Of a stretch of 61,643 nucleotides of DNA, positions 1 to 61,643 are shown piece after piece. Every line of letters starts with the position of its first letter. Within the stretch, counting starts at the first letter, position 1. This DNA comes from a virus. The stretch lies in the IMG/VR virus record IMGVR_UViG_3300010403_000005, positions 1-61,643 of that record. The stretch is one strand, 5' to 3'. Under the pieces are notes generated by a model. It was not told where the DNA came from and did not search any database. It was given only the letters and a program-made list of their open reading frames with translations. Position numbers and translations under genes: made by a program.

Positions 1-123
1 CAGCATCGCATCCTTGCTCGGTACACTGCCCAGCATGTTGCGTACGTCCGGCATGACACCTTCCGAGATGCAGGGCACGAGCATGATCGCGTCCTTGCCC
101 CACTCGCCCAGCGCTGCGTAGTC
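1..123. repeat. Terminal direct repeat, copy 1 (identical to 61521-61643). The contig closes into a 61,520-bp circle.
   Basis: All 123 bases (cagcatcgca...gcgctgcgtagtc) recur exactly at the other end. They lie inside one continuous minus-strand reading frame. Confidence 0.95.
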
Positions 124-1023
124 GCCAGCGATATACGGCTTGCCGCAGGCCATCGCTTCCAGCACGGTCAGGCCCCAGCCCTCGCCCAGCGTCGTGTTGA
201 AGCCGACGTCAGAGGCCTGATACGCGGCCACCACGTACTCTTCCGGTGCACCGAGGAAGATGTTCTTCGGCTCCGCGAGGATCAACTTGCCTTGCACCCC
301 GCAGTAAGCCGCGAGCTGATCGCAGTTCACCTGAGTGGAGCTGCCCGGCAGCACGTGCAGATACAGGTAAGCGTCCTTGATTCCGCGAGTCCGAATCCAC
401 TCCGCAAAGTACATGATGGTGAGATCGATCCGCTTGCGGTTCTGGTTGCGGTTGACGTTGCAGACAATGAAGTCCGTATCCTTCACCGGAGCAATGCCGA
501 GCTTCGCTCTCGCAGCGGCCTTGTCTCCGGGCTTGTAGAGGTTCGTGTCCACGCCGAGCGGCACAACGGCAGTAGGCACGTTTTTCATGCCGCCCTCGAT
601 GGCCTCCTTGCGGCCGAACTCCGTCCAGAAGATCGCCTTCTTCAAGCCGTTCAGCATGTAGCCAGTGCAGTTCTTGCCCTCGATGGCGATGATGCCGACG
701 ACCGGTATGTCGCCGTGGCCATTCTTGTGCAGCTCCTTCTGGTAGACCGGCACGTTCCACGGGTTGGTCTGCAGCACGATCAGATCGGGCTTGACCTTGC
801 CGATCACTTCTTCGAGCCGACGAATGCCCAGCCCATCGCCACCAGAGAAGGCCGCGTAGATCGGGTAGTCGTAGTCAATCGGACCTGCCCGGTGATCACC
901 CCGGAAGTTGATCGCCAGCACGCTGACCTTCCAGCTCTTCTTCAGCTCTTCGAGCATGTAGTGCGAGGCTTTGCCGAAGCCGCTGCCGCACGCAGCGTCT
1001 CCGATAAACAGCAGTGACTTCAC
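1..1023 (-). CDS. Glycosyltransferase, GT4/GT1-type. This is the 5' part; the ORF continues across the circular junction into 61365-61520.
   Basis: Hand translation from GTG 1023 (GTGA overlap with the upstream stop) gives VKSLLFIGDAACGSGFGKASHY...LGEGWGLTVLEAMACGKPYIAGD, which contains the E-x7-E motif. It is absent from the ORF track because it runs off the window edge. Confidence 0.85.
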   Translation of the reverse strand, partial: MKSLLFIGDAACGSGFGKASHYMLEELKKSWKVSVLAINFRGDHRAGPIDYDYPIYAAFSGGDGLGIRRLEEVIGKVKPDLIVLQTNPWNVPVYQKELHKNGHGDIPVVGIIAIEGKNCTGYMLNGLKKAIFWTEFGRKEAIEGGMKNVPTAVVPLGVDTNLYKPGDKAAARAKLGIAPVKDTDFIVCNVNRNQNRKRIDLTIMYFAEWIRTRGIKDAYLYLHVLPGSSTQVNCDQLAAYCGVQGKLILAEPKNIFLGAPEEYVVAAYQASDVGFNTTLGEGWGLTVLEAMACGKPYIAGDYAALGEWGKDAIMLVPCISEGVMPDVRNMLGSVPSKDAML

Positions 1024-1574
1024 AGACTCACCCATCCCTTCGGAAAGCCGACGCGCACGATGCCGTCGGTGTGCCAGAGCTTCGGATAGACCACGATCTT
1101 TTCCGTATTGCGATTGAGGTATGCCGCCCACCACGAGAACGACGAGTTGGCGATGATGTTGTGCTTGCAGGCGGCCATGAGATTCATGTCCTGCAGGTCC
1201 GATTTGCCGTCGGAGATCTGAATGCGCGGGTTGCTATGCCACTTCTTTCGACACCACGACGGATCGTCCGAGCAGACGATGAACCGCTCGCCGGGAAACA
1301 GAGCCATCGCCCGTTCGTAGTAGTCGGTGTCCGACAGGCTGACGAAGGCCGCGTCGGTGAGGTAGTCCGTGCGCCGAACATGCACAGAGACCGCATCGAT
1401 CTGCGGGCCGATGCCCTGCCCGAACATGTCCTGAATCTCTTTTTCGTACTCGTGAAAGTAGTGCGGGTACTGCACGTAGACGTCGGGGATGTAACCCTTC
1501 TTCGCCTGCGCGAAGAGGTACGCCAGCTGAAACATCTGGTTGCCGAGTCGGCCCCAGTTCGTGATCGGTACCAT
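1020..1574 (-). CDS. Minimal GT11-family glycosyltransferase (alpha-1,2-fucosyltransferase-like), 184 aa
   Basis: All three GT11 signatures are present: GRLGNQMFQLAY, HVRRTDYL and ANSSFSWWAAYL. Confidence 0.8.
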   Translation of the reverse strand: MVPITNWGRLGNQMFQLAYLFAQAKKGYIPDVYVQYPHYFHEYEKEIQDMFGQGIGPQIDAVSVHVRRTDYLTDAAFVSLSDTDYYERAMALFPGERFIVCSDDPSWCRKKWHSNPRIQISDGKSDLQDMNLMAACKHNIIANSSFSWWAAYLNRNTEKIVVYPKLWHTDGIVRVGFPKGWVSL

Positions 1575-1759
1575 CAGGGCAGCTCCTTTCGGAGGGCTTC
1601 GAGCACCACCGGTACCTGATCTCTCAGGCGGGTGTACTCTTCGAAGCTAATGTCGTCGTTGTTGTTCGCGTGCTCTGCTGCGTCGAAGGCCGTGAGCACG
1701 GCCCGCGCCGCCCGCTCGATCCGGATGGACCGGCCGGGCATCGTGCGATCTTCCTTCAT
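1574..1759 (-). CDS. Hypothetical 61-aa protein, first gene after a sigma-54-like promoter
   Basis: ORF track entry. GAGGA lies upstream of the ATG, and the stop overlaps the next start. Confidence 0.6.
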   Translation of the reverse strand: MKEDRTMPGRSIRIERAARAVLTAFDAAEHANNNDDISFEEYTRLRDQVPVVLEALRKELP

Positions 1760-1804
1760 GATGTCCTCGCTTGCGGTCAGTTGTACAACGAACGGCTGGC
1801 GGAA

Positions 1805-1820
1805 AGCAACTAGCGTGCCA
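1805..1820 (-). promoter_or_regulatory. Sigma-54-type -24/-12 promoter element
   Basis: The minus strand reads TGGCACGCTAGTTGCT, a perfect match to TGGCACG-N4-TTGCW. It lies in the 65-nt gap between the head-closure gene and the 61-aa gene. Confidence 0.65.
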
Positions 1821-1824
1821 GCCC

Positions 1825-2250
1825 TTAGACGCCTCGGATCACAACGCCCATCGTCACCGTAGGCGCGTACGGGGCGTTGGTGGTCGGGTCTCCAAACCCT
1901 GAGATTTGCACGACCGGGGCAGACCTTCCGTCAGGAAGCGTGATGATGTCACGCTCGTCCAGCGGCTGCGTACGCGTCTGCCCAGCGTTCGGAGTGGTCT
2001 CAGCGATGGGAAGGTCAGTGAAAATCAGTTGAGCGAACAGTACGTAGATCGTGCCTGATCGCGTGTACCGCTGCTCGCCCTGACCCTCGAAGTCTACTAG
2101 TGCCCGAAGCAACCGTGGTTCAGCGTACTGCTTCTTACCGGAGCTGGTTTCTCCAATCCACGCCTTCAGAGTGACGTCCATCTTCATGCTCTCGAACTGC
2201 GGAGAGATGATGGACTTCACGAGGCCGCGAATGAGTGTATCGTATCCCAT
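1825..2250 (-). CDS. Head-tail adaptor / head-closure protein (putative)
   Basis: 141-aa ORF directly after the connector gene. Size, position and sequence pattern fit the head-tail joining family. Confidence 0.55.
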   Translation of the reverse strand: MGYDTLIRGLVKSIISPQFESMKMDVTLKAWIGETSSGKKQYAEPRLLRALVDFEGQGEQRYTRSGTIYVLFAQLIFTDLPIAETTPNAGQTRTQPLDERDIITLPDGRSAPVVQISGFGDPTTNAPYAPTVTMGVVIRGV

Positions 2251-2831
2251 TAGAAAGGTCTCAGCAGCGCAGGACGCAGAATCGAAGGCTGTTTATACCA
2301 CGAGGGCACAAGCAGCCGACGCACTTCGCCCGGCACTTCTTTCGAGAGGTACGCGAACTCGGAAGTCATCCGACGCAAGATCATGTCTACGGACTCCTGC
2401 GTAGACGTGTTGACCTGCTGAAAGGTCACCCCGACTGAGCCCGCCTTCACAGCCAGCACGTTGCTCTGCGCGGCTGAGTCGTCGCTGATCAAGTCAGTCG
2501 CACCGATCTGCCCTGCCCATTCGCACTGCGCGTTCTTGAGATCGATGGCAATCGACGCCGCTCCGCTCGTCGGCAGCGCGAAGCCGTTACGCGTCAGCAG
2601 ACCACTGCGCGGAAAGACGAGTGCCTGCACATCATCGACAGCAGATCCCCTCCACGTAAAGCAGGTACCGAGCAGCCGCGCACCCATAATCAGCACCGCT
2701 TCCTTCTGCGCGTCGGTCGCCGTGGCGAGCCACGGGAGCGCGGGAATGCGAGTCGCATGATAGGCGTTGAACTCGTCCAGCGTGGCGAAGCTGTTAGCAT
2801 CCGCAGCACCGGGAGTGACAATCAGGGCCAT
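2250..2831 (-). CDS. Head-tail connector (gp6-like / DnaT-like head completion protein)
   Basis: The N-terminus (ADANSFATLDEFNAYHA) is typical of gp6-like connectors. The gene follows the capsid gene. Confidence 0.6.
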   Translation of the reverse strand: MALIVTPGAADANSFATLDEFNAYHATRIPALPWLATATDAQKEAVLIMGARLLGTCFTWRGSAVDDVQALVFPRSGLLTRNGFALPTSGAASIAIDLKNAQCEWAGQIGATDLISDDSAAQSNVLAVKAGSVGVTFQQVNTSTQESVDMILRRMTSEFAYLSKEVPGEVRRLLVPSWYKQPSILRPALLRPF

Positions 2832-2873
2832 TAGCTACTCCTTGGAAAAGATGATCTTACCACACAAGAAGCG

Positions 2874-2907
2874 AGGGCCTGCCGGAAAGTTGTGTCCGGC
2901 AGGCCCT
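2874..2907 (-). terminator. Stem-loop (13-bp perfect stem) downstream of the capsid gene; candidate attenuator or terminator
   Basis: agggcctgccgga (2874-2886) pairs with tccggcaggccct (2895-2907) around an 8-nt loop. On the minus strand it is followed by CGCTTCTTGTGT. Confidence 0.6.
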
Positions 2908-2948
2908 GCGCACTACGCCCAAGGATGGCCCTTGGTACGTAGGGGGTA

Positions 2949-4022
2949 TTACGACGTGGCCGAGATGTGGCAGACGCCCGAGCGGCCCTGCGCGTCGGAC
3001 CGGATCAGCGGTACCGCGATCTGCCACGCCTTGAAGTTCAGGTCGAAGCCACCGGCCTCGTCCCACTGAACCGTCTGGAGCGGCTCACCCTCGACCCAGC
3101 ACACGACGTCCATCGTGGCCTGCACGACGATGACGTTGTGCGAAGGCAGCTGGTCCGCGACACGGATCGCCTTGACCTGATCGACCTTGCTCAGCCGCGA
3201 GCGGATCGACTCGGTGTTGGCCGTGCCAGGATTGTAGTCGTTGTCGAGCACGACACCGGCGTCGGTCGGCACGTAGATCCAGTAGGGGCCGTACATCCGG
3301 TTCGCCTGCAGCGCGGTAATCGCGTTCAGGACGTCCTTGAGATACGACGCACCGGTCTTCGACGTGTCGTTCCAGTACTTGCCGCTATCGTAGATGACCG
3401 AGGTGACACGGTTCGGGTGCGTGGTGTACCCGTACGTCTTCAGGCCGCCGAAGGTCGGGCCGCCCTGAAACAGCATCTTCTCGGCCTGCTCCGCCACGAC
3501 ACGACCGGCCATCCGCACCTGCGTGGTGTCGAGCGGCTCGTTGGAATTCCGCGAGGCCTCCAGCTGACGGAGGTTCAGGAAGAAGTCCTTGTGCGTGATG
3601 GGCAGCGGGTTCTGGTTGAGCGAGAACTCGATGCGGTCGTTCGTGCTCTTCGCTCGGCCGTCCATCGAGACGATGGCCGGGTCCATGAACGTCGCCTGCT
3701 CCCAGCCGAACACCGTCTTGCCGAGCGAGTTCTTCACCGGCTTGACGAGGCCAGCAGCCTGCAGGTCGGCCACGCCGACGAGCCGGATGAGCGCTTCCTC
3801 GACCAGCGCCTCGTCAAAGACCTTCCAGTCTTCATGGCGAAGCGTGTCCAGCGTTCTCAGCGCGGCCGACGACAGTGCTCGGCCCTCCATGAACGCCTTC
3901 TTCATCATCTGCGTGGCCCAGCGTCCGCCCTCGCGGCTGAACACCTGAGACATCGGCTGCACAACCGACGGATCGACCGCCGGGGCCTCCGCTCCACGTC
4001 CTCTTGCGTTTCGGTTTCTCAT
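2949..4022 (-). CDS. Major capsid protein, encapsulin/Linocin_M18-like HK97 fold
   Basis: 357-aa ORF with AGGGAGA upstream of the ATG. The sequence pattern (HEDWKVFDEALVEEA..LPITHKDF..) resembles the encapsulin-type shell family. It sits after the scaffold and decoration genes. Confidence 0.8.
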   Translation of the reverse strand: MRNRNARGRGAEAPAVDPSVVQPMSQVFSREGGRWATQMMKKAFMEGRALSSAALRTLDTLRHEDWKVFDEALVEEALIRLVGVADLQAAGLVKPVKNSLGKTVFGWEQATFMDPAIVSMDGRAKSTNDRIEFSLNQNPLPITHKDFFLNLRQLEASRNSNEPLDTTQVRMAGRVVAEQAEKMLFQGGPTFGGLKTYGYTTHPNRVTSVIYDSGKYWNDTSKTGASYLKDVLNAITALQANRMYGPYWIYVPTDAGVVLDNDYNPGTANTESIRSRLSKVDQVKAIRVADQLPSHNVIVVQATMDVVCWVEGEPLQTVQWDEAGGFDLNFKAWQIAVPLIRSDAQGRSGVCHISATS

Positions 4023-4102
4023 GTTGAGTCTCCCTATGCTCTGTTGATCGCCAAGTCAGTGGCGACTCCTGTTCTGGTTGACACCAGCGTACAGACACCT
4101 TG

Positions 4103-4552
4103 TTAGATGATCTGCACGCGGCACGCCGTGACCGCAGCGACGACACCGAGCGTTTCCATCGCTCGCGCCACCACGTAGTCCGAGCCGTCCGTCTCTTCGA
4201 GCGTGCCATCACCGGCCGACGACAGCAGATCGTCTTCCGAGATGTTCTCGCCCGACGCGATGAACGCGGTCACTTCGTCGCCCGGCTTGAAGACGCCGAC
4301 CTTGACCTGATCGCCCGACGCGTAGAACGCGCTGATCGTGCCGCTGCCCTGCCGGGCGTCATCGATGCCCGTGCCGAGTTCGCTGCGCTCCAGCGCGAAT
4401 GCCGCCGGAACCTTGGTCGCACCGTCCACGGTCTGGTGAGCGACAGTGCTCACACCCTTGACGAGGTACCCCGGCTTGACCGTCGCGGAGGCCTTGCCCT
4501 CTTCAGAGATCTGCGGGCGGCCCTTGAGAATCACCGATCTTTTCGTTGCCAT
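4103..4552 (-). CDS. DUF2190-like head decoration / accessory capsid protein (putative)
   Basis: 149-aa ORF immediately upstream of the capsid gene. It has a beta-rich, Gly/Val/Ala pattern like DUF2190. Confidence 0.5.
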   Translation of the reverse strand: MATKRSVILKGRPQISEEGKASATVKPGYLVKGVSTVAHQTVDGATKVPAAFALERSELGTGIDDARQGSGTISAFYASGDQVKVGVFKPGDEVTAFIASGENISEDDLLSSAGDGTLEETDGSDYVVARAMETLGVVAAVTACRVQII

Positions 4553-4566
4553 GCTCGTTCTCCTCT

Positions 4567-4599
4567 CGAAAAAGTGCTGAGAGCCTGTTTAGCTCCCAG
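4567..4599 (-). terminator. Rho-independent-type terminator after the tail-tube-like gene
   Basis: The minus strand reads CUGGGAGC-UAAACAG-GCUCUCAG (8-bp stem with one G-U pair), followed by CACUUUUUCG. Confidence 0.6.
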
Positions 4600-4619
4600 C
4601 CGTACTTGCGCTCGATCCG

Positions 4620-5048
4620 TTAGGGGGTCATCACCTGACCGCCGCTCGGGCGAATGCTGATGCTCGCTTCCTGTGCGCCGTCCACCGGAGCCTTCGGAGC
4701 GATGTTCACGACGAATCCCGAGAAGAGCCACACGGCACCATCGGGGAAGTCGATCTCGTAGAGGTCTTTCGACCCAGTCGCCCACGCGTCGAGCAGTCCG
4801 GTGCTCGCGTCGTGAGTGTCTTCGCTGAACGGCAGCCAGTTGACCATGAAGGTCAGCTCGCCCTTCCGGCGAATGCCGACGACGTACGAGTCGTCGTCGC
4901 TGTTATGCGTTGTCGTGTCGATGGGCTTCCGCGTCAACGGTGGCGGAGTGATGTCTTTCAGCTCCGCAATCGGCGTACCGTTGCGCTTGACGATGGTGCC
5001 ATGAGCGGAGATCCCATTGCTCTCCGTTCCGGTATTGGTAACAGGCAT
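4620..5048 (-). CDS. Tail tube / major tail protein family (TP901-1 / lambda-V-N-like), located in the head module
   Basis: 142 aa. The pattern IDTTTHNSDD..GIRRKGELTF..IDFPDGAVWLFSGFV..ASISIRPSG is typical of sipho-type tube proteins. Confidence 0.6.
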   Translation of the reverse strand: MPVTNTGTESNGISAHGTIVKRNGTPIAELKDITPPPLTRKPIDTTTHNSDDDSYVVGIRRKGELTFMVNWLPFSEDTHDASTGLLDAWATGSKDLYEIDFPDGAVWLFSGFVVNIAPKAPVDGAQEASISIRPSGGQVMTP

Positions 5049-5098
5049 TGTCCGCTCCTTTCAGTGAACCGCGTTAATCGGATGCTCTGAAAAGAGCC

Positions 5099-6991
5099 TT
5101 ACTTCACCTGCCCGCGAGCCGCCCGGATGCGATCTCCGAGTGCCGGAGCCGCCGGGACTTCCTTCGGCTGCGCGTTCGCATCGACGTGAGCCGCGTTCGC
5201 GCTGAAGTCGATGGCCGCACGCACCGTGGTGCCCGCGAGTTCGACCAGCTCGTCCAGCTGCGCCTGCGACATCGCGTTCAGCGTCTCGTCGCTGAGCTTG
5301 CAGCGCTTCGTGTCCTTCAGGCCCTTGATCGTCGCGGCCTTCCGCTCTTTCGCCACGCGGATGCCTTCGCTGATGCTGGCACGCGTATCGGCATCGGCCG
5401 AAGCGAGCACCTCATCGAACGTGGGCGTCTTGGGCTGTTCGACCGCAGCCGCAGCCGCAGCCTTCGGCTGCTCGACCGCAGCCTTCGGCTGCTCGACGGC
5501 AGCCGCTGCCGGGGCCTCGATGACCTTGCCGAGCGCTTCGACCTGCTCGGGCGTGGCCGTTTCGAGGAACTTCGTGATTGCCTCTTTCGTCATGTCGCTC
5601 TCCTTTGCCTGTTTGGCTGCGTGACTCTTATGGCACGAGCACGGAGCAGCCGCAGCCGCACTCTTCATGGCCTTGTTCGGATCGCAGTACGCTCCCAGCG
5701 CAACCGCGTGATCGTGCATGGCCTGCACCTTTTCCGCGTTCTTCTTCGAGATCGCCTTACCCGCTGCCGCCGTGACTTCCTCTTCGTCCTCCATCGGATC
5801 GACCGGCTCGTAGCTCGTGACGATCTCGACTTCGACGCGGTCACCGTTGATCGTGACTTCGCCGTTCGCGTCCACCGTGTACGCTCTCTGGAAGAGCGCG
5901 TAGCTCGGGCCGTAGTAGCCGCCACTCGATTGCGAGACCGAGTACACGACCCAGCCGAGCGTCGGGTTGTAGTCCTCGACGCAGATGAGCGCGGGCTCCA
6001 GCGGCCGAAGCTCATCGGTGAGTTCGCGCTTCAGTTCATTGGCTGTCTGATCTTCAGACGAGCGAGCTGTGCGCAGGAACGCCGAGATCTTGCCGAGTAG
6101 ACTCGACGCGCTCTTCTGATCCTTCTTTTTCTTCCAGTCCTCCGGTAGGCTCGCTTCGAAGCCCTTACGGTAGGCGATGGAGATGATCTTCTTTTTGATC
6201 GCGTCCTTGTTGCCCTTGGCACGACCGAGGGATGACGCAGCCGCCGAGACGTCCTCGGCCTTCTGAATCGGGAACGAACGGTTCGGACCTGCGAAGTCTT
6301 CCGCAGGCATCTTGTCGCGTTCTGACTGCGGGATGTTCCGAAGGGTCTTGAGCAGTGCGTCGGTCTCAGCACCGGCCTCCAGCCACTCTGCGTACATGTG
6401 ATCCATATCATTCTCCTTGACAGCAGCCGCAGCGCGGACGCCGCAGCCCATTTCCCAGCTGCACGCACCCGCGTCAGACGCAGGAAGCAGCGCAAGGTGG
6501 TCCGGTACGAGATCGTGCCACGCACCGAGATACTTCTTGCCTTGATAGACGCCTTCTGCGTCATCAGTGTCTACGAGCACGCCGACCGAGATCTGAATGT
6601 CATCACCGGCGGCCACTCTGTCGAGCAGGTCAGGCGCCACTTCTGTCGCCTTCTCCACATCGATCCACGCTTCCATGCAGAGCTTCTTGCTCTTGATGCG
6701 CGTGTTGAAGATGATGCCGATGGATTTTTCTTCGAGGATGTCCGGGCTGTTGCCCGAGACCGGGGTACCGCTGGTGTTGGTCGGGTGTCCAAGGAACACC
6801 GGGCGGCCGTTCCAACCGCTAGGAGCGCGACTGAATTCCTTGGCCGACACAAACTCCGGGTAGGCGGAGTTCATGGCGTGTACGACACCTTCCACGAGCG
6901 CGATGACAGGCACTACGAGGTGCTCGCGGCCCTGATACTGCTCAGTCCGCGTGGCTCCGGCCACGGTCATTTTGAGTACGCGCTGAAGCAC
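5099..6991 (-). CDS. Prohead protease/scaffold fusion (DUF2213-like N-terminal domain plus coiled, Ala/Lys/Glu-rich C-terminus)
   Basis: 630-aa ORF between the portal/MuF genes and the capsid gene. The N-terminal domain resembles DUF2213. The start is uncertain (6991 or ATG 6970). Confidence 0.65.
   Translation of the reverse strand: MLQRVLKMTVAGATRTEQYQGREHLVVPVIALVEGVVHAMNSAYPEFVSAKEFSRAPSGWNGRPVFLGHPTNTSGTPVSGNSPDILEEKSIGIIFNTRIKSKKLCMEAWIDVEKATEVAPDLLDRVAAGDDIQISVGVLVDTDDAEGVYQGKKYLGAWHDLVPDHLALLPASDAGACSWEMGCGVRAAAAVKENDMDHMYAEWLEAGAETDALLKTLRNIPQSERDKMPAEDFAGPNRSFPIQKAEDVSAAASSLGRAKGNKDAIKKKIISIAYRKGFEASLPEDWKKKKDQKSASSLLGKISAFLRTARSSEDQTANELKRELTDELRPLEPALICVEDYNPTLGWVVYSVSQSSGGYYGPSYALFQRAYTVDANGEVTINGDRVEVEIVTSYEPVDPMEDEEEVTAAAGKAISKKNAEKVQAMHDHAVALGAYCDPNKAMKSAAAAAPCSCHKSHAAKQAKESDMTKEAITKFLETATPEQVEALGKVIEAPAAAAVEQPKAAVEQPKAAAAAAVEQPKTPTFDEVLASADADTRASISEGIRVAKERKAATIKGLKDTKRCKLSDETLNAMSQAQLDELVELAGTTVRAAIDFSANAAHVDANAQPKEVPAAPALGDRIRAARGQVK
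5429..5503. repeat. Tandem 21-nt repeat (3 copies plus a 12-nt GCAGCC spacer) encoding AVEQPKA repeats in the scaffold
   Basis: cttcggctgctcgaccgcagc occurs at 5462-5482 and, with one substitution (c to g at 5498), at 5483-5503. A degenerate copy lies at 5429-5449. Confidence 0.85.
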
Positions 6992-7091
6992 GTCTACCGC
7001 CTATGTGGTTGGGGTTGCCTTCCTTCCTACCTTCGTGAGGGGCCTTGCGGAGCGACCATCATCCTCGATGATGGCCGCTGGTGTCAACTCT

Positions 7092-7952
7092 TTACTGGCC
7101 GATGCGCCAGTGGTCGAGTATCTGTGTCGCGGTCAGGGCGTAATTGTAGACGGCCACGTTGCTCATCCCACCATTCCAGCCGTACGGTCCGCCGGTGCCA
7201 ACGTAACCGACGATGTACATGCCGTGCGAGCCGAGACCAAGATCCAGCGTTCCGGACGCCGACAGCGTCGTACCAATCTGTACGCCGTTCTCGTAGAGCT
7301 TCATGCTCGCACCGTCGTAGGTGGCGTCGAGCAGGTACCACGTCCCGGCAGTGAGCGCAGGACCGACATCACCGATGCCCTGTTGGCTGCCTCCGATATT
7401 GAGCTTCGCTAGCGGATGCACGCCCGTTGGCCCGACGAAGCCGTCGTAGAATCCCATGTACGACGAGCCCTGACCTACGAAGGAAATGCCAAGACGATAG
7501 TTCGCCGGGAACGTCATCGTAGTCGCGTTGAACCAGCCTTCTATCGTGATGGCCGACGTGCCTTGAATCGCTGCGAGAGGGCCACCGGGAGACACGTCCG
7601 TAGCAGGAATCGCTACGTGACTGCCGTCCACTCCGGTGCTTGACGCGGCTGTCGATCCATCCGGCTGCGGAGACGCCACACCAAAGGTGACACCTCCCGC
7701 CTTGGTGCCAGTGTAGCCGTTGCCACTCAGGTCGGCTGCCGTAGTCGATCCGGCAGCTTCGTTCAGCCTCCAGTAGGCGACCGGCGAATCCGCAAGGATA
7801 CGCTGGGCATAGTCGGGCCTACAAAATCCACTGCCTCGCCCGGCAGGGCAGGCCGCCACGGGCACGCTGTACTTAAAGTTCGACGGACGCTGTGCAGCCT
7901 GACCGACAACAGCCAGCAGCGACAGCGCGAGGCCGAGCAGCAGTTTCTTCAT
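7092..7952 (-). CDS. Secreted LamG / concanavalin-A-like lectin domain protein (Laminin_G_3-like)
   Basis: Signal peptide MKKLLLGLALSLLAVVGQAAQ. Also YWRLNEAAGSTTAADLSGNGYTGT...ITIEGWF...ATYDGASMKLYENG. ATGA overlap with the upstream stop. Confidence 0.75.
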   Translation of the reverse strand: MKKLLLGLALSLLAVVGQAAQRPSNFKYSVPVAACPAGRGSGFCRPDYAQRILADSPVAYWRLNEAAGSTTAADLSGNGYTGTKAGGVTFGVASPQPDGSTAASSTGVDGSHVAIPATDVSPGGPLAAIQGTSAITIEGWFNATTMTFPANYRLGISFVGQGSSYMGFYDGFVGPTGVHPLAKLNIGGSQQGIGDVGPALTAGTWYLLDATYDGASMKLYENGVQIGTTLSASGTLDLGLGSHGMYIVGYVGTGGPYGWNGGMSNVAVYNYALTATQILDHWRIGQ

Positions 7953-8260
7953 CGACCGTTCTCCAGCACGTCAGCGCGGATCGTGGAGCCCGACGTGATG
8001 CCGTAGAGCTTCTCGCCCTGCGTGAGCTGCAGGTAGATGGACGCTGCGGGCTTGATCTCCGCTCCGGTGCTCGTGGTGACCGTGGAGTCTCCGACATAAA
8101 TCGAACCGGAGCCCTGATTGATCACGAGGATCTGCTCCTGCGTGGTGTTGGCGTCGAGACGCGTGGCTGTACCGGTCACGCTGACCTGACGCGTGAACAC
8201 CGAAGCGCACACAGTCGCGGCAAACCCGAGTACAGCGAGGACGATTGTCAATCTCTTCAT
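7949..8260 (-). CDS. Small secreted beta-rich protein (103 aa)
   Basis: Start MKRLTIVLAVLGFAATVCASV (signal peptide) with AGGAGAG 6 nt upstream. The ORF-track start at 8293 is probably too far upstream. Confidence 0.65.
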   Translation of the reverse strand: MKRLTIVLAVLGFAATVCASVFTRQVSVTGTATRLDANTTQEQILVINQGSGSIYVGDSTVTTSTGAEIKPAASIYLQLTQGEKLYGITSGSTIRADVLENGR

Positions 8261-8262
8261 GG

Positions 8263-9027
8263 CTACTCTCCTATTTGCAGTCCGATGGTGCACCGGCAGC
8301 GCGGATGCGCTGGCGGACCATCGTAAGATTCTCCCTCAGCCTCGAACTGTCCGTCAAGTGGCGCAGTTTCTCCATCGAGCGCTTCGCAGATCGGGCAGAG
8401 CACGTCGTCCGGCGTCACAATCCAGACCTGCTGCTCGTTGCCGGTGAGCAGCCCTTCCTCGACAGCCTGATCCCAAGCCTCCTGCACGCCCGCGTTGCTG
8501 GCCGCCATCGTTTCGGTCTCAGCAATCAGCTGAGCCCGCTCTTCATCCCCGATGGCGTCCACGAGACCCGTGTACAACTCGTCCGGCGAGATCTTGTCAT
8601 CGAACATGTCCTCTATGAGGCTCTTGATCTCCTCCCGAGTTGTGTCCGAGATCCCCGTGACGAGTTCCGCAGCGTGCTCTTCCGCCCACGCCAGCGCGTC
8701 CGCGTTCTCTGCGTCGAAGGTAAACCCGGTCTTCCCGTGGGCCGGGGCCAGCGCTCGGCCGTGTCTACGCTGCAGCTGCTTAACGAGATCCTTGGCTGTG
8801 GCCTGACCGCTTTCGTCGCGGATGGCTGTGATCAGCTTCTGAATCTTCGGCTGCAGATCCTTTTCACATGAGGCTACCGCTGCGCTCAGCTCGGCTGAGA
8901 TGGCCTTCGCGTCCTTCGATGCGATGGCTGTCCGCAGTCGTGCTCTGTTGAGCTTCTTTTTCCCGACGCCAAAGGAGCCGTTCACGACGCGTTTCACTCG
9001 ACCCACGAAATCGGTCGGCCACCACAT
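8263..9027 (-). CDS. Head morphogenesis protein, Mu F / SPP1 gp7 family
   Basis: The C-terminal motif DGPPAHPRCRCT is typical of the Phage_Mu_F family. The gene follows the portal gene. Confidence 0.8.
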   Translation of the reverse strand: MWWPTDFVGRVKRVVNGSFGVGKKKLNRARLRTAIASKDAKAISAELSAAVASCEKDLQPKIQKLITAIRDESGQATAKDLVKQLQRRHGRALAPAHGKTGFTFDAENADALAWAEEHAAELVTGISDTTREEIKSLIEDMFDDKISPDELYTGLVDAIGDEERAQLIAETETMAASNAGVQEAWDQAVEEGLLTGNEQQVWIVTPDDVLCPICEALDGETAPLDGQFEAEGESYDGPPAHPRCRCTIGLQIGE

Positions 9028-10399
9028 GCACGTGCGTGTGTGAAGCCACTCCTGTTCTCGCAGCCGCAGCTACGGGATTGCGCTCCGGGTTCGGATTATC
9101 AGTGACCTTCGACAGGGGCGGCAGGTCGAGGACGTGCTCGCGGATCTCATCCGGCGTGACGACCGTCTCTCCTGCCGCTTGGTTCAGGCCAGCCCACTGA
9201 GTGGCGATCTCCGAGCGCTGTTCATCATCGAGGATCTTGAGCTGCGACCAGCGCACGTCGTAGTCGCCGGTGACCTTGGGTTCCGGCAGCGCACCGAGCT
9301 TGATCAGCCGGTCCACGAAGGGCCGTACGATCAGCGGCCCCGCGAAGTCGTCCCGGCGGTCCTGCACGCGGTCATCCCAGTTGCTGCGGTCCATCTTGGC
9401 TGCGAGCTTGCCCTGCTCAGAGCCCATCAGGACGCGCTGCGGGATGCCCGTGCCAGCGCTGATCTGTCCGATCACGCTCATGACCGGGTTCGAGAAGTCC
9501 GCGACGTCGCTGCCCATCCGCGTCATCTTAATGCCGCGAGTGAAGATGTTCCGCTTCAGGCCGTGCTCGATGGACTCGATGTCCTTTTTGATCTGGCTCG
9601 TAGCGCTGGCAGAATCTTCGTTGGCGTCCGGATCAAGTTCATCAGGCAGCGCGAGCGTCGGGTCGAGATCCCACTGCGTACCACCATCGGCACGCTTCCA
9701 GAACGCTTCCGCACCACCTCCGGAGACCTTTTCAAGGTCGTCCAACAGGTTCCAGACGCATTCGAGCCGGGGCTCGCCGTAGATGCTGTCGTCCAGCAGG
9801 CCATCTGCGACGTGGATGACGCGGGTCCAGTGCACGCGCTTGACCATTGACGTCGAGTTCTGGCTCATCGAGGTGAGCCCCTGCCGCTTGACCATGTAGA
9901 AATTCGGCAAGCCGCAGCGCTCGCTGTGGATGTCGATGTCGAACTCGTAGATCGGCGCGTCTTCCTCAGCGATGGGCGTGAGGTATGCGATCTCGTCCGC
10001 TGTGCAGTTCTCCAGCGGCGTGTCCATCTCGCCCGGTGCACCGATCAGGATGATCGCGTACCGGCCGATGCCTGCGAGGATATCTGCCCGCTGCAGGACC
10101 GTCCAGATCTTGAGTCTGCGCTCCAGATCGAACCACGCCCGCTCGAACTCGGTCTCGTTGTTCGGATCATCATCCTCGATGATCTCCGCTCCGCCTCGCC
10201 AGCAGGCTTTCGGCAGCGCTTTCACCACCCGGTTGGCGACCGCGTTCCGGCGGTAGCGCGAGCGATAATCCCACGGCTCCAGCACGCGCTTGTAGCCGAG
10301 GGCCTTGTAGAGATCCCGCGCTCCGCCAAACGTACGACCAGCTATGTTGGCGAGCCGCGATCTCCAGAACAGCGATGACACCAGTTGTCGGAATTCCAC
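8864..10399 (-). CDS. Portal protein (DUF1073-type)
   Basis: GTG start with AAGGAG upstream. The N-terminus (GGARDLYKALGYKRVLEPWDYRSRYRRNAVANRVV) is DUF1073-like. The last ~55 codons overlap the MuF gene in a frame with poor codon bias. Confidence 0.8.
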   Translation of the reverse strand: MEFRQLVSSLFWRSRLANIAGRTFGGARDLYKALGYKRVLEPWDYRSRYRRNAVANRVVKALPKACWRGGAEIIEDDDPNNETEFERAWFDLERRLKIWTVLQRADILAGIGRYAIILIGAPGEMDTPLENCTADEIAYLTPIAEEDAPIYEFDIDIHSERCGLPNFYMVKRQGLTSMSQNSTSMVKRVHWTRVIHVADGLLDDSIYGEPRLECVWNLLDDLEKVSGGGAEAFWKRADGGTQWDLDPTLALPDELDPDANEDSASATSQIKKDIESIEHGLKRNIFTRGIKMTRMGSDVADFSNPVMSVIGQISAGTGIPQRVLMGSEQGKLAAKMDRSNWDDRVQDRRDDFAGPLIVRPFVDRLIKLGALPEPKVTGDYDVRWSQLKILDDEQRSEIATQWAGLNQAAGETVVTPDEIREHVLDLPPLSKVTDNPNPERNPVAAAARTGVASHTHVHVVADRFRGSSETRRERLLWRREKEAQQSTTADSHRIEGREGHLSRAERSGSLM

Positions 10400-10404
10400 A
10401 GGCG

Positions 10405-10617
10405 TTACTCCTTGGCGATGGTCCAGCCGCCTAGCGGCCAGATGATCTCATTCTGCTGCACGCGACACGTCGGAGTGGTGTCTCCGATCTCCCCATCGTT
10501 GACGCGCAGGGGCCTGATGTAGACCTGCACCTGCCCGTGGTAACTGGTCGCCCGGAACGTGAAGTCCAGCGCTCCCTTGGCGATCTGCGACTTGATGTAC
10601 TCTTCGAAAGTGATCAT
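10405..10617 (-). CDS. Hypothetical 70-aa protein
   Basis: ATG 10617 is preceded by GGTGAGGTGG. The gene lies between terL and the portal gene. Confidence 0.55.
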   Translation of the reverse strand: MITFEEYIKSQIAKGALDFTFRATSYHGQVQVYIRPLRVNDGEIGDTTPTCRVQQNEIIWPLGGWTIAKE

Positions 10618-10625
10618 CTGCCACC

Positions 10626-12170
10626 TCACCAAGACACAGACTTTAGCACACGCGGAGGCTCTTCGAGAAGCACGCTGTTAAATCCGGTGCTGGAGCCGTC
10701 CACTTGGTCGTCGTGTTTCGCGCTTGGGAACGCGCACAGCTCGGTGACGTACGCTTCGTTCCACGGGGCTCGCACGAGGTAGACATTGCCGCCTTCGCAC
10801 TGCGATCTGAACGGCTTCGCACGCGTGACCTTGCTGCCGCCCAGCTGCACGCCCGCGTAGTTGTAGCCCTTGAGCAGCTTCGTGCGGGCTTGGATCACGG
10901 CCTTGCCTGATGCGCCACCTTCTTTTTCTTCACGCTGCGCGACCAGCCGTCCATCCGCGTGAGCCGTGTTCAGCATCAGCTTGTCCACGCCGTCTGGTCC
11001 GAGTTGCACGCGGATCACATCTTCCACGAAGAAGCGGCCGGTGCTCTGCAGCTTCCGGCGGCCGTTGACGACGGTCCACTCGAACTCTTCCGCGATCTTC
11101 ACGCCCACGGTCCAGTCGCCCTTGTTCTCTGAGGCCGCAGTGTCCCAGCCTCGCGCTCGCCGTGCGAGCTTCGGCTTCTCGTCCGTGTACCGGAACCACT
11201 CGCGCTTGAAGAGGCCTCCACCTTCCGGGCTCGGACGCTGCTGCAGCTGACCGGCCGCGTCCAAAGGTCCAAGGTCCAACTCCAGCTGCCGCACCTTCGC
11301 TTCATCGAACAGCTGCGGAAAGAGTAGCTTGCCGGTCTCGGTCCGTTTGTCTCGCGGGTCCGGTGTCCAGTTCGGATCTGCCTTGTGGACGGTGCAGCGT
11401 TCCTGCTCGGTCGCGTCCGGAGGGCACTCGCACTTCTCAAACCGCATCGGCCAGCGCACGAGCGTCCAGCCTGCGCGATCCTTATGCAACAAGTAGCCGG
11501 GCAGGTCTTCTTCATGCAGCCGCTGCCCGATCACAATCACCTTCACGCCACGCGAAACGCCACGAGTGGAGACCGTGCCTGAGTACCAGTCGGTGACCTG
11601 CTTCCGCGCTGCCTCGCTCTGCGCGTCGGTGGCCGTCGAGGCGTCGTCAATGATGATCAGGTCCGGGTGGAGCCCTGTGCCTTCACCACCGACTGATGTG
11701 GCGATCCTCCAGCCGCCCAGCACCGTGTCGAATCGACCCTTGGCGTCTTGCCCTTCCAAAAATTCCAGCGGGAAAAATTTCTGGAACCACGGACTCTTCA
11801 TCAGCGCACGCGCTTTCAGGTTCGCGTCGAGCGCACGCTTGTCGGAGTAGGCAGCGGTCAGGATGCGGAGCTTCGGGTTCTTGGCCCACAGCCAGCAGGG
11901 GAAGATCACGGACACGAGCAGCGACTTCATCGTGCCGGGAGGCACGTTGATAATCGTACGCGGCACCTCACCCCTCTCGACAGCTTCGAGCAGGGTGCAG
12001 AGTTCCTCGATGTGCCAGTTTTCTACGAAGTCATGTTCGGGCTCAAGGATCTCCCACGCTTCGCGGGTGAACTTGAGCAGCGAGTGCTTCAGCGAAAACG
12101 CATGGAGCTTGGCCCCTAGACCAGAGAGGCCTTCGACTTGATCGCGCTCGATGTCGTCGGCTGTCTGCAC
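10626..12170 (-). CDS. terL: Terminase large subunit (Terminase_6 / TIGR01630-type C-terminus)
   Basis: Walker A-like VPPGTMKS, Walker B LIIIDDAS, and nuclease region FPSAKHDDQVDGSS. GTG start with AAGGAGAG upstream. Confidence 0.9.
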   Translation of the reverse strand: MQTADDIERDQVEGLSGLGAKLHAFSLKHSLLKFTREAWEILEPEHDFVENWHIEELCTLLEAVERGEVPRTIINVPPGTMKSLLVSVIFPCWLWAKNPKLRILTAAYSDKRALDANLKARALMKSPWFQKFFPLEFLEGQDAKGRFDTVLGGWRIATSVGGEGTGLHPDLIIIDDASTATDAQSEAARKQVTDWYSGTVSTRGVSRGVKVIVIGQRLHEEDLPGYLLHKDRAGWTLVRWPMRFEKCECPPDATEQERCTVHKADPNWTPDPRDKRTETGKLLFPQLFDEAKVRQLELDLGPLDAAGQLQQRPSPEGGGLFKREWFRYTDEKPKLARRARGWDTAASENKGDWTVGVKIAEEFEWTVVNGRRKLQSTGRFFVEDVIRVQLGPDGVDKLMLNTAHADGRLVAQREEKEGGASGKAVIQARTKLLKGYNYAGVQLGGSKVTRAKPFRSQCEGGNVYLVRAPWNEAYVTELCAFPSAKHDDQVDGSSTGFNSVLLEEPPRVLKSVSW

Positions 12171-12889
12171 GAAGGTACTCTCCTTGCGATGGCGAGTGTC
12201 CTTCCTTCATGCGGCCTAGAGAAAATTTCGGGCGGAAAATTTTCTATAGGAGTTTGCGCGGGCCTTCGAACGATGGGATTGGCCACCCGCTCCACTTCTG
12301 AGTCGAGGTGGTCTCCGGCACCGTTCGAAGGCCGATGCGCCTTGGGAAATGGTCCAAGTGGCCTGAATGAAACTAGGCCCCGAAAAATTTTGGACGTCTG
12401 CATCGTAGCCGAAGCTCGCGGCTTTCGCAAGAGTGGTTTATGGCTGCACCGTGTTTTCGTGCCAGCTTCATACACGCACACGCATGGGACGCACGCCCTG
12501 ATCACCGGCCCCGCGAGTGCTTGGCCCTCGGACCATCGAGCTAGGGCGTTCGCCCGGCCGCCCACGTGCTGGGCTGATGAGCCACGCCATCGAAGCGCTA
12601 GCGAACGGTGGCCGTCCCCGGTCGCCCCGGTCCTTGGGCCAACTGGTGGGTGGGTCCGATAATGCATCTTATGTTAACTAGAGGCCTGCTCTAAGTGTGT
12701 GAGCCGTGGGGGTTTATCAGCTTTGTAATTGCTTCACGAACTCCCTGCTCCACTTCAGAGCATGGGCCAAGCGGTCCGGCCGCCGGGCACCCCTCCCCCT
12801 GAGCCTTGGACCACGCGCAGCACGCCGCGCTCGCGCACGACGCAGGGCCGCCCGGTCCTTCGGGCTGGGCCAAGGGATGACCACCCCGG
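12171..12889. other. 719-bp non-coding, repeat- and hairpin-rich gap between terS-like and terL; candidate pac/cos site or ncRNA
   Basis: The only ORFs here are Arg/Pro-rich and occupy both strands. There is a perfect 12-bp inverted repeat: GGCCTTCGAACG (12261-12272) and CGTTCGAAGGCC (12322-12333). Three AT-rich GAAAATTT(T)C-type palindromes lie at 12221, 12235 and 12383. Confidence 0.6.
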
Positions 12890-13519
12890 TCACTGCTGGG
12901 GCTCCGAGGTGAACGTGGCGTCGATCACCCCGTGTGCGGTGATGAGCGTGGACGCTGAGGCTTGGGCCACACGCAGGCGCACAGCCGCCTTGATCTCGTC
13001 CAGACGCTGCACGAGCCCAGCTACCTCGACACGCTCGGCTTCAGTCATGTGCTCGATCAGCTGATCTGTGTCATCCGCCTTGTTCGCGTTGACTTGCAGC
13101 GTGGCCTTTGGCCCAAGGCCCGTGCGGTCGAGCACTAGCTTCGAAGCGGCCAGCATCGTGCGCTTCTCTTCCGTGTCGTGTTGCGGGTACCCGCATGTCG
13201 GGCAGGTGCGCTCTTGGTACTGGTCCAAGAAGTCCAGCACGTTCTCGATGGCTGGTATCCGGGCCACAGCCAGCAGTCGCTCGGCCTTGGCGATTGTCTG
13301 AGGTGCGCGAGACCCGTGCTTGTTGCAGACCGTGAAGCCTGCGCGAGTGTCTCGTCTGCACGGAAGGCCCGAACGGGTCTGGAGTGAGCCGCACTTGCCC
13401 TCGGCTCGTGTTCTGGTTTGAAGCTCCTTGAGCGCTTCGGGGCTGATCCGGTCGTTCGACCCTCGCTCAAGGGCGTCGGCTATCTCGGTCTCGAATTTGG
13501 CGTCCATAGGGTTCCTCAT
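12890..13519 (-). CDS. terS: Putative terminase small subunit / DNA-binding protein
   Basis: Its position is upstream of terL. It has a Cys/His motif (CGSLQTRSGLPCRRDTRAGFTVCNKHGSRAP), a second CPTC pair and a coiled C-terminus. The likely start is ATG 13507 (GAGGAA upstream). Confidence 0.45.
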   Translation of the reverse strand: MRNPMDAKFETEIADALERGSNDRISPEALKELQTRTRAEGKCGSLQTRSGLPCRRDTRAGFTVCNKHGSRAPQTIAKAERLLAVARIPAIENVLDFLDQYQERTCPTCGYPQHDTEEKRTMLAASKLVLDRTGLGPKATLQVNANKADDTDQLIEHMTEAERVEVAGLVQRLDEIKAAVRLRVAQASASTLITAHGVIDATFTSEPQQ

Positions 13520-13644
13520 AAAACGCTGCCTGCTGAGCCACGCTGAGGCTCGAATCGTTCGACATACGTGAAAACGCTTTAACGGAAAAGTACCTTTTGA
13601 GGCTCAGCGCACCTCAGCACCCTCCGGAGGGCTAGGTATTGGAC

Positions 13645-15372
13645 CTAAAACCCGGGCTCCTGAGCCCTCGACGGCTCGCCTCGGCCCATAAGCCCGATGC
13701 CGAAGTACTCGGACTGGCCAAGCCGGTTCTTACGGTTTTGAAACTTGCTGGCGATGCGATGGAAGAACGCCTTTTGACCAAGCCTCCAGAGCATGTCAAC
13801 ACTTGACTGTTCGCACCAATGCTGGTACTCGGCCCACAGGTCTTTACCCACGCACTTGACTGTTGACCCAAAGGTGCATCGCCCTTCCAGAAACGGCGTG
13901 AGCACGTCGGACTCCTCACGGTACTCCTTCGTGGCGTCGATCACGGCCTGTGGTGGGCGGAGCCCGTTCCAGTACCAGTCCATCGAGCCTTCCACGAGCC
14001 ACGTCAGGATGCCCTGTTGGTGCTCGGGCTCACGGAGGATGTCCTTGAGCTTCTTGTTGTCGGTCGGTCCTTCGAACTTGTTCAGGAACGGGATCAGGTG
14101 GATACGACGCCAGATGCCGTCGTCCTGACCAACGATCTTCGGCTTGTTGTTGGTGGCGATCCAGATCTTGCAGACCGGGATAAACGAGAAGAAGTCCTCG
14201 TGGAGGAACCGGGCCGTGATCTCATCACGGCCCGTGATCGCCTTGAGCCTAGCTTCGTTGACGGTCATTTCCTGCAGCTCGGCGTTTGTGACGAAACGCT
14301 TACCGTCCAAGTCTGCCAAGTCCGTGGGGATGCCAGCACCGAACTTCGAACGTTCGAGCGTGGTGGCGGGCATCTCGTCGTGGTAGTCGTTCAGGAGGTG
14401 ACTCAGGGTCTGCGTGAGCGTGCCTTTGCCGTTGGCTCCTCCACCGTATATGAAGAAGCAGCATTCCTCCGAGCAGTCGCCCGTGGCTGTGTACCCGAAC
14501 GCTCGCTGCACGAAGGAGACCATGTTGGCCTGCGCTTCGAGGTGCCGGGCCTGCGCTGCTTCGATCAGGTCTGTAGCGCTATCGGATGAGTCGATCACTG
14601 GAGCGAAGATGGCGTCGAGCGTGTCCTCCCACAACTCCGAGCGCTTGGTGCGGTCGAACGGGACGCCGACGCGCATGGTGATCCGTTCGTCCGGCGAGGC
14701 CTTGCGTACCACGCCGTAGCGCAGGTCGATGACTCCATTCATGCACCCGAGCAGGAACGGATCGCTGTCCCAGTTGTCACCGTTGTCAGCGAGCGGAGGG
14801 ACGGAAGCAGCGAGGGCCAGCAGGTTGGAGAGCCGCGAGCGGTTCTCCCCGCGCAGTGCCCAGTCCATCGCCACCTTTCGACGCGACTGGTCATCGATCA
14901 TGAGCGCACGCTTCTGCCGCTCGCGCATCGACGCCTTGGCCAGCTCGTACATCTCGTCCACCGGGTCCGGTAGCCACAGCCCTGTCTCGTCGTCCGCGAT
15001 CAGCCAGCGCGACTTGCGGTGGTTGTAGCGAACGCGCTCGGCGTACATCTGCGCGAAGTGTTCCGCGTCTCCCGACTCGGTGTAGGGGAAGTCCTCGGGC
15101 TCCGGTTGGGCCAAAGGTGCTTCGGCCTCGGGCAGGCCAAAGAGTGCGCGGAACTTGTTCCGGCCGCCGTACTTCTTCAGCTCAACGCCACCGAGCAGCG
15201 GGATCATCTTCATGCCCTCGACGCGAGCGAGGATGGGCTCGGGATCGGTGACGCCCTCGGTGGTCAGGTGCGCGATGATGGACTCTCGAGATGCACCTTC
15301 CTGATACGCCTGTCCGACCACGCGCTGCAGCGCAAGGATCGCGGCCTTCTTGATGTTGGCGTGTGTACTCAC
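13645..15372 (-). CDS. D5 / P4-type primase-helicase (SF3 NTPase)
   Basis: Walker A YGGGANGKGT, and KIWIATNNKP...WRRIHLIPF. The GTG 15372 start overlaps the PrimPol stop (GTGA). The ORF-track start at 15525 is probably too long. Confidence 0.85.
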   Translation of the reverse strand: MSTHANIKKAAILALQRVVGQAYQEGASRESIIAHLTTEGVTDPEPILARVEGMKMIPLLGGVELKKYGGRNKFRALFGLPEAEAPLAQPEPEDFPYTESGDAEHFAQMYAERVRYNHRKSRWLIADDETGLWLPDPVDEMYELAKASMRERQKRALMIDDQSRRKVAMDWALRGENRSRLSNLLALAASVPPLADNGDNWDSDPFLLGCMNGVIDLRYGVVRKASPDERITMRVGVPFDRTKRSELWEDTLDAIFAPVIDSSDSATDLIEAAQARHLEAQANMVSFVQRAFGYTATGDCSEECCFFIYGGGANGKGTLTQTLSHLLNDYHDEMPATTLERSKFGAGIPTDLADLDGKRFVTNAELQEMTVNEARLKAITGRDEITARFLHEDFFSFIPVCKIWIATNNKPKIVGQDDGIWRRIHLIPFLNKFEGPTDNKKLKDILREPEHQQGILTWLVEGSMDWYWNGLRPPQAVIDATKEYREESDVLTPFLEGRCTFGSTVKCVGKDLWAEYQHWCEQSSVDMLWRLGQKAFFHRIASKFQNRKNRLGQSEYFGIGLMGRGEPSRAQEPGF

Positions 15373-16148
15373 AGGTTCAACCCCAGTGACGCGAGCTTGA
15401 CGTCCTTGTACGTGTCGAGCGGCCGGTCCGGGTTGTTCCAGCCGCGTTCGAACCACCGACGCAGTCCGCTCGTGGGGAGCGGAGGCTTGCAGAAGTTCTC
15501 GTTGGCGAGCTGCACGCACCACCAAGCCGACTCGATGTCGTTCTGGAGGGCCTTGAGGGATCGCAGGAGCTTGAACAGCTCGTGGTGCCGCTCGCCGGAG
15601 GTGACTTCTGGAGGAAACGAGTATAGCTCACCTTGGGGAGCGTTTTCCGACCTTCCTCCGCACGAGCCGTCATCGAACAGGAACTCGGCAGGGAACATCG
15701 GGATGTCCATCACGTTCCACGACCACGCAGCGGCCATGTACACACAACCGCTGGGGTGCAAGGAGCCCGGACCCACCACGTATTGGCCCTCGTTGCGGAA
15801 CTCGATGGCCATGCCCTCGCGTCGGATGAACTTCGGCGTAGGCCGCGACAGGCGGAAGTACCGGTGCAGGCCGCGAGCGGTCTTGACCATGAACGGCGTG
15901 GCCGGGATGTGGTGCAGGTCGATCTGCCGGGCGATGAACTCCTCCGACTCGTCGGAGTCGGTGTCCACGACGCCGATGCCCCGGCCGAGCTTCACGCCGT
16001 AGTTGCCGAAGCCAGCTGCCGTGTCACGCGAACACGTGTACTCGACCCACTTGACTGCGGGCTCCTTGCCGCCTTCCCTGATGGGGAAGACACCGATCTG
16101 TTGATCCACAAACCAAGCAGCCGGAACGATGCGCGAGGCTCCGCTCAT
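15369..16148 (-). CDS. Bifunctional primase-polymerase (PrimPol) with PriCT-like C-terminus
   Basis: VFPIREGGKEPAVKW...GVVDTDSDE...GLHRYF...GPGSLHPSG, and SGERHHELFKLLRSL. ATG 16148 forms an ATGA overlap. Confidence 0.8.
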   Translation of the reverse strand: MSGASRIVPAAWFVDQQIGVFPIREGGKEPAVKWVEYTCSRDTAAGFGNYGVKLGRGIGVVDTDSDESEEFIARQIDLHHIPATPFMVKTARGLHRYFRLSRPTPKFIRREGMAIEFRNEGQYVVGPGSLHPSGCVYMAAAWSWNVMDIPMFPAEFLFDDGSCGGRSENAPQGELYSFPPEVTSGERHHELFKLLRSLKALQNDIESAWWCVQLANENFCKPPLPTSGLRRWFERGWNNPDRPLDTYKDVKLASLGLNL

Positions 16149-16390
16149 GCGTATCTCGCGTTCTTGACGTCGAAGGTGTGATGCACCAAGTACCGTTGCG
16201 CAGCCCACGTGTTGACGACTCTGGCGACTAGTAGAGCCTGATCGGTGGTGTGCATCTCCGAAGGCCACCGGAACAGGTTCAGAAAGATCTCACGCTCGGA
16301 AGCGTGGAGGTGCGCGGCCGACATCAGGTCCGCGAGTCGGTTGCGCACATACCGCTTGCGCTTGGCGAGGAAACGTCGTCTGCGGTTCAC
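16145..16390 (-). CDS. Hypothetical 81-aa protein
   Basis: GTG 16390 in a GTGA overlap, and the stop overlaps the PrimPol ATG. Hand translation gives VNRRRRFLAKRKRY...HHTFDVKNARYA. Confidence 0.55.
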   Translation of the reverse strand: MNRRRRFLAKRKRYVRNRLADLMSAAHLHASEREIFLNLFRWPSEMHTTDQALLVARVVNTWAAQRYLVHHTFDVKNARYA

Positions 16391-16638
16391 AGGTCCACCT
16401 TGATCTGGCCGACGTTCACGGTCGAGGCCGAGGTGTCGAGAATGGCCTTGATCGATGGCTCGATCTGCTGGCCGCGATAGCCCTTGCAGTACTGCAGGGA
16501 GGCTCCGATGATTTTCTCGGCGTTGCTGCGGGCGTCTGCCTTCAGCTGCTCGATGGTGGTGCCCTCGACCACGTGGCTGAACTTCACCTTGACCTTGACG
16601 GTCGCTTCGACTTCGACGTTGTGTACTTGTGAACCCAT
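16387..16638 (-). CDS. Hypothetical 83-aa protein
   Basis: ORF track entry with a TAATG overlap to the upstream gene. Confidence 0.65.
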   Translation of the reverse strand: MGSQVHNVEVEATVKVKVKFSHVVEGTTIEQLKADARSNAEKIIGASLQYCKGYRGQQIEPSIKAILDTSASTVNVGQIKVDL

Positions 16639-17267
16639 TATCCGATCTCCTTTTCGAGCTGCAGGTAGGCAGCCTGAATCGTACGCATGACTTCCGTGCG
16701 CGTAGCCAGACGCGGCTTCGCATCACCCCACGCACCGTTGATGGGCCAGTAGACGTTGGCCTCGCCGTTGGACTCTTCCCGGCGTTCCATGAGCGTGATG
16801 CAGCCGTCGTCCGGCAGGCTGGCATGCACCTCCTGCGCTCGCTGATGGTAGACGTCGCCCGCGAAGTACTGCTCTCGGTTCAAGCGCACGAGCGTGACTA
16901 CATCTTCGGGTGCCACGAACTTGCAGTCGTAGCCGGTCATGATGCGTCGGCGGTTGTACCGCAGATCCGGGTCCATCGTCACGGTCGCCGGAGCGAACTC
17001 CCACTCCTCGTAGCGCTGGTTGACCAAACGGCCGCAGACCACGGTGGAGCGTAGATCCCATGAGTGGTTGTGGATGAGCGAGACGCTGGGGTAGCGCAGC
17101 GCTGAGTTCCAGATGTGCAGGCGGCCGATCTTTCGGATGTAGAGCCGGAGCACGCCGAAGCCCTGCACCGACCAGTCGCCGTAGAGCGGCTGCTCGTGTT
17201 CAATCTGGCCAACGGCTGCGTCGAGGATCTGGAGTACCGCCAGTTGGAGCGGCTTGGGGTTCTTCAT
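16638..17267 (-). CDS. Hypothetical protein, possible cupin-like metal-binding fold
   Basis: Start MKNPKPLQ at 17267 (ATGA overlap). It contains an LIHNHSWD His cluster. The function is not established. Confidence 0.6.
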   Translation of the reverse strand: MKNPKPLQLAVLQILDAAVGQIEHEQPLYGDWSVQGFGVLRLYIRKIGRLHIWNSALRYPSVSLIHNHSWDLRSTVVCGRLVNQRYEEWEFAPATVTMDPDLRYNRRRIMTGYDCKFVAPEDVVTLVRLNREQYFAGDVYHQRAQEVHASLPDDGCITLMERREESNGEANVYWPINGAWGDAKPRLATRTEVMRTIQAAYLQLEKEIG

Positions 17268-17674
17268 GACCGCACCGTGTCGTGGCTCTCGCCCGCGTCG
17301 TCCACGCCAGTGAACGCTCCGAGCCCGGCGGCCGTGGCGGAGCCGGGCGGCAGGCCGAGCGCATCGCGCAGCCTTTCCCACAGCTGTGCCGCTTCCGCGT
17401 CCTCGACGCCGTCGGCCGTCCAGCGGCCAGCGAAGTAGAGACGTCGAGCGGCCAGCGCGATGGTCTCGACGTCGAGCTTACCGGCCTCGGCTGCTCGTGC
17501 GAAGCCTGCCTGCCACGCGTCGGCCAGCCGCTTGGTCAGAGCCGCAGGCGTGATCAGCACCGACTGCGTGCGACCGACCTTGTTCTGGAGATGCGGAGGG
17601 AGCGTGGCGAAGTGCGCGTCGGCGTACTGATTGGCGCAAAACTCCGGGTTGATCACTCTGAGGTGTTCGTTCAT
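17264..17674 (-). CDS. Hypothetical 136-aa protein
   Basis: ORF track entry with good third-position GC bias. Confidence 0.65.
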   Translation of the reverse strand: MNEHLRVINPEFCANQYADAHFATLPPHLQNKVGRTQSVLITPAALTKRLADAWQAGFARAAEAGKLDVETIALAARRLYFAGRWTADGVEDAEAAQLWERLRDALGLPPGSATAAGLGAFTGVDDAGESHDTVRS

Positions 17675-17936
17675 CGGCGTACTCCTTCTTGGCGATAATG
17701 ATCTTGGTCAGCATATCCAGCGAGGCCAAGGCGCTAAACCCCAGCTTCATGAGCTGCTGCGTGTGCGTCAGGACCGTGTGCTCGGTCACCTCGGCCGCGA
17801 TCCGTCGAAACTCGCGGTCGAGATCTGAAGGCAGCTGGCGCGACTTCTGTTCCGGCTTTGGCTTCGGCTCCGGGCAGCGATGCACGTCATCGAAGCCATC
17901 TGAGTACGAGTTGCCGCACTTCTCGCAGGTCGTCAT
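17478..17936 (-). CDS. Hypothetical protein with an N-terminal Cys motif; 3' end uncertain
   Basis: Start MTTCEKCGNSY at 17936 (ATGA overlap). The frame has no stop until 17478, so the last ~65 codons overlap the next gene with poor codon bias. Confidence 0.55.
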   Translation of the reverse strand: MTTCEKCGNSYSDGFDDVHRCPEPKPKPEQKSRQLPSDLDREFRRIAAEVTEHTVLTHTQQLMKLGFSALASLDMLTKIIIAKKEYADERTPQSDQPGVLRQSVRRRALRHAPSASPEQGRSHAVGADHACGSDQAAGRRVAGRLRTSSRGR

Positions 17937-18547
17937 CGGATCAGCGCTCTGACCCACGTATTCAGGAACTGCTCCCGTGCCAGCACGGGCGGCAGTGCCT
18001 CGTAGGACACGTGATCTGGCAGCTTAAGGTGCGCGAGATCGATCAGGTGCTGCTGCCGCTGCGCGTTGCCCTTGATGAACCCACGACCCATGAGGTACGG
18101 GATGGCTTCAGTGGCCTGCCAGCGTTTGTGCTCGCGCAGCACGGTATGTTCGAAAGCCGCAGCCAGATCGTCCGCGAGCTTCAGGAACGTGTGTTGTGAG
18201 TCGCCGGGCTTGAGCGAGCCGCCGAAATACTTCAGGTCGATGGCCTGCTGCACTACGGCTTCGATGTCGCGGTAGCCCTTCAGCTCGTCGGAGTGTTTGA
18301 GGTGGCGGCTCAGGTCGTTGAGGTACGCCTCGCTGGCATCATGCAGGAGCGCACGTCGCTTGAGCGATTGCGGCACGAGGCTGGTGACTAGTATCGAGTG
18401 CTGGGCCACCGAGTAGAGCGGCCAGACCTGTCCGGTGAAGCGGGACAGGTTCGAGAGGCCGGTGGCGATGTCGAAGATGACGATGTCGTTCGGATCTGGA
18501 CGGCGCAGATCTATGCGGCGACCGGAGACCGTCGTGAACGGGATCAA
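17933..18547 (-). CDS. HD-domain phosphohydrolase (YfbR-like 5'-nucleotidase family)
   Basis: SVAQHS...ALLHDASEAYLNDL matches the H..HD..D pattern. Confidence 0.75.
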   Translation of the reverse strand: MIPFTTVSGRRIDLRRPDPNDIVIFDIATGLSNLSRFTGQVWPLYSVAQHSILVTSLVPQSLKRRALLHDASEAYLNDLSRHLKHSDELKGYRDIEAVVQQAIDLKYFGGSLKPGDSQHTFLKLADDLAAAFEHTVLREHKRWQATEAIPYLMGRGFIKGNAQRQQHLIDLAHLKLPDHVSYEALPPVLAREQFLNTWVRALIR

Positions 18548-18780
18548 TTGGACCCCGCTGCGTCACCTTCGACGTACACGCGTCGAGCGCGCAGTCCCTC
18601 TCCTCTGGCACCGGGGAGCGTGAACGGCTCGAAAGCCACTCGCTGTCCCTCCTGCAGGGCTTCAAACGGTGTGATGCAGCCGTTGGCGTGGAAGAAGCGG
18701 TCCACGTGGTCGTCGGTACGGATGAAGCCGAAGCCTCGATCCTTTTTGATGGTGGTGATGACGCCTGTCACTGTTTCCAT
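18544..18780 (-). CDS. Cold-shock domain protein
   Basis: METVTGVITTIKKDRGFGFIRTDD...FFHANG contains the RNP1-like GFGFI motif. Confidence 0.8.
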   Translation of the reverse strand: METVTGVITTIKKDRGFGFIRTDDHVDRFFHANGCITPFEALQEGQRVAFEPFTLPGARGEGLRARRVYVEGDAAGSN

Positions 18781-18853
18781 TGGAAAGCTCCTCCCTGACC
18801 TCACGATGCGAAGCTGAACACTGTAGCACGAACTGGGCCTTGGCGCAAGGCCC

Positions 18854-19405
18854 CTAGACCTCGATGCAGACCTCCGCGTGCTCGACCCACAGCCGGTCGA
18901 TGTTGGGGTTGGAGTCGCGCACGGCCGCCTCGTACTCCCACCCTGCGAGCAGGGCTGGCTTGCGGTGGCGATGCATGTAGTCCTGCACCGAGCGCACGAA
19001 GTGCGTAGGCTCGAACGCCTCGTGGCTGCGTCGGGTGACGTACCAGCGATCTGCGCGGAACAGGTCGCGTGAGGACATGGCCAGCTCCGGGCGGAACGGG
19101 CCGTCGATCTTGACGTGGCACTCGTAGTAGACGATGTCGTTCGGGCCGAAGCGACCCAGCTGCGCTGGATCGGAAGGCTGCACCTCGTGCTTGAAGCGCA
19201 CGACCTTGAAGCTGCGCTCGATCTCACGCTGCAGGCCCTCGATAGTGCATTCCTGCTCATCGAGCATGTGCGGGGTGATCGCGCACATCAGCTGCCGCTC
19301 GAACGTGTTCAGCTCGATCCAGAGCGGCTTGATGCCTAGCTGCGTACAGAACCCGCGCCACTGAAACGGGTCTCCCTCGACGGTGATGTGCCATTCTTCA
19401 TGCAT
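18854..19405 (-). CDS. Hypothetical 183-aa protein
   Basis: Start MHEEWHITV at 19405 (8-nt overlap, ATGCATGA). Confidence 0.65.
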   Translation of the reverse strand: MHEEWHITVEGDPFQWRGFCTQLGIKPLWIELNTFERQLMCAITPHMLDEQECTIEGLQREIERSFKVVRFKHEVQPSDPAQLGRFGPNDIVYYECHVKIDGPFRPELAMSSRDLFRADRWYVTRRSHEAFEPTHFVRSVQDYMHRHRKPALLAGWEYEAAVRDSNPNIDRLWVEHAEVCIEV

Positions 19406-19583
19406 CCTCGGTCTCCTTCCTTCGTCGGTTGACCGGCCGACGCCCACGTTCGGCCGGGTGCTTGCGGTTGTTGCGGCAGTAGGGGCAGGAGCCGCCGGGC
19501 CTGCATGAGCGGTCGAAACGGCCGCTGCGGTAGTACGGCTGGCGGTGCTCCTTGCCGTGCTGGATTGCTTTGTCGAGGCTCAT
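19398..19583 (-). CDS. Hypothetical small basic Cys-containing protein
   Basis: ORF track entry, with GKEHRQPYYRSGRFDRSCRPGGSCPYCRNNR. Confidence 0.6.
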   Translation of the reverse strand: MSLDKAIQHGKEHRQPYYRSGRFDRSCRPGGSCPYCRNNRKHPAERGRRPVNRRRKETEDA

Positions 19584-19584
19584 G

Positions 19585-19788
19585 TCACCACCCGCTGTTG
19601 TCGTCTTCGAGAGCCTTGCGCTGCGACTCTTCGGTCTCTTCCGTGATCACGATGTATCCGCTGAGATCTTTGTCCGAGAAGTAGTGCGGGCACACGGACA
19701 CAATGCGCTCGCCACGCCTCTGCGCCTTCATCAGGCTGTCAAGGATCTGACCGAGCGGTGGAGTGAGAATGCGCTGCTTGTTCACCAT
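19585..19788 (-). CDS. Hypothetical 67-aa protein
   Basis: Start MVNKQRIL at 19788, overlapping the upstream stop. Confidence 0.55.
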   Translation of the reverse strand: MVNKQRILTPPLGQILDSLMKAQRRGERIVSVCPHYFSDKDLSGYIVITEETEESQRKALEDDNSGW

Positions 19789-20024
19789 GCCTCCTTCAGC
19801 GCGGCCTTGAGCCGCGTCCACCATGTGCTGACCGGCACATCGTCGTAGCGGAGCCTGCGACAGTACTGTTCGGCCTCGCGGGGCTGGCGTATCGCCCACT
19901 CGACGCCGGGGTCCATTGCGAACGGCTCGACTGTCTCGGTGCCGTCCCGCTCAAGGAATCGACGGTGCAGGTCGCCGTGCGTCGTGATCTCGATGCGATT
20001 GTTGTTGCCGTCGATGATTCTCAT
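19782..20024 (-). CDS. Hypothetical 80-aa protein
   Basis: ORF track entry, translationally coupled on both sides. Confidence 0.6.
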   Translation of the reverse strand: MRIIDGNNNRIEITTHGDLHRRFLERDGTETVEPFAMDPGVEWAIRQPREAEQYCRRLRYDDVPVSTWWTRLKAALKEAW

Positions 20025-20647
20025 GATATTTGCAGGCCTCGAACGTTTTCATTCGTGAGCCGGAGTTCAGCCATCATGCCGACCTGTGTTTCGGACAGTC
20101 CGTCCGACTTCAGCTTCACCTCATACCAAATACGGTCCTTCGTGATCGGGTGCGAGAGTAGGAAGTCGAGCGATCCCTCCAGCTTGTAGACTCGGTAGCC
20201 CGGATATGTCGCTCGAAGATGCTTGTCCGCTATCTGTTCAGCCTCGACCATCCGGTCTACACGCGGAGTCATAGGCCCGCGTGGGTTCTTGACTGGTTCG
20301 CGCTTCTTAGGTCTGGCAGCCTTGGACCGGAAGAACTGCTCCGGATTAGATACGTCAGCGGTCACCATAAGTCGCTTTTCTTTTGGTGTTGGCTGCACCG
20401 ACTGCGACTCTAACATTTGTTTAATCAGGGAGTTGTATTTCCCTACACGAAGTAGTCGTGGTCTTGAACCGTGTGATCTTGGGCCGCCTGCGGTGTTTTC
20501 ATGTAGCCATCCGTTTTCCAATCCGATTCGAATTAAGTATTCAGGAGCGGATCGGGGAAGATTGAAACGTCGATGACTCGTTTTTGACCCGGACGACTGG
20601 GTGCGTATAAATTTCACCACTTCTGCTATCCATTGCTGGATGGTCAT
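20021..20647 (-). CDS. Protein with a C-terminal VRR-NUC / PD-(D/E)xK-like nuclease motif; the N-terminal part lies in a low-GC segment
   Basis: Start MTIQQW at 20647 (ATGA overlap). The C-terminus reads GSLDFLLSH..IWYEVKLKSDGLSETQ. Confidence 0.55.
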   Translation of the reverse strand: MTIQQWIAEVVKFIRTQSSGSKTSHRRFNLPRSAPEYLIRIGLENGWLHENTAGGPRSHGSRPRLLRVGKYNSLIKQMLESQSVQPTPKEKRLMVTADVSNPEQFFRSKAARPKKREPVKNPRGPMTPRVDRMVEAEQIADKHLRATYPGYRVYKLEGSLDFLLSHPITKDRIWYEVKLKSDGLSETQVGMMAELRLTNENVRGLQIS

Positions 20648-20889
20648 GGCTCTCCTGCCTCTCGCCACAGCTGCTGCGCGGTCGGTTCCTGCTCGGCCTT
20701 GTCAGGCACCGGGTCCGGGCAGTACGGGCACTGCCAGTGCGTGGCAGTGGCCAGCTGATCAGACAGGTGCGGTGTGGCCCGGAGATCTTTTTCGAAGAGC
20801 GAGAGATTGTGGCCGCACGTCAGGTGGATGATATAGCGCTGCTGAGTAGCGGTGGCGTCTACGATGTGCTTGACCGGCTGCTCCCTCAT
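20644..20889 (-). CDS. Hypothetical 81-aa protein with a Cys/His motif
   Basis: ORF track entry, with LTCGHN...WQCPYCPD. Confidence 0.6.
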   Translation of the reverse strand: MREQPVKHIVDATATQQRYIIHLTCGHNLSLFEKDLRATPHLSDQLATATHWQCPYCPDPVPDKAEQEPTAQQLWREAGEP

Positions 20890-21308
20890 TCGAACCTCCC
20901 ACAGAAGGTCAGGTCAGACACCTTGCGAAGACCGACTAGTTCGTCGCCATCGCATCGGTCCAGTGAAGGCGGGATGATGTCTCGGAGTTCCGCAAGCGGT
21001 GCGCCGTTCACGGAGATCATCGTGGAGTACGTGGGCGGCCGAGCAGGCTCCGGTTCAGGTTCCGGCAGCCGTGAAGAGAAGACCATCGGGCTGATGGGAT
21101 GCACGCTCATGTGCTCGCGGCTTCTCGACGTGATGTACCCGCTGAAACCCCACACCGATCCGTCCGGAAAGATCACCTCAAATTGCTGGCCGGAAGCAAC
21201 GAAGGTGGTGTTCGGTATTTGCGTGACGTCTACCGCCGGTGCGTCGATCAGGGCCTTGGCGACCGCCGGGATCGCTACGGCGGCAGCGATAAATTGTCTG
21301 CGGTTCAC
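20886..21308 (-). CDS. Tat-signal protein carrying a circularly permuted copy of the tail-tube-like domain of 4620-5048
   Basis: GTG 21308 (GTGA overlap, GAGGAGG upstream). The N-terminus is (M)NRRQFIAAAVAIPAVAKA. The blocks EVIFPDGSVWGFSGYI and NGAPLAELRDIIPPSLDR..LVGLRKVSDLTF occur in the reverse order relative to the paralog. Confidence 0.7.
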   Translation of the reverse strand: MNRRQFIAAAVAIPAVAKALIDAPAVDVTQIPNTTFVASGQQFEVIFPDGSVWGFSGYITSRSREHMSVHPISPMVFSSRLPEPEPEPARPPTYSTMISVNGAPLAELRDIIPPSLDRCDGDELVGLRKVSDLTFCGRFE

Positions 21309-21658
21309 GCTACCTCCTCGTACGTGCGCTTGTGCGCTTCGTTCTCTTCCCGCGTCATCCACTCCAGATGCTCCGGGTTGACGCAGAGTTCGTTCTCACC
21401 CTTGGGGCAGGTGTGCCCGGCCTCATGCAGCTCGGATGGCGGAGGGCCAGACTTCCATTCCAACACCAGCCGAGCCACGCGCACGACGCGTTTGATGGCC
21501 CGGATGCACATGATCGGCCGGTGCCCTCGACGCGTCGTGCTGACCGCCCCGGTCCAGCAGTGGCAGCCGGTCACCGGGTCCACGCGAACCTTGGCTGCTA
21601 CGCGGGCGGCCAGTGCGTCCGTCCGTGCGAGCCCGATGACCTTCGCGGGGCTGAACAC
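21305..21658 (-). CDS. HNH endonuclease
   Basis: GCHCWTG....HTCPKGENELCVNPEHLEWMTREEN is an HNH_3-type pattern. Confidence 0.8.
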   Translation of the reverse strand: MFSPAKVIGLARTDALAARVAAKVRVDPVTGCHCWTGAVSTTRRGHRPIMCIRAIKRVVRVARLVLEWKSGPPPSELHEAGHTCPKGENELCVNPEHLEWMTREENEAHKRTYEEVA

Positions 21659-21999
21659 TAGGGCTGAACCTTCTGTTCGTCGCCCGGCTCGCGGATGCCG
21701 ATGGTCAGAGCGACCTGCAGGCTCTGCTGATCTTCACCGACTCCGAAGCCGTCCACCCGGAATGCCCGAGGGCACTTGCGGCAGAGGATCACCTGCCCGA
21801 CGCGCAGGTTCTGCATGCTGTACGCTCCGCAGGGGCACTCCAGTTCGAACGCTCCGAACCACGAGTGGACTACGGGCTTCTTGCCGATCTCCGGCACGTT
21901 GGCTGCTGCGGCTTTCAGCTGGGCGTCTTCGAGCGTGCAGCCGGGCTTGCCGCAGTACGGCGTTCTCACGAATTTGTTACACATGCACATCAGAACCAC
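21658..21999 (-). CDS. Hypothetical Cys-rich 113-aa protein
   Basis: ORF track entry (GTG start) with multiple CxxC-like pairs. Confidence 0.55.
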   Translation of the reverse strand: MVLMCMCNKFVRTPYCGKPGCTLEDAQLKAAAANVPEIGKKPVVHSWFGAFELECPCGAYSMQNLRVGQVILCRKCPRAFRVDGFGVGEDQQSLQVALTIGIREPGDEQKVQP

Positions 22000-22106
22000 C
22001 TTTGCCGGGCTGCAGTTTCGAAGAACCAGATCAGCCCGTAAAAGCAGCTGGCTCCGCAGATGAAGCCGCCGAGAATGGCAGCGTAGACCTTCTGTTGGTC
22101 AGTCAC
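21990..22106 (-). CDS. Small single-TM protein (38 aa)
   Basis: Hand translation from GTG 22106 (GTGA overlap) gives VTDQQKVYAAILGGFICGASCFYGLIWFFETAARQRWF. Confidence 0.45.
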   Translation of the reverse strand: MTDQQKVYAAILGGFICGASCFYGLIWFFETAARQRWF

Positions 22107-22338
22107 CAGACCCTCGAATCGTGTGGATCGCTGTGGTGAACGTAGCACTTGGCCGGGAGCCCCGGCGGAGGGGCACAGGCGACCGAGCGGTACCGGACTC
22201 CTCCGCACTCGCAGAAGGGCAGGTTGCAGCTGTCGCACTGCTTGGGGCCGCCGATCAGGATCAGCAGGCCCACGAACCCGAGGATGCCGGTCAGCAGCAT
22301 CAGGATCGCGGCCCACTGCTTGAGTTCGGCCTTCACTT
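22103..22338 (-). CDS. Single-TM protein with a Cys-rich tail (78 aa)
   Basis: GTG 22338 (GTGA overlap) gives VKAELKQWAAILMLLTGILGFVGLLILIGGPKQCDSCNLPFCECGG... Confidence 0.55.
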
Positions 22339-22518
22339 GATCGCCTGCATGATCACCGTGATGAGTACAGAGATCAGGGTGAAGCCCATGTAGACCAGCC
22401 ACGACTTCGGGTAGAGTCCGAAGACAAACCACATCGTAGCCGCGCTGTTGAGGAACAGCAGGATCAGGAGAAAGATCACGGCGAGTACCTTGGCGAGCGT
22501 GTTGTCGATGCTGCTCAT
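22333..22518 (-). CDS. Small multi-TM membrane protein (holin-like topology)
   Basis: 61 aa with AAGGAG upstream. There are 2-3 hydrophobic spans (VLAVIFLLILLFL, WFVFGLY, GFTLISVLITVIM). Confidence 0.65.
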   Translation of the reverse strand: MSSIDNTLAKVLAVIFLLILLFLNSAATMWFVFGLYPKSWLVYMGFTLISVLITVIMQAIK

Positions 22519-22527
22519 GTCCGCTCC

Positions 22528-23412
22528 TTAGAAGGTGACCGAAACTACGAAGCCGAGCTTGCGCTCGGCGTACCCGACGTAGGGCGAAGCCCACACGTTC
22601 GTGGTGGGCTGGTGCGGGATGAAGTTCGCCACGTTGAACGAGATCGGCAGCAGGCCGACGTCCGCTCCGCCACTCCCGAACGTCACGACAGGTGTGAGCA
22701 GCGCGTACTTCAGGTCGCCGGGGTTGTTCGACCGACCGTGCTTGAGCCATTGGAGCCCGATCACGGCACTCTTCGGTCCCGGCCGGATGCCTCCCTGCAG
22801 GTTGAACCCGGTGAGCCAGTGCGGGGTGGTCTCATCGACGTACGCTTCGGCGGTCTGTGCTGGCAGGCGCACGTTGCCGGTCGGAGTCACCTCGAACAGC
22901 TGGACGTCGGTGAGTCGCTTGCCGTCCTTGCTGCGGCCGGTGACACTCAGTGCAAGGAACTTCTGCCGCAGTTCGTAGTCGATCTTGCCCTCGGCTGTGC
23001 CGGTGATCGTCAGCCGGTAGTCCTTCGCCGTGAAGTCACGGAACGTAGGCACTTCGACCGTGGTCGGTACTTCAATGACCGTCGGGTCCGTGCTCGGGTG
23101 AGGTGAGGTGACGACGTCGAGTTTGCCTGTGGAGTGGGACTCAGCAGTCGTGACAGTGGCGATCACCGGCTTCGCTTTCAGCTGCGCTACCTCCTTGAGC
23201 AGGGCCGCGATCTGCGCTTGGTCTGCCGGGTTGCTGGTCAGCTGCGCGGGCTTGATCGAGTCCACCTCAACCGCCTTGGTGTTGGGTAGCACGAACGTGG
23301 TAGGCACGACCGGGGCCGCAGACCGTTTGCGAAAGTGGTCGTAGACTCCCACGCCGAGGCAGATCAGCAGAATCAGGATGATGAGATCGCGTCCGAAAGT
23401 GGATCGGTTCAT
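22528..23412 (-). CDS. N-terminally membrane-anchored protein with a beta-barrel-like C-terminal half ending in Phe
   Basis: 294 aa with AAGGAG upstream. The N-terminus is MNRSTFGRDLIILILLICLGVGVY, followed by a Pro/Thr-rich linker. The C-terminus has alternating-hydrophobic strands ending ...KLGFVVSVTF. Confidence 0.7.
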   Translation of the reverse strand: MNRSTFGRDLIILILLICLGVGVYDHFRKRSAAPVVPTTFVLPNTKAVEVDSIKPAQLTSNPADQAQIAALLKEVAQLKAKPVIATVTTAESHSTGKLDVVTSPHPSTDPTVIEVPTTVEVPTFRDFTAKDYRLTITGTAEGKIDYELRQKFLALSVTGRSKDGKRLTDVQLFEVTPTGNVRLPAQTAEAYVDETTPHWLTGFNLQGGIRPGPKSAVIGLQWLKHGRSNNPGDLKYALLTPVVTFGSGGADVGLLPISFNVANFIPHQPTTNVWASPYVGYAERKLGFVVSVTF

Positions 23413-23427
23413 GTCTGGTACTCCTTG

Positions 23428-23796
23428 TTAAACGGTGGCGAGTGAACGGGCCATACGACGACGCCGTTCGCGTTTGAGCTTCTTCCGGGCGGCCTTGGCC
23501 ACGGCACGACCATAGGCATGACGGAGGGAACCGTCAGAGAAGAACACGACCGGGCGGCCATCCATCAGGCGCAGGCCGACGCTGGTCGGACGCGGCCGGT
23601 GGTCGTAGAGCCACTGCATGCGCTCCTTGAACGTCAGCCGTCTGTCACCGACCCGACGCGGAGCCCGGCGACTCAGCAGCTGGCTGAAGTCGATGGCCGT
23701 GAGAGTCTTGATGAGCCGGGCCTTGGAGATCGCCTTGCCCTCCAGCTGAGCCTTGGCCTCGCGGTACTTGTGTTTCAGGGTGTCGAGCACTGACAT
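23428..23796 (-). CDS. Hypothetical basic 122-aa protein
   Basis: ORF track entry with a TAATG overlap. Confidence 0.6.
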   Translation of the reverse strand: MSVLDTLKHKYREAKAQLEGKAISKARLIKTLTAIDFSQLLSRRAPRRVGDRRLTFKERMQWLYDHRPRPTSVGLRLMDGRPVVFFSDGSLRHAYGRAVAKAARKKLKRERRRRMARSLATV

Positions 23797-23999
23797 TAGT
23801 CACCGTCCTTCGTGTGCATCGTGATCGTGACCGGCCCGGTAATCGGACCTAGCTTCTTGAGTGCTTCGAACATGTCTCCTGCCGTTTCCATGACCAGTTC
23901 GAAGTCGTGCATGCGCGTGAGCCGGAGATCCTCGCCAGAGAGTGTCCGGCCGATCTGTCGTATCCGATGAGGCTTGAGCGGAGTAACGTCTACGCCCAC
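23796..23999 (-). CDS. Hypothetical 67-aa protein
   Basis: GTG 23999 overlaps the upstream stop. Translation gives VGVDVTPLKPHRIRQ...ITMHTKDGD. Confidence 0.5.
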   Translation of the reverse strand: MGVDVTPLKPHRIRQIGRTLSGEDLRLTRMHDFELVMETAGDMFEALKKLGPITGPVTITMHTKDGD

Positions 24000-24277
24000 C
24001 ACGTCACCGGCTCGTCTGTCGGGTAGATGTTCCGGCTGCCGAACAGGATCTCGTCGTACTTGAACCCTCGCCACAGCCGCCGGTACCACTTCGAGTGCCG
24101 CTTCGCCGTGCGCTGCAGAGCCCGGAGGATCTGGTCATCGCCCGCGTCCTTCGGCACGACGACCTTGAAGGATCGACCCGGCCCACGGAACTGACCGAGC
24201 GGTGTGAGCACGATGGCGATGTTTGGTCGGTCGGTCGGTTCCGGTGGCTGCAGGTAGTGCTGCATCTGTTCGATCAT
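23990..24277 (-). CDS. Hypothetical 95-aa protein
   Basis: Start MIEQMQHY at 24277 (ATGA overlap). Confidence 0.6.
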   Translation of the reverse strand: MIEQMQHYLQPPEPTDRPNIAIVLTPLGQFRGPGRSFKVVVPKDAGDDQILRALQRTAKRHSKWYRRLWRGFKYDEILFGSRNIYPTDEPVTWWA

Positions 24278-24375
24278 GGCTTGCACTTGCCGTTGGCGAT
24301 ATCCTGCATGCGTTTGAGCAGGAGCACCATGCTCTGGAGTCTCGAGTCGAGTTGCACTTCGTGTACGTTGGCCAT
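24274..24375 (-). CDS. Hypothetical 33-aa peptide
   Basis: AAGGAG lies 7 nt upstream of ATG 24375. Translation gives MANVHEVQLDSRLQSMVLLLKRMQDIANGKCKP. Confidence 0.4.
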   Translation of the reverse strand: MANVHEVQLDSRLQSMVLLLKRMQDIANGKCKP

Positions 24376-24395
24376 GCTGTACTCCTTCGTGTGGG

Positions 24396-25277
24396 TTAGT
24401 GTTCGAGAAACACGACGTCGTTGCGCTTGCCGTCGATGCAGTAGCGGCACTCGACGCAGTTCGGTTTGTCGCCGGTCTCCTCCGGGCAGATGAAGGCCGG
24501 GGTGAACTCGGTGTTGAGTGGATCGTCGGACTCGAACACGACCATGTTGCGGTCGGAGAGCACGAAGTCCACGCCGTCGCTGCCCTTGACCATCGGGTGC
24601 AGCCGCTCCTCCATCGGGAGGCCGCTCTTGGCAGCCGACTCCGAGCTGCGGTGAATCCACGACCGACGCCAGCCGGTGGGCGGCATGTCCGGACAGGACG
24701 CGTCCATCGATGCGAAGAGCTGCACGTTCGGTAGCGCACGCAGCACCTCCAGCGAGGGCAGGAGTTCCGGCACGCGCCAGCTGCGGGTGTACGCCCAGCA
24801 CTTGACGTCGGGCCGCTCGCGCAGCCGCTCGATCCAGTTCTCGACGTAGCGCACCGTGTTGAAGTCGCCCGAGATGTGCAGCCGCAGGATCTTGGCGTCC
24901 TCGGGGATCGGCTCGACGTTGTCCGTGACGGAGTTGCCCAGCCACATCGCGGCGACCGTGCCCTGCTCCGCGACCGGCCGCTCGGCGTAGCAGATCGCCT
25001 CGCACTCCGGCGTCGAGCCGGGGCACGTGCCGTTCCAGCCGCGAGCCTCAACGCTGGGCGGAGGAATGTCCTCGGCCTTCGTGGGCTCCAGCGTGTCCAC
25101 GGTCGGCTGCGGCCCCGCGAACGAAGGCAGCCCCAGCGCGGCCTTCGTGGGCCTGCCGGGCAAACGGCTGTAGGTGTAGACGCCCGGCCCGATCTTCAGG
25201 TTGCCAAGGCCAAAGGGCGACATCGTGACGCCACGGGTGTCCGGACGGTAGAGCACGAGGGGCTTCAGAATCTGCAT
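24396..25277 (-). CDS. Cys-rich protein, possibly GP88-family-like
   Basis: 293 aa with GGAGG upstream. Contains TCPGSTPECEAICYA...LHISGDF..YTRSW...CPEETGDKPNCVECRYC. The family assignment is from memory only. Confidence 0.6.
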   Translation of the reverse strand: MQILKPLVLYRPDTRGVTMSPFGLGNLKIGPGVYTYSRLPGRPTKAALGLPSFAGPQPTVDTLEPTKAEDIPPPSVEARGWNGTCPGSTPECEAICYAERPVAEQGTVAAMWLGNSVTDNVEPIPEDAKILRLHISGDFNTVRYVENWIERLRERPDVKCWAYTRSWRVPELLPSLEVLRALPNVQLFASMDASCPDMPPTGWRRSWIHRSSESAAKSGLPMEERLHPMVKGSDGVDFVLSDRNMVVFESDDPLNTEFTPAFICPEETGDKPNCVECRYCIDGKRNDVVFLEH

Positions 25278-25467
25278 AGCGGCTGCCTCCAGAAAAGATC
25301 ACGATGGGGCCGTCAGGCAGGGCCTGTGGCCGGTTGGCGATGTTGATGTCGCTGTGGTCGGCCACAAGGATAGCTGCGGCCTGCGCAGGCGTCAAGTGCG
25401 GCTGCTGGGCGTACGCCGGGCTGGCGTACAAGGCGGCCAACAGCAAGAAGCGTGCCATACCCTTCAT
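25048..25467 (-). CDS. Small secreted protein; 3' end uncertain
   Basis: GAAGGAGGGAG lies upstream of ATG 25467. Signal peptide MKGMARFLLLAALYASPAYAQQ. The frame runs 230 nt into the next gene before the first stop. Confidence 0.55.
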   Translation of the reverse strand: MKGMARFLLLAALYASPAYAQQPHLTPAQAAAILVADHSDINIANRPQALPDGPIVIFSGGSRYADSEAPRALPSGHPWRHDVALWPWQPEDRAGRLHLQPFARQAHEGRAGAAFVRGAAADRGHAGAHEGRGHSSAQR

Positions 25468-25543
25468 CGGACTCCCTCCTTCATACGGGGCTTCACCCCG
25501 GTGCCGAGCGTACTCCATGCCCGGCACCGGCGTCAAGCGGGCG

Positions 25544-25741
25544 TTACTTCTTGTCGTCCTTGGCCGGGGTGCGGGCCGCCTGCTGGGCAGCCGCCTCCGC
25601 CTTGTCGTCATCGATCAGCGCGGCCTGACGCGTCTTGTACTGCGTGACCGCGTCGTCCGCGATGCTGCTGAACGCGCTCTGCGGCACGCCAGCCTTGATG
25701 GCCGCGACGTAGGCTTCCTTCCAGAGTTCCGAGATCTTCAT
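25544..25741 (-). CDS. Hypothetical 65-aa protein
   Basis: ORF track entry, coupled to the upstream gene. Confidence 0.6.
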   Translation of the reverse strand: MKISELWKEAYVAAIKAGVPQSAFSSIADDAVTQYKTRQAALIDDDKAEAAAQQAARTPAKDDKK

Positions 25742-25947
25742 GCGCTCTCCCTTTTGCTGACGATGCGAAGCTCCGCCGGATCGATGTCAGCGTCGATCTC
25801 GACGTCGCACGGAATGACCAGCGTGGCCTCCGTGCGTTCTCCGACTTCGGCGTTGAAACCCACGGCCACGGTCTCGATGGGATTGCCGTCGAGTGTCACC
25901 GTACCCGTGCCGTCCTGTTGCACGTGTACCTTCAGCTTGTGGCTCAT
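25738..25947 (-). CDS. Hypothetical 69-aa protein
   Basis: ORF track entry, coupled on both sides. Confidence 0.6.
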   Translation of the reverse strand: MSHKLKVHVQQDGTGTVTLDGNPIETVAVGFNAEVGERTEATLVIPCDVEIDADIDPAELRIVSKRESA

Positions 25948-26924
25948 GCGTTCACCTCCGCGAGTGCGGACTCGATGCGGGTCTTGGCGATGTTGAAGTA
26001 GTCCGGCTCGCGCTCGATGCCGATGAAGTTTCGGCCTTCGAGGATCGCAGCCACGCCAGTGGTGCCGCTGCCGAGGAACGGGTCGATGATCGTGTGGCCC
26101 GGCAAGCTCACGAGCCGGATCAGCCGACGCATGAGTTCGATGGGCTTGACGGTGGGGTGGAAGTTCTGCGCGAGGACCGGCTTCACGACCTTGCCCTTGG
26201 CGTTCGACGTCATGTGGCTCAGCCGGTTGTCCTTCTCGACCTGTGGCAGGTCCGCGCAGCCGTAGTCACGATCCTTCGGGGAGGGCTTCGGCACGAAGAA
26301 CGTACCGGGGTGCTCCGCGACGAGCGTGCTCACTTCCTCGAACGCTTGCACCAGTGAGTCATCGATGATGACGTCGGTCGGGTGCTTGCCGTCCTCGGCC
26401 TTCCATGTCTGTGCGTGCATCTGACCGAGACCCTTCTCCTTGAAGAGCTTGGTCAGGTTCTCGTTGCTCGGTACCCGGCCGACGAATACCGGCTCGCAGC
26501 CCGGCCGCAGGTCGTTCGGGTTCTTGACCTGACCGGACGCGTAGAGCCAGAACACCATGCGCGGGATGTCGTACCCGGCACGCATGAGCCCGCGATCCAC
26601 CGGGCCGATGGTGCGTCCGGCAGTGAACGCCAGCAGGTGACTGCCAGCCTTCAGCACGTTCTGCCGCATCGCATAGGCCCACTGCTCCGTGAACTTGGCG
26701 AATTTCTCCGCGTCGTCAGCGGCCGTGGTGTGCGAGCGGTTGTCGGAGAAGGAGTCCCACTCCTTCTCGCCCGCGAAGTCGAAACCGTACGGAGGGTCAG
26801 TGACGCAGGCATCAGCGCGAAGTAGGCCCACTCGTTTCATGCTGGCCGGAACTTCGCTGTATGGCCTGAGACCATCCGTCATCAAGGCGATGCTATCGCC
26901 GTTGAACAATTGCGCTGTGACCAT
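25944..26924 (-). CDS. DNA methyltransferase, N6_N4_Mtase family (beta class, probably N6-adenine)
   Basis: Motif IV VTDPPYG comes before motif I IIDPFLGSGTTGVAA. Confidence 0.85.
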   Translation of the reverse strand: MVTAQLFNGDSIALMTDGLRPYSEVPASMKRVGLLRADACVTDPPYGFDFAGEKEWDSFSDNRSHTTAADDAEKFAKFTEQWAYAMRQNVLKAGSHLLAFTAGRTIGPVDRGLMRAGYDIPRMVFWLYASGQVKNPNDLRPGCEPVFVGRVPSNENLTKLFKEKGLGQMHAQTWKAEDGKHPTDVIIDDSLVQAFEEVSTLVAEHPGTFFVPKPSPKDRDYGCADLPQVEKDNRLSHMTSNAKGKVVKPVLAQNFHPTVKPIELMRRLIRLVSLPGHTIIDPFLGSGTTGVAAILEGRNFIGIEREPDYFNIAKTRIESALAEVNA

Positions 26925-27065
26925 GAAGACTCCTTGTGGAAACGAATGCCGCCCGCGACTTTCATAGGCCCAATGCAGGTAACCCTGCAGCCCTATCTAC
27001 TACTTCGCGGACGGCACTCCATGCCGCTCTAGGCGGCTCTCGCGGCCGATGGCCGGAGCTTGGTG

Positions 27066-27920
27066 CTAGAAGGGAGCGTCCACCTTCGTGGTGCTGGCCG
27101 CCGGAGCCACCGGCTCGGCCTCCGCACCCGGAGCGTCCGGATCGATGTCGTCCGCCAGCTTGGCGTCCTTGATCGAGTCGTACATCGCGGCAGCGAAGTT
27201 CGCCTGCTCCAGCGTCGGCTTGCCTGCGGGCTGGACCGCGAACTTGGCGAACTTGCCGCTGTCGTTCTCATCGAGCGCGGGGTTGATCGTGAACTTCGCG
27301 GTGAAGCTCGGTCCCTTGACCATGCTGATGAACGTGGCCAGCGACTGCCCGGCCGCGAACGACTTGCTCTTGAACGAAATGACCGCGATCTGCGGGCCGT
27401 CCGCGAGCAGGAGCAGCACGACGTAGTCGTAGACGCGGACCGCCTCGGGCTTGTCCACCGTCTTGGGGTTCCACCCCGACTTCGTGCGTGCCTCGATCTG
27501 CTCCTTCGTCGGCCAGTTGCAGCGCGGGTCATTCCACTCGACGGCCTCGCCCATGCGGCCGTTCTCGTCGGGCAGGTACGCCCGCTTCCGCATCTTGAGG
27601 GGGAGGAACGCCAGCGGTGCGCTGCCGTAGATCTCCTTCGTCTCGCTGTTGTACATCTGGCCGAACTTGAGCCCCTCGATGTACGCGTCGTCCGTCTCAT
27701 CGACGGCCTTCGACGTTTTCTGCGCGAGGCTCAGGAACGGCAGGCGCAGGTCCGACTGCTCGATGCCCTCCTTGCCACGGTGGTCGTCCGCTCCGAACCC
27801 TTCGAGCGTGGCGAACGTTTCCTGCGCGGTCGAACGCGTGGCCAGCGCACCCGGCTGCTGTGCCGTGGCGACTGCCGTACCCGGCTCCGCCGGGGCCTTC
27901 TCGGGCTGTGCTTTCTTCAT
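27066..27920 (-). CDS. Putative single-stranded-DNA-binding / recombination-associated protein
   Basis: 284 aa. The acidic C-terminal tail ends ...DDIDPDAPGAEAEP...KVDAPF, resembling the SSB/gp2.5 C-terminal acidic-Phe signature. The gene sits in the replication module. Confidence 0.4.
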   Translation of the reverse strand: MKKAQPEKAPAEPGTAVATAQQPGALATRSTAQETFATLEGFGADDHRGKEGIEQSDLRLPFLSLAQKTSKAVDETDDAYIEGLKFGQMYNSETKEIYGSAPLAFLPLKMRKRAYLPDENGRMGEAVEWNDPRCNWPTKEQIEARTKSGWNPKTVDKPEAVRVYDYVVLLLLADGPQIAVISFKSKSFAAGQSLATFISMVKGPSFTAKFTINPALDENDSGKFAKFAVQPAGKPTLEQANFAAAMYDSIKDAKLADDIDPDAPGAEAEPVAPAASTTKVDAPF

Positions 27921-28480
27921 GCTTTGCTCCTTCCGGTTGACGATTTGGTGCGGGAGAGAGTCTGCTTGAGGAAGACTTTCACGCCCGGCACGTTGCTCCG
28001 CACTTCGCGGACTTCCTTGCCCTCCGCGTCGGTCGTGACCTTGACCTTCAGCTCGTTGTTGAGGGCTTCATCCTTCACAAGGTTCCGCAGGCGGCTGGCC
28101 AACTCGCTGGTCTTCAGGACCAGCATGTCCGCCATCTTCTTGCGTTTGAGATACTTCACGATGGCTTCCGGGTCTTCGCAGACCGGGAAGGGCTCGCAGC
28201 TGATCGACCACGTGTAGCCATCCGCTGACACAGCGTCCGAGCCGTCGGCGTCGAGACGGTCCTGCATCAGGTAGTCGGCCGCGTCGAGCTTCTGGTTCAG
28301 TGTGTTCAGCTGCTCGGTGAGCTTGGCCTTCTCGGCGGTCAGGTCGTTAAACCTTTTGGCCGCAGCCCCGGTGGTCGTGTCTTCCTTGCGGAACTCCTCC
28401 ATGAACTTCGTCACGGCCTCGTCCCGCTCGGTCTGTTGCACCGGGACGTTGCCCCGGAGGTGCGCGTACTTGGATGCCAT
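27917..28480 (-). CDS. Hypothetical coiled-coil protein (Gp157-like?)
   Basis: 187-aa ORF coupled to the SSB-like gene. Confidence 0.55.
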   Translation of the reverse strand: MASKYAHLRGNVPVQQTERDEAVTKFMEEFRKEDTTTGAAAKRFNDLTAEKAKLTEQLNTLNQKLDAADYLMQDRLDADGSDAVSADGYTWSISCEPFPVCEDPEAIVKYLKRKKMADMLVLKTSELASRLRNLVKDEALNNELKVKVTTDAEGKEVREVRSNVPGVKVFLKQTLSRTKSSTGRSKA

Positions 28481-28497
28481 CGTTGCTCCTCGAAATG

Positions 28498-28574
28498 TGG
28501 TAGGCCGGGCAGGAATCGAACCTGCGACCCTCGGCTTAGAAGTCCGTCGCTCTATCCGACTGAGCTACCGGCCC
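28498..28574 (-). tRNA. tRNA-Arg (anticodon UCU) with encoded CCA
   Basis: The minus strand reads GGGCCGGTAGCTCAGTCGGATAGAGCGACGGACTTCTAAGCCGAGGGTCGCAGGTTCGATTCCTGCCCGGCCTACCA. The acceptor, D and T arms pair well. The anticodon stem has only 3 G-C pairs, flanked by A-A and A-G. Confidence 0.75.
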
Positions 28575-28581
28575 GTGAAAT

Positions 28582-28687
28582 TGGTGAAGGACCGTGGAGT
28601 TGAACCACGCGCCATGTACCGTCGCTCCCCGCGCCTTGGGAACTTGATCGAGTACGGCTGCTACGCTTTCCAGCTTGGGCGTCCTTC
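28582..28687 (-). other. 106-nt tRNA-like element (acceptor stem + T arm + ACCA, with no canonical D or anticodon arm)
   Basis: 5' GAAGGAC pairs with 3' GTCCTTC-ACCA. The T arm is CGTGG-TTCAACT-CCACG. I could not fold the 71-nt interior into a cloverleaf. Confidence 0.35.
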
Positions 28688-28843
28688 ATGGTTGGGCACG
28701 CGGATCTGCTGCATGGCCGGTGCCATCGGCGTACTGCGGTCATCGTCCACGGTTCTGTCCAGCGTGATGCGACCGAGATTGGGCACTGTCCTCTGGCACG
28801 GGCAGCGGTGAAGCGGTTCCGAGCAGCGCATGCAGATCGTCAT
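28661..28843 (-). CDS. Hypothetical 60-aa Cys-motif protein
   Basis: MTICMRCSEPLHRCPCQ... from ATG 28843 (ATGA overlap). The 3' end overlaps the tRNA-like element. Confidence 0.5.
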   Translation of the reverse strand: MTICMRCSEPLHRCPCQRTVPNLGRITLDRTVDDDRSTPMAPAMQQIRVPNHEGRPSWKA

Positions 28844-29085
28844 CGCTTCACCTCGCACACGAAGTCCACGTGATCGATGTCGCTGATGTCCGTGATGTCG
28901 AGCGAGTCACCGTTAACTGTCTGAGCCGTGATGCGGATGTTATCCATCCGCAGCAGTCCGGTGGGCTTGCGGGTCATCAGCCGGGGTGTCCGCTGCTTGC
29001 AGAACTCCGTGATCGCTTCCACGAGATCTTCCTTCGTGAGTTCGACGTGGACGCTTACCGTACTCTTGACAGATGTCTTCATCAT
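28840..29085 (-). CDS. Hypothetical 81-aa protein
   Basis: MMKTSVKSTVSVHVELTKEDL... from ATG 29085 (ATGA overlap with the helicase stop). Confidence 0.6.
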   Translation of the reverse strand: MMKTSVKSTVSVHVELTKEDLVEAITEFCKQRTPRLMTRKPTGLLRMDNIRITAQTVNGDSLDITDISDIDHVDFVCEVKR

Positions 29086-30665
29086 TCCTCCGTGAGAATC
29101 CGACGCCACGTGGCGGTCGTCCACATGGCGATGTCGTTCTTGCCGCGCAGTGCTGCGGCGATGTGGTGGTCGATGGTGCGCTGGCCCTTCGGCCCGACTG
29201 CCACCACATCGACGTACGCCACCGGCTTGGTCTGCCCCGGCCGACGTACCCGGCCCCGTGCCTGCAGGTAGACCCGGAGCTTCGTGTCCTGACTCAGCGT
29301 GATCGCCAGCGAGGCACCAGCCAAGTTGACTGCCGCTCCACCGGCCAGTGGGTTGCCCACGACCGCGACCCGCTCGGTCTGTGGGATGCCGGGGTTGAGA
29401 GCCCGGAGGGCGGCCGTGCGGTCGTCGGCCGACTGCTCGCCGTAGAGCAGGTGTATCCTGCGGTTCGTTTCCATCCCCAGCCGAGCCGCCATGCGCTCGA
29501 TCTCCACGCGGAACCGGCTCCAGATCAGCAGGCGTTCCGGCTGCGGGTGCTCGGAGAGCCACTTGAGCGTTCCATCGATCTTTTCGGAAGACAGGATCTG
29601 GATCGGATCGACGTCCGGCACGACCACGTTCTGGTCAGCGAAGTCGAGCAGGTCGCCTTCCAGATCCAACTGCTGCACTCCACCGACGAACCCGGAGGTG
29701 ATTTGCGCGAGCCGCATGGCTTTGACGATGGCCTGCTTTGCCACGCTGGCCTTGTTCGGACCGTCCGTGGGGCCTGCGTCGATCCACGCGACCATCTCGT
29801 CGCGCATCTGCTTGTAGACCCGCCACGTCTCGTCGGTGAGCTTGACCTCGATGGTGACTGGGTCGAGCACCGGCGGCAGATCCCAGCAGTCCTCGGTCTT
29901 GCGGTTCAACACGTACGGGGCGATGTTGTTCCGCAGCTCTTCAAGGTTCTGCCACCCGATAATCTGCGGGAAGTTCACGTTGGGCTTGAGTAGCGCGTAC
30001 CGCGCACGGAAGTGCGACATGTACTTGTACCCGAGGATGCGCCAGTCGAGCATCTTCATCTGCGCGAAGAGATCGAGAGGGCTGTCGGTGACCGGCGACC
30101 CGTTCAGCAGCGTGACGCGCTTGATGTTCTTCATGCTGCGGATCTTGAACACGGCCTTCCACTGGTCGGTCTGCGCGTCTGAGAGGCACCACGCCTCATC
30201 GAGGACCAGCCAGATGCCCTTACGGTTCATCAGGTACTTCATGAAGGGCTTCAGCCGCTCATCCCGGCGAACGAACTCGTAGTTGCTCACGAGCCATGTC
30301 AGGTGGTTCGGTGGGGCCACGGCGATCTTCGGGTAGCGCACCGAGTACTCGACCACGTAGTTGGGAATGTCCTCCCAGCCGTGCTTGGCGACTTCCCCGA
30401 TCTCCGGGTCCGGGTCGGCCCACACCGGCCGTCCCTGCGCGGGGGCGAGCGCGACTACGGTATCGATGGCGTTCCAGTCGTAGGCGAACTGCGTAGCGTC
30501 CACGGCCTGCTTCGACTTGCCGCAGCCTACCTCGTCAGCCAGCAGGAACACGCCGGGGATGACGCGGCCCTTCTCCGGGTCGTCACGCTTCAATAGCTCG
30601 CGGACGCCCACCTTCTGGTGGTCCTTCGGAGGGGTGGCGCAGCGGTCCCAGCTGATCTCGCGCAT
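29082..30665 (-). CDS. SNF2-family (SF2) helicase
   Basis: Motif I LADEVGCGKS, motif II LVLDEAW, then LLNGSPV. The C-terminal helicase domain has ..QARGRVRRPGQ. Start MREISWD at 30665. Confidence 0.85.
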   Translation of the reverse strand: MREISWDRCATPPKDHQKVGVRELLKRDDPEKGRVIPGVFLLADEVGCGKSKQAVDATQFAYDWNAIDTVVALAPAQGRPVWADPDPEIGEVAKHGWEDIPNYVVEYSVRYPKIAVAPPNHLTWLVSNYEFVRRDERLKPFMKYLMNRKGIWLVLDEAWCLSDAQTDQWKAVFKIRSMKNIKRVTLLNGSPVTDSPLDLFAQMKMLDWRILGYKYMSHFRARYALLKPNVNFPQIIGWQNLEELRNNIAPYVLNRKTEDCWDLPPVLDPVTIEVKLTDETWRVYKQMRDEMVAWIDAGPTDGPNKASVAKQAIVKAMRLAQITSGFVGGVQQLDLEGDLLDFADQNVVVPDVDPIQILSSEKIDGTLKWLSEHPQPERLLIWSRFRVEIERMAARLGMETNRRIHLLYGEQSADDRTAALRALNPGIPQTERVAVVGNPLAGGAAVNLAGASLAITLSQDTKLRVYLQARGRVRRPGQTKPVAYVDVVAVGPKGQRTIDHHIAAALRGKNDIAMWTTATWRRILTEE

Positions 30666-30799
30666 CAGATCCGTCCGTTCTTGAGTCGCGTGAAAATGGA
30701 GCACGGCGACTCGCTCTTCGGTTTCGGGAACAGCAGGATGCCGATCACGCCAAGGATACTCACTTCGATCACTGAGGCTGCCAGCCAGTAGAGACCCAT
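30665..30799 (-). CDS. Small single-TM protein (44 aa)
   Basis: Hand translation gives MGLYWLAASVIEVSILGVIGILLFPKPKSESPCSIFTRLKNGRI. There are TGATG overlaps at both ends. Confidence 0.5.
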   Translation of the reverse strand: MGLYWLAASVIEVSILGVIGILLFPKPKSESPCSIFTRLKNGRI

Positions 30800-31719
30800 C
30801 ACTGCACCTCCGCGAGCTTCGGTTGGTCGGGGAACTTGCCGAACATGGCGTCCTTACAGATCGCCTTGACGGATGGCGAGAGGCCGGTGGCCTTGTTGAC
30901 AATCCAGTCGAGATCTCGACGCGCCATCTTCTTGAGCGGCACACCTTTGTACTTGGTGCCGAAGTTCATGACCGCCTCGCCGTTCTTCCAGATGATCTTG
31001 CCGTCCGGGTCAATGGTGTTCGGGTCTCTCGGGTACATCAGCGCGTGGAGTTTCTCGAGACTCCGGGGCAGCTGGTCGTACTTGCGGAGCTGGGCACGGA
31101 AGACCTCAATCGTGTCCTCGATGTCGCTCAGTGCGGAGTGCGCTCCGGAGGGCTCCCGGCCGAGGAAGAAGCGGCACGCGTCGGTCAGCGACCGTGGGTC
31201 GCAGTACTGCCAGATGCGGTAGACGTCCACGAGGAAGACCTTGTCGAAGCCCCACTCGATGCCGCAGCGCTTGAACTCCTCGACCATCAGCGGCAGGTCA
31301 AACCGCTTGCCGTTATAGGTGCCGAGATCTGCGTCCGAGAACCCTTTGTACAGGTTGGCTGCGATGTCGGAGAACTTGGGCCAAGGAGCAAAGTCGTGAA
31401 GCTCTTCCTCGCCGTACTGCTGCGCGTCGTGCTGATCGCGTGAGACTTCGGTCTGTCCACGCTCGTAGCATTTGCGGCAGCCCTGCACCATTGCGTTCGT
31501 GATGCCGTGGCCGGGATAGTCTCCGCCGTTGCCGTACGTGGCTTCACGCGGGATCGGGATGCCGGGGTTGATGAGAGTCTGCCAGCGCTTCTCGCTGCCG
31601 TCCGGCTTCGTGTGGATGAAGGCTATCGACACGATGCGGTCCACTACCGGGTCCGGACCAGTGGTCTCCGTGTCGAAGAACAGCAACGGCCGCGTCAGCG
31701 GTTCAAGCTCTGCGATCAT
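30799..31719 (-). CDS. DnaQ-like (DEDDh) 3'-5' exonuclease
   Basis: ExoI FFDTETTG, ExoII YNGKRFDLPL, ExoIII HSALSDIED. Confidence 0.85.
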   Translation of the reverse strand: MIAELEPLTRPLLFFDTETTGPDPVVDRIVSIAFIHTKPDGSEKRWQTLINPGIPIPREATYGNGGDYPGHGITNAMVQGCRKCYERGQTEVSRDQHDAQQYGEEELHDFAPWPKFSDIAANLYKGFSDADLGTYNGKRFDLPLMVEEFKRCGIEWGFDKVFLVDVYRIWQYCDPRSLTDACRFFLGREPSGAHSALSDIEDTIEVFRAQLRKYDQLPRSLEKLHALMYPRDPNTIDPDGKIIWKNGEAVMNFGTKYKGVPLKKMARRDLDWIVNKATGLSPSVKAICKDAMFGKFPDQPKLAEVQ

Positions 31720-31922
31720 TTGGCTCCAGATTGGACGGCCGCGAAGATCTCGGCCATTGGTACCACGACGCGCTGGCCCTTGAACTCGAAGGTGACATCA
31801 TGCCACTGGTCGAGGGGCACACGGAGTGAACCGTTCTGCCCGAACAAGACCTTGGTCGAGGAGGCCAGCGCGGTCGCGGTAGCCAGAAGCATAGCACGTC
31901 GGAGGGCCGCACGTCGAGTCAT
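31716..31922 (-). CDS. Small exported protein with a twin-arginine-like signal
   Basis: MTRRAALRRAMLLATATALASS, followed by a 46-aa mature part. Confidence 0.6.
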   Translation of the reverse strand: MTRRAALRRAMLLATATALASSTKVLFGQNGSLRVPLDQWHDVTFEFKGQRVVVPMAEIFAAVQSGAK

Positions 31923-32158
31923 TAAGCGGTCTCCTTCAGCTGCCAGATGATGTCGTCGCGGAGCTTCGTGGCTTCCTCTTTCGAGAGCAGCCCGGCAGCG
32001 ATGGCTGGTCCGAAGTTGTTACGAACGATGGCCTCTGCCCGCTGGAGGATGGCCTCCGGCTGATGCACGGTGCAGTAGGGAGTGCCGGGCTTGGCGAACG
32101 CCGGGCAGAGGCCGTGGCCGAAACGGCAAGCAGGCCGCGAGGCACCCTTGCCGATCAT
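31922..32158 (-). CDS. Hypothetical 78-aa Cys/His-motif protein
   Basis: MIGKGASRPACRFGHGLCPAFAKPGTPYCTVH... from ATG 32158 (ATGA overlap). Confidence 0.6.
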   Translation of the reverse strand: MIGKGASRPACRFGHGLCPAFAKPGTPYCTVHQPEAILQRAEAIVRNNFGPAIAAGLLSKEEATKLRDDIIWQLKETA

Positions 32159-32664
32159 GAGTGTTTCACCCAGTCGAAAATGAGCTGGGCCACAAACGAG
32201 TGGTCCCATCCGTCCGTGCGTATGACGCCGTGGCTCTTCATAGCCAGAGCCAGATTGGCATTGGCATAGCGGCTCGTGTCGAAGATGCCGTCCGTCTGGC
32301 CTAGCTGCACCGGCTCCACCAAGATCATCTTCGGGTAGACCTTTTGGGCCATCCGCCGGGGAGTCCAGATGCTGGTGCGCTGCGGGTGCTCCTCGTAGAC
32401 CACGATCCAGCACTTGCCGAACGTGGTCGTGCTCAACTCGTGCGCGGTCACCAGCTGCTGCTGGCGTCCCTTGAAGAGCTTGGGCCAAGACTCACCCCGG
32501 CGGAGGTACTTGTCCTCCAGCCAGAAGGTATCGCCCATCCACGACACGGATACGTCGGGGATGCCGCTCACGAAGTTGCCTCCGTGCTTGATAACCTTGG
32601 CCCCGCGCAGCTGGCGGCCTAACTCGGTCATCAGGTTCTTGGTGAGCTTGGTTTCGGTGATCAC
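32155..32664 (-). CDS. VRR-NUC / PD-(D/E)xK nuclease (resolvase-like)
   Basis: GIPDVSVSWMGDTFWLEDKY...QQQL matches the D...E-x-K pattern. Confidence 0.65.
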   Translation of the reverse strand: MITETKLTKNLMTELGRQLRGAKVIKHGGNFVSGIPDVSVSWMGDTFWLEDKYLRRGESWPKLFKGRQQQLVTAHELSTTTFGKCWIVVYEEHPQRTSIWTPRRMAQKVYPKMILVEPVQLGQTDGIFDTSRYANANLALAMKSHGVIRTDGWDHSFVAQLIFDWVKHS

Positions 32665-33281
32665 GAACGCACCGGCAGCGGCCCGGCCTCGGTGATGTTC
32701 CAGAGGTGCCAGACCGCGTGATAGAGGGCCTCGAAACCGGGTGAGGCCAGCCGCATGTCGTAGATCGTATCCTTGGCCAGCGTCAGGTTCTCGAATGACG
32801 CCTTGGCGAACGGCCCCGTGCCAGCACAGTAGTGCTCGTAGTTCTTCGCGTCCTCGGCCCCGGTGAGCCGCCGGTCCGGGCAGTACGGCAGCAGCGAACC
32901 CTCGCTGCCGTGGCAGATGGCGCAGATGAAGAGATTACAGTTGCTGCAGCTGTCTGAGCAGTGCCCCTTGCAGGGTTGCCGTCGGTGCTGCGTCCGCACT
33001 TCCCAGTCGCTCAGGTTGAGATCGTAGGGCCACTTGTGATCGACCTGCGCGGTCATCATCCGGTCGTACTCGCGCTCGTGGTACTCCGAGAGCACGTGGC
33101 AGCCGAGACGCTGCTGGTAAACCGATCCCTCGGAGAGCAGGAGGGCGATGTCGTCCACCGTGAATCCGGAAGCGGGGAGCCCGCGCAGGTAGTTGCGCTT
33201 GCCTTTCCGCCGGGCAGCGTCGATCTCGGCCCGAACCGTCATGACCCGGTCTTCTTCATCGCGGTAGTCGTGGTTGCCCAT
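32661..33281 (-). CDS. Hypothetical Cys-rich 206-aa protein
   Basis: ORF track entry with CKGHCSDSCSNCNLFICAICHG. Confidence 0.65.
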   Translation of the reverse strand: MGNHDYRDEEDRVMTVRAEIDAARRKGKRNYLRGLPASGFTVDDIALLLSEGSVYQQRLGCHVLSEYHEREYDRMMTAQVDHKWPYDLNLSDWEVRTQHRRQPCKGHCSDSCSNCNLFICAICHGSEGSLLPYCPDRRLTGAEDAKNYEHYCAGTGPFAKASFENLTLAKDTIYDMRLASPGFEALYHAVWHLWNITEAGPLPVRS

Positions 33282-33300
33282 CCTGCTCTCCTTCGTGGTG

Positions 33301-33471
33301 TTACGAGACTGCGTTGACGACGCCGAACCGTGGTGTGCGGAGTGACCGCATGATCTCGGCCATCAGGCGTTTCTCGATGTCCTTGGCCACCGTGTTCGAC
33401 AGCTGGCTATCGATCTGGAGGTGCACTTCGCTCAGCGGCACGATCTTTTCATCGCCGCTCAGGAACTCCAC
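33301..33471 (-). CDS. Possible small protein (56 aa from GTG)
   Basis: Hand translation gives VEFLSGDEKIVPLSEVHLQIDSQLSNTVAKDIEKRLMAEIMRSLRTPRFGVVNAVS. The open frame extends upstream to the preceding stop, and the start is unclear. Confidence 0.35.
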   Translation of the reverse strand: MEFLSGDEKIVPLSEVHLQIDSQLSNTVAKDIEKRLMAEIMRSLRTPRFGVVNAVS

Positions 33472-33520
33472 CTTGTAGCTGTAGGTGCCGTCGCCAGTCA
33501 GGTCTGTCGTATCGATGCGT

Positions 33521-34207
33521 TTACGCGAGAAACTCGCGGGTGCGGACCTTGAATCCCGCGAGATCCTTTCCTGAGAGTTTGTGCTCGACCACGTAGTCCA
33601 CGAGCGTGGCGTCTTTGGCCGCCTGCGCGTCGAGAGCCGTGATCAGCTTGACGCCCTGCGCGATCCCGGTGACCGTGCCCTGCGCGTCGATGGAGAGGAT
33701 GATCGTTTCGAAGACCTTCATGAGTGACTCCTTCGTGACCGGCTGTTGTGATCTGAACACAGGGCCGCCGGTAGGCCGCAGTGTGATCCTGAGCTGCGAT
33801 CCGCAGCCGTAGGTACCGTAGATGTGGTTAACCCGCTCAATGTACCCCAGCCATTTAACCGAGTCAAGATCGACTTCCGCGAGTCCACCGAGCTTGGGTA
33901 CGTAGGCGTTGTGGCCAACCGCGTCCACCGTGAACTCGATGTAGCCGTCGATGGTCATCTCGCCCAGCTCGTAGCGATCCCACACGTCGTCGTGACGCGA
34001 AGGGATCAGACGTGGCTTGCGATGCAGCGAGGGCAGCTGCAAATCGCGCATCTCTGAGATATGGTAGCGGTAGCCGGGCTCGGCCATTGGCTGCTCCTTC
34101 TTCGGTGGATTGATGACGCGGAGTTCTCCGTCGCACCCGTACCACCACATGAGTGCTCGTTCGTCGCTATCGTAGACGTCTTTCATAAGGCTGCGACCGT
34201 ATTTCAT
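33521..34207 (-). CDS. Hypothetical 228-aa protein
   Basis: Start MKYGRSLMKD at 34207 (ATGA overlap with the polymerase stop). Confidence 0.65.
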   Translation of the reverse strand: MKYGRSLMKDVYDSDERALMWWYGCDGELRVINPPKKEQPMAEPGYRYHISEMRDLQLPSLHRKPRLIPSRHDDVWDRYELGEMTIDGYIEFTVDAVGHNAYVPKLGGLAEVDLDSVKWLGYIERVNHIYGTYGCGSQLRITLRPTGGPVFRSQQPVTKESLMKVFETIILSIDAQGTVTGIAQGVKLITALDAQAAKDATLVDYVVEHKLSGKDLAGFKVRTREFLA

Positions 34208-36438
34208 TTCGCCTCCGCCCAGTTCGGACCGATGCCCAGCTCCCACAGGATCGGCACCTTGAAATCGTAGTACTGAGTGTTGAGCAGCTCGCGGACTTCC
34301 GGAGCGCGGCCTGCCTCCTGCAACTCTGTGTCCACCTCGTCGTGGACGGTGAAGAGCGGCAGCATCCCCAGCGACCGTCGCTCCTTGTGGATCTCGATCA
34401 GCACGCGCTTGTTGACGTCGCCCTCCGTGCCCTGAATGATCCGGTTCAGCGCGGAGTAGTGACGGTCGTGCGGGCCGAACCGCGCACGGCGGCCAAGGTA
34501 CGTGCGTACGTGGCCCCGGTGCTGGAAGCCCTGCCGGTAGAAGTTCCGGCACGCTCGACCACAACCCCGGTCACCACGTTTGTGGTCAGGCATGGCCAGA
34601 TGGCTGGTCAGCGCGAGCAAGGGCTTTACCTCGGGGAACATCGAGTGGTAGGTCTCCGAGATGCCGACCACCTCTTGGAACAAAGGCCCACCGACCTCGT
34701 GCGTCCGGCCATCGCGCACTGCCTCACCCCACTCCGCCTGCGATGGGATCTGGTCCGCTGGTACGCCGATCTGCGAGGCCATCTTGGGGATGCCAGCACC
34801 GAAGACCTGCGCGAAGTTCACGTTCTTCGTGTGCGTGCGGTTCAGTTCCTTCTTGGCCATCTGCAGGATGAGATCCTGCACAGCCTCGTGATAGTCCGTG
34901 AGCTTGTCGTCCTTGGTGAGCGGCAGGCCCTGACGCATCTTCTCTTCGGCTCGCGCAAGGATCTCACGCCAGTCGTTGTCGCGTCTGTACGCCTCGATCA
35001 GGTGAGGCGAGTTGCCGTAGTGCGCGAAAAGCCGGAACTGGAACTGGCTGGCGTCGGCCTTCAGCCACACGGCTCCGGGCTGACGCGGCTTGAACAGGGA
35101 CTTGATGATGTACTTCCGGGTGAACCCGGTGTACTCGCCGGTGACCTTGTCCTTGGTGCCCTGCTGCTTCTTGACGCCGATCACCTGCTGGATGTTGGCC
35201 CCTTCATCCTTGCTCGGGGCCGCGCTGGAGAAGCGTCCGCTGACGGCTCCACCTCCACCCTCCTCGTCGTCCTGATATGGCAGCTGGTGCAGCTCGTAGC
35301 GCAGGATGCCATCGCGGGCGGTCGAGCGCTGGTACTTCAGCAGGAACTTCGACAGCAGGCTGGCGAGCGCGGTGGCCTCTCGCAGGTCGTGGATCACGGT
35401 CCGCTGCAGTTCCGTGGTGCCCGCAGCATGCTGGACGTCCGCGAGCAGGGAGTCCGCGAAGCTCACGGATGGCCCTTCCTCATTCTCGACCGTGTCCGGG
35501 TCGATGGGCGGCCGGAGCCCGAGCACGCCGAAGAGCCGCAGCAGGTCCGCCCGGTTGGTAGGCGAGATCATGGAGACGCCCGTGGCCCGTGCGATACGCC
35601 ACATGGCGTTGTCGAGATCCTGCTTGGCTTCCTTGCACCAGCGGTTCAGGGTCTCGACGTCGAGGAAGGCACCGTTGTGCTCCATCTCGACTACGACCGG
35701 GATGATCGCGTCCTCGATCTCGCGGACCCGGTGCAGGTCTTGCTCGGTCAGCTGCGGCCACATGACCTGTTCGAGCATGGCTACGATGGCCACGTCACTC
35801 TCGGCACGAGCAGCCACGAGCCCCGGAGGGTAGCTGGCGAACCGTTTAGGATCAAGCTCGTAGCCGTGCGAGGACTTCACCTTGCAGTCCTCGACTGGGA
35901 TGATGCCCGGAGCCGCGAGGAACTCCAGCGCGAGATCTTCCTGATTGAAGAGCCGCCGGTGATCGTCCAGCAGGGCCGCGTAGTGCGCCACGTCACCGAA
36001 GGTGCAGCCCTGCGTCTCAAGGTCCACGCCGTCTTCCCGCATCGTGTGCAGGTCGAACTTCGTGCGGATGTTGACCACCCGCTTGCCGCGCACCTCGCGC
36101 TGGAGCCAGCGCACGAACGTATCAACGGGGATGTTCTGGCTGCCTTGGTGCCGTACCGGGAAGTACCGCGTCTTGCCGTCCGGCGTCCAGAGCCCGGCTC
36201 CGATCATCCGGTCGCCATCCCACCAGCGCAGACCCGTGGTTTCAAGATCGATGATGACCTTGTCGAAGGCGTCGAGCTGCGGCAGTTCGGGTATGCGCCA
36301 GTCGGCCACCGACTCGTGCATCCGGCGGACGCGTGCTTCCTCCATGCGCTGCAGCATTTCCTGCTTGCCGGTCAGCGCTGGGCCGACCGAGCGCACGGTA
36401 GCCACGTCTCCGTCGAGGAAGGAAGGCTGCTCGTTCAT
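34204..36438 (-). CDS. Family A DNA polymerase with an N-terminal 3'-5' exonuclease domain
   Basis: ExoI IIDLETTG, motif A KADASQFQFR, motif B THTKNVNFAQVFGAG, motif C FTVHDEVD. Start MNEQPSF at 36438 (ATGA overlap). Confidence 0.9.
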   Translation of the reverse strand: MNEQPSFLDGDVATVRSVGPALTGKQEMLQRMEEARVRRMHESVADWRIPELPQLDAFDKVIIDLETTGLRWWDGDRMIGAGLWTPDGKTRYFPVRHQGSQNIPVDTFVRWLQREVRGKRVVNIRTKFDLHTMREDGVDLETQGCTFGDVAHYAALLDDHRRLFNQEDLALEFLAAPGIIPVEDCKVKSSHGYELDPKRFASYPPGLVAARAESDVAIVAMLEQVMWPQLTEQDLHRVREIEDAIIPVVVEMEHNGAFLDVETLNRWCKEAKQDLDNAMWRIARATGVSMISPTNRADLLRLFGVLGLRPPIDPDTVENEEGPSVSFADSLLADVQHAAGTTELQRTVIHDLREATALASLLSKFLLKYQRSTARDGILRYELHQLPYQDDEEGGGGAVSGRFSSAAPSKDEGANIQQVIGVKKQQGTKDKVTGEYTGFTRKYIIKSLFKPRQPGAVWLKADASQFQFRLFAHYGNSPHLIEAYRRDNDWREILARAEEKMRQGLPLTKDDKLTDYHEAVQDLILQMAKKELNRTHTKNVNFAQVFGAGIPKMASQIGVPADQIPSQAEWGEAVRDGRTHEVGGPLFQEVVGISETYHSMFPEVKPLLALTSHLAMPDHKRGDRGCGRACRNFYRQGFQHRGHVRTYLGRRARFGPHDRHYSALNRIIQGTEGDVNKRVLIEIHKERRSLGMLPLFTVHDEVDTELQEAGRAPEVRELLNTQYYDFKVPILWELGIGPNWAEAK

Positions 36439-36944
36439 CGAATGGCCGGGAGGGCGTCCTTCTCGTAGTCGAACACGACCGTGGCCCACGGAGCCGTTTT
36501 CGTGAACTCGTCGTACGCCTGCTGCAGAAACTCCGGCGTCTGGTAGCCCGGCCGCTCGCGGCCTTCGCGTGTGACGTTGGCCAGCGTCGTCTCAAAGGTC
36601 GGTAGGCAGAGGATCACCGGCACGTGGCGTCCGCGCAGGTAGTCGTTCAGCATGCGGAGCATGCCCTCGTCCAGCGTCTGCTTGCCGCGCAGGATGGGAC
36701 CATAGACCATCTCCGAGAGGTGGAAGCGGTCGTAGGCGATCTTGGTCAGCCCGGCCTGCTCCTCGGTGTCGGCCGTGATGATCTTCTTGACGTAGGCCAT
36801 CAGCGGCGGATCGCCGTTGGCCCAGCCCTGTTCGGTCGTGCCTCCGACGCCACCAGTTACTGACTTCAGCGACCGCCGTTCGAAGCCGAGCCGCTTGATG
36901 AGTTCTGTCTTGCCCGAGCCGTCTGGCCCTTCCACTATGATCAT
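36435..36944 (-). CDS. P-loop kinase (thymidylate/dNMP-kinase-like; polynucleotide kinase not excluded)
   Basis: MIIVEGPDGSGKTELIKRLG. ATGA overlaps on both sides. Confidence 0.65.
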   Translation of the reverse strand: MIIVEGPDGSGKTELIKRLGFERRSLKSVTGGVGGTTEQGWANGDPPLMAYVKKIITADTEEQAGLTKIAYDRFHLSEMVYGPILRGKQTLDEGMLRMLNDYLRGRHVPVILCLPTFETTLANVTREGRERPGYQTPEFLQQAYDEFTKTAPWATVVFDYEKDALPAIR

Positions 36945-37555
36945 CGAGCCTCCTTGTGGCCGTCGCCGTCGAGCGTGTACTTGTAGAGCGTGCTGCTCGC
37001 GGTGTGGAAGAGCACGACTCCTTCCGGATTCATGAAGCCGGGTGCTGCCACCGAGCCGAGCGACTTCAGCCGCTCGATCACCGTGGAAAGGTGCTCGCGG
37101 ACGGCACCAAGGCCGGTGTGCTGCAGAAGCACTGGAACCACCGAGCACGGCACTCCCTCCGGCACGCCATCCTTGTAACGATGCACGTTGAAGAGGCTGA
37201 ACCGCTTGTCGCCCTGCGGCAGGCCGTAGCCGCGCTGGATGCCGTTGCCCCTCCACTCACCGTAGTGTCGGCCGGGGCCGAGTCGGAAGAGCATCTCGGA
37301 ATGTTCCTGCACCCAGCGAGCGAAGCCGAAGTTGTCGCGGTCCGGGGTGATGTATCGGCTACGCGATCCGGCAAGCATGACATACCCTGTCTCCGGATGC
37401 GTAGCGAGCACGAACTCGGCATTACGCACGAGATCTAGACCGGCTTCCTTGCTCGGATCGCAGATCTCGATCTGCGCGTTGGTGCCGTCGATCTTCTCTG
37501 TGATCACCACAGTGCGGTCGAAGCGGGCGATCTTAGGGAACTCGGTGAAGCTCAT
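36941..37555 (-). CDS. ATP-dependent RNA ligase family (Rnl2/PF09414-like nucleotidyltransferase)
   Basis: Motif I VITEKIDGTNAQI, and later ..GEWRGNGIQ... 204 aa. Start MSFTEFPKI at 37555. Confidence 0.7.
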   Translation of the reverse strand: MSFTEFPKIARFDRTVVITEKIDGTNAQIEICDPSKEAGLDLVRNAEFVLATHPETGYVMLAGSRSRYITPDRDNFGFARWVQEHSEMLFRLGPGRHYGEWRGNGIQRGYGLPQGDKRFSLFNVHRYKDGVPEGVPCSVVPVLLQHTGLGAVREHLSTVIERLKSLGSVAAPGFMNPEGVVLFHTASSTLYKYTLDGDGHKEAR

Positions 37556-38007
37556 CTCTCCTCCTTGGTGCGTCCGAGGATGTAGTCCGGCCGCCGGGCT
37601 GCGTTGGGTGGGCACACAGCGATCATGCGCCAGCCCGCGTCCAGTTCTTTCTGTAGTAGATCGGTGCAGTAGTCCTCGCAGACCTTGACCTCCGTCATAG
37701 CGAGGAGGCCGATGTGGGGAATGGATATCTGCACTGTACATCTTTCCCCGGTCGGAAGCAATGCCTGCAGCGGCATGGCCCCTTTGAAGTTGACGACCAC
37801 GAACTCGATCCCGAGGGCGGTCAGCTTCGGGCCATCGGTCTCCATGTCAATCAGCGGGTCGGTCGGCCACGCGTAGAGCCGACCAGCGTTCGCCTCGTCC
37901 ACGTTCGTGTTGAAGATCTCGTTGAGGGCCGTGCGGCCCTCCGGCGTGGACGCGACTTGAATCATCGCGTCCTGAGCCGGGTAGCCGAACTTGATGCGGG
38001 CGATCAC
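37552..38007 (-). CDS. Hypothetical 151-aa protein
   Basis: ORF track entry, coupled on both sides. Confidence 0.65.
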   Translation of the reverse strand: MIARIKFGYPAQDAMIQVASTPEGRTALNEIFNTNVDEANAGRLYAWPTDPLIDMETDGPKLTALGIEFVVVNFKGAMPLQALLPTGERCTVQISIPHIGLLAMTEVKVCEDYCTDLLQKELDAGWRMIAVCPPNAARRPDYILGRTKEER

Positions 38008-38526
38008 GCTTCATCTCCTCGCATCTGCTGCATGGCGCGGTCGGCCACGACCGCCATGCCGAGCTTCCGAGCGGTCCGCCGTAGGACAGCCAATTCCATC
38101 CGGTTGTCGGGCGTGCCTCGGAAGAGATGAGCCGGGTTCAGGCAGGCACCCTTGGCCGTGCTGCTGTGCCCGTTCCGGCCACACGAGTGCAGCAGGTCTT
38201 CGTGTCCTCGCAGGTCCGGACCCTGCGCGGGTACGACGTGGGTGATCCGCCAGACCACTCGCGTGACCTTGATCATGACCCGGTCCTGTTCGCCCGCCAC
38301 GCGCACGGTGACGTTGCGCTCGGTCGGATCGTCCGGTGACCAGAGCAGGCAGGGGGAGCGAAGCGCAGAAGGCGTCGAACTCAGCCACCGAGCACCGGCC
38401 AAAACAGATGTCGTTGGCCTTGTCGAAGACCGCCTTGAGCAGTTGAGGTTGATCGACGCTGTGCAGCAGTTCGGCAATGACCTGCTTGTCGATCCGGAAG
38501 TTGTGAGTGTCTCGGCCTCTAGCCAT
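38004..38526 (-). CDS. HNH endonuclease split by a 1-nt frameshift at a C5 run
   Basis: The N-terminal part MARGRDTHNF...AEFDAFCAS is in the frame of 38011-38526. The C-terminal part CLLWSPDD...HSCGRNGHSSTAKGACLNPAHLFRGTPDNR is in the frame of 38004-38477. Deleting one C of the run at 38352-38356 joins them. Confidence 0.65.
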
Positions 38527-39616
38527 CGATGTGCTCCTTCAGGAATCCGTTCTGTTTGAGTCGTGACACCAGCGAGGCCGGGAACTGCACGCCCAGCTCG
38601 GTGAGCCTTGGCCCAAGGGCCTCGCAGATCTCACCACTCGTCAGTGCCTTCCGGTCATTCACCGTGCCGAACAGGTCGTGGACTGCTTGGGCGGCCTCCG
38701 ACTTCGGCCAGTCGTCGTCCTTGCCGAGGCAGAGGGCGACGCGCCGCTTGGCTGGTGGAGCGGTGCGCTTGGCGCGTGGTTCGGGCGGGCCTTGCGGAGG
38801 CACGCTTCGCACGTGTCGATCTCCGGGTACGGTTCCTCCCTGCACGCGTTCATCGACAGGATCATCCACCGGCCGCAGAGGCTCCGGCCCTCCCTGAAGA
38901 AGTGCTGCCGGGTCGCGTTGATCAGAAAGTTCCAGCCCTGCTTGATAGGCATTCTTCTCCTCCGCGTAGGTTTTGAACTTGTCGCCCCGGCGGTAGAACG
39001 CACCGATGAAGGAGCCTTCCGAGTCGGAGTAGACGAAGACCGACTCTTCCTTCCCGGTCGTGACTGCCGCGATGGCTTTCGCGTGCGCCTGCTCGGCGTT
39101 GAATGGTCCCTGCACCCGCTCGGCCTTGCTCCCCTCGGAGCCGACGAGTGAGTACGGCCCGCGATGCCGCATGTAGATCTCGAAGAAACTGCGCGTGGGC
39201 ATGTCGAGTCTCCAGTTGAATGATGTCAGGAGCGGTTCGAGCGCGTGGATGAAGCCCCAGCCGTGGCCCATCTTCTTCCGGCGAGCGTGGTCGAATACGT
39301 GCGCTGCCTCGTGGAGCACGAGCCCTACCCGCAGGCGGCCGGTCTCCGGCCGGGGCAGGCTGATCCGATATGGCAGTCGATTGCGCGTGTTCGGAGCGTA
39401 GGCGTGGCCCCGGCGGCTGCCGAAGATCAGAGCGGTCTCCGGCATCGAGCAGAAGCGCTGGAGCCGGTCGAGAATCGCTTGCGCCTGTTCCGGGGTACAC
39501 AGAGTGGCGTGCGACTCGATCAAATGGTGGAGAAAGTGTTTCTCCCCGGCTCGACGCAATACGCCCTCGTACTCGGCGCGGCGAGTCAGCTTCACCAGTA
39601 GGCGTGCGCTGATCAA
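38519..39616 (-). CDS. HExxH metalloprotease-like N-terminal domain, low-complexity middle and winged-helix-like C-terminus (365-aa open frame, TTG start)
   Basis: VGLVLHEAAHVFDH. The C-terminus reads LTSGEICEALGPRLTELGVQFPASLVSRLKQNGFL. The codon bias of the middle ~190 nt favours another frame. Confidence 0.55.
   Translation of the reverse strand: MISARLLVKLTRRAEYEGVLRRAGEKHFLHHLIESHATLCTPEQAQAILDRLQRFCSMPETALIFGSRRGHAYAPNTRNRLPYRISLPRPETGRLRVGLVLHEAAHVFDHARRKKMGHGWGFIHALEPLLTSFNWRLDMPTRSFFEIYMRHRGPYSLVGSEGSKAERVQGPFNAEQAHAKAIAAVTTGKEESVFVYSDSEGSFIGAFYRRGDKFKTYAEEKNAYQAGLELSDQRDPAALLQGGPEPLRPVDDPVDERVQGGTVPGDRHVRSVPPQGPPEPRAKRTAPPAKRRVALCLGKDDDWPKSEAAQAVHDLFGTVNDRKALTSGEICEALGPRLTELGVQFPASLVSRLKQNGFLKEHIDG
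38659..38952 (-). CDS. ORF nested in the +1 frame inside 38519-39616: Cys-motif (zinc-ribbon-like) protein
   Basis: GGAGGAG-AAGA-ATG at 38952. Translation gives MPIKQGWNFLINATRQHFFREGRSLCGRWMILSMNACREEPYPEIDTCEACLRKARPNH. Third-position G/C is about 56/60 here versus about 30/60 in the host frame. Confidence 0.5.
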   Translation of the reverse strand: MPIKQGWNFLINATRQHFFREGRSLCGRWMILSMNACREEPYPEIDTCEACLRKARPNHAPSAPLHQPSGASPSASARTTTGRSRRPPKQSTTCSAR

Positions 39617-39809
39617 GCGTGCTGGCCTTCGCGGAGGTTCAAACGGGCAGCGACCAGTCGGTCGCGTGCGTGGTCACCGGTCGGCTGCAGCGGGTGGCGG
39701 TTGGTGCGCTCCTTCAGGATGTCGCGGAGCAGCGTCCGCACCACGACCGGGCCGCCGGTCAGGTCCAACGCGTGCAGCGTGGTGGTGATTCGTCGGTCGA
39801 GAGGGTTCA
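39613..39809 (-). CDS. Hypothetical 65-aa protein
   Basis: GTG 39809 (GTGA overlap). The stop overlaps the TTG start of the next gene. Confidence 0.5.
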
Positions 39810-39989
39810 CTTGGTCTCCTTCTCGTACTTGGTGGCCGCGAGATCTTCCATCTTCTTGGTGCAGGCCGGGCACATCGAGTGGCTGACTTCGTTGCCCGCC
39901 TCGATGGCGGCCTTGGTCTTCTCGCGGGCGTCGGGGCACCAACCGCACACTACCACAAGCGGCTTCGTAGGTTTCTGGTTTTGGCTCAT
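39807..39989 (-). CDS. First leftward gene: 60-aa zinc-ribbon protein
   Basis: MSQNQKPTKPLVVVCGWCPD...SMCPACTKK. The ATG lies 13 nt downstream of a -12-like element. Confidence 0.65.
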   Translation of the reverse strand: MSQNQKPTKPLVVVCGWCPDAREKTKAAIEAGNEVSHSMCPACTKKMEDLAATKYEKETK

Positions 39990-40000
39990 GCCCTTCCATT

Positions 40001-40018
40001 GTGCAACCGGTGTGCCAA
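40001..40018 (-). promoter_or_regulatory. Sigma-54-type -24/-12 element (proximal leftward)
   Basis: The minus strand reads TTGGCACACCGGTTGCAC, followed by 13 nt and then ATG 39989. Confidence 0.6.
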
Positions 40019-40055
40019 TGGAGATCCCGCGTAAGTGCTAGACGGCTGAGCCTCC

Positions 40056-40073
40056 GTGCAAGCCGTGTGCCAA
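40056..40073 (-). promoter_or_regulatory. Sigma-54-type -24/-12 element (distal leftward, tandem copy)
   Basis: The minus strand reads TTGGCACACGGCTTGCAC. It matches the proximal copy at 16 of 18 positions. Confidence 0.5.
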
Positions 40074-40179
40074 CAAGTGCGCTACAGATGTGAGACGGAA
40101 TCTCGGAATCGGTCACTTCGGGCTGGCCCCAGTCTAGGTCAGATGCGGCGTTTCTGGCCCAATTGCGCCACATCCGGGC

Positions 40180-40196
40180 TTGGCACGGACCGTGCT
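40180..40196 (+). promoter_or_regulatory. Sigma-54-type -24/-12 element (rightward)
   Basis: TTGGCACGGACCGTGCT (one mismatch: GTGC for TTGC), followed by 13 nt and then ATG 40209. Confidence 0.55.
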
Positions 40197-40208
40197 GTAA
40201 GGAAGGGC

Positions 40209-40427
40209 ATGCGAAAGACCTACGGACGCGGACGCGGTGGGATGAACCGGGCCGAGAAGCTCGCCCGGAAGACCGAGTGGAACAAGGCGATCAGCGAGGG
40301 CCGAGTGGTGAACTTCGGAGAAACGGTTCGGTCCTACAACAGCGCGGAGGCCGCCCGGATCGCCTGCGAGGCGGCCAAGGCGGATGGCTTCGACGCCTTC
40401 ATCGTTCCGGCGGAGTTGGCCCAGTGA
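40209..40427 (+). CDS. First rightward gene, hypothetical 72 aa
   Basis: MRKTYGRGRGGMNRAEKLARK... An alternative start is ATG 40242. Confidence 0.6.
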   Translation: MRKTYGRGRGGMNRAEKLARKTEWNKAISEGRVVNFGETVRSYNSAEAARIACEAAKADGFDAFIVPAELAQ

Positions 40428-40615
40428 GCGGCAAGACGCCCTCCGCCGGGGAGTACGTGCAGGATCGCATCGGCCACTGGTACAAGGTGCTCGCGGTCCT
40501 CGCGGGCGGGTTCCGGTTCCGGGTGCAGGCCGTCCGGGCGGACGGAGGGATGCCCACGCAGTTCACCTACGGCCAGCCGGTGGTGGTTGGCCGCTCAGAC
40601 TTGAGGATCGACTGA
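40424..40615 (+). CDS. Hypothetical 63 aa
   Basis: GTG 40424 in a GTGA overlap. Confidence 0.5.
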   Translation: MSGKTPSAGEYVQDRIGHWYKVLAVLAGGFRFRVQAVRADGGMPTQFTYGQPVVVGRSDLRID

Positions 40616-40881
40616 TGAAGAAGATGCCGACCGCAGCGCAGATCAAGGACGCCCTCCACGTGGATGTGGCGTCGGTGAAGCAGGGCGTCTACACCGTGCG
40701 GAAGGGCTTCTTCTACCGCAACGGTTACACGGAGGACAAGCTGGCCGACCGGGTGCGCGAGACCTATCCGCAGGCCACGATCATCGACCGGGGCGAGGTG
40801 TGGAAGGCCTTTCGCGGAGGCGCAACGGTCTCGCAGGGCTCCCACTGGTTCGTGAAGTTCACGCTGCCGAAGGAGGCGTAG
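40615..40881 (+). CDS. Hypothetical 88 aa
   Basis: ATG 40615 in a TGATG overlap. Translation begins MKKMPTAAQIKDALH... Confidence 0.6.
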   Translation: MKKMPTAAQIKDALHVDVASVKQGVYTVRKGFFYRNGYTEDKLADRVRETYPQATIIDRGEVWKAFRGGATVSQGSHWFVKFTLPKEA

Positions 40882-40882
40882 A

Positions 40883-41263
40883 GTGGCTTTCGTTGTTCGA
40901 CGTTTCAGTTCAGACGAGGTGCTCGCCCGCACGGTGACACGGGAAGCTGCCGAGTCGTTTGTAGATGACTACGTCACCGAGCACGGTGGCGTCCTGATGA
41001 TCGAGGAGGAACCGATGGTGGAACTGGGCGAGGTAAAAGGTCTCACCCGCCAACAGGCCGCAGCAGCGCTGGAAGTCATCGCGCTGGTCGGACAGCTGGT
41101 CAAGGAGTCTCCGAATGGCGAGGTGCCCTCCGGCGAACTCTACGCCCGGCTGATGGATAAGTTCAGCCTTGAAACCTACGAACGGATGATCAAGGTGCTC
41201 ATCCGCAGCGGTCTGATCGAGCGCAAGTTTCACCTGCTGCGGTGGATTGGAGATAAGGCATGA
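40883..41263 (+). CDS. Hypothetical 126 aa
   Basis: ORF track entry (GTG start). Confidence 0.6.
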   Translation: MAFVVRRFSSDEVLARTVTREAAESFVDDYVTEHGGVLMIEEEPMVELGEVKGLTRQQAAAALEVIALVGQLVKESPNGEVPSGELYARLMDKFSLETYERMIKVLIRSGLIERKFHLLRWIGDKA

Positions 41264-41547
41264 GGATCAAGGAAGGCACGAAGCTCGAACTCGCCGTACG
41301 CACCACGCACGGCAGCCGGAAGTTCCCGCTCGATCAGGGGTGCGCCAGCTGCGCTGGCCCCGACAACCAGCGGAGCAACTGGCTCTCGCTGGAGATCACC
41401 GAGCAGGGCCAGATGCGCGGAGTGCCCAAGCGTGTCCTGCTGAACATCGACATCCCGCTCGATGAGTTCGGGCAGATGTTTTCGAACGGCGGCCACGCTC
41501 GCGGCATCGTCGGCTGGACTCTCGACGGCAAACGGAGGAAGGGATGA
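41260..41547 (+). CDS. Hypothetical 95 aa
   Basis: ORF track entry with an ATGA overlap. Confidence 0.6.
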   Translation: MRIKEGTKLELAVRTTHGSRKFPLDQGCASCAGPDNQRSNWLSLEITEQGQMRGVPKRVLLNIDIPLDEFGQMFSNGGHARGIVGWTLDGKRRKG

Positions 41548-41777
41548 CGCTCACCACCAAGAAGATCACGTTCGGCAAGCAGCCCTTCGTAGCCTCGCGG
41601 GTCGTGCCGGTCAACGCACCCCGCGTCGTGCTGGAGGACGCGGACCGCTTCCGCGAGGAGTGGAAAGCCGACCGGACCGTGGACGTCCGGGCCTTCAGCC
41701 GCAACGTCCGGGCCGGAGGGTGCTCGACGGCCGTCGTGGTCATCGTCGTCCGGCGGAAGGTGACTCCGGCCGAGTGA
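41544..41777 (+). CDS. Hypothetical 77 aa
   Basis: ORF track entry with an ATGA overlap. Confidence 0.55.
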   Translation: MTLTTKKITFGKQPFVASRVVPVNAPRVVLEDADRFREEWKADRTVDVRAFSRNVRAGGCSTAVVVIVVRRKVTPAE

Positions 41778-41803
41778 CGATAAGTGTCAGCTCGGACCGC
41801 CGG

Positions 41804-41840
41804 GTGACAAACATTGTTTTTCACCTGACGATTCTTGTCA
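41804..41840. promoter_or_regulatory. Operator-like inverted repeats in a low-GC gap
   Basis: GTGACAAACATTGTTTTTCAC (41804-41824, one mismatch) is followed by TGACGATTCTTGTCA (41826-41840). Confidence 0.4.
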
Positions 41841-41958
41841 GCCGGGAGTGGCTCATTTTGAACATTTGAGTCACCCCGGTTTGACCTAGAACGAGACACT
41901 CAGGCCCCATTGGGCCGGAAAGCGGGCCGGATACCGGCCTGAACACGCGAGATCCGAG

Positions 41959-41975
41959 TTGGCATGCCGGTTGCT
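41959..41975 (+). promoter_or_regulatory. Sigma-54-type -24/-12 element (internal rightward)
   Basis: TTGGCATGCCGGTTGCT, followed by 13 nt (GTATGAACGGGC preceded by T) and then ATG 41988. Confidence 0.55.
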
Positions 41976-41987
41976 GTATGAACGGGC

Positions 41988-42653
41988 ATGGAGAACAGCA
42001 GCATGACGAAAAAGAACGCCAAGACGCAGCTTCGGTCGATCTGCCCGGCCTGCTTCAACCATCAGGCCCTCCGCCACGGCCGGATGGTGCAGCACGGCTA
42101 CACCCGGCCGGACGGCTACTACGCGAACATCGGCACCTGCCACGGCACGGGCAAGGCCCACTTCGGCACCCCCGAGGGCCGGGATGAGGCCGCCAGCATC
42201 TCGGCTGGCCTCAAGCGGAACGCCAAGAGCGTGACCGCCACTGCCGCCAAGGTTCGCGCAGGAGACGCCGAGACCACGGTGTACGGCAGCAAGCACGAAG
42301 GCGGCCGGTTCATCACGGTGGCGATCCCGGCCCCGACAAGCAGCGAGCGCGAAGCCTACGCCCGGCAGCTGGACTACGAAGCGAAGAGCTGCATCGAGGC
42401 CGCCAAGGAATACGACGCCCGAGTGGCCGCTTGGGAGCCGATGGAGCCGGTCGAGGTTCCGGTCGAAGAGCGCAAAGCCACGGTCCACTTCCGGGCCTAC
42501 ACCTACAGCAAGAGCGGCCACAAAGCCTGCGCAGCCTCCGCGATGGGTGCGATGCGCGGATACGCCCTGATGACCGAAAAGACCGCCGAGGTAACCTGCG
42601 AACGCTGCAAGCAGCGTCGGTCCTACCTCGCAGCGGTGGCGGAGGGCAAGTGA
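41988..42653 (+). CDS. Hypothetical 221 aa
   Basis: ORF track entry with a Cys motif (CPACFNH...CHGTG). Confidence 0.7.
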   Translation: MENSSMTKKNAKTQLRSICPACFNHQALRHGRMVQHGYTRPDGYYANIGTCHGTGKAHFGTPEGRDEAASISAGLKRNAKSVTATAAKVRAGDAETTVYGSKHEGGRFITVAIPAPTSSEREAYARQLDYEAKSCIEAAKEYDARVAAWEPMEPVEVPVEERKATVHFRAYTYSKSGHKACAASAMGAMRGYALMTEKTAEVTCERCKQRRSYLAAVAEGK

Positions 42654-42868
42654 GCACCTTCGGCCGCGACCCGCGAGGCCCCATCCGCTTGATCGTCCGG
42701 GTCGAGGAGATCCGGACGACCCAGCTGCCGAACCACTACGGCACCTGCCGCCCGGTGGTCCTCGACTGCGGACACACGGTAGAATTGAATCAGATCTACA
42801 GCTACAAGGTGGGCGAAGCCTGCCGGTGCTACACCTGCGGCCAAGAAGGCCGCGAGCAAGGACGATGA
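42650..42868 (+). CDS. Hypothetical 72 aa, Cys-motif
   Basis: GTG 42650 (GTGA overlap). Contains ...LDCGHTVEL...CRCYTCGQ. Confidence 0.5.
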   Translation: MSTFGRDPRGPIRLIVRVEEIRTTQLPNHYGTCRPVVLDCGHTVELNQIYSYKVGEACRCYTCGQEGREQGR

Positions 42869-43044
42869 AGGAATACACAACGACGGTCACCCTCAAGATC
42901 ACGGCCAACGACCACGCGGAGGCAGCCGCAGCGCTGACCGAGGCCGTGACGGACTTCAACAAGAAGATGATGACGCCCGGCTCGCGCAGGCCGCAGCGGA
43001 TTGAGATCGAAGAGATCTCCAAGCTCCGGATGGAGCGCGAGTAA
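42865..43044 (+). CDS. Hypothetical 59 aa
   Basis: ATG 42865 (ATGA overlap). Confidence 0.5.
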   Translation: MKEYTTTVTLKITANDHAEAAAALTEAVTDFNKKMMTPGSRRPQRIEIEEISKLRMERE

Positions 43045-43334
43045 TGAGCTGGCTGCTGCCGCTGATCGTGGCGGCCAACATGGCTGACCCGGTTTCGACG
43101 CACATCGCGCTGTCGAGGCCGGGCACCTACGAGGCCAATCCGCTGCTGCCCAATCAGGCGGCCATGTGGAGCCTCAAGGCCGGGGCCTCGGCCGTCGAGA
43201 TCTACGGGGTGCATCGGGCTTGGACCACGGGCCATAAACGGGCCGCCGTAGTGACTACGCTGATCATCGTAGCGGCCAACGGCTGGGTGGCAGCCCATAA
43301 CCTGCAGCAGGGAGGGCGGCCCAATGGCCGGTGA
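43044..43334 (+). CDS. Membrane protein (DUF5658-like)
   Basis: ADPVSTHIAL..GTYEANPLL plus hydrophobic spans. Confidence 0.6.
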   Translation: MSWLLPLIVAANMADPVSTHIALSRPGTYEANPLLPNQAAMWSLKAGASAVEIYGVHRAWTTGHKRAAVVTTLIIVAANGWVAAHNLQQGGRPNGR

Positions 43335-43521
43335 AGATTGCTCAGACGGCAGCTGCGGGGATTGCGGACGCTGCGACAGGGACGAGGCCCGCTGCGAGTT
43401 CTGCGGCTCGACCGCCTGCCAAGGCGACTGCCCGGAGTACTACGAAGCGCTCGAAGACGAGCAGGACGAGTGGAACGCGGACGACGAGGAGATCAATGGC
43501 GACCTTCATCACGAAGCCTGA
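43324..43521 (+). CDS. Acidic Cys-rich 65-aa protein
   Basis: ORF track entry: MAGEDCSDGSCGDCGRCDRDEARCEFCGSTACQGDCPEYYE... Confidence 0.55.
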   Translation: MAGEDCSDGSCGDCGRCDRDEARCEFCGSTACQGDCPEYYEALEDEQDEWNADDEEINGDLHHEA

Positions 43522-43690
43522 GCTGGAGAAGAAGATCGCGGAGATGCAACGAGTGGCCGATAAGATGCTGTCGTCCAAGGATCGGGTGTGCCCGGTGTGC
43601 CTTTCGCTGACACGCGTCGGATACAGGGACAAACGGAACGGACGCGAAGAGGAGTGCTGGTGCGACTTTCCCGGCACGCCAATGGACTAG
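43496..43690 (+). CDS. Hypothetical 64 aa, Cys-motif
   Basis: MATFITKPELEKKIAEM...CPVCLS...CWCDF. Confidence 0.5.
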   Translation: MATFITKPELEKKIAEMQRVADKMLSSKDRVCPVCLSLTRVGYRDKRNGREEECWCDFPGTPMD

Positions 43691-43700
43691 GGAGCCAGAG

Positions 43701-43868
43701 ATGAAGTACTACTGTGAAGCGTTCAACACGGACCGCCGCATCGGTGGCTTCGTAGTCGAAGCCGAGACCATGTCGGAAGCCCTGCTCAAGGCGTCGAAGA
43801 ACATCGAGGTGGCCATCCGGCCGAACCAGTATCGGATCACCGTCACTCAACTGGAGGAGAGAACGTGA
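43701..43868 (+). CDS. Hypothetical 55 aa
   Basis: Hand translation gives MKYYCEAFNTDRRIGGFVVEAETMSEALLKASKNIEVAIRPNQYRITVTQLEERT, with GGGAG upstream. Confidence 0.5.
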   Translation: MKYYCEAFNTDRRIGGFVVEAETMSEALLKASKNIEVAIRPNQYRITVTQLEERT

Positions 43869-44062
43869 GACCCAACATGAAGCTCGTGCGTCTGGAACGC
43901 CGCGTAGTGAGCGCGGAGGCCAAGTACCAGCAGAACCCGACCCATCACCGGGCCAAGATCCTGAAGCAGCGTCGGCGGCTGCTCGCTCGTGCGGAGGCCA
44001 ACGGGGCCACCAACGCGGACGTCAACACGGTCCGCATGCTGCGGCTGAGCAAAGCGAGCTAG
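43865..44062 (+). CDS. Hypothetical basic 65 aa
   Basis: ORF track entry (GTGA overlap). Confidence 0.5.
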   Translation: MRPNMKLVRLERRVVSAEAKYQQNPTHHRAKILKQRRRLLARAEANGATNADVNTVRMLRLSKAS

Positions 44063-44064
44063 CC

Positions 44065-44184
44065 ATGACTTGGACCTACATCGCTATCGGGTTGATCTGG
44101 CTGCTCGGGGCCATTCTGCTCGGCCTACTCATCGGAGCCGTGGCCGGGAAGCGCACGCCGAAACCTCCGACAAAGGGAGCCTAG
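44065..44184 (+). CDS. Small single-TM protein (39 aa)
   Basis: Hand translation gives MTWTYIAIGLIWLLGAILLGLLIGAVAGKRTPKPPTKGA. Confidence 0.45.
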   Translation: MTWTYIAIGLIWLLGAILLGLLIGAVAGKRTPKPPTKGA

Positions 44185-44185
44185 C

Positions 44186-44446
44186 ATGGGCCGTTCAGGA
44201 CCGCGACCCGGAGGCACGCTGGCTACCCTCCAGAGCGTGCGTAAGCACCTGACGATGGAGCCAGACACCTTCGACTGCGACGGCATCGGCGGAGAATTCA
44301 TTACGCTGGCGGACGGCCGGAAGATGACGCCTACGGACTTTGTGCGTGAACGCACTCGGCTCTGGAGGCAGACGTGGGTGATCGCCCCGCTCGACCGGCT
44401 GATCGCCAAGGAACTCAAGAAGCGTCAACCGAAGGAGCAACGCTGA
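44186..44446 (+). CDS. Hypothetical 86 aa
   Basis: ORF track entry. Confidence 0.6.
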   Translation: MGRSGPRPGGTLATLQSVRKHLTMEPDTFDCDGIGGEFITLADGRKMTPTDFVRERTRLWRQTWVIAPLDRLIAKELKKRQPKEQR

Positions 44447-44904
44447 TGGCTACGACGACAGTGGGCAAGGCGGTCCGAGCTGCCCGCGAACTCAAAGGTC
44501 TACTGGAAGTGCTATGGGCCGAACGCGAAGCCCGGCAGCACGTGCCAGCTCACGAACTCAAGAGACTCGAGACTCTGGTCGAGGACTGCGCAGAGCATGA
44601 GGCTTTCGCGGACGGCATGGGTTTCCGCAAGGGCTACGAGGTGGACGCTGGCCGCCTGCCCGACTGGGACCGAGGCAACAAGATGACCATCCCGGCAGAG
44701 ACTATCGCCACGGCCGGAGAGACCGTCCGCGTCGAGCACCGGGTGCTGAACCAACTGCGCGGCAAGACCATCCGGCGAGCAGTGCTCAACGTGATAGAGA
44801 ACGCCGATCACAAAGGCGTGGCGGACCTGATGATCGCCTGCCAAGACGGCTCAGCCATCCAGATCGAAGCGACCGGCTCCGTCAAGGTGGTGGTGCTCCC
44901 ATGA
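44446..44904 (+). CDS. Hypothetical 152 aa
   Basis: ATG 44446 (TGATG overlap). Confidence 0.6.
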   Translation: MATTTVGKAVRAARELKGLLEVLWAEREARQHVPAHELKRLETLVEDCAEHEAFADGMGFRKGYEVDAGRLPDWDRGNKMTIPAETIATAGETVRVEHRVLNQLRGKTIRRAVLNVIENADHKGVADLMIACQDGSAIQIEATGSVKVVVLP

Positions 44905-45446
44905 GCGCAGCGTCACATGATCCAAACTGGGCTCTGCGCGTGATCGCCACCGGCCACAACGACGACACGCACCTACGCCGGGGTAACTGCTACTACGCGT
45001 CTGAGGCCCTGTACCACATCCTCGGTGGCAAGGCAGCAGGGTGGAAGCCGATGCGCGTAGGTATCGTTCACGAGAACGGCAAGCGGGAGAACCACTGGTA
45101 CCTGCAACATCAGTCAGGGATGATTCTCGACGTGTCGGTGCGACAGTTCGACGCACCGGGTTGGTACATGAAACCGGACTACTCGAAAGGCATCGGTAGC
45201 GGGTTTCTCACGGGTCCGCCATCGAACCGCGCAAAGGACTTGATGATTGCGCTGACATGGCATACGCTCACGAAGCGTCAAACCCAGCCTACGGCTGGTC
45301 GCCCGGCTACCGCCGGAGCGCACGAAGGAGGCACACGATGGACGTCAAGAAGCTCAAGGCAGCGCTCAAGACCGTCAACGAGGAACTCAGCACGGTCATC
45401 GACGGCAAGACGAAGGCCCGCGACCTCAAGGGGTTCCGCTCGCTGA
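44901..45446 (+). CDS. Hypothetical protein; 3' end uncertain
   Basis: ORF track entry. The N-terminal ~115 aa look protein-like (RGNCYYASEALYHILGG...). The last ~60 aa are Arg/Ser-rich and overlap the next gene. Confidence 0.55.
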   Translation: MSAASHDPNWALRVIATGHNDDTHLRRGNCYYASEALYHILGGKAAGWKPMRVGIVHENGKRENHWYLQHQSGMILDVSVRQFDAPGWYMKPDYSKGIGSGFLTGPPSNRAKDLMIALTWHTLTKRQTQPTAGRPATAGAHEGGTRWTSRSSRQRSRPSTRNSARSSTARRRPATSRGSAR

Positions 45447-45544
45447 TCTCGGCCGGGCAGCACATCGAGGCCGCCGAGAAGAACATCGACAAGGCGGTCG
45501 AGCAGAGCAAGCCGAAGGCCGCGAAGACCTCTGCGGCTGCGTAA
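45257..45544 (+). CDS. Hypothetical protein (95 aa, or 68 aa from ATG 45338)
   Basis: GGAGG lies upstream of ATG 45338. Translation begins MDVKKLKAALKTVNEELS... Confidence 0.6.
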   Translation: MAYAHEASNPAYGWSPGYRRSARRRHTMDVKKLKAALKTVNEELSTVIDGKTKARDLKGFRSLISAGQHIEAAEKNIDKAVEQSKPKAAKTSAAA

Positions 45545-45555
45545 CGACTTCGGGG

Positions 45556-45629
45556 TGGCGGTTTCCACAGGATGTGGGGCAGCGACGGCTGCAACGCTAC
45601 GGCGGAAGGTTCGAGTCCTTGGCCGCCAT
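45556..45629 (+). other. tRNA-like element (acceptor, short D arm and T arm, but a tetraloop hairpin in place of the anticodon arm)
   Basis: TGGCGGT pairs with GCCGCCA. The T arm is (G)AAGG-TTCGAGT-CCTT(G). The central hairpin is GCAGC-GACG-GCTGC. There is no CCA. Confidence 0.35.
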
Positions 45630-45644
45630 CCCGAGCCACACGAA

Positions 45645-46036
45645 GGGGCCGACTTGGTTTCGACGGAATCGAGAATCGCGGGACTGCATGCGGTGCTGGC
45701 GGAAGGCACCTTAATCTCAGACGCAACACATCAAATGGCAACCAGCCTTTGAAGATGGCGGCCTAACACCCGCCCTCCACTGGCGCAGCTGAACCCCGAT
45801 AGGCTGCGCTGGTGTCATCGACTCGGGGTGGTGGAGGGTGATGCGGCGAGAGCCGGTCGCCCCTGTAAGAACCTTGGTCGGCTAACCCGGTAATGCCATG
45901 CCGCTTAGAACGGGGTGGAGAGTGGCGGGAACCAAGGACGAAGGAGCAAGGCGGATGACCCACGTACGGGTCAAGCATGTAGACGTTTCGTAGGTTGCGG
46001 TTTCGGACTGGGGTTCGATTCCCCACGGCTCCACCA
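45645..46036 (+). ncRNA. ssrA: tmRNA (ssrA), one-piece, 392 nt including CCA
   Basis: 5' GGGGCCGACTTGGTTTCGACGG and 3' GGACTGGGGTTCGATTCCCCACGGCTCCACCA. The acceptor stem has a G3-U70 pair. An internal tag frame reads ...AAC ACA TCA AAT GGC AAC CAG CCT TTG AAG ATG GCG GCC TAA. Confidence 0.9.
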
Positions 46037-46054
46037 TTTTTCGTAAAAGGGTGT

Positions 46055-46324
46055 ATGGTTCACTGCCCAGCGTGCTCATCAGAGATGACCCGGCAGATGC
46101 CAGTTCGGGTACAGATCGCCAACTTCATTCACAGCACTGCCGTGCTGGTCTGTTCGCGCTGCCCGCTGGTGACCGAGGTGAACGCGGAAGAGAACTACCG
46201 GCTGATCGAGTACCCGGATCTCAACGTCGAGCATCTGGTGCGGTACGGCCGCCCCGGCTTGGTCACCACGATCCGCGAGCAGACACTCCGCCCGGCCAAC
46301 TACCTCGTGAAGGGCGAATCCTGA
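46055..46324 (+). CDS. Hypothetical 89-aa zinc-ribbon protein
   Basis: MVHCPACSSEM...LVCSRCPL. Confidence 0.55.
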   Translation: MVHCPACSSEMTRQMPVRVQIANFIHSTAVLVCSRCPLVTEVNAEENYRLIEYPDLNVEHLVRYGRPGLVTTIREQTLRPANYLVKGES

Positions 46325-46665
46325 TCCTCCCCGCAGCCACCTACCGTAAAGCCTGACACGGCCCGCTCGGGCTTGCCTAACGCGCTCTCTACCCGGCAGA
46401 ACGCCTCCGACGAGCCGCACGGCACGTGATCGATCAACATCACATGGGTCACAGCCGCCCGGTCGCCCTCCAGATCTCCGCCTGACGTCCGCAGGCCCTC
46501 GATCCCCATTTCCAGCCAGCGGTGATCGGGATCGCGGGGAACGCTGCACGTGAGCCGCAGGGTGCCTCCAGCGAGGATCGTACGCGGGTAGGCCGTGGCC
46601 CGGAGGCCGGGATCGCCAGCGGCTGAGCTAGCAGCCAGCAGGAGGGCGATGCATGCAAGTTTCAT
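46300..46665 (-). CDS. Small secreted protein (121 aa)
   Basis: MKLACIALLLAASSAAG signal from ATG 46665. No clear Shine-Dalgarno. It converges on and overlaps the previous gene by 25 nt. Confidence 0.45.
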   Translation of the reverse strand: MKLACIALLLAASSAAGDPGLRATAYPRTILAGGTLRLTCSVPRDPDHRWLEMGIEGLRTSGGDLEGDRAAVTHVMLIDHVPCGSSEAFCRVESALGKPERAVSGFTVGGCGEDQDSPFTR

Positions 46666-46982
46666 GCCAAAAGAATAACACATCTGGTGATCCGTTTTCC
46701 CGCGACAGAGCGCGTGTGTGGGTGTACCAAATGCGACTGACAGGCGGTACACGAAAGGTTTAACCTAGCTTCCGATGAGCACGAGACTCCAAGCCCGGCG
46801 GCCAACGTTGGCCGGACACGGTCGAGCGGCCGGAACAGCAGCCCCTGCCGCCCGGTCGGCAGCGGCCTTCCCACGCAGAGCAGAAACTGCCCTACAAGTG
46901 GAAGAATTACGGACTTGTGATGCCAAGGTTGTAATCGACTCATCCGTGCAAAGTGCGCAATCCACGGCACTTAGCAGAAACG

Positions 46983-47011
46983 TTGATCTGGCACGGACCT
47001 TGGAGTATCCT
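46983..47011 (+). promoter_or_regulatory. Promoter candidate: sigma-70-like TTGATC-N17-TATCCT overlapping a degenerate sigma-54-like CTGGCACGGACCTTGGA
   Basis: It shares the 11-mer TGGCACGGACC with the element at 40181-40191. Its -12 position reads GG, not GC. Confidence 0.4.
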
Positions 47012-47088
47012 AATTGAAACACGCGGGCGGCTTGAATGACCAAGCCGACCCGACTCGGTAGACGGAACGCATGAAGGAGAACGACACC

Positions 47089-47334
47089 ATGACGATCAAA
47101 GCCAACCTGCTCACCACCAAGCATCCCCGCACGGGCTACAAGCTCAAGGGCCGCAAGTCGCTGCCCAAGACGCTGCCGGAGCGGCCGATGCAGGTAGCCA
47201 AGTTCCTCCAGAAGCACCCCGGTGCTCCCCGGCCGCGTATCGCGGAGGCCCTCAACGTCAGCATGAACGCGGTGTCCGGAGCGATCCACCTGCTCAAGGA
47301 AGAATCGCTGCTCGACCAGATCGCCCTTCCGTAG
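47089..47334 (+). CDS. Winged-helix / HTH DNA-binding protein (candidate regulator)
   Basis: AAGGAG lies upstream of ATG 47089 (the ORF track starts at 47071). Contains PRIAEALNVSMNAVSGAIHLLKEESLL. Confidence 0.6.
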   Translation: MTIKANLLTTKHPRTGYKLKGRKSLPKTLPERPMQVAKFLQKHPGAPRPRIAEALNVSMNAVSGAIHLLKEESLLDQIALP

Positions 47335-47403
47335 AGCCCACGGCCGAGGTGGCGGTACCCATGAGCTTGCGCGGGGCCGCCACCTGATCTACCATCCGCG
47401 TCA

Positions 47404-47601
47404 ATGACCACAGCTTACCTCCGGACGCGGCATGAGATTCTCTTCGACCAGATCGTACGATCCTTCACCAACCGACACACGACTCCGATCACGCGGGCCG
47501 AGATGAAGCTCCGCGTGATCGACTTGCGCTTGGTAGCTTCGCATCTACGAGCGCGTGGCTGCTCGGAGTGTGAGCAGCACGTAGCTCGCACCCGATCCTA
47601 A
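47404..47601 (+). CDS. Hypothetical 65 aa
   Basis: ORF track entry. Confidence 0.45.
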   Translation: MTTAYLRTRHEILFDQIVRSFTNRHTTPITRAEMKLRVIDLRLVASHLRARGCSECEQHVARTRS

Positions 47602-47615
47602 GTTCTGCCGGGCAG

Positions 47616-47663
47616 CCGGTCCCACGGACTGAATGAGTGGGAACCATAACGGTACGGGACCGG
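47616..47663. terminator. Nested inverted repeats between convergent genes (candidate bidirectional terminator)
   Basis: CCGGTCCC (47616-47623) pairs with GGGACCGG (47656-47663). The inner pair is TCCCAC / GTGGGA. Confidence 0.4.
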
Positions 47664-47675
47664 CCGCCCGGTAGG

Positions 47676-47948
47676 TCACCCACGCTCTTCGATGACCTGC
47701 CGCAGGTAGATGGCCAGATCGAGCGCTTCCTGATAGGCGTCCATGAGCGCATCCCGGCCGTTGTGGGCTTGGAGCAAGGTGCCGTACCGTTCGAGCCCGA
47801 CTTCCTTCCGAGCGGTGATGTCCGCTATCACCAGATCCTGAATCGCCGGGCGGTCGTTCTTGACCGGCTGCGGCTGGTGCTCGGCCACGCCTTCGAGGGC
47901 CTCGACGTCCGCCGGGTCGCTCGCGCTGGGTCGCATGGAGTCGCTCAT
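47676..47948 (-). CDS. MazG-like nucleotide pyrophosphohydrolase family (putative), 90 aa
   Basis: ...DLVIADITARKEVGLERYGTLLQAHNGRDALMDAYQEALDLAIYL. The start has a TGATG overlap. Confidence 0.45.
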   Translation of the reverse strand: MSDSMRPSASDPADVEALEGVAEHQPQPVKNDRPAIQDLVIADITARKEVGLERYGTLLQAHNGRDALMDAYQEALDLAIYLRQVIEERG

Positions 47949-48289
47949 CAGTTTCCTCCGTCCTCGCGTACGTGCGCGAGCACGAGCGTGTAACCGTGGA
48001 TGTCCACCATGTTGTCGCGTTTGTGCTTGCGGATCTCCCGCACGAGCTTCATGCCGCTCAGCAGCAGGACCACGTCTTCGGGCGACAGGTCTTCCTTGAG
48101 CTTGTGCGCGAGCAGGCCGCTCCACACCTTGGCCTGCGCCTCGTACGCCGGGCGAGGGCTGCCGTACGCGGCCTGCCGGTCGCCGTTGACGAGCGCGTTG
48201 GCTTCGGCCATGTGGTCTTCACCGGGCTTGCCCGGCACGTCGTGACCCTTGAAACCCCGACGCTGGGTGCGTTGCTGTTCCGTTGCCAT
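47948..48289 (-). CDS. DUF6378-like protein
   Basis: GDRQAAYGSP...LSPEDVVLLLSGMKLVREIRKHKRDNMVDIHGY. Confidence 0.5.
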   Translation of the reverse strand: MATEQQRTQRRGFKGHDVPGKPGEDHMAEANALVNGDRQAAYGSPRPAYEAQAKVWSGLLAHKLKEDLSPEDVVLLLSGMKLVREIRKHKRDNMVDIHGYTLVLAHVREDGGN

Positions 48290-48301
48290 GTGAGATTCTC
48301 C

Positions 48302-48490
48302 TTAGAAAAGGGTCAGCAGTACCGGCAGCGCTGGCGTACACGCGTGCAGGAGCAGCAGCGAGAGGGCCGCCGCGATCAGGACGGCCGCTGCGAACCACTG
48401 CCCATCGAAGGGCACGTGGCCGCAGGCGTAGCACATCCAGTGTTGGCCGTCGAAACGAAAGTAGTTGAGGCCGCAGCGAGGGCAGTTCAT
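48302..48490 (-). CDS. Zinc-ribbon plus C-terminal TM protein (62 aa)
   Basis: MNCPRCGLNY..WMCYACGH..WFAAAVLIAAALSLLLL. Confidence 0.6.
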   Translation of the reverse strand: MNCPRCGLNYFRFDGQHWMCYACGHVPFDGQWFAAAVLIAAALSLLLLHACTPALPVLLTLF

Positions 48491-48491
48491 G

Positions 48492-49649
48492 TTATACCTT
48501 CAGTCGGGGCACCATCGCCACCGGGCCGGAGAGCGACCAGCGCTGGTTCACGTAGTAGCCCTTGTTGTAGTACTTCTTGAAGTAACTGACCACCTCTTCG
48601 ATGGCACCGGTCTCGGGGTTCTGCCGGGCGAGGATCAGCCAGCCGCCGATGGTGAACGTGAGCTTCTTCTTGCGGGCGAACACGGTCTGGTCCTGAAAGC
48701 AGCCGGTCTGGAAGCAGTGCACGTTGCGGACTTCAAGGTGCTCCGCCTTGTGGTAGTGGCCCGCGAGCAGGATGGCCGGTTTCTCTCCGCCCTCGTAGCC
48801 CTCTACGATCTTCTGGACCGTGTAGCTCGTAGCGTACGCCGAGCCGCCACCGGGGTGCATGGCGTGCAGCATCGACTGGGCACCGGACTCGCGGTGCTGC
48901 AGCGGCAGGAAGCACTCCATGTAGCCGAGGTTTTTGATGTCGCCCCGGCCGTGCCGCTCCATCGTCATCTGCATGTAGTTGCCGATGTCCACGCCTTCGC
49001 GTTGCGCGTACCAGCCCTCGTGGTCGTCGCCGGAGATCATGAGCGTCTCGATGCCCTTGACCTTCGGGTAGTTGTCGGCCATGTACCGGAGCTGCGCGTC
49101 CATGCCGTGGACGTTCAGCTCAAACTTGTTGAAGCGGGCCTCGCCGTCGATGTAGTTGCCGGTGTGGATCACGGTCTTGACGCCGTTGGCTTCGAAGATC
49201 CGGTAGATGTCGTGCAGCTCTTCGAGCCGTTCCTGCTTGCTGCACATGTGCGTGTCACCGATGGCACCGAACATGTGCCAGCCGTTCTTGTCGCTGACGA
49301 GCGGACGGTCGAAGATGCCGCCGATGTTCGGAGCGTTCTCGAACGACCAGCGCTCACCGAACTGGTAAATCGTCCGGCCTTCGCTCGCGAGCCGCTGCAG
49401 CGCGGCCAGCGCTGTGCCTGCTTCCATCTTCAGGTCGGTCTCGATGTCTTCCGGCCGGACGCCACCCTTGGTCGAGAACCGCTTGACGTAGCCAAGGATC
49501 TTCTCGTCGTCCGGAGGCTCGACGGCCGCTGCTGGGACCGCCTGCGCTCGACGGTACTCCTTGTAGCAAGCTCCGCAGAGCTTGGCGTCGGACTCCTTGT
49601 AGTTCTTGCACTGCGCGAAGTTCGGGCACTTCGAGTTGCGAATAGCCAT
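48492..49649 (-). CDS. Calcineurin-like metallophosphoesterase with an N-terminal Cys-motif / wHTH-like region
   Basis: GAIGDTH, HTGNYIDG, SGDDHEGW and AGHYHK motifs. Confidence 0.75.
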   Translation of the reverse strand: MAIRNSKCPNFAQCKNYKESDAKLCGACYKEYRRAQAVPAAAVEPPDDEKILGYVKRFSTKGGVRPEDIETDLKMEAGTALAALQRLASEGRTIYQFGERWSFENAPNIGGIFDRPLVSDKNGWHMFGAIGDTHMCSKQERLEELHDIYRIFEANGVKTVIHTGNYIDGEARFNKFELNVHGMDAQLRYMADNYPKVKGIETLMISGDDHEGWYAQREGVDIGNYMQMTMERHGRGDIKNLGYMECFLPLQHRESGAQSMLHAMHPGGGSAYATSYTVQKIVEGYEGGEKPAILLAGHYHKAEHLEVRNVHCFQTGCFQDQTVFARKKKLTFTIGGWLILARQNPETGAIEEVVSYFKKYYNKGYYVNQRWSLSGPVAMVPRLKV

Positions 49650-49678
49650 GTGACGATCCTTTCGGGTTGGGTAAAGCG

Positions 49679-50212
49679 TTACGCGGCGACCAGACCGGGG
49701 ATGGCGTTCGGACCAACGACGTCCTTACCCGTGAGCAGCATGTACGACAGGCGGTCCGCCCGGCCGTATCTCCCTCCCGGTCCGTCATCGACTTGATACG
49801 CCCACTCGGATCTGAAGAGTTCCTTCGCGGCCCCGGACCAGTCTGAGTGCTCGACGTCCGCGATGCACGCCTTGAACGCGAGCGCTTTCATGCCGAGGTT
49901 AAAGGCCATGTCCAAGACGACGCGCTGCCGTACTTCGTTCAGCTGCAGGTAGGTCGGGAAGTGCAGGACCACGGCTTTCTCTACGCGGGCCACGTCCGCT
50001 CCGAGCACCTGCATGGCTTCCTCGCGGGTGATGCAATCGCTCGTGCGGCTCAATACGACCTTGCGGCCGATGATGCGCTCGAACTCGTCCATCCCACGAG
50101 CGGCTACGTTGTAGCCGACGCCAAGTGTGTCGTAGCCCTTCGTGTCCTTGTAGACGCGCAGCTTGACGCCTTCGTGCAGGCACAGCTGCGTCTCTATGTT
50201 CCGGTAGTTCAC
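49679..50212 (-). CDS. Endolysin, GH24 (T4-lysozyme-like)
   Basis: GTG 50212 (GTGA overlap). LHEGVKLRVYKDTKGYDTLGVGYN matches the E..D..T catalytic pattern. Confidence 0.85.
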   Translation of the reverse strand: MNYRNIETQLCLHEGVKLRVYKDTKGYDTLGVGYNVAARGMDEFERIIGRKVVLSRTSDCITREEAMQVLGADVARVEKAVVLHFPTYLQLNEVRQRVVLDMAFNLGMKALAFKACIADVEHSDWSGAAKELFRSEWAYQVDDGPGGRYGRADRLSYMLLTGKDVVGPNAIPGLVAA

Positions 50213-50412
50213 TGCTTGACTACCTGAGCCGTGGCTCGCGCTTCCGCGATCACGCCGGTCACGAGAGTGGCGACTTCCGGGTGCCCAGCGACCGTGGCAA
50301 CCGCACTCAGGACTTCCGGGTGGTTCGAAGCCCACAGCGCGGCCTGCGCTGCCTTGACAGAGACCTTGGCGAACCCGAGACCGACGTTCTTCCAATTGAT
50401 TCCGAACATCAC
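50209..50412 (-). CDS. Hypothetical 67 aa in the lysis region
   Basis: ORF track entry, coupled on both sides. Confidence 0.55.
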   Translation of the reverse strand: MMFGINWKNVGLGFAKVSVKAAQAALWASNHPEVLSAVATVAGHPEVATLVTGVIAEARATAQVVKQ

Positions 50413-50774
50413 AGACCTCCCTTGTAAGACGAACCTCCGAAGAAGTGCACGCCGAGGTACATCAGCCCACGCACCACAGGGCTGACGCCGAGGGCTTTCA
50501 TCGCCTCGTAGAAGATGGCGTCTGCCACGATCTTGCTACCTGCGCCATACGTCCGGTACAGGTAGTCGTGGATCACGGCCGCCTTGCCGTAGCGGCCGTT
50601 CGGAGGCAGCAGCCACCAGAGGAAGCGCGGCACGCTGGCGAAGTCCGTGATGAAGCCCGCAGGCACGTGGATCGTCAGACCCAGTGACGTGTCGTAATCG
50701 AACTCCTCGCGGAGCTTGAAATTGCGGCCGTCGATGTCTTCGGTGACGAGCGGGGTGTGGAAGCTAGGCTTCAT
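50409..50774 (-). CDS. DUF1353-domain protein
   Basis: VPAGFITDFASVPRFLWWLL...AAVIHDYLY. Confidence 0.7.
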   Translation of the reverse strand: MKPSFHTPLVTEDIDGRNFKLREEFDYDTSLGLTIHVPAGFITDFASVPRFLWWLLPPNGRYGKAAVIHDYLYRTYGAGSKIVADAIFYEAMKALGVSPVVRGLMYLGVHFFGGSSYKGGL

Positions 50775-51371
50775 CTAGTTCTCCTCTGATGCGTTGCTCT
50801 GACTGATCTTGATCACGCGGCACCGGGCGAGCGAGTTCAGCTTGAGCCGAATCACTTCGACGCCGATATCTTCGAGGTCTTTCTGAGCGGCGTTTTTGAG
50901 CTTGGTCTTGAGTGTGCCACGCCGTTGTTCATTTTGCAAGGCCTCCCACGCCATCGAGCAGCAGACGTCGTGGAGGGCAGTCATGGCCACGTCGATGGTG
51001 GCGGTCACCGGCGAATGGTTCTCCGGTACGAGCTTCGACAGATCCTTGACGCGGTACGTCAACGTGCCACTGACGAGAAACGTTTTACCATCCGTGGTCT
51101 CCATCGTCTGCGTCTCAAGTCGGTCAGTCTGCTTGGCCGTGGGGTACGGCACCCAAGTGCTTGTGGCTGGCCAGTACCAGTGGATGCCCGGCTCACACAT
51201 CGTGAGCCGCATCTGCCCGTTGTAGCCGCCGAAGAACACCCGCAGGCGCAATGGCAGCAGGAACCCGGTGTACTTGACCGCACCCTCCGTTGTGTCAAGG
51301 ATCACCCGGCGAGGAATCCACTGGCCGACCCAGTCCGCGATCTGGCCAATCCATGCGAAGGCATTCTCCAT
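50775..51371 (-). CDS. SPFH / band-7 domain protein
   Basis: ...CEPGIHWYWP...ETTDGKTFLVSGTLTYRVKD...DIGVEVIRLKLNSL. Confidence 0.65.
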   Translation of the reverse strand: MENAFAWIGQIADWVGQWIPRRVILDTTEGAVKYTGFLLPLRLRVFFGGYNGQMRLTMCEPGIHWYWPATSTWVPYPTAKQTDRLETQTMETTDGKTFLVSGTLTYRVKDLSKLVPENHSPVTATIDVAMTALHDVCCSMAWEALQNEQRRGTLKTKLKNAAQKDLEDIGVEVIRLKLNSLARCRVIKISQSNASEEN

Positions 51372-51374
51372 GCC

Positions 51375-51677
51375 TTACCGGGCCTCCACCGTGCTCCGGG
51401 TATGACTCTGGTGCTCCACGTAGATCAGACCGGCCGCCCCGAGCCACGCCACGATCACGGCTCCGATGAGCCACACGGCGGCCTGCTTCACGGTTTCGAT
51501 GGGCCGCAGACGACGGTCAAGGGCGTTGAACCGATCCTGATCCTTCAGCTCATGGGCATGCATCCACGAGTTGCTGCTGGCGAACCCATCCGTGACTACC
51601 TTTGTCAGAGCCGCATGATCTTCCCGCTGCTCCACCCTCATGCTCTGCAGTTCCGTCTGAATGTTAAAGTCCGCCAT
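51375..51677 (-). CDS. Protein with a C-terminal TM segment (100 aa)
   Basis: AGGGAG upstream. The C-terminus reads ...AAVWLIGAVIVAWLGAAGLIYV. Confidence 0.6.
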   Translation of the reverse strand: MADFNIQTELQSMRVEQREDHAALTKVVTDGFASSNSWMHAHELKDQDRFNALDRRLRPIETVKQAAVWLIGAVIVAWLGAAGLIYVEHQSHTRSTVEAR

Positions 51678-51694
51678 ATGGGCTCCCTATTGGT

Positions 51695-54600
51695 TTACCG
51701 TGTGAATACGTAGTATGCGATCTTGATCCGGATGTTTGTGACCTGCGATACAGGCGGTCCGGCCAGCCGAGCGAGTACGGCAGCCGTCCGGATGCGAAGA
51801 CCATCTCCAACAGTGGTGTGACCGCTCGCCACACTCTGAAGGGTAAACGCAGACCCAATGTTCGCTGCCACAATAGTTTGCGCGTTGCCGTTGTTCAAGG
51901 CCAAGGAAAGCGTGCCGCAGATGGTGTCCGTGCCGCTCGTGTATTGAAGCTGAAGGCTCGTACCGCCGTTCGTCCACGTCTGCGCGTTCTTGTCCATGAT
52001 GTAGGACCAGTAGAGCGGAAAGTACACTACGCCGGGTGCCCCACTGAGCACGATGATCGGCGTTGTACCCGAATTGATCAGGTCCGTGTCAGTAAGGACG
52101 ATGTCCAGCACCTGCACAGCAGAGGTCTGAGAAGCCAGAATCAAAGCGGCTGCGTTATTACCTGCCGTGTTCACAGCCGTGGAAATCACACCCGAGGAGC
52201 TTCCACCAGCCGATTCGTCCACCGACTCAGACAACTTCAGCAACAGGTCGTTCAGGTTAAACCGGGCTGCCGAGTCCGCCACCACATTGTAGCGCGGCGT
52301 CAGATCATCTGACTCATCGTGAAACTGGTCGATGGTGACTTCCTGAATGATGAAGTCGCCAGTGATCGGTGGATCATTCAGATCCACGTGGACAACCTTG
52401 CCAGCCTTGCTCAACGAGTCGCGTGTCGAGTAGCGCAGCGTCACAATAGGCCGCGAGAACATTTTCAATTCCGCAAGGGCTCGACCGTACATCTGAGACA
52501 GGTTAGTCAGCCCATCGTCGCTGATGGTGTACTCGTGGATGCCATCCGTGGGGTTACCGTCGTTGTCCAGCTCCAGCGATCCGTAGAACTTCTGCGATGC
52601 AATGTCGTCCACGACGATGAAGGGCAGAATCGGCTGGCCTCCGCCGTACAGCCAGTTTGCCTGCAGGATGGGCTGCTTCAGACCTTCCGGAAGCAGGATC
52701 GCCTGTGGCGTCGAAGACGCATCGATAGCGTTGTAGGCGATTATGCGCGAGCCGACCATGAACTTTCCGCCCGTGGGCGAGAACGTCGAGGTGTCCGCGA
52801 CCTGTACGCGAGTCGCATCAATGGCTGCATCGGCCGCGATGATCGTGCCCTTGCCCTTGACGTAGATGCGGTTCCGCAGCTGCGACGTATCGGAAGTCAT
52901 CGTGATGGGAGGATCGAGCAGCAACAGTTCGCTGTTGTCATCGATGTCCTCCGGAGCGATGAGTGACTCCAGATCCGGACCCGGCAGGTCTTCTTCGCCG
53001 GGTGGGATATTGTTCGGAGTATGTTCTCCACCAGTCACAGCCGAGCCGAAGTTGAATGTGAGCGTCGTGGTTGTATTGTCGTTGATCACCCACACGCAGG
53101 CGCAGCTATCGTTACCACCAAAGTCCGGCACGCCACGCGAACCCAACGGGTTACTGAAAACCGATCCGTAAACGCGTCGGAAGACCACGTCCACACCGTT
53201 GATCGACTGGCCTACTGGAATATTAGTGGCGTAACCAGTATTCAACCCGGTCATCAGCGCGGGGCCGCTGGCCATGCTTGAACGTGACTCCGTGCCATCG
53301 CGGTAGACGCATGTGATCTTAAACGCCCAGTATCCTGCCTGCGGCAAGCGGCCAAGGAACGACGTTGTGTCCACCGCTACTCCACTATCCACCACGGTCA
53401 TCTGGCCTGTGGGGCCGATAGGCGGATTGACGTTGTGGTGCGGCTGCAGCGAGAAATTGGCCGATGAGTAGTTCGCTGTTGGTGCTTGCCCCACGAGCGT
53501 GGTCGTGGTGTTATCACCAATTGTGCAGTAGCCCTGAATCGTAGTGCCACCGGCCCTGTGAGCATCGGCCAAGCGCACTGCGTAAATGTTTCTCGCTGTC
53601 GCGCTACGTCCACCAATGGTCGGCCCCGTAGGGATGCTCGTGAACGTGGGTAGGAACTTCTCAAGGTAGATCAGGTTCGAGATCTGGCTCAGGCCGCTCT
53701 CGAACGCTGCCTGCTGCGGCTGCGCTGGTGGACCTGATGCCGTCTCCAGTGCATTCCAGACGTCCGAGGAAGCAAAGTAGATCGCATTCGGTCCAGCAGG
53801 AGGCCAGTTACCCTCCGCGAACGGTGTGCCGTCCGCATCCACTCCTGTCCAGCCACGAGGCTGCAGGACGTTACCGCAGTAGGCACCGTTCGAAATGTCA
53901 CCCTGCAGATTGCGGTTGGCCGCCTGCTCGGACAGCATGATCCATCGCGGAGCACCAGACGTCTGGTTGGGCAGCGGAGCCAGCGAAGGCGTACCGCCCT
54001 GTCCGTAGTTCAAGAAGACGCCAGACGCGTTCGCCCGCGAGGCCATGACGCCCACGCCGGTAGCACTCAGCGAGTCGTACACCTTGGCCGTTGGCCCAGC
54101 CGAGGGCACCCCGTAAAAGGCCGAGGACATGAAGTAATACCAGCCCGGCACAAAGCCGTAGCCCAGCGTAGACACGGTGCTTTCGCTGACAACAAGAGCT
54201 GCCGTTGAGGGCATCACTAGCGCCGAGACAGGCATTTCTGAAGTGCCTAGCGCTGTCGCCAACGCAAACAGATGCACCGCTTTGCTGTAGTCGATGTACC
54301 AGTGGCCCTCGCCAAGCAGCCCTGCGATCTTCGTCATGACCGTGGTGAGATCATCGTCGCCAGTCAGCACCAGCGAGATACGCGGCAGATTGCTTTGCAC
54401 GTAGGAGGTAGAAAAGTCCGGTGCGAACAGTGCGATCAGCTCGCGCACGACCGTGGAGGCACTCACGTTATTCCACGTGCCGAACGGCCTCTTTCGGTTA
54501 AAGGCAAACCGATGGTCGGTCGCGGTCACGTTCCACGCGATGTTTCCACGGTAGTCTTCGATGATCTGCTCGACAGTGGAGACCTGTCCCGAAAAAATCA

Positions 54601-55354
54601 GCGTATCATTGTCCGTGAAAATGACCTTCTCACCACCTACGGGAGGCACGCCCGTACCGTCGATGGTGAAACTCGCCGTGTTCGGGCCGCTATTCAGCGT
54701 GTCACGAACGGTGATGGACGGCTGACGTCGGATGTCCTCGTTGAACACCACAGACGTAAATGTGAACAGCTTCTTACCGGTGACAACTGCTCCGCCCGGC
54801 TCGATGATTGTGACGTCCACTGCACCCGACGTATGCGCGGGCGTGACACAGAAGAAGTGCTTCGCGTCGATGAAGATTACGCCCGTGGCCGCGACTCCAC
54901 CGAACTTGATCGTGGAGCCTGTCACGAAGTTCACCCCGGTGATCGTGACATTGGTGCCTCCCGACGAGAGGCCGCGAGAGTTCGACAGGGAAATGATGTG
55001 CCCGGCGATGTACGTAAAGGCCGCAGACAGAGTGCTGCTCTCGCCGTTGGGGTTCGTAACGACCAGATCGACAATGCCCTCTGCTCCGGCAGGAGCGTTG
55101 CACGTGATCGAGGTGGAACTCACCCACACGACGCTGGTGGCGGCCACACCGTTGATGGTCACCGTGGCCCCGTTCACGAAACGGATGCCGGTGATCGTCA
55201 GCGCTGTGCCGCCGGAGACCCGATCCGAGTCCGGCGACACCGAGTAGACAATCGGGAAGCTCTCGATTGCACCACGCGGAGGCGGAGGGAAGAAGTCTCC
55301 GCCGGGCTGGAGGCCCGGCTTCGGAGCCAGCTTGCTCTTCTCTACGATACCCAT
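51695..55354 (-). CDS. Large tail fibre / host-specificity protein with N-terminal IPT/TIG-like repeats
   Basis: 1219 aa. It has three repeats of the type SGGTALTITGIRFVNGATVTINGVAATSVVWVSSTSITC. The gene lies downstream of the tape measure gene. Confidence 0.75.
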   Translation of the reverse strand: MGIVEKSKLAPKPGLQPGGDFFPPPPRGAIESFPIVYSVSPDSDRVSGGTALTITGIRFVNGATVTINGVAATSVVWVSSTSITCNAPAGAEGIVDLVVTNPNGESSTLSAAFTYIAGHIISLSNSRGLSSGGTNVTITGVNFVTGSTIKFGGVAATGVIFIDAKHFFCVTPAHTSGAVDVTIIEPGGAVVTGKKLFTFTSVVFNEDIRRQPSITVRDTLNSGPNTASFTIDGTGVPPVGGEKVIFTDNDTLIFSGQVSTVEQIIEDYRGNIAWNVTATDHRFAFNRKRPFGTWNNVSASTVVRELIALFAPDFSTSYVQSNLPRISLVLTGDDDLTTVMTKIAGLLGEGHWYIDYSKAVHLFALATALGTSEMPVSALVMPSTAALVVSESTVSTLGYGFVPGWYYFMSSAFYGVPSAGPTAKVYDSLSATGVGVMASRANASGVFLNYGQGGTPSLAPLPNQTSGAPRWIMLSEQAANRNLQGDISNGAYCGNVLQPRGWTGVDADGTPFAEGNWPPAGPNAIYFASSDVWNALETASGPPAQPQQAAFESGLSQISNLIYLEKFLPTFTSIPTGPTIGGRSATARNIYAVRLADAHRAGGTTIQGYCTIGDNTTTTLVGQAPTANYSSANFSLQPHHNVNPPIGPTGQMTVVDSGVAVDTTSFLGRLPQAGYWAFKITCVYRDGTESRSSMASGPALMTGLNTGYATNIPVGQSINGVDVVFRRVYGSVFSNPLGSRGVPDFGGNDSCACVWVINDNTTTTLTFNFGSAVTGGEHTPNNIPPGEEDLPGPDLESLIAPEDIDDNSELLLLDPPITMTSDTSQLRNRIYVKGKGTIIAADAAIDATRVQVADTSTFSPTGGKFMVGSRIIAYNAIDASSTPQAILLPEGLKQPILQANWLYGGGQPILPFIVVDDIASQKFYGSLELDNDGNPTDGIHEYTISDDGLTNLSQMYGRALAELKMFSRPIVTLRYSTRDSLSKAGKVVHVDLNDPPITGDFIIQEVTIDQFHDESDDLTPRYNVVADSAARFNLNDLLLKLSESVDESAGGSSSGVISTAVNTAGNNAAALILASQTSAVQVLDIVLTDTDLINSGTTPIIVLSGAPGVVYFPLYWSYIMDKNAQTWTNGGTSLQLQYTSGTDTICGTLSLALNNGNAQTIVAANIGSAFTLQSVASGHTTVGDGLRIRTAAVLARLAGPPVSQVTNIRIKIAYYVFTR

Positions 55355-55366
55355 CGCACGTCCTTC

Positions 55367-55918
55367 TTAGTTGGGCGAGTACAGGCAGAACTGATGCACG
55401 GTCATCGATCCGGTGCCGACCGTGTTCGTGAAGAACAGGTCCACCTGCTGCGTGGCCGTGGAGTCGAAGTTGCTGCCGACCGCCGGGGCCGAGTTCCACG
55501 GCAGGATCGCGGACAGCACGCCCTTTGGGGCCGTGGCCGGAACGCCGAGGATGTCTTCGCACGTCCACATGCCCTGACCCATCAGGTTGGCCGCCGTGCC
55601 GATGGCTCGGCAGGTCAGGTCGATCTTCAGCATCCAGCCGACGTTGGTGTGAGCCGCAACCGTATCCGGCAGAATGCCGAGGCCGTCAAACACCTTCGTG
55701 GCACCGAAGCGCACGTCGAAGGTGATGACGCCCGGCGTCGTGATCACGGTCGAGATGCGGCCCGTGGCCTCGATCACCAGCTTCTTGCCAATGACGTCGA
55801 AGAAGTTCGTCGGCAGCGTGAACTTCGCTGCCGCCGGGATGGCGGACGCGGCCACGCCGGTGGTGTTTGCCGTGCCGTCCACCTGAGAATTGACGAGTAC
55901 CGCTGAGTATCCGACCAT
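55367..55918 (-). CDS. Tail tip / distal tail structural protein (putative)
   Basis: 183-aa beta-rich ORF between the tape measure and fibre genes. Confidence 0.5.
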   Translation of the reverse strand: MVGYSAVLVNSQVDGTANTTGVAASAIPAAAKFTLPTNFFDVIGKKLVIEATGRISTVITTPGVITFDVRFGATKVFDGLGILPDTVAAHTNVGWMLKIDLTCRAIGTAANLMGQGMWTCEDILGVPATAPKGVLSAILPWNSAPAVGSNFDSTATQQVDLFFTNTVGTGSMTVHQFCLYSPN

Positions 55919-55929
55919 TGCTGCTCTCC

Positions 55930-58266
55930 TTACGCTGCGCCGTACTGGCGCGAGTACTTGAGGGTCCGCGAGATCTCATCCGCCACCTTGCGGGCGACAT
56001 CCTGCGCGGTACCGTTGACGTGAATAGTGATATTCGGTGCGCCAAACCCGATGCCCTTGTCGAGCGGCACGATAGCCTCGCGGCCGTGCAGCATGGCGAG
56101 CGTGCCCGCACCGAAGTCTCCGATCCCTCCCTCTCTGAAGCCCGGAATGCGCGGTCCAGCAGGTGGACCGGCCTTCTTGTGGTTCACCAGAATGTCCACG
56201 ATCTCTTCCCACGAGTAACCCATACGAGCGAGCCGCTCGGCCGACTCGTCCATGCCGATCAACGGGTGCGTGGACTGCACGCCCTGCGGACCGGCCGACG
56301 TGATGATTTGGTACGAGTTCAGCTTGTCCTGAAAGTTCGCAGATGTCACTTCTTGCGATCCGCCGGTCAGCTGTCGCTCCTCGTACTGCTTCAGCGTGAG
56401 CACTTCTCCAGAGAGTGTCTTGACCTTCTCGGTGTCCGCATCGATGGAGTTACCAACCTGCCCCCAGTGATCTCGAACGGTCTTGAGGTTGTCGATCACC
56501 TTTTGCTGCGCGTCCCGGTCGGCGTCTGTGTAGCTTGCATAGTGGGCACGCATGAAATTCATGTAGTCTTGCGCGTCCGCGATCTTCTTCAGCAGGCTCT
56601 CCTTCGACTTCGAGTCGGAGAGTAGCCGCTGCTGATCGGACAGTTCGATGTCCTTGTTCCGCAGAGCCCACAGGCTGTTGTAATAGTCCACGTCCGTCAC
56701 GCCCTTGGCCTGAGCCTCCGCGACGTGGATCTGGTAGTCCTTGTCGGCAGCTGCCTGCGCCTTCTGCGTGTCCGTTCCGGTTAGAGCCGCCAGCTTGGAC
56801 GCGTACTCGGCCCACGCCTTCTCGCTCGACAGCGCGGCTGCTTCGTTGGCCTTCTGGATCTCTTTGGCCGCCTTGGCAGCTTCGACAGCAGCTTCAGCCT
56901 GCGCCTTCGTCAGCTGCGGGAACGCATCGGTGAGATCCTGTACCTTGGCCCCCAGCGAAGCATAGTACTTCACCGAGTCCGCGATGCTGGCGTCGATGCC
57001 CTTGACCGTGTCCTGATAGGTCGCACCAAGCGAGTTGAGATCTTCCCAGCCCTTAGCGAACTTCTTGTCGGCCTCGGCCGCTGCCTCCGCGTTCTTCTTG
57101 TACAAGTCGAACTGTGACGAGTTGACGCCGATGGCTTCCGCGTTCTTGACGTTCAGCGCACCAATGTCGCGGAGGTGGTTCAGATCCTTGATCTGCCACT
57201 CTTCGAGCTTCTGCGCAGCGTCGATCTCCAGCTTGCTCATGAAGACAGCGGCCTGCTGCTCGGCAGTCAGCTGCTTCTTCGCTTCCGCATGGGCCTTGGT
57301 CTGCTTCGTGGACTCGGCCTGCTTCTTGTTCTGCTCGTCCAGCGCGTCCGACAGCAGATGTGTGTGGATGTCGAGCCCGGTCATCTCTCCGGCGGTGTCC
57401 GCGAGGACGTCCACGGAGTCGCGCCACAGGGTATTCCAGAAGCCGATCTTGTGCGAGGACTCGACCAGCGTGTTCGCACCCTCCGCCAGCGGGCCAAGCA
57501 GCGACGTCGCCACTGAGTGGATGTTCGAGTCCAGCCGCTTAAATGCCAGCTCCAGTTCGGCCGTAGCCTTGACGGACTCTTCGCTGGCGATGTGGTTCCA
57601 TTCCTTCGCCCGGTCGATGGCTCCGTCCACGTCTGTGGAGAAGGCTTCCATCGCCTTGCCCATACGAGCACCGAATAGATCCGCAGCAGCCGAGTCCTTC
57701 ATCGTGCCCTGCAGCGTGCCGAGCGCACGCTCGACGGTCAGGAACAACTCCTCGCCGTGCAGGTTCTTCACGTCCTGAATCGACAGGCCCATCATGTGCA
57801 GCGCAGTCACGGTTGACTGATCGCCACCAGCGATCCGCTGACTCAGCTGGAAGATCGCTCGACCCATCTGGTCGGCGTCGATGCCGTACTCTTTCGTAGC
57901 CGCCCCGAGGACTTGCAGTTCCTCGACGCCGATGCCTGTCTGCTTGCTCAGAATTTCGAGGGCGTGCGCTTCTTCGAGGATCTCACCGGCGAAGCGGAAC
58001 ACCTCGCGGATGGCGAACGCTTCCACGATGCGTTCGGTGAGATGGCTCAGCTGGTCGTCAAAGAGCTTGACGGATTCGCCCGACTCGTGAACGTTGGCCC
58101 GGAACGTACTCTGATGCTGAGCAGCAGAGTCTACTCTGCCGCTCAGCGAGTCGAACTTTGACTCCAGCCCAGTGATGCGCTGGGTCAAGACGTCTACGGT
58201 CGCCTGAGAGTTATCCGTGATCTCAATGCGGCCGGACAGTGTTCCTATTTCGAGGCCTTCAGCCAC
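55930..58266 (-). CDS. Tail tape measure protein
   Basis: 778 aa, largely coiled-coil. It has a TP901-type core (GIGVEELQVLGAATKEYGIDADQMGRAIFQLSQRI) and follows the chaperone pair. Confidence 0.85.
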   Translation of the reverse strand: MAEGLEIGTLSGRIEITDNSQATVDVLTQRITGLESKFDSLSGRVDSAAQHQSTFRANVHESGESVKLFDDQLSHLTERIVEAFAIREVFRFAGEILEEAHALEILSKQTGIGVEELQVLGAATKEYGIDADQMGRAIFQLSQRIAGGDQSTVTALHMMGLSIQDVKNLHGEELFLTVERALGTLQGTMKDSAAADLFGARMGKAMEAFSTDVDGAIDRAKEWNHIASEESVKATAELELAFKRLDSNIHSVATSLLGPLAEGANTLVESSHKIGFWNTLWRDSVDVLADTAGEMTGLDIHTHLLSDALDEQNKKQAESTKQTKAHAEAKKQLTAEQQAAVFMSKLEIDAAQKLEEWQIKDLNHLRDIGALNVKNAEAIGVNSSQFDLYKKNAEAAAEADKKFAKGWEDLNSLGATYQDTVKGIDASIADSVKYYASLGAKVQDLTDAFPQLTKAQAEAAVEAAKAAKEIQKANEAAALSSEKAWAEYASKLAALTGTDTQKAQAAADKDYQIHVAEAQAKGVTDVDYYNSLWALRNKDIELSDQQRLLSDSKSKESLLKKIADAQDYMNFMRAHYASYTDADRDAQQKVIDNLKTVRDHWGQVGNSIDADTEKVKTLSGEVLTLKQYEERQLTGGSQEVTSANFQDKLNSYQIITSAGPQGVQSTHPLIGMDESAERLARMGYSWEEIVDILVNHKKAGPPAGPRIPGFREGGIGDFGAGTLAMLHGREAIVPLDKGIGFGAPNITIHVNGTAQDVARKVADEISRTLKYSRQYGAA

Positions 58267-58600
58267 GTTTGCTCTTCTTCTTTTTCGGTCTTGCCTCTTC
58301 GGCCTTTGACAACGCGACTTGCATCCGGGCGATGAACTTCATGTGCTGCCACGGTGCCTGCGCTGCCGCCGATGGGGCCTTGCTCCCTCCGTCCTTCGCT
58401 GCCTCCTGCTTCTTACGCTTCCCGTACGTGAGCAGGAAGTCTTCGACGTTCGCCGGTTTCACTGAACGTGACCGGAACACGTTGTAGAGGGCTGCGCAGA
58501 TCGAAGCCGCCTGCCAGTCTCCTCTGATACCACCTATCGGCTCGACCTGATCAAAATCCCACCACGTCATGAACTGACGCATGCTCATCTCGCGGAGCAT
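58259..58600 (-). CDS. Tail assembly chaperone, T-like part (probably expressed as a G-T fusion by -1 frameshift)
   Basis: The frame is -1 relative to 58633-59031 and is open back across the G stop codon. Confidence 0.6.
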   Translation of the reverse strand: MLREMSMRQFMTWWDFDQVEPIGGIRGDWQAASICAALYNVFRSRSVKPANVEDFLLTYGKRKKQEAAKDGGSKAPSAAAQAPWQHMKFIARMQVALSKAEEARPKKKKSKRG

Positions 58601-58632
58601 ACGGCGGACGTCAGGCTGCCGAAGTTCGAGCG

Positions 58633-59031
58633 CTAGTCGGTGGGCGAATCGCCAGTAGACGTCGGCACTGCTGGCGAATCGCTGGAATCGTTTGGGCGTT
58701 CGACGCCTTTAACCTCCAGATTGTTCAATTCGATGGCCGCGAGCCGGAGCTTCTTGAGCGTCTCCGGGTTCTTGTCACGCAGCTTCAGGACGTCCGCGAG
58801 CTTGCCGATGCGCTTGCCGTTGGAGTCCACGAGACACTCGGCCACGAGCACAAGGCCGTTGATCTTCGACTTCTCCTCGTCCTTCTGGTCTTCGAACCAC
58901 TGGATCATCCGGGCCGCTGACAACGAGCCCAGCCTTACGCTCTTGCCTCCCCCGATGGGCACGTTGGTGTAGTCCGCGTCGTCCAGCGAGATCAGCTCGT
59001 CCCACGAATCGATGGTCGTTACTTCAGTCAT
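58633..59031 (-). CDS. Tail assembly chaperone, G-like
   Basis: 132-aa acidic ORF immediately upstream of the T-like part and the tape measure gene. Confidence 0.65.
   Translation of the reverse strand: MTEVTTIDSWDELISLDDADYTNVPIGGGKSVRLGSLSAARMIQWFEDQKDEEKSKINGLVLVAECLVDSNGKRIGKLADVLKLRDKNPETLKKLRLAAIELNNLEVKGVERPNDSSDSPAVPTSTGDSPTD
58690..58696 (-). promoter_or_regulatory. Candidate -1 slippery heptamer C CCA AAC
   Basis: In the G frame the codons read CGC CCA AAC. After a -1 slip the next codon starts in the frame of 58259-58600. Confidence 0.45.
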
Positions 59032-59441
59032 GCATCCCTCCTATTGTATTCCGCGAGAATGTTGAACCCGCTCTGCTGCTGCTCGCGGTCGTTCACGCCG
59101 ATGTCGTGTGGCTCGTTCAAGCAGCGAATGCGTCTGTACCAGCCCGAGTTGATGAACTCATTGCGAACCTGACCGAGCGAGTAGTACGCACTCGATGCGA
59201 AGGCTTCAGCGGTCTCGTAGTCGTCGGCCGCAGCCACGATCTGCGCTCCGGGCGACAGGAAGGCTGGACGGAGTGTGGCGTTCTGCGTTTGCTCGGGAGA
59301 CGTCCCGGCGGTCTTCTTGAGGTGCAGCGTAGCAAAGTCCTTCTTGGGAACGGTGACTCCCGACGTCGTGAAGATGGAGATGCCACGCACGCCGACGCCA
59401 TCGGCCTCCAACTTCGTGACGAGATCATCGAGAAACGCCAT
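59028..59441 (-). CDS. Tail terminator / tail completion protein (DUF3168-like, putative)
   Basis: 137-aa ORF between the gp10-like gene and the chaperones. Confidence 0.5.
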   Translation of the reverse strand: MAFLDDLVTKLEADGVGVRGISIFTTSGVTVPKKDFATLHLKKTAGTSPEQTQNATLRPAFLSPGAQIVAAADDYETAEAFASSAYYSLGQVRNEFINSGWYRRIRCLNEPHDIGVNDREQQQSGFNILAEYNRRDA

Positions 59442-59888
59442 CTACTCCCCTTCGGAAAGCTGCGCTGGTTGACCTTCAAGGACTCGTTTGAGATCGATAC
59501 GCCGGGCAATGCGGATAGCCATGAATGCCCGGCTTTCAAGGATGACTGATTCGAGGTACTTAGCTTGCCCTACTTGGTGGAACGCGTCAAGGTCTTCATG
59601 CACAAAAATCGCGTACGGGGCGGACGTGCCACCGGCCGCGATCAGCGTGTACACCCGGCTGCCCTGCCGGATAGGCTTCAGCACGCGTACGCTGGCCCGC
59701 AGCGCACCGGGTACGACGCCCAGCGGCACCCGGCGAGAGCTGTTCCAGACCGGGGTACGCCGCTTCACCTCAGTGGCCTCGATCTGCGACTCCTTGTAGA
59801 GAGCAGCAGCTACCTCGTCCGGAAAGGCACGAGCCACCCGCTTCAGGGCGAGCTTGAACTGGGCCGCCCCATTGAGCTTGGCAGGCAC
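59442..59888 (-). CDS. HK97 gp10-family head-tail joining protein
   Basis: 148 aa, with RTPVWNSSRRVPLGVVPGALRASV...YAIFVHED. Confidence 0.6.
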   Translation of the reverse strand: MPAKLNGAAQFKLALKRVARAFPDEVAAALYKESQIEATEVKRRTPVWNSSRRVPLGVVPGALRASVRVLKPIRQGSRVYTLIAAGGTSAPYAIFVHEDLDAFHQVGQAKYLESVILESRAFMAIRIARRIDLKRVLEGQPAQLSEGE

Positions 59889-59891
59889 AAC

Positions 59892-60686
59892 TTACTCCAG
59901 CTTCGGTCGGATCACCTTCTCAGCCTTCGTCCAGTCCACCATCTGCTGTTCGAGCGCGGGAGGCAGAGGCATCCCGGCCTGCCGCCACCACGGAAAGCGG
60001 TTGGCCCGGACCATCAGAGCTTGCGAGTCCAGCGTGTCGATCTTCAGCACCTTCTGCGGTGCGTCCTCCGGCCAGACGACGTCTACCTTCTCCGCAGGGA
60101 ACGGCTGCCCGGTCAGGAGACTCTCGTAGTGCGCTGCGAGTTCCCTCCGCTCTTCCTTGGTCTTGGCGAGGAATGCGTGGTGCTCGAAGTGCACCGGGGC
60201 TCGGTACGCAGGATGCGGCTGGCCTGCGTGCAGCGTCGGAGGCCGGAACGATTTCTCACGAGTCGTGAGCCTACCCTGAAAATCAGGGAAGAACGGCTGC
60301 GTCGTGATGACGTGATCACGGTCCGGCCAGACGTGAAAGCGCGGGAAGAACCACGAGTCGCGCTCACGGTAGGCACCCGAGCGCAACCACTCGATCATCT
60401 CGGCTGACGCTCGCTCGTCGTCGTCCAGCCGCAGGATGTAGTCGCCCGTGCACAGCTCCAGCACCGGGTTCAACATCTCTTCGATGAACCGCCCCTCGAC
60501 GGTCATCGACCGGAACGGACGGTGCTCCGCGAACCAGTCCGCGAACTCCAGCGCATCGATCCCGTGCAGACCGAGCACGAGTTCTGCACCGAGTGACTCG
60601 GCCACGTCTCTCATCTCCATCAGGAACGGCTTCGCGTACTCGGCGGCCTTGGTGACGCAGCAGATGCTCAGGTCCATGTGGTCCAT
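59892..60686 (-). CDS. GT2-like (GT-A fold) glycosyltransferase
   Basis: MDLSICCVTK... and the DxD-type motif YILRLDDDE. The start is ATG 60686 or 60677. Confidence 0.6.
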   Translation of the reverse strand: MDHMDLSICCVTKAAEYAKPFLMEMRDVAESLGAELVLGLHGIDALEFADWFAEHRPFRSMTVEGRFIEEMLNPVLELCTGDYILRLDDDERASAEMIEWLRSGAYRERDSWFFPRFHVWPDRDHVITTQPFFPDFQGRLTTREKSFRPPTLHAGQPHPAYRAPVHFEHHAFLAKTKEERRELAAHYESLLTGQPFPAEKVDVVWPEDAPQKVLKIDTLDSQALMVRANRFPWWRQAGMPLPPALEQQMVDWTKAEKVIRPKLE

Positions 60687-60693
60687 CCCCTTA

Positions 60694-61368
60694 TTATACC
60701 CGGAGCAGCGTGTTTTCGAGTAGCACATCTTCGTTGAAGAGTTGCACCACGCGGAAGTCTGGCAGCAGGCTCTGGATCTGCCGGAGGCCGATCTGGCCCT
60801 CGTAAAGTTCGCTGTCGCTCCACTCCGTGTAGAAGAAGCGCGTGCGCTTCAGAGTCTCGAGTCCGCCAAGGATCAGGTCTTCCTCGGCTCCCTGCACGTC
60901 GGCCCACAGGAAGTCCACGCGCTCGATGTCGCGGGTGGCCGACCACGTATCGAGCCGGACGATGGAGACCTTGACCGGCTCTCCGAACAGGCACCACGGG
61001 TGGTGTCGAAGGTGGTTCTTCGGCCTCCGGATCGACCCGGAGAGATCCCAACCGCCCGGTAGACGAGCGGCCACTCGCTCGGCCTCTTCCTTCGGCAACG
61101 GAGCTGGCAGGCCCATGCTTGGGTAAAACTGGCGAGTGCCGTTTTCTGCTCCTACGGCCGCTGGGTATAGCTTGACGCGAGCATCGCTGACGGACGCGAG
61201 GAACCGATCAGCGGCTCTCGTGTCCGGTTCGAAGCAGTGCATCTCGCAGCTGGGGAACGCATCGAGGAACTTGAGCGTGTCCGTGCCGTCGTTGCACCCG
61301 ACCTCCACGATGACCGGTCGCGAGGTGTCGTTGAGTAGCTGTTGAATGTCCGAGATGCGGATGCTCAT
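60694..61368 (-). CDS. FkbM-family SAM-dependent methyltransferase
   Basis: VIVEVGCNDGTDTLKF...HCFEPD...VDFLWADVQGAEEDLILGG. Confidence 0.75.
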   Translation of the reverse strand: MSIRISDIQQLLNDTSRPVIVEVGCNDGTDTLKFLDAFPSCEMHCFEPDTRAADRFLASVSDARVKLYPAAVGAENGTRQFYPSMGLPAPLPKEEAERVAARLPGGWDLSGSIRRPKNHLRHHPWCLFGEPVKVSIVRLDTWSATRDIERVDFLWADVQGAEEDLILGGLETLKRTRFFYTEWSDSELYEGQIGLRQIQSLLPDFRVVQLFNEDVLLENTLLRV

Positions 61369-61643
61369 GCCTCGATCTCCTCCGCGAATCTACGCGCCAC
61401 GTTGTCCCACTGGAAGCGTGGCTCGGTGGCACGAGCTAGCGCACGAGCACCCCAGTCAGCGGCTGCGTCATACGAGTCCGGAGCCGTGCCTCGCACGTAA
61501 TAGATCTTGTCGAGGGCGTACAGCATCGCATCCTTGCTCGGTACACTGCCCAGCATGTTGCGTACGTCCGGCATGACACCTTCCGAGATGCAGGGCACGA
61601 GCATGATCGCGTCCTTGCCCCACTCGCCCAGCGCTGCGTAGTC
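61365..61643 (-). CDS. 3' end of the GT4 glycosyltransferase (the same gene as 1-1023 across the circular junction)
   Basis: The frame is open to the window edge. ...MLVPCISEGVMPDVRNMLGSVPSKDAMLYALDKIYY...FAEEIEA. Bases 61521-61643 duplicate 1-123. Confidence 0.85.
   Translation of the reverse strand, partial: DYAALGEWGKDAIMLVPCISEGVMPDVRNMLGSVPSKDAMLYALDKIYYVRGTAPDSYDAAADWGARALARATEPRFQWDNVARRFAEEIEA
61521..61643. repeat. Terminal direct repeat, copy 2
   Basis: Identical to bases 1-123. Confidence 0.95.

What the first reader, a model, noticed from the sequence alone, without database searches (positions are those of the whole stretch)
20886..21308. Tat-signal protein that is a circular permutation of the phage's own tail-tube-like protein
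The ORF starts at GTG 21308 (GTGA coupling, GAGGAGG upstream) with (M)NRRQFIAAAVAIPAVAKA, a twin-arginine export signal.

Its mature part matches the tube-family protein at 4620-5048 in two blocks, but in swapped order.
- Block b, EVIFPDGSVWGFSGYI (aa 44-59), matches EIDFPDGAVWLFSGFV (aa 98-113 of the tube protein).
- Block a, NGAPLAELRDIIPPSLDR...LVGLRKVSDLTF (aa 101-135), matches NGTPIAELKDITPPPLTR...VVGIRRKGELTF (aa 23-67).

A periplasm-targeted, permuted copy of a tube domain, expressed from the early operon next to an HNH endonuclease, is not something I know to be described. It could act as a decoy or superinfection-exclusion factor. It could also be a periplasmic assembly or penetration aid.
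Basis: seen in the sequence. Interest (0 to 1): 0.7.

Follow-up and report, generated by a model that had tools for sequence, protein, structure and literature searches.

The report
Exported, circularly permuted tail-tube paralog
This phage carries, among its replication genes, a small protein that is a rearranged (circularly permuted) copy of a tail-tube domain behind an export signal; about 45 related phage proteins share this design, nobody appears to have described it, and its function is untested.

Summary
ORF 20886-21308(-) matches the phage's lambda-gpV-type tube protein (4620-5048) in two blocks in swapped order (BLASTP E 2e-9 and 1e-6). Profile-profile comparison gives 98.4% and 96.9% probability. 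Rejoining the two halves restores one collinear match.

An exhaustive search plus profile searches found about 45 homologs of 120-200 aa, all from phage-like metagenome contigs. All have the same permutation and an N-terminal [NTK]-R-R-x-[FWML]-[LI] motif followed by an Ala/Val-rich stretch. In a 30-member alignment the only invariant residues are Met1 and the two arginines, and their codons vary synonymously.

The gene always lies among early/replication genes. It is not a recent copy of this phage's own tube. Its mature domain is exchanged between close relatives while staying under purifying selection (omega 0.14-0.36). There is no Pfam, PHROG, NCBIfam or PADLOC family, no cultured-phage homolog and no literature.

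Export through Tat is strongly suggested but unproven: curated Tat HMM thresholds are not met and the host is unknown. Function is inferred only. My best guess is an envelope-located decoy that blocks tail-mediated DNA entry (superinfection exclusion). I judge it a new variant of a known fold with moderately high interest.

The parts
20886..21308 (-). Complete CDS, 140 aa plus stop; a member of a new family of twin-arginine-signal, circularly permuted tail-tube-domain proteins.
   Evidence: The family HMM matches it at E 3.9e-35.
21313..21319 (-). Shine-Dalgarno-like GAGGAGG, 4 nt upstream of the GTG start. The GTG overlaps the HNH stop codon (GTGA).
   Evidence: The same GAGGAGGTAGC-GTG arrangement is present in the syntenic relative L001.
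21252..21308 (-). Residues 1-19, MNRRQFIAAAVAIPAVAKA. This is a twin-arginine type signal: an NRRQFI motif, a 13-residue uncharged Ala/Val-rich core, a Lys in the c-region and an AKA cleavage-type site.
   Evidence: Pfam TAT_signal matches at 12.7 bits, E 0.13, below the cut-off. The model shows a helix at residues 3-21.
21072..21200 (-). Residues 37-79. These correspond to the C-terminal half of the tube fold (tube residues about 91-140) and include the FPDGxxWxFSG motif.
   Evidence: Model strands 41-46, 51-62, 66-71 and 76-79 have pLDDT above 90.
21030..21071 (-). Residues 80-93, a Pro/Glu-rich linker (LPEPEPEPARPPT) that joins the former C-terminus of the tube fold to its former N-terminus.
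   Evidence: The region containing this linker varies from 18 to 55 residues across the family.
20898..21029 (-). Residues 94-137. These correspond to the N-terminal half of the tube fold (tube residues 16-68): the AELxDIxPPxLxR motif, a shortened hairpin loop and the GLRKxxDLTF strand.
   Evidence: Model strands lie at 96-100, 103-112 and 133-137. The hairpin loop is 11 residues here, against a fixed 21 in tubes.
4620..5048 (-). Normal-order lambda-gpV-type tail tube protein, 142 aa. It represents the parent family and lies between the protease/scaffold gene and the decoration/capsid genes.
   Evidence: Pfam PF16461 E 3e-13. phrog_158. Foldseek top hit is the lambda tail tube 8k36_A, E 1.4e-6. 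The database holds 293 relatives at E <= 1e-5; the 120 listed are 75-100% identical.
21305..21658 (-). HNH endonuclease-like gene, 117 aa, immediately upstream with overlapping stop/start. It is a conserved syntenic neighbour in this phage lineage.
   Evidence: phrog_1872 at E 1.2e-18. Homologs lie next to, or one gene away from, family members in L001, L091 and L092.

Best explanation
**Shown here**
- ORF 20886-21308 is a real, selected gene of a previously unnamed phage protein family.
- The family derives from the lambda-gpV / PF16461 tail-tube domain by circular permutation. The order is: signal, then tube residues about 77/91-141, then a variable linker, then tube residues about 11-72.
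- Every member carries an N-terminal twin-arginine motif followed by a weakly hydrophobic Ala/Val-rich segment.
- The gene is always found among early/replication genes, never in the tail module.

**Inferred (about 0.65)**
- The N-terminus is a Tat signal, cleaved or acting as a signal anchor.
- A pre-folded tube-fold module is therefore placed outside the cytoplasmic membrane soon after infection: in the periplasm if the host is diderm.

**Inferred by analogy only (about 0.25-0.3)**
- There it acts as a decoy for the surfaces that normally contact a tube subunit, such as the tape measure, the tail tip or the tube end of an incoming siphophage or tailocin.
- This would block genome delivery, which is superinfection exclusion.
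- The exchangeable mature domain and the variable hairpin and linker would set specificity.
For: **Permutation**
- Two swapped significant matches.
- 26 of 30 members hit the tube HMM as two swapped domains.
- De-permuted sequences give one contiguous match over HMM positions about 11-137, usually with a higher score.
- Secondary-structure elements of the two AlphaFold models occur in the permuted order.
- Members P0011 and P0003 keep a helix-like C-terminal remnant, as expected from a duplication-truncation origin.

**Real gene and real family**
- The exhaustive search returned 17 proteins at E <= 0.001, of which 13 are full-length homologs besides the ORF itself; 25 hits in the profile search; further members in L091 and L092.
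- Omega is 0.09-0.36 between two close relatives.

**Export signal**
- M1, R3 and R4 are the only invariant columns among 30 members at 21-45% identity.
- The RR codons differ synonymously among loci.
- All 30 have [NTK]RRx[FWMLC][LI] followed by a 12-22-residue uncharged core.
- Pfam TAT_signal is hit by 6 of 30 members (best E 1.3e-4). TIGR01409 is hit by 3 of 30.
- The window protein has a Lys in the c-region and an AKA site.

**Accessory, arms-race-like behaviour**
- Between L091 and L092, the HNH gene is 100% identical and the primase 98%, but the mature domain has dS 0.76-1.2 against 0.02-0.2 in the flanks. The first 53 codons are conserved (dS 0.19, omega 0.09).
- The ORF is 46% identical to its L001 ortholog, while three of the four flanking genes are 62-73% identical and the fourth is 47%.
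- It is 32% identical to the L092 member, although the tubes are 85% identical.
- It is absent within 4 kb of the HNH gene in relative L093.
- The hairpin loop varies from 7 to 52 residues, against a fixed 21 in tubes.

**Context.** The gene lies in replication/early blocks in 8 independent contigs.

**Precedent.** Periplasmic proteins can block phage DNA entry, for example HxsA (PMC13128918). From my own knowledge: T4 Sp/Imm, P1 Sim, TP-J34 Ltp and T5 Llp.
Against: - There is no experiment behind any of this.
- The window protein does not reach the curated Tat HMM cut-offs: PF10518 scores 12.7 bits against 22.7, and there is no NCBIfam hit.
- The host, and so the existence of a periplasm or a Tat system, is unknown.
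- In the largest subfamily the residue after the AVA site is Pro. That argues against signal-peptidase cleavage there, so those members may stay membrane-anchored.
- Foldseek found no significant structural match for the ORF model in PDB or BFVD, so tube-like geometry is not shown in 3D.
- No defence or exclusion family matches (PADLOC).
- There is no conserved partner gene.
- Overall omega is below 1, so there is no direct signature of positive selection.
- The exclusion function rests only on location, ancestry and evolutionary pattern.
Confidence: 0.4

Rival explanations
1. The protein is exported or membrane-anchored, but serves the phage's own cycle rather than exclusion. Candidate roles are a regulator or component of lysis timing, envelope remodelling, or masking of a receptor from the periplasmic side to prevent progeny loss. 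Tube ancestry would then only provide a stable beta-sandwich scaffold.
For: - The same export evidence as above applies.
- The Ala/Gly-rich core also resembles signal-anchor-release segments of phage lysis proteins (my own knowledge).
- Upstream neighbours in the window are membrane proteins: 22528-23412 and 22333-22518.
- No tail-interaction surface has been shown to be conserved. The conserved residues are mostly Pro, Gly and Phe fold positions.
Against: - It is not linked to the endolysin-like gene at 49679-50395.
- There is no conserved partner.
- Presence/absence among close relatives and cassette-like exchange of the mature domain fit a dispensable specificity factor better than a core lysis or envelope function.
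Confidence: 0.2
2. The protein acts in the cytoplasm or at the inner face of the membrane, and the RR-hydrophobic N-terminus is not an export signal. It could be a tube mimic that regulates or caps tail-tube polymerisation. It could also titrate a host defence sensor that recognises tail-tube proteins; from my own knowledge, DSR2 is activated by a phage tail-tube protein.
For: - It is a tube-derived domain expressed with early genes.
- A distant relative (L012 20-772) has a normal-order tube-like domain without any RR signal in its early region. This shows that tube-like early proteins need not be exported.
- Curated Tat HMM cut-offs are not met.
Against: - Invariance of both arginines with synonymous codon variation, the position of the motif directly after Met, and the following uncharged 12-22-residue segment in all 30 members are what a Tat signal requires. 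A soluble cytoplasmic mimic would have no need of them.
- The first 53 codons are the most strongly conserved part between L091 and L092 (omega 0.09).
Confidence: 0.15
3. It is a recent, possibly decaying, rearranged duplicate of this phage's own tube gene, or a gene-calling artefact without function.
For: - The word-index search found only the protein itself.
- GC3 is slightly lower than in neighbours (0.71 against about 0.8).
Against: - About 45 full-length homologs share the architecture, on independent contigs.
- Omega is below 0.4.
- The ORF is no closer to its own tube than to tubes of other phages (rank 44 of 124).
- An SD sequence and translational coupling are conserved in L001.
- The AlphaFold core has pLDDT above 90.
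Confidence: 0.03

Closest known systems
Lambda gpV N-domain type siphophage tail tube proteins (Pfam PF16461 Phage_TTP_12 / PF16460; PHROG 158), including this phage's 4620-5048 protein
   Same: - The sequence motifs are shared: AELxDITPPxLTR, GLRRxGxLTF, FPDGxxWxFSG and the final xSxRPxG strand.
- The set of secondary-structure elements is the same.
- Both are acidic: median pI 4.7 for the family against 5.0 for tubes.
   Different: - The order of the two halves is swapped.
- An N-terminal twin-arginine segment has been added.
- The inter-subunit hairpin loop is variable (7-52 residues against a fixed 21), and a variable linker replaces the native termini.
- The gene lies among replication/early genes, not structural genes.
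- Family members are highly divergent, whereas the tube is 75-96% conserved.
- Collinear Pfam models mostly miss it.
Phage-encoded envelope-located superinfection-exclusion proteins (my own knowledge): T4 Sp and Imm, P1 Sim, T5 Llp, TP-J34 Ltp (acts on the tape measure), HK97 gp15, P22 SieA
   Same: - They are small phage-encoded accessory proteins with an N-terminal export or anchor signal.
- They are made early or from the prophage.
- They are sporadically distributed and fast-diverging.
- They are proposed to act at the step of DNA passage through the envelope.
   Different: - There is no sequence or fold relationship, and no PADLOC or PHROG hit.
- As far as I know, none of these is derived from a virion tube protein or uses a twin-arginine signal.
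- An exclusion activity has not been tested here.
Bacterial Tat substrates with short n-regions, for example E. coli CueO (signal MQRRDFLK..., my own knowledge)
   Same: - The RR pair lies at positions 3-4, followed by x-F-L/I.
- There is a moderately hydrophobic Ala-rich core, a basic residue in the c-region and an AxA site.
   Different: - The passenger is a small cofactor-less beta-sandwich of viral origin.
- The window signal is only 19 residues long.
- The HMM score is below the curated cut-offs.
HxsA periplasmic gatekeeper of phage DNA entry (PMC13128918)
   Same: - It is a protein placed in the periplasm that stops phage genome entry. This shows that such a mechanism exists.
   Different: - It is host-encoded, matured by radical-SAM enzymes and binds DNA through HxS repeats.
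- Its fold is unrelated.
Hcp (type VI secretion tube) and other tube-fold paralogs of phages (my own knowledge): gpU terminator, Dit N-domain
   Same: - They belong to the same fold superfamily as the parent tube (Foldseek hits to Hcp1).
- They are examples of the tube fold being re-used for new roles.
   Different: - They are collinear rather than permuted.
- They are cytoplasmic assembly components without Sec or Tat signals.

Membership tests
Circularly permuted homolog of the tail-tube domain | Two segments each significantly similar to the parent, in swapped order | tested here: met
   - BLASTP E 2e-9 and 1e-6.
- hhalign P 98.4% and 96.9%.
- 26 of 30 members show it.
- The reciprocal family HMM against the tube shows it too.
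- Shuffle control: 38.2 bits against a maximum of 7.8.
Circularly permuted homolog of the tail-tube domain | Re-joining the segments in parental order restores one collinear full-length match | tested here: met
   - De-permuted sequences give a single domain over HMM positions about 11-137 in 23 of 27 cases, and the full-sequence score rises in 25 of 27.
Circularly permuted homolog of the tail-tube domain | Three-dimensional superposition with a permutation-aware aligner | not testable with these tools
- It found nothing significant.
- Only the order of the secondary-structure elements could be compared, and that is consistent with the permutation.
Pfam PF16461 Phage_TTP_12 (lambda-like tail tube proteins) | Score above the family's gathering threshold with the collinear model | tested here: not met
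   - The window ORF has no hit at E <= 1.
- 8 of 30 family members give weak hits, best E 2.2e-4.
Pfam PF16461 Phage_TTP_12 (lambda-like tail tube proteins) | Encoded in the virion structural module and forms the tail tube | tested here: not met
   - The gene lies among replication/early genes in the window and in 8 other contigs.
- Whether it is incorporated into virions cannot be tested here.
Twin-arginine (Tat) signal peptides | Consensus [ST]-R-R-x-F-L-K-like motif near the N-terminus, with both arginines conserved | tested here: met
   - The window protein has NRRQFIA.
- The RR pair is invariant in 30 of 30 members, with synonymous codon variation.
Twin-arginine (Tat) signal peptides | Uncharged, moderately hydrophobic core of about 12-20 residues, then a c-region that often holds a basic residue and an AxA site | tested here: met
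   - The window protein has QFIAAAVAIPAVA (13 residues) followed by K-A.
- Family cores are 12-22 residues, with Kyte-Doolittle hydropathy of about 1.1-2.3 in the 27 members where the script picked out the core.
- In the MTRREWL subfamily the AVA site is followed by Pro, so cleavage there is doubtful.
Twin-arginine (Tat) signal peptides | Curated HMM thresholds (PF10518, TIGR01409) | tested here: not met
   - PF10518 scores 12.7 bits against a cut-off of 22.7.
- PF10518 matches 6 of 30 members at E <= 1, best E 1.3e-4.
- TIGR01409 matches 3 of 30, best E 0.012.
Twin-arginine (Tat) signal peptides | Tat-dependent export | not testable with these tools
   - Needs localisation in tat+ and tat- hosts and an RR-to-KK mutant.
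- SignalP and TatP were not available.
Superinfection-exclusion proteins | Expression blocks infection by the same or related phages after adsorption | not testable with these tools
- There is no PADLOC match.
Superinfection-exclusion proteins | Accessory character: patchy presence, rapid or mosaic divergence, early or lysogenic expression block | tested here: met
   -.
- This feature is not specific to exclusion proteins.

The most novel reading that the evidence does not exclude
Phages have turned their own tail-tube subunit inside out (circular permutation), added a Tat signal and now export it, already folded, into the periplasm. There it would act as a specificity-swappable decoy that caps or sequesters the tape measure or tail tip of incoming siphophages or tailocins. 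This would be a structural-protein-derived superinfection-exclusion mechanism and the first dedicated phage Tat substrate.
Probability: 0.25. Interest if true: 0.8.

Novelty: new variant of a known kind. Interest (0 to 1): 0.64.

Why it matters
**What would be new**
- A virion building block has been re-wired in both topology and cellular address to do something outside the virion.
- If the export signal works, this would to my knowledge be the first family of phage proteins dedicated to the Tat pathway.

**Why it is tractable**
- The protein is only 120 residues once the signal is removed.
- It would be a clean natural example of circular permutation by duplication and truncation; members P0011 and P0003 look like intermediates.
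- The mature domain is swapped between near-identical phages while the signal is kept. This suggests a specificity module that could be exploited to map which incoming-tail components are accessible in the periplasm during DNA ejection, a step that is still poorly understood for siphophages.

**If the exclusion idea is wrong**
- The family still marks an unrecognised envelope-directed activity in a large group of roughly 60-kb soil phages.

Tried and rejected
1. **Word-index homology search with the ORF.** It found only the protein itself. This was misleading, because the exhaustive HMMER search then found the family.
2. **tblastn against 50,697 cultured phage records.** Neither the ORF nor member P0018 gave a real hit.
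3. **Family libraries.** Pfam, PHROGs, NCBIfam and PADLOC hold no family for the ORF.
4. **Foldseek of the ORF model.** Nothing significant against PDB or BFVD. This is uninformative because the aligner is sequential and the model includes the signal helix.
5. **The search for related loci with the whole family alignment.** It failed for lack of a conserved stretch.
6. **Anchoring on other window proteins.** Scans of IMG/VR with the 294-aa neighbour, the primase and TerL found nothing. The single metagenome scan with TerL returned only distant, short contigs. An alignment of HNH homologs finally reached close relatives.
7. **GTDB genome scan for prophage copies.** None were found, so there is no host assignment.
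8. **Search for a conserved partner gene next to family members.** None exists across the family.
9. **Idea that the ORF is a recent copy of the phage's own tube.** Rejected.
10. **Idea that the HNH gene is a mobile homing insertion that brought the ORF in.** Not supported, because the HNH gene is syntenic and conserved in relatives.
11. **Weak resemblance between the subfamily motif APLVDLTDxTP and the tube motif IAELxDITPP.** Not significant (hhalign P 0.25%) and dropped.
12. **P0004 and P0010 from the exhaustive search.** These are repeat proteins that match only a DGSxW motif and were excluded.
Full report
**1. The observation**

The window is a complete, circularly assembled phage genome. 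It has a 123-bp exact terminal overlap and 62% GC, and most genes are on the minus strand.

- ORF 20886-21308(-) starts at GTG 21308. That GTG overlaps the TGA stop of the upstream HNH gene and is preceded by GAGGAGG.
- Its product begins MNRRQFIAAAVAIPAVAKA.
- Codon-position GC (0.61/0.50/0.71) is that of a coding frame in this genome.

The similarity to the 142-aa protein at 4620-5048 is real and swapped in order.

- BLASTP gives two HSPs. ORF 94-136 matches tube 16-68 (E 2e-9) and ORF 37-61 matches tube 91-115 (E 1e-6).
- A tube-family HMM scores the ORF at 38.2 bits, against at most 7.8 bits in 2000 shuffles.

The 142-aa protein is a lambda-gpV-type tail tube protein. It matches Pfam PF16461 (E 3e-13) and phrog_158. 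Its AlphaFold model matches the lambda tail tube (8k36_A, E 1.4e-6), monocin tubes and Hcp.

**2. It is a family, not a one-off**

The word-index search found only the protein itself. The exhaustive HMMER search of 1.84 billion cluster representatives returned 17 proteins at E <= 0.001. Thirteen of them are full-length homologs of 131-188 aa, aligned from residue 1. A profile search added about 20 more, and two more were found in IMG/VR contigs.

All share three features:

- **An N-terminal twin-arginine segment.** Every member has [NTK]-R-R-x-[FWMLC]-[LI] directly after the initiator Met. An uncharged Ala/Val/Gly-rich stretch of 12-22 residues follows.
- **The C-terminal half of the tube fold comes first.** It carries the FPDG...F.G motif and the ...RP.G strand.
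- **A variable linker, then the N-terminal half of the tube fold.** It carries the ELxDIxxPxxxR and GLRRxGxxTF motifs.

Conservation singles out the signal.

- In the 30-member alignment (21-45% identity to the window protein) the only invariant columns are M1, R3 and R4.
- The arginine codons differ synonymously from locus to locus: CGC AGA, AGA CGG, CGA CGA, CGT AGG and others. The conservation is therefore at the protein level.

**3. Proof of the permutation at sequence and profile level**

- A tube HMM hits 26 of 30 members as two domains in swapped order. For example, in P0011 HMM positions 95-140 match residues 46-91 and HMM positions 13-77 match residues 110-169.
- Cutting each protein and re-joining it in parental order gives a single contiguous match over HMM positions about 11-137 (23 of 27), and the full-sequence score rises in 25 of 27.
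- hhalign of family versus tube profiles gives two alignments. Family 116-175 matches tube 14-78 (P 98.4%, E 5.6e-15). Family 50-101 matches tube 89-141 (P 96.9%, E 1.8e-10).
- The reciprocal family HMM hits the window tube in two swapped pieces.
- The second hhalign alignment starts at the Trp that ends the tube's only helix. In most members the helix region (DxTPAFWNQ in the large subfamily) directly follows the signal. This places the breakpoint in the loop between strand 3 and the helix, around tube residues 72-90.
- P0011 and P0003 also keep a helix-like tail at the C-terminus: AEEAQGLLED, compared with DASTGLLDAW in the tube. This is what a tandem-duplication-then-truncation origin predicts.

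**4. Structure**

- With the 30-sequence alignment, AlphaFold2 gives mean pLDDT 78.7. The beta core is above 90.
- The ORF model has helix 3-21 (the signal). Strands 41-46, 51-62, 66-71 and 76-79 follow, then the linker, then strands 96-100, 103-112 and 133-137.
- The tube model (pLDDT 63.5) has strands 19-22, 25-34 and 65-71. Helix 85-91 follows, then strands 94-100, 106-119 and 127-141.
- The elements are therefore the same in rotated order. The window protein lacks the helix.
- Foldseek aligns sequentially and found nothing significant for the ORF model in PDB or BFVD.
- A permutation-aware superposition could not be run, so the 3D test is open.

**5. Genomic context**

In the window, the gene sits in a long minus-strand block that includes:

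- a D5-type primase-helicase (13645-15525), a GP88-like protein (24396-25277) and a DNA methylase (25944-26924);
- a polymerase-like protein (34204-36489) and an SNF2-like helicase (29082-30944).

Other members lie in comparable places:

- next to DNA polymerase A, D5 primase, methylases and SNF2 helicases;
- next to thymidine-hypermodification genes (TAGT, HMUDK);
- at the head of an early operon that diverges from the packaging genes.

No member lies in a tail module. No neighbour is conserved across the whole family. No copy was found in 185,579 GTDB species genomes or in cultured phages.

**6. Evolutionary behaviour**

- **Not a recent copy.** The ORF scores 70 bits against its own tube, rank 44 of 124 tubes, with the best at 76 bits. 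It belongs to an older lineage.
- **Slow tube, fast paralog.** The tube is the best-conserved protein of this phage group. It is 79-85% identical in relatives whose capsid protein is 62-67% identical. The permuted paralog is among the least conserved. It is 46% identical in L001, where three of the four flanking genes are 62-73% identical and the fourth 47%. It is 32% identical in IMGVR_UViG_3300009678_000065, whose tube is 85% identical.
- **Patchy presence.** Relative L093 has the HNH gene but no family member within 4 kb.
- **Domain exchange.** L091 and L092 are nearly identical phages: HNH 100% and primase 98% identical at the amino-acid level. The first 53 codons of the family gene show dS 0.19 and omega 0.09. 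The mature domain shows dS 0.76-1.2 and omega 0.14-0.36. The mature domain has therefore been exchanged by recombination with a divergent allele. The signal was kept and the protein stays under purifying selection.
- **Variable loops.** The hairpin loop is a fixed 21 residues in tubes but 7-52 residues in the family. The region containing the linker varies from 18 to 55 residues.

**7. Interpretation**

*Shown.* This is a real, selected, previously unnamed phage protein family. It is built from a circularly permuted lambda-type tube domain behind an invariant twin-arginine N-terminus, and it is encoded with early/replication genes.

*Inferred (about 0.65): the N-terminus is a Tat signal or signal anchor.*

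- It fits the S/T-R-R-x-F-L-K consensus. It has a weakly hydrophobic core, a Lys in the c-region and an AKA site.
- From my own knowledge it resembles short Tat signals such as CueO (MQRRDFLK).
- Against this, curated HMM thresholds are not reached: 12.7 bits against 22.7, 6 of 30 members for PF10518 and 3 of 30 for TIGR01409.
- The host is unknown.
- In the largest subfamily a Pro follows the AVA site. Those members may remain anchored to the membrane.

*Inferred by analogy only (about 0.25-0.3): the function is exclusion.*

- The tube module would be placed outside the cytoplasmic membrane early in infection.
- There it would mimic a tube subunit towards the tape measure or tail tip of incoming siphophages or tailocins, and so block genome entry.
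- The evolutionary pattern in section 6 fits this reading but does not prove it.
- Periplasmic blocking of DNA entry has precedents. HxsA is one (PMC13128918). From my own knowledge, so are T4 Sp/Imm, P1 Sim, TP-J34 Ltp and T5 Llp.

*Rivals.*

- A periplasmic role in the phage's own lysis or envelope handling (0.2).
- A cytoplasmic tube mimic, for example against defence sensors that recognise tail-tube proteins (0.15).
- A decaying duplicate or artefact (0.03, essentially refuted).

**8. Novelty**

- No Pfam, PHROG, NCBIfam or PADLOC model covers the family.
- Full-text searches returned nothing relevant. The combinations tried were circular permutation with tail tube, twin-arginine with tail tube or superinfection exclusion, Tat signal with phage-encoded, and circularly permuted with Hcp.
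- I rate it a new variant of a known kind. The fold and the general idea of envelope-directed phage accessory proteins are known. The permuted topology, the Tat-type address and the re-use of a tube subunit are not.

Noticed in passing
window 4620-5048 (also 59028-59441 and 58633-59031); L018, L025, L033: The only recognisable tail-tube gene lies in the head module, between the DUF2213 protease/scaffold gene (5099-6991) and the decoration and capsid genes (4103-4552, 2949-4022). It is not in the usual slot between the neck/terminator-like genes and the tail chaperones. Three relatives keep the same order. There the tube is the best-conserved structural protein (79-85% identity, against 62-67% for the capsid protein).
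   Followed up: partly
L012 20-772: A distant relative (TerL 47% identical) encodes a normal-order tube-like domain in its early region. It has a C-terminal extension of about 100 aa and no twin-arginine signal (tube HMM E 0.0025). Tube-derived early proteins may therefore exist in more than one form.
   Followed up: no
L091 3118-3678 versus L092 3103-3675: In two near-identical phages the first 53 codons of the family gene have diverged as little as the flanking genes (dS 0.19). The mature domain shows dS 0.76-1.2 and a 7-residue indel in the hairpin loop. This points to cassette-like recombination with a breakpoint just after the signal/pre-domain.
   Followed up: yes
window 21305-21658, 21658-21999, 20644-20889; L001, L012, L091-L093: The HNH gene next to the ORF is conserved and syntenic in relatives (49-77% identity; 100% between L091 and L092). 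It therefore does not look like a sporadic homing endonuclease. Two small Cys-rich, zinc-ribbon-like proteins flank it, and both are also conserved.
   Followed up: partly
L012 4398-4805; L093 4711-6165: In relatives that lack the family gene near the HNH gene, the neighbourhood holds other ORFs with hydrophobic, signal-like N-termini. One is an unrelated 135-aa ORF. The other is a 484-aa ORF starting MENKTRIHTSLVTSFLLAMLVPASA, followed by beta-helix-like repeats. This region may be a slot for exported accessory proteins.
   Followed up: no
window 22528-23412 and 22333-22518: Two membrane-type proteins lie just upstream. The 294-aa protein has an N-terminal transmembrane segment and a C-terminus ...GFVVSVTF, which resembles an outer-membrane beta-barrel signature and hints at a diderm host. 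The other is a 61-aa protein with two hydrophobic segments. Neither has a family match.
   Followed up: no
window 20021-20668: The 215-aa ORF two genes downstream has atypical composition (GC 52.5% and GC3 0.56, against about 0.78 in neighbours) and no family match. It may be a recent acquisition.
   Followed up: no
L005 10912-16250; L007 1476-4988: Two roughly 79-kb phage contigs that carry family members also encode TAGT, HMUDK-like kinase, thymidylate-synthase-like and radical-SAM genes. Together these form a thymidine hypermodification cluster.
   Followed up: no
P0035 (211 aa); P0004 and P0010: P0035 joins a family N-terminus (first ~67 residues) to an unrelated sequence carrying a precomputed PF00724 hit, and is probably a chimeric assembly. 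P0004 and P0010 are repeat proteins that enter the hit list only through a DGSxW-type motif.
   Followed up: no
window 1-123 and 61521-61643: The two contig ends share an exact 123-bp overlap, so the window is a circularly closed assembly of about 61.5 kb. The structural module runs across the junction.
   Followed up: yes

Follow-up and report, generated by a model that had tools for sequence, protein, structure and literature searches.

Sigma-54-type promoter elements at a fixed distance from start codons in the divergent control region of an uncultivated phage clade

Background

The canonical bacterial promoters of the -24/-12 type, such as glnAp2, nifH, pspA and those of the flagellar class III genes, are served by sigma-54 together with enhancer-binding proteins, and they remain silent until an ATP-driven activator opens them. 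Degenerate -12 elements can loosen this dependence on the activator. Among the sites bound by enhancer-binding proteins are those of NifA (TGT-N10-ACA), NtrC and GlrR (TGTC-N10-GACA). The extended sigma-54 consensus that Barrios et al. reportedly gave in 1999 is YTGGCACGrNNNTTGCWNNw. Leaderless messages are known from lambda cI, transcribed from P_RM, and from alpha-proteobacterial transcripts, and a C-A step is a favourable pyrimidine-purine site for the start of transcription. In the control region of the Streptomyces phage phiC31, an unusual early promoter is present in several copies that are highly conserved; we know of no rpoN in Streptomyces.

Pseudomonas phage YuA has sigma-54-dependent promoters, as reported by Ceyssens et al. 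2008 (J Bacteriol 190:1429) and cited in PMC10914365, and its record (NC_010116) annotates three '-24/-12 consensus' promoters in the virion and lysis region. For sigma-54 sites of E. coli, the start of transcription has been placed 19 bp downstream from the centre of the motif (PMC4591121). All mapped leaderless mRNAs of S. meliloti start with AUG (PMC3616915), and the leaderless genes of B. japonicum lie behind sigma-70-type promoters with an extended -10 element, TGnTA, a similar motif being present in the promoters of leaderless bacteriophage genes, and no specific promoter class was described for leaderless genes (PMC4842269). Here, we describe a phage clade in which elements of the -24/-12 type stand at a fixed, short distance from start codons on both sides of a divergent junction.

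The phage genome and its relatives

The window, by which we mean the whole stretch of 61,643 nucleotides that was analysed, covers the entire genome, or nearly so, of an uncultivated tailed phage (61.6 kb, 62% GC), and the identical sequence is on record as a 61,661-bp metagenomic contig (ENA) and as a Logan assembly. The minus strand carries the genes for a family A DNA polymerase, an SNF2 helicase, a D5-type primase, the terminase, portal, major capsid and tape measure proteins and a TIG-domain fibre, and the rightward block from 40209 to about 47300 consists of small ORFs without family matches, so that the 219 bp at 39990–40208 form the sole divergent junction of the genome.

A nucleotide search of deposited phages with the window gave no match, and individual proteins are 23–38% identical to those of Proteobacteria-infecting phages, which include their nearest relatives in culture. 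A neighbouring gene (38519–39616) encodes a 365-aa protein with an HExxH, SprT-like motif, of which 36 homologues were found in metagenomes. The relatives used here are six long contigs with this SprT-like gene (36–57% identity) and further IMG/VR relatives (33–35%); searches of IMG/VR with a single protein and with the exact promoter pattern had found no match, whereas the family alignment did recover relatives. The gene order around the divergent junction is common to all fetched relatives. YuA and M6 (Yuavirus) were considered as relatives and set aside, having only three matching proteins at 23–30% identity (PolA at 23%).

The hosts of this clade are presumably Gram-negative. A profile search of 185,579 species genomes with the family alignment found the clade proteins absent from them. 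The 5' pattern of the phage tmRNA matches 73 genomes, with the similarity limited to the universal tRNA-like ends, and this 5' end is common mostly to Betaproteobacteria and Myxococcota, and also to Bifidobacterium. GANTC (CcrM) sites are modestly under-represented in the phage and weakly enriched in control regions. Brevundimonas phage StAshley was rejected as a clue to the host, as it has the head genes alone in common and is without the motif.

Three sigma-54-type elements in the divergent gap

A sequence-only reading of this DNA had pointed out three 17-mers resembling the sigma-54 consensus between the first leftward and the first rightward gene, and all three are present, at 40002–40018 and 40057–40073 on the minus strand and at 40180–40196 on the plus strand. 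The gap measures 219 nt (39990–40208), as that reading had it, and the flanking start codons, ATG 39989 on the minus strand and ATG 40209 on the plus strand, are both picked by an independent gene caller, viz., among the start codons called on the public contig of the same sequence. The distance from the GC dinucleotide to the ATG, claimed to be equal on the two arms, is exactly 13 nt on both (ACAATGGAAGGGC and TGTAAGGAAGGGC).

The proximal leftward -24/-12 element, P_L1 (40002..40017, minus strand; TGGCACACCGGTTGCA), ends 12 nt before ATG 39989 and scores 15.2 with a position weight matrix (PWM) built from relatives only. The distal leftward element, P_L2 (40057..40072, minus strand; TGGCACACGGCTTGCA; PWM score 10.0), agrees with 12 of 15 consensus positions and stands in tandem with P_L1, 55 bp upstream of it, without an ATG at the fixed offset. 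The rightward element, P_R1 (40181..40196, plus strand; TGGCACGGACCGTGCT; PWM score 17.8), agrees with 14 of 15 consensus positions, ends 12 nt before ATG 40209 and includes a 6-1-6 palindrome, GCACGG-A-CCGTGC. At the three exact sites of the gap, GG and GC are exactly 10 bp apart within TGGCAC-N5-TTGCW. The first leftward gene (39807..39989, minus strand) encodes a zinc-ribbon-like protein of 60 aa (CxxC...CxxC) with no family match, and its ATG is directly preceded by GGC and has no GGAG or GAGG upstream. The first rightward gene (40209..40427, plus strand) encodes 72 aa, likewise with no family match, and GGC also precedes its start codon.

Within the window, TTGGCAC-N5-KTGCW occurs three times against 0.03 expected, a count that none of 100 shuffles reaches; TGGCAC-N5-TTGCW with at most one mismatch gives nine matches against 1.76 expected, and seven sites, against 1.08 expected, agree with the literature consensus in at least 13 of its 15 positions. 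The PWM, trained on 19 sites from the relatives only and used to scan the window (99.99th percentile, 8.8), has its best seven window matches, all scoring above 11, at 41958+, 40179+, 25438-, 46987+, 39998-, 28706- and 1801-. These seven all fall outside mapped coding sequence, although on inspection the match at 25438 (site 25442) probably falls within the initial codons of a signal-peptide gene missing from the map; with this site counted as coding, six of the seven lie in the non-coding 11% of the genome (P about 1e-5), all being co-oriented with the next gene. Equally good matches do not occur at similar density inside coding sequence, a point on which the sequence-only reading had proposed that the elements be checked. 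Chance similarity in a GC-rich genome might still be argued from the good matches at 25442 and 46654, which fall within the coding starts of signal-peptide genes, but the shuffle controls, the independent PWM, the bacterial control set described below and the conservation in relatives effectively refute it, and we give it next to no weight.

The clade consensus is yTGGCACG-N4-tTGCA-cTAg-N5-GGC-ATG. Agreement with the extended sigma-54 consensus, as reportedly given by Barrios et al. 1999, was scored at the positions that the search pattern leaves free: Y before TGG (Y-27) is found in 72% of sites, G after TGGCAC (G-20) in 72–80%, T before GC (T-14) in 55–57%, W after GC (W-11) in 96% and W three positions further (w-8) in 87%. 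The elements thus match the sigma-54 consensus in sequence, as had been proposed for the window, and do so also at positions that played no part in the selection of the sites. Numerous -12 elements of the clade differ from TTGC, with TGGC, ATGC, TCGC or GTGC in its place. A sigma-70-type or ECF-type reading of the element was tried and rejected, since the would-be -35 hexamer (6 nt) is unconserved and the scanner is blank there. Genome-wide, sigma-70-type hexamer pairs are at chance level (10 found against about 9 expected), and the 219-bp gap contains none.

Further elements across the window

An internal rightward element, P_R2 (41960..41975, plus strand; TGGCATGCCGGTTGCT; PWM score 18.0), ends 12 nt before ATG 41988. 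The recurrence of the N13-ATG arrangement that had been claimed here (41960–41990) is borne out in its geometry, but the start codon is ambiguous, as the gene caller chose ATG 42003, in frame with 41988 and 15 nt downstream of it, which is preceded by a GGAGAA Shine-Dalgarno sequence. By exact look-up, the 216-aa product from 42003 is on record and the 221-aa product from 41988 is not. A weaker candidate at 46989..47004 on the plus strand (TGGCACGGACCTTGGA; PWM score 15.5), in which GG replaces the GC of the -12 element, sits 66 nt upstream of an 87-aa gene (47071–47334) with a weak helix-turn-helix (HTH) match.

On the minus strand, a candidate element at 28710..28725 (TGGCACCGGCCATGCA; PWM score 14.9) occupies a gap of 360 nt and precedes a tRNA-Arg(TCT), with the genes after it, by about 135 nt. 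Another, at 1805..1820 (TGGCACGCTAGTTGCT; PWM score 11.3), directly follows the upstream stop codon and is succeeded by a 45-nt gap (predicted leader of about 30 nt) with a GAGGA Shine-Dalgarno sequence and then ATG 1759, an arrangement that is conventional and not leaderless. The elements at 28710 and 1805 resemble conventional sigma-54 promoters that would serve later genes. Elements of this type thus head both arms but also precede likely middle or late genes with Shine-Dalgarno leaders (1805 and 28710), so that they are not confined to the early programme proposed for them, and the label 'early' itself is one that we infer solely from gene order.

Conserved spacing to ATG and predicted start of transcription

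The phage and at least eight relatives have sigma-54-type elements 13 bases before ATGs that lack a Shine-Dalgarno sequence. In nearly every relative, TGGCAY-N5-NNGCW is followed after exactly 12 nt by ATG, which holds for either side of the junction and again within the small-gene arm. The conservation of motif and N13 spacing in related phages, which had been suggested as a check, is thus seen across a clade with 33–57% protein identity, and in its ATG-fused form. The 206 kb of clade DNA contain 54 core sites, of which 23 have an ATG at exactly this offset of 12 nt from the 16-mer (P about 1e-30). No such ATG follows any of the 50 core sites present in 488 kb of unrelated bacterial DNA, or any of the four in YuA and StAshley. 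Fourteen motif-linked ATGs coincide with independently called start codons, the codon being ATG in 14/14, and GGAG or GAGG is present upstream of only one of these 14 starts against 158 of 239 other genes on the same contigs (Fisher P = 1.4e-5). Such ATG-only starts without Shine-Dalgarno sequences fit the predicted leaderless or nearly leaderless mRNAs, and the earlier proposal of such messages agrees, at the level of sequence, with the genes found behind these elements.

The GGC at -3 to -1 of the ATG is 89–93% conserved and gives the pyrimidine-purine step CA at the ATG. When the 19-bp rule of E. coli is applied here, the predicted start is the G or C of this GGC, 1–2 nt before the A of the ATG. 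If the A of the ATG were +1 instead, the GC of the -12 element would be at -15/-14, which is 2 nt beyond the canonical position. Under either choice, the leader is predicted to be 0–2 nt long.

The strict spacing to AUG would also be expected if the element worked in the transcript, as a signal of the 5'-UTR or for the initiation of translation, with transcription beginning further upstream. Transcription from P_L2 would cross P_L1, and SD-like GGAAGG is present in the two window spacers, where it could be used by a P_L2 transcript. However, the spacers of the relatives are without SD-like sequence, and no upstream promoter is evident for P_R1. The same 16-mer also occurs without an ATG at the offset, as in P_L2, and with Shine-Dalgarno-containing leaders, both at 1805 and in a relative of lower GC (L006), these leaders being 30–90 nt long with 1805 included; L006 has leaders of some 30 nt. 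The occurrence of the 16-mer ahead of such leaders at 28710, at 1805 and in L006 argues for a promoter rather than a translation signal, and we consider a role in RNA very improbable.

Upstream boxes as candidate enhancers or operators

An inverted repeat, GTGAGAC-GGAA-TCTC (40090..40104, centre 40098), lies in the middle of the gap, the midpoint between the two ATGs being 40099, and is about 110 bp from each start; we regard it as a candidate enhancer or operator. Of seven divergent regions, all have at least short GAGAC/GTCTC matches, and six have half-sites or full palindromes of GTGAGAC/GTCTCAC, L008 being the exception. In the sequence upstream of the clade promoters, no hexamer is enriched more strongly than GTCTCA/TGAGAC (p = 6e-18, in 10 of 16 regions), and 19 of its 73 occurrences fall within 1.4% of the sequence. 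A further conserved box (TGTGGCGCAA; 40163..40173, minus strand) lies about 10–20 bp upstream of P_R1 and recurs at the divergent junctions of L003 and L005. The upstream boxes vary by subclade: some have the TGAGAC palindrome, others GGTCACC boxes or tandem copies of GCGAAA at a distance of 11 bp. On inspection, none of the sites of NifA, NtrC and GlrR fits the GAGAC/GTCTC palindrome. The position of the palindrome, about 110 bp upstream of both starts, would suit an enhancer, and it could just as well be an operator to which a phage regulator binds.

The -24/-12 repeats themselves could be operators for a phage or host regulator (a repressor or Cro-like protein), with the true promoters being unrecognised sigma-70-family sites; the sequence-only reading had itself raised the operator of a phage protein as a possibility. 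Control regions of this kind usually bear operators, and P_R1 does include a palindrome (GCACGG-A-CCGTGC). Yet most sites are non-palindromic, and all of them point to the gene that follows and keep a constant distance to its ATG, which is unexpected for operators. Moreover, the separate conserved palindrome GTGAGAC/GTCTCAC already fills the role of operator or enhancer, and the gap is without sigma-70-like hexamers. We therefore hold this explanation to be improbable, though somewhat less so than a role in RNA.

Transcription machinery

The sequence-only reading had recognised no phage-encoded activator, and we likewise find no GAFTGA in six frames and no Sigma54_activat domain (PF00158) among about 50 ORFs. 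Nor was a sigma-factor or RNA-polymerase domain found in these approximately 50 ORFs, which include every ORF of at least 140 aa, the domain negatives being bounded by the sensitivity of Pfam for small ORFs without known relatives. The ORFs large enough for a single-subunit RNA polymerase are those of PolA, the tape measure and the fibre only. Since the elements head both arms of the genome, whatever reads them is needed before any phage protein exists.

This bears on the explanation that the element is a phage-specific promoter that mimics the sigma-54 consensus and is read either by the core or sigma-70 polymerase of the host, redirected through an unrecognised phage protein, or by a divergent sigma factor or polymerase of the phage itself. 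Conservation extends beyond the sigma-54 core, to TA at -11/-10, GGC at -3 to -1 and the upstream boxes, and the small neighbouring ORFs are mostly without family assignment. A precedent is also offered by YuA, in which nine conserved promoters are inactive without phage factors (PMC10914365). Against this, the resemblance to sigma-54 promoters is specific and extends to positions that the search left free, the ORFs contain no RNA-polymerase or sigma domain and those of suitable size have other assignments, as noted above, and no alternative host-type promoter is detectable for the arms of the genome. A phage-specific promoter appears unlikely to us, although it is the one among these rival explanations to which we give most weight.

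A model for the divergent control region

Based on the specific match to the sigma-54 consensus and the conserved fusion to ATG, we hypothesize that the elements are probably host sigma-54 promoters that yield near-leaderless mRNAs, with rpoN assumed to be present in the host. The 219-bp gap would then be a divergent promoter region for host RNA polymerase carrying sigma-54, with closed complexes of the holoenzyme forming at P_L1, P_L2 and P_R1. The protein that opens them would be an AAA+ enhancer-binding protein, most likely one that the host encodes and that binds the conserved mid-gap repeats, which are about 110 bp away from either start. Initiation would take place within the conserved GGC|ATG, at the G or C that lies 1–2 nt before the A, and the first gene of each arm would be translated from an mRNA that is leaderless or has a leader of 1–2 nt, with the ribosome binding directly to the 5'-terminal AUG. 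Within the rightward arm, transcription would begin anew from a further copy (41960), and the copies at 28710 and 1805 would start transcription before later genes with ordinary Shine-Dalgarno leaders. Dependence of the first genes of an infection on a host activator is mechanistically awkward. The wider proposition, of a clade of uncultivated siphoviruses without sigma-70 promoters for its first genes in which infection begins at divergent host-sigma-54 promoters fused to start codons, is one that we put forward tentatively, with the balance tilting somewhat against it.

If this proposition is true, both transcription and leaderless translation of the earliest genes would proceed by non-standard routes. 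Their transcription would be enhancer-dependent, or would possibly bypass the activator via degenerate -12 elements. First genes under sigma-54 promoters would imply either that a host activator is exploited, which links infection to host physiology, or that the activator requirement is bypassed. In the former case, infection could be tied to the physiological state of the host that is sensed by the enhancer-binding protein. The phage could also shut down sigma-70 transcription and Shine-Dalgarno-dependent translation with its own genes spared. The fusion of promoter and start codon would constitute a compact expression module of 32 bp without a UTR, which would bear on the selection of start sites by sigma-54, on the efficiency of leaderless translation in the presumed Gram-negative hosts and on how a phage escapes its own shut-off of host transcription. 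TGGCAC-N5-TTGCA-N12-ATG may, in addition, serve as a signature for annotating gene starts and for predicting rpoN in the hosts of metagenomic phages.

Comparison with known systems

Phage promoters of the sigma-54 type are not as such an undescribed strategy, contrary to the sequence-only reading, given that -24/-12 promoters have been shown experimentally in Pseudomonas phage YuA (NC_010116; PMC10914365). That earlier claim is still fair with regard to the divergent and presumably early position, the leaderless fusion and the conservation throughout a clade. YuA resembles our phage as a virulent, GC-rich siphovirus of about 60 kb that encodes a family A DNA polymerase but neither an RNA polymerase nor an enhancer-binding protein of its own, and it reads -24/-12 promoters with host sigma-54, as we propose for our phage. 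However, the sigma-54 sites of YuA are in the late (virion and lysis) region, its early region being under sigma-70 promoters, and the YuA promoters were tested experimentally, whereas those of the present phage are predicted from the sequence. Furthermore, the genes of YuA are all on one strand, and its sites lack both the geometry with ATG at 12 nt and a strong match to the regular expression.

The multiple conserved copies of an unusual promoter in the control region of a phage recall those of phiC31, a likeness that we note as a tentative lead. With the canonical sigma-54 promoters of bacteria, the elements share the exact GG/GC spacing, the agreement with the extended consensus and an inverted repeat about 100–110 bp upstream, which is here a candidate enhancer. 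The bacterial promoters differ in that they are followed by untranslated leaders with Shine-Dalgarno sequences, while the predicted start is here fused to the start codon, and none of the 50 core matches in control DNA has the geometry of the phage. There appears to be no description in the literature of a -24/-12 promoter fused to a start codon. The predicted messages resemble known leaderless mRNAs in their 5'-terminal AUG, the use of ATG only and the absence of a Shine-Dalgarno sequence (PMC3616915). In contrast, the leaderless genes of B. japonicum are preceded by sigma-70-type promoters (PMC4842269), whereas the promoter elements of this phage clade are of the -24/-12 type.

Variants of the putative promoters and their upstream boxes among related phages

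In the lower-GC relative L006 (a contig from SRR21686420, 54% GC), divergent TGGCAC-N5-CTGCA elements are retained, but the fused ATG (a start codon placed exactly 12 nt after the sigma-54-like 16-mer) gives way to a leader some 30 nt long that contains AAGGAGG. Leaderless fusion is accordingly characteristic of a subclade. In two other related metagenomic contigs a fused ATG opens a very short ORF ahead of the next gene, viz., one of 10 aa in L004 (6096-6064, minus strand) and a hydrophobic one of 26 aa in L005 (2177-2257, plus strand), and these may be leaderless mini-ORFs. The sequences just upstream of the promoters also vary. In some subclades many promoters are preceded by tandem GCGAAA(C) direct repeats with a spacing of 11 bp, located 35-60 bp upstream of the 16-mers in L010, L004 and L005, and in L007 and L008 GGTGACCACATAAGTGG-type boxes occupy their place. 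These differing boxes suggest subclade-specific activator sites.

The conserved gene adjoining the control region (38519-39616, minus strand) encodes a 365-aa protein, in the alignment of which (A1) an HExxH motif, as in SprT-like metalloproteases, and a SLVSRLKQxG motif at the C-terminal side are both invariant. No occurrence of this protein was found in 185,579 species genomes and it is known from this phage clade only. It could be a regulator.

Other features of the window

Strong intrinsic-terminator-like hairpins on the minus strand follow the major capsid gene (2874-2907, 13-bp stem) and the gene at 4620-5048 (4576-4600, 10-bp stem). A fucosyltransferase-like family 11 glycosyltransferase gene (1020-1574, minus strand) lies among the virion genes, in the operon downstream of the candidate -24/-12 element at 1805. 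The phage also encodes an N6/N4 DNA methylase (25944-26924). Counted over the whole window against a dinucleotide model, GATC is commoner than expected (521 versus 331), and CTAG (40 versus 112) and GANTC (195 versus 335) are rarer.

A tRNA-Arg(TCT) gene (28498-28574, minus strand) is located in a 360-nt intergenic gap, with a sigma-54-like element about 135 nt upstream. Within the rightward small-gene arm lies a full-length, one-piece tmRNA gene (45645-46036, plus strand), identified by Rfam RF00023 (114 bits, E = 7e-44) and also by ARAGORN. Its tag reading frame is unusual (ATSL-stop; GNQPLKMAA-stop in another frame), and it resembles bacterial tmRNAs in the tRNA-like ends only.

Two strong sigma-54-like matches on the minus strand (25442-25457 and 46654-46669) fall within the first codons of signal-peptide genes (MKGMARFLLLAAL... 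and MKLACIALLLAAS..., respectively) missing from our gene map. Codon usage may have produced these matches by coincidence; alternatively, they may be intragenic sigma-54 sites like those reported in E. coli.
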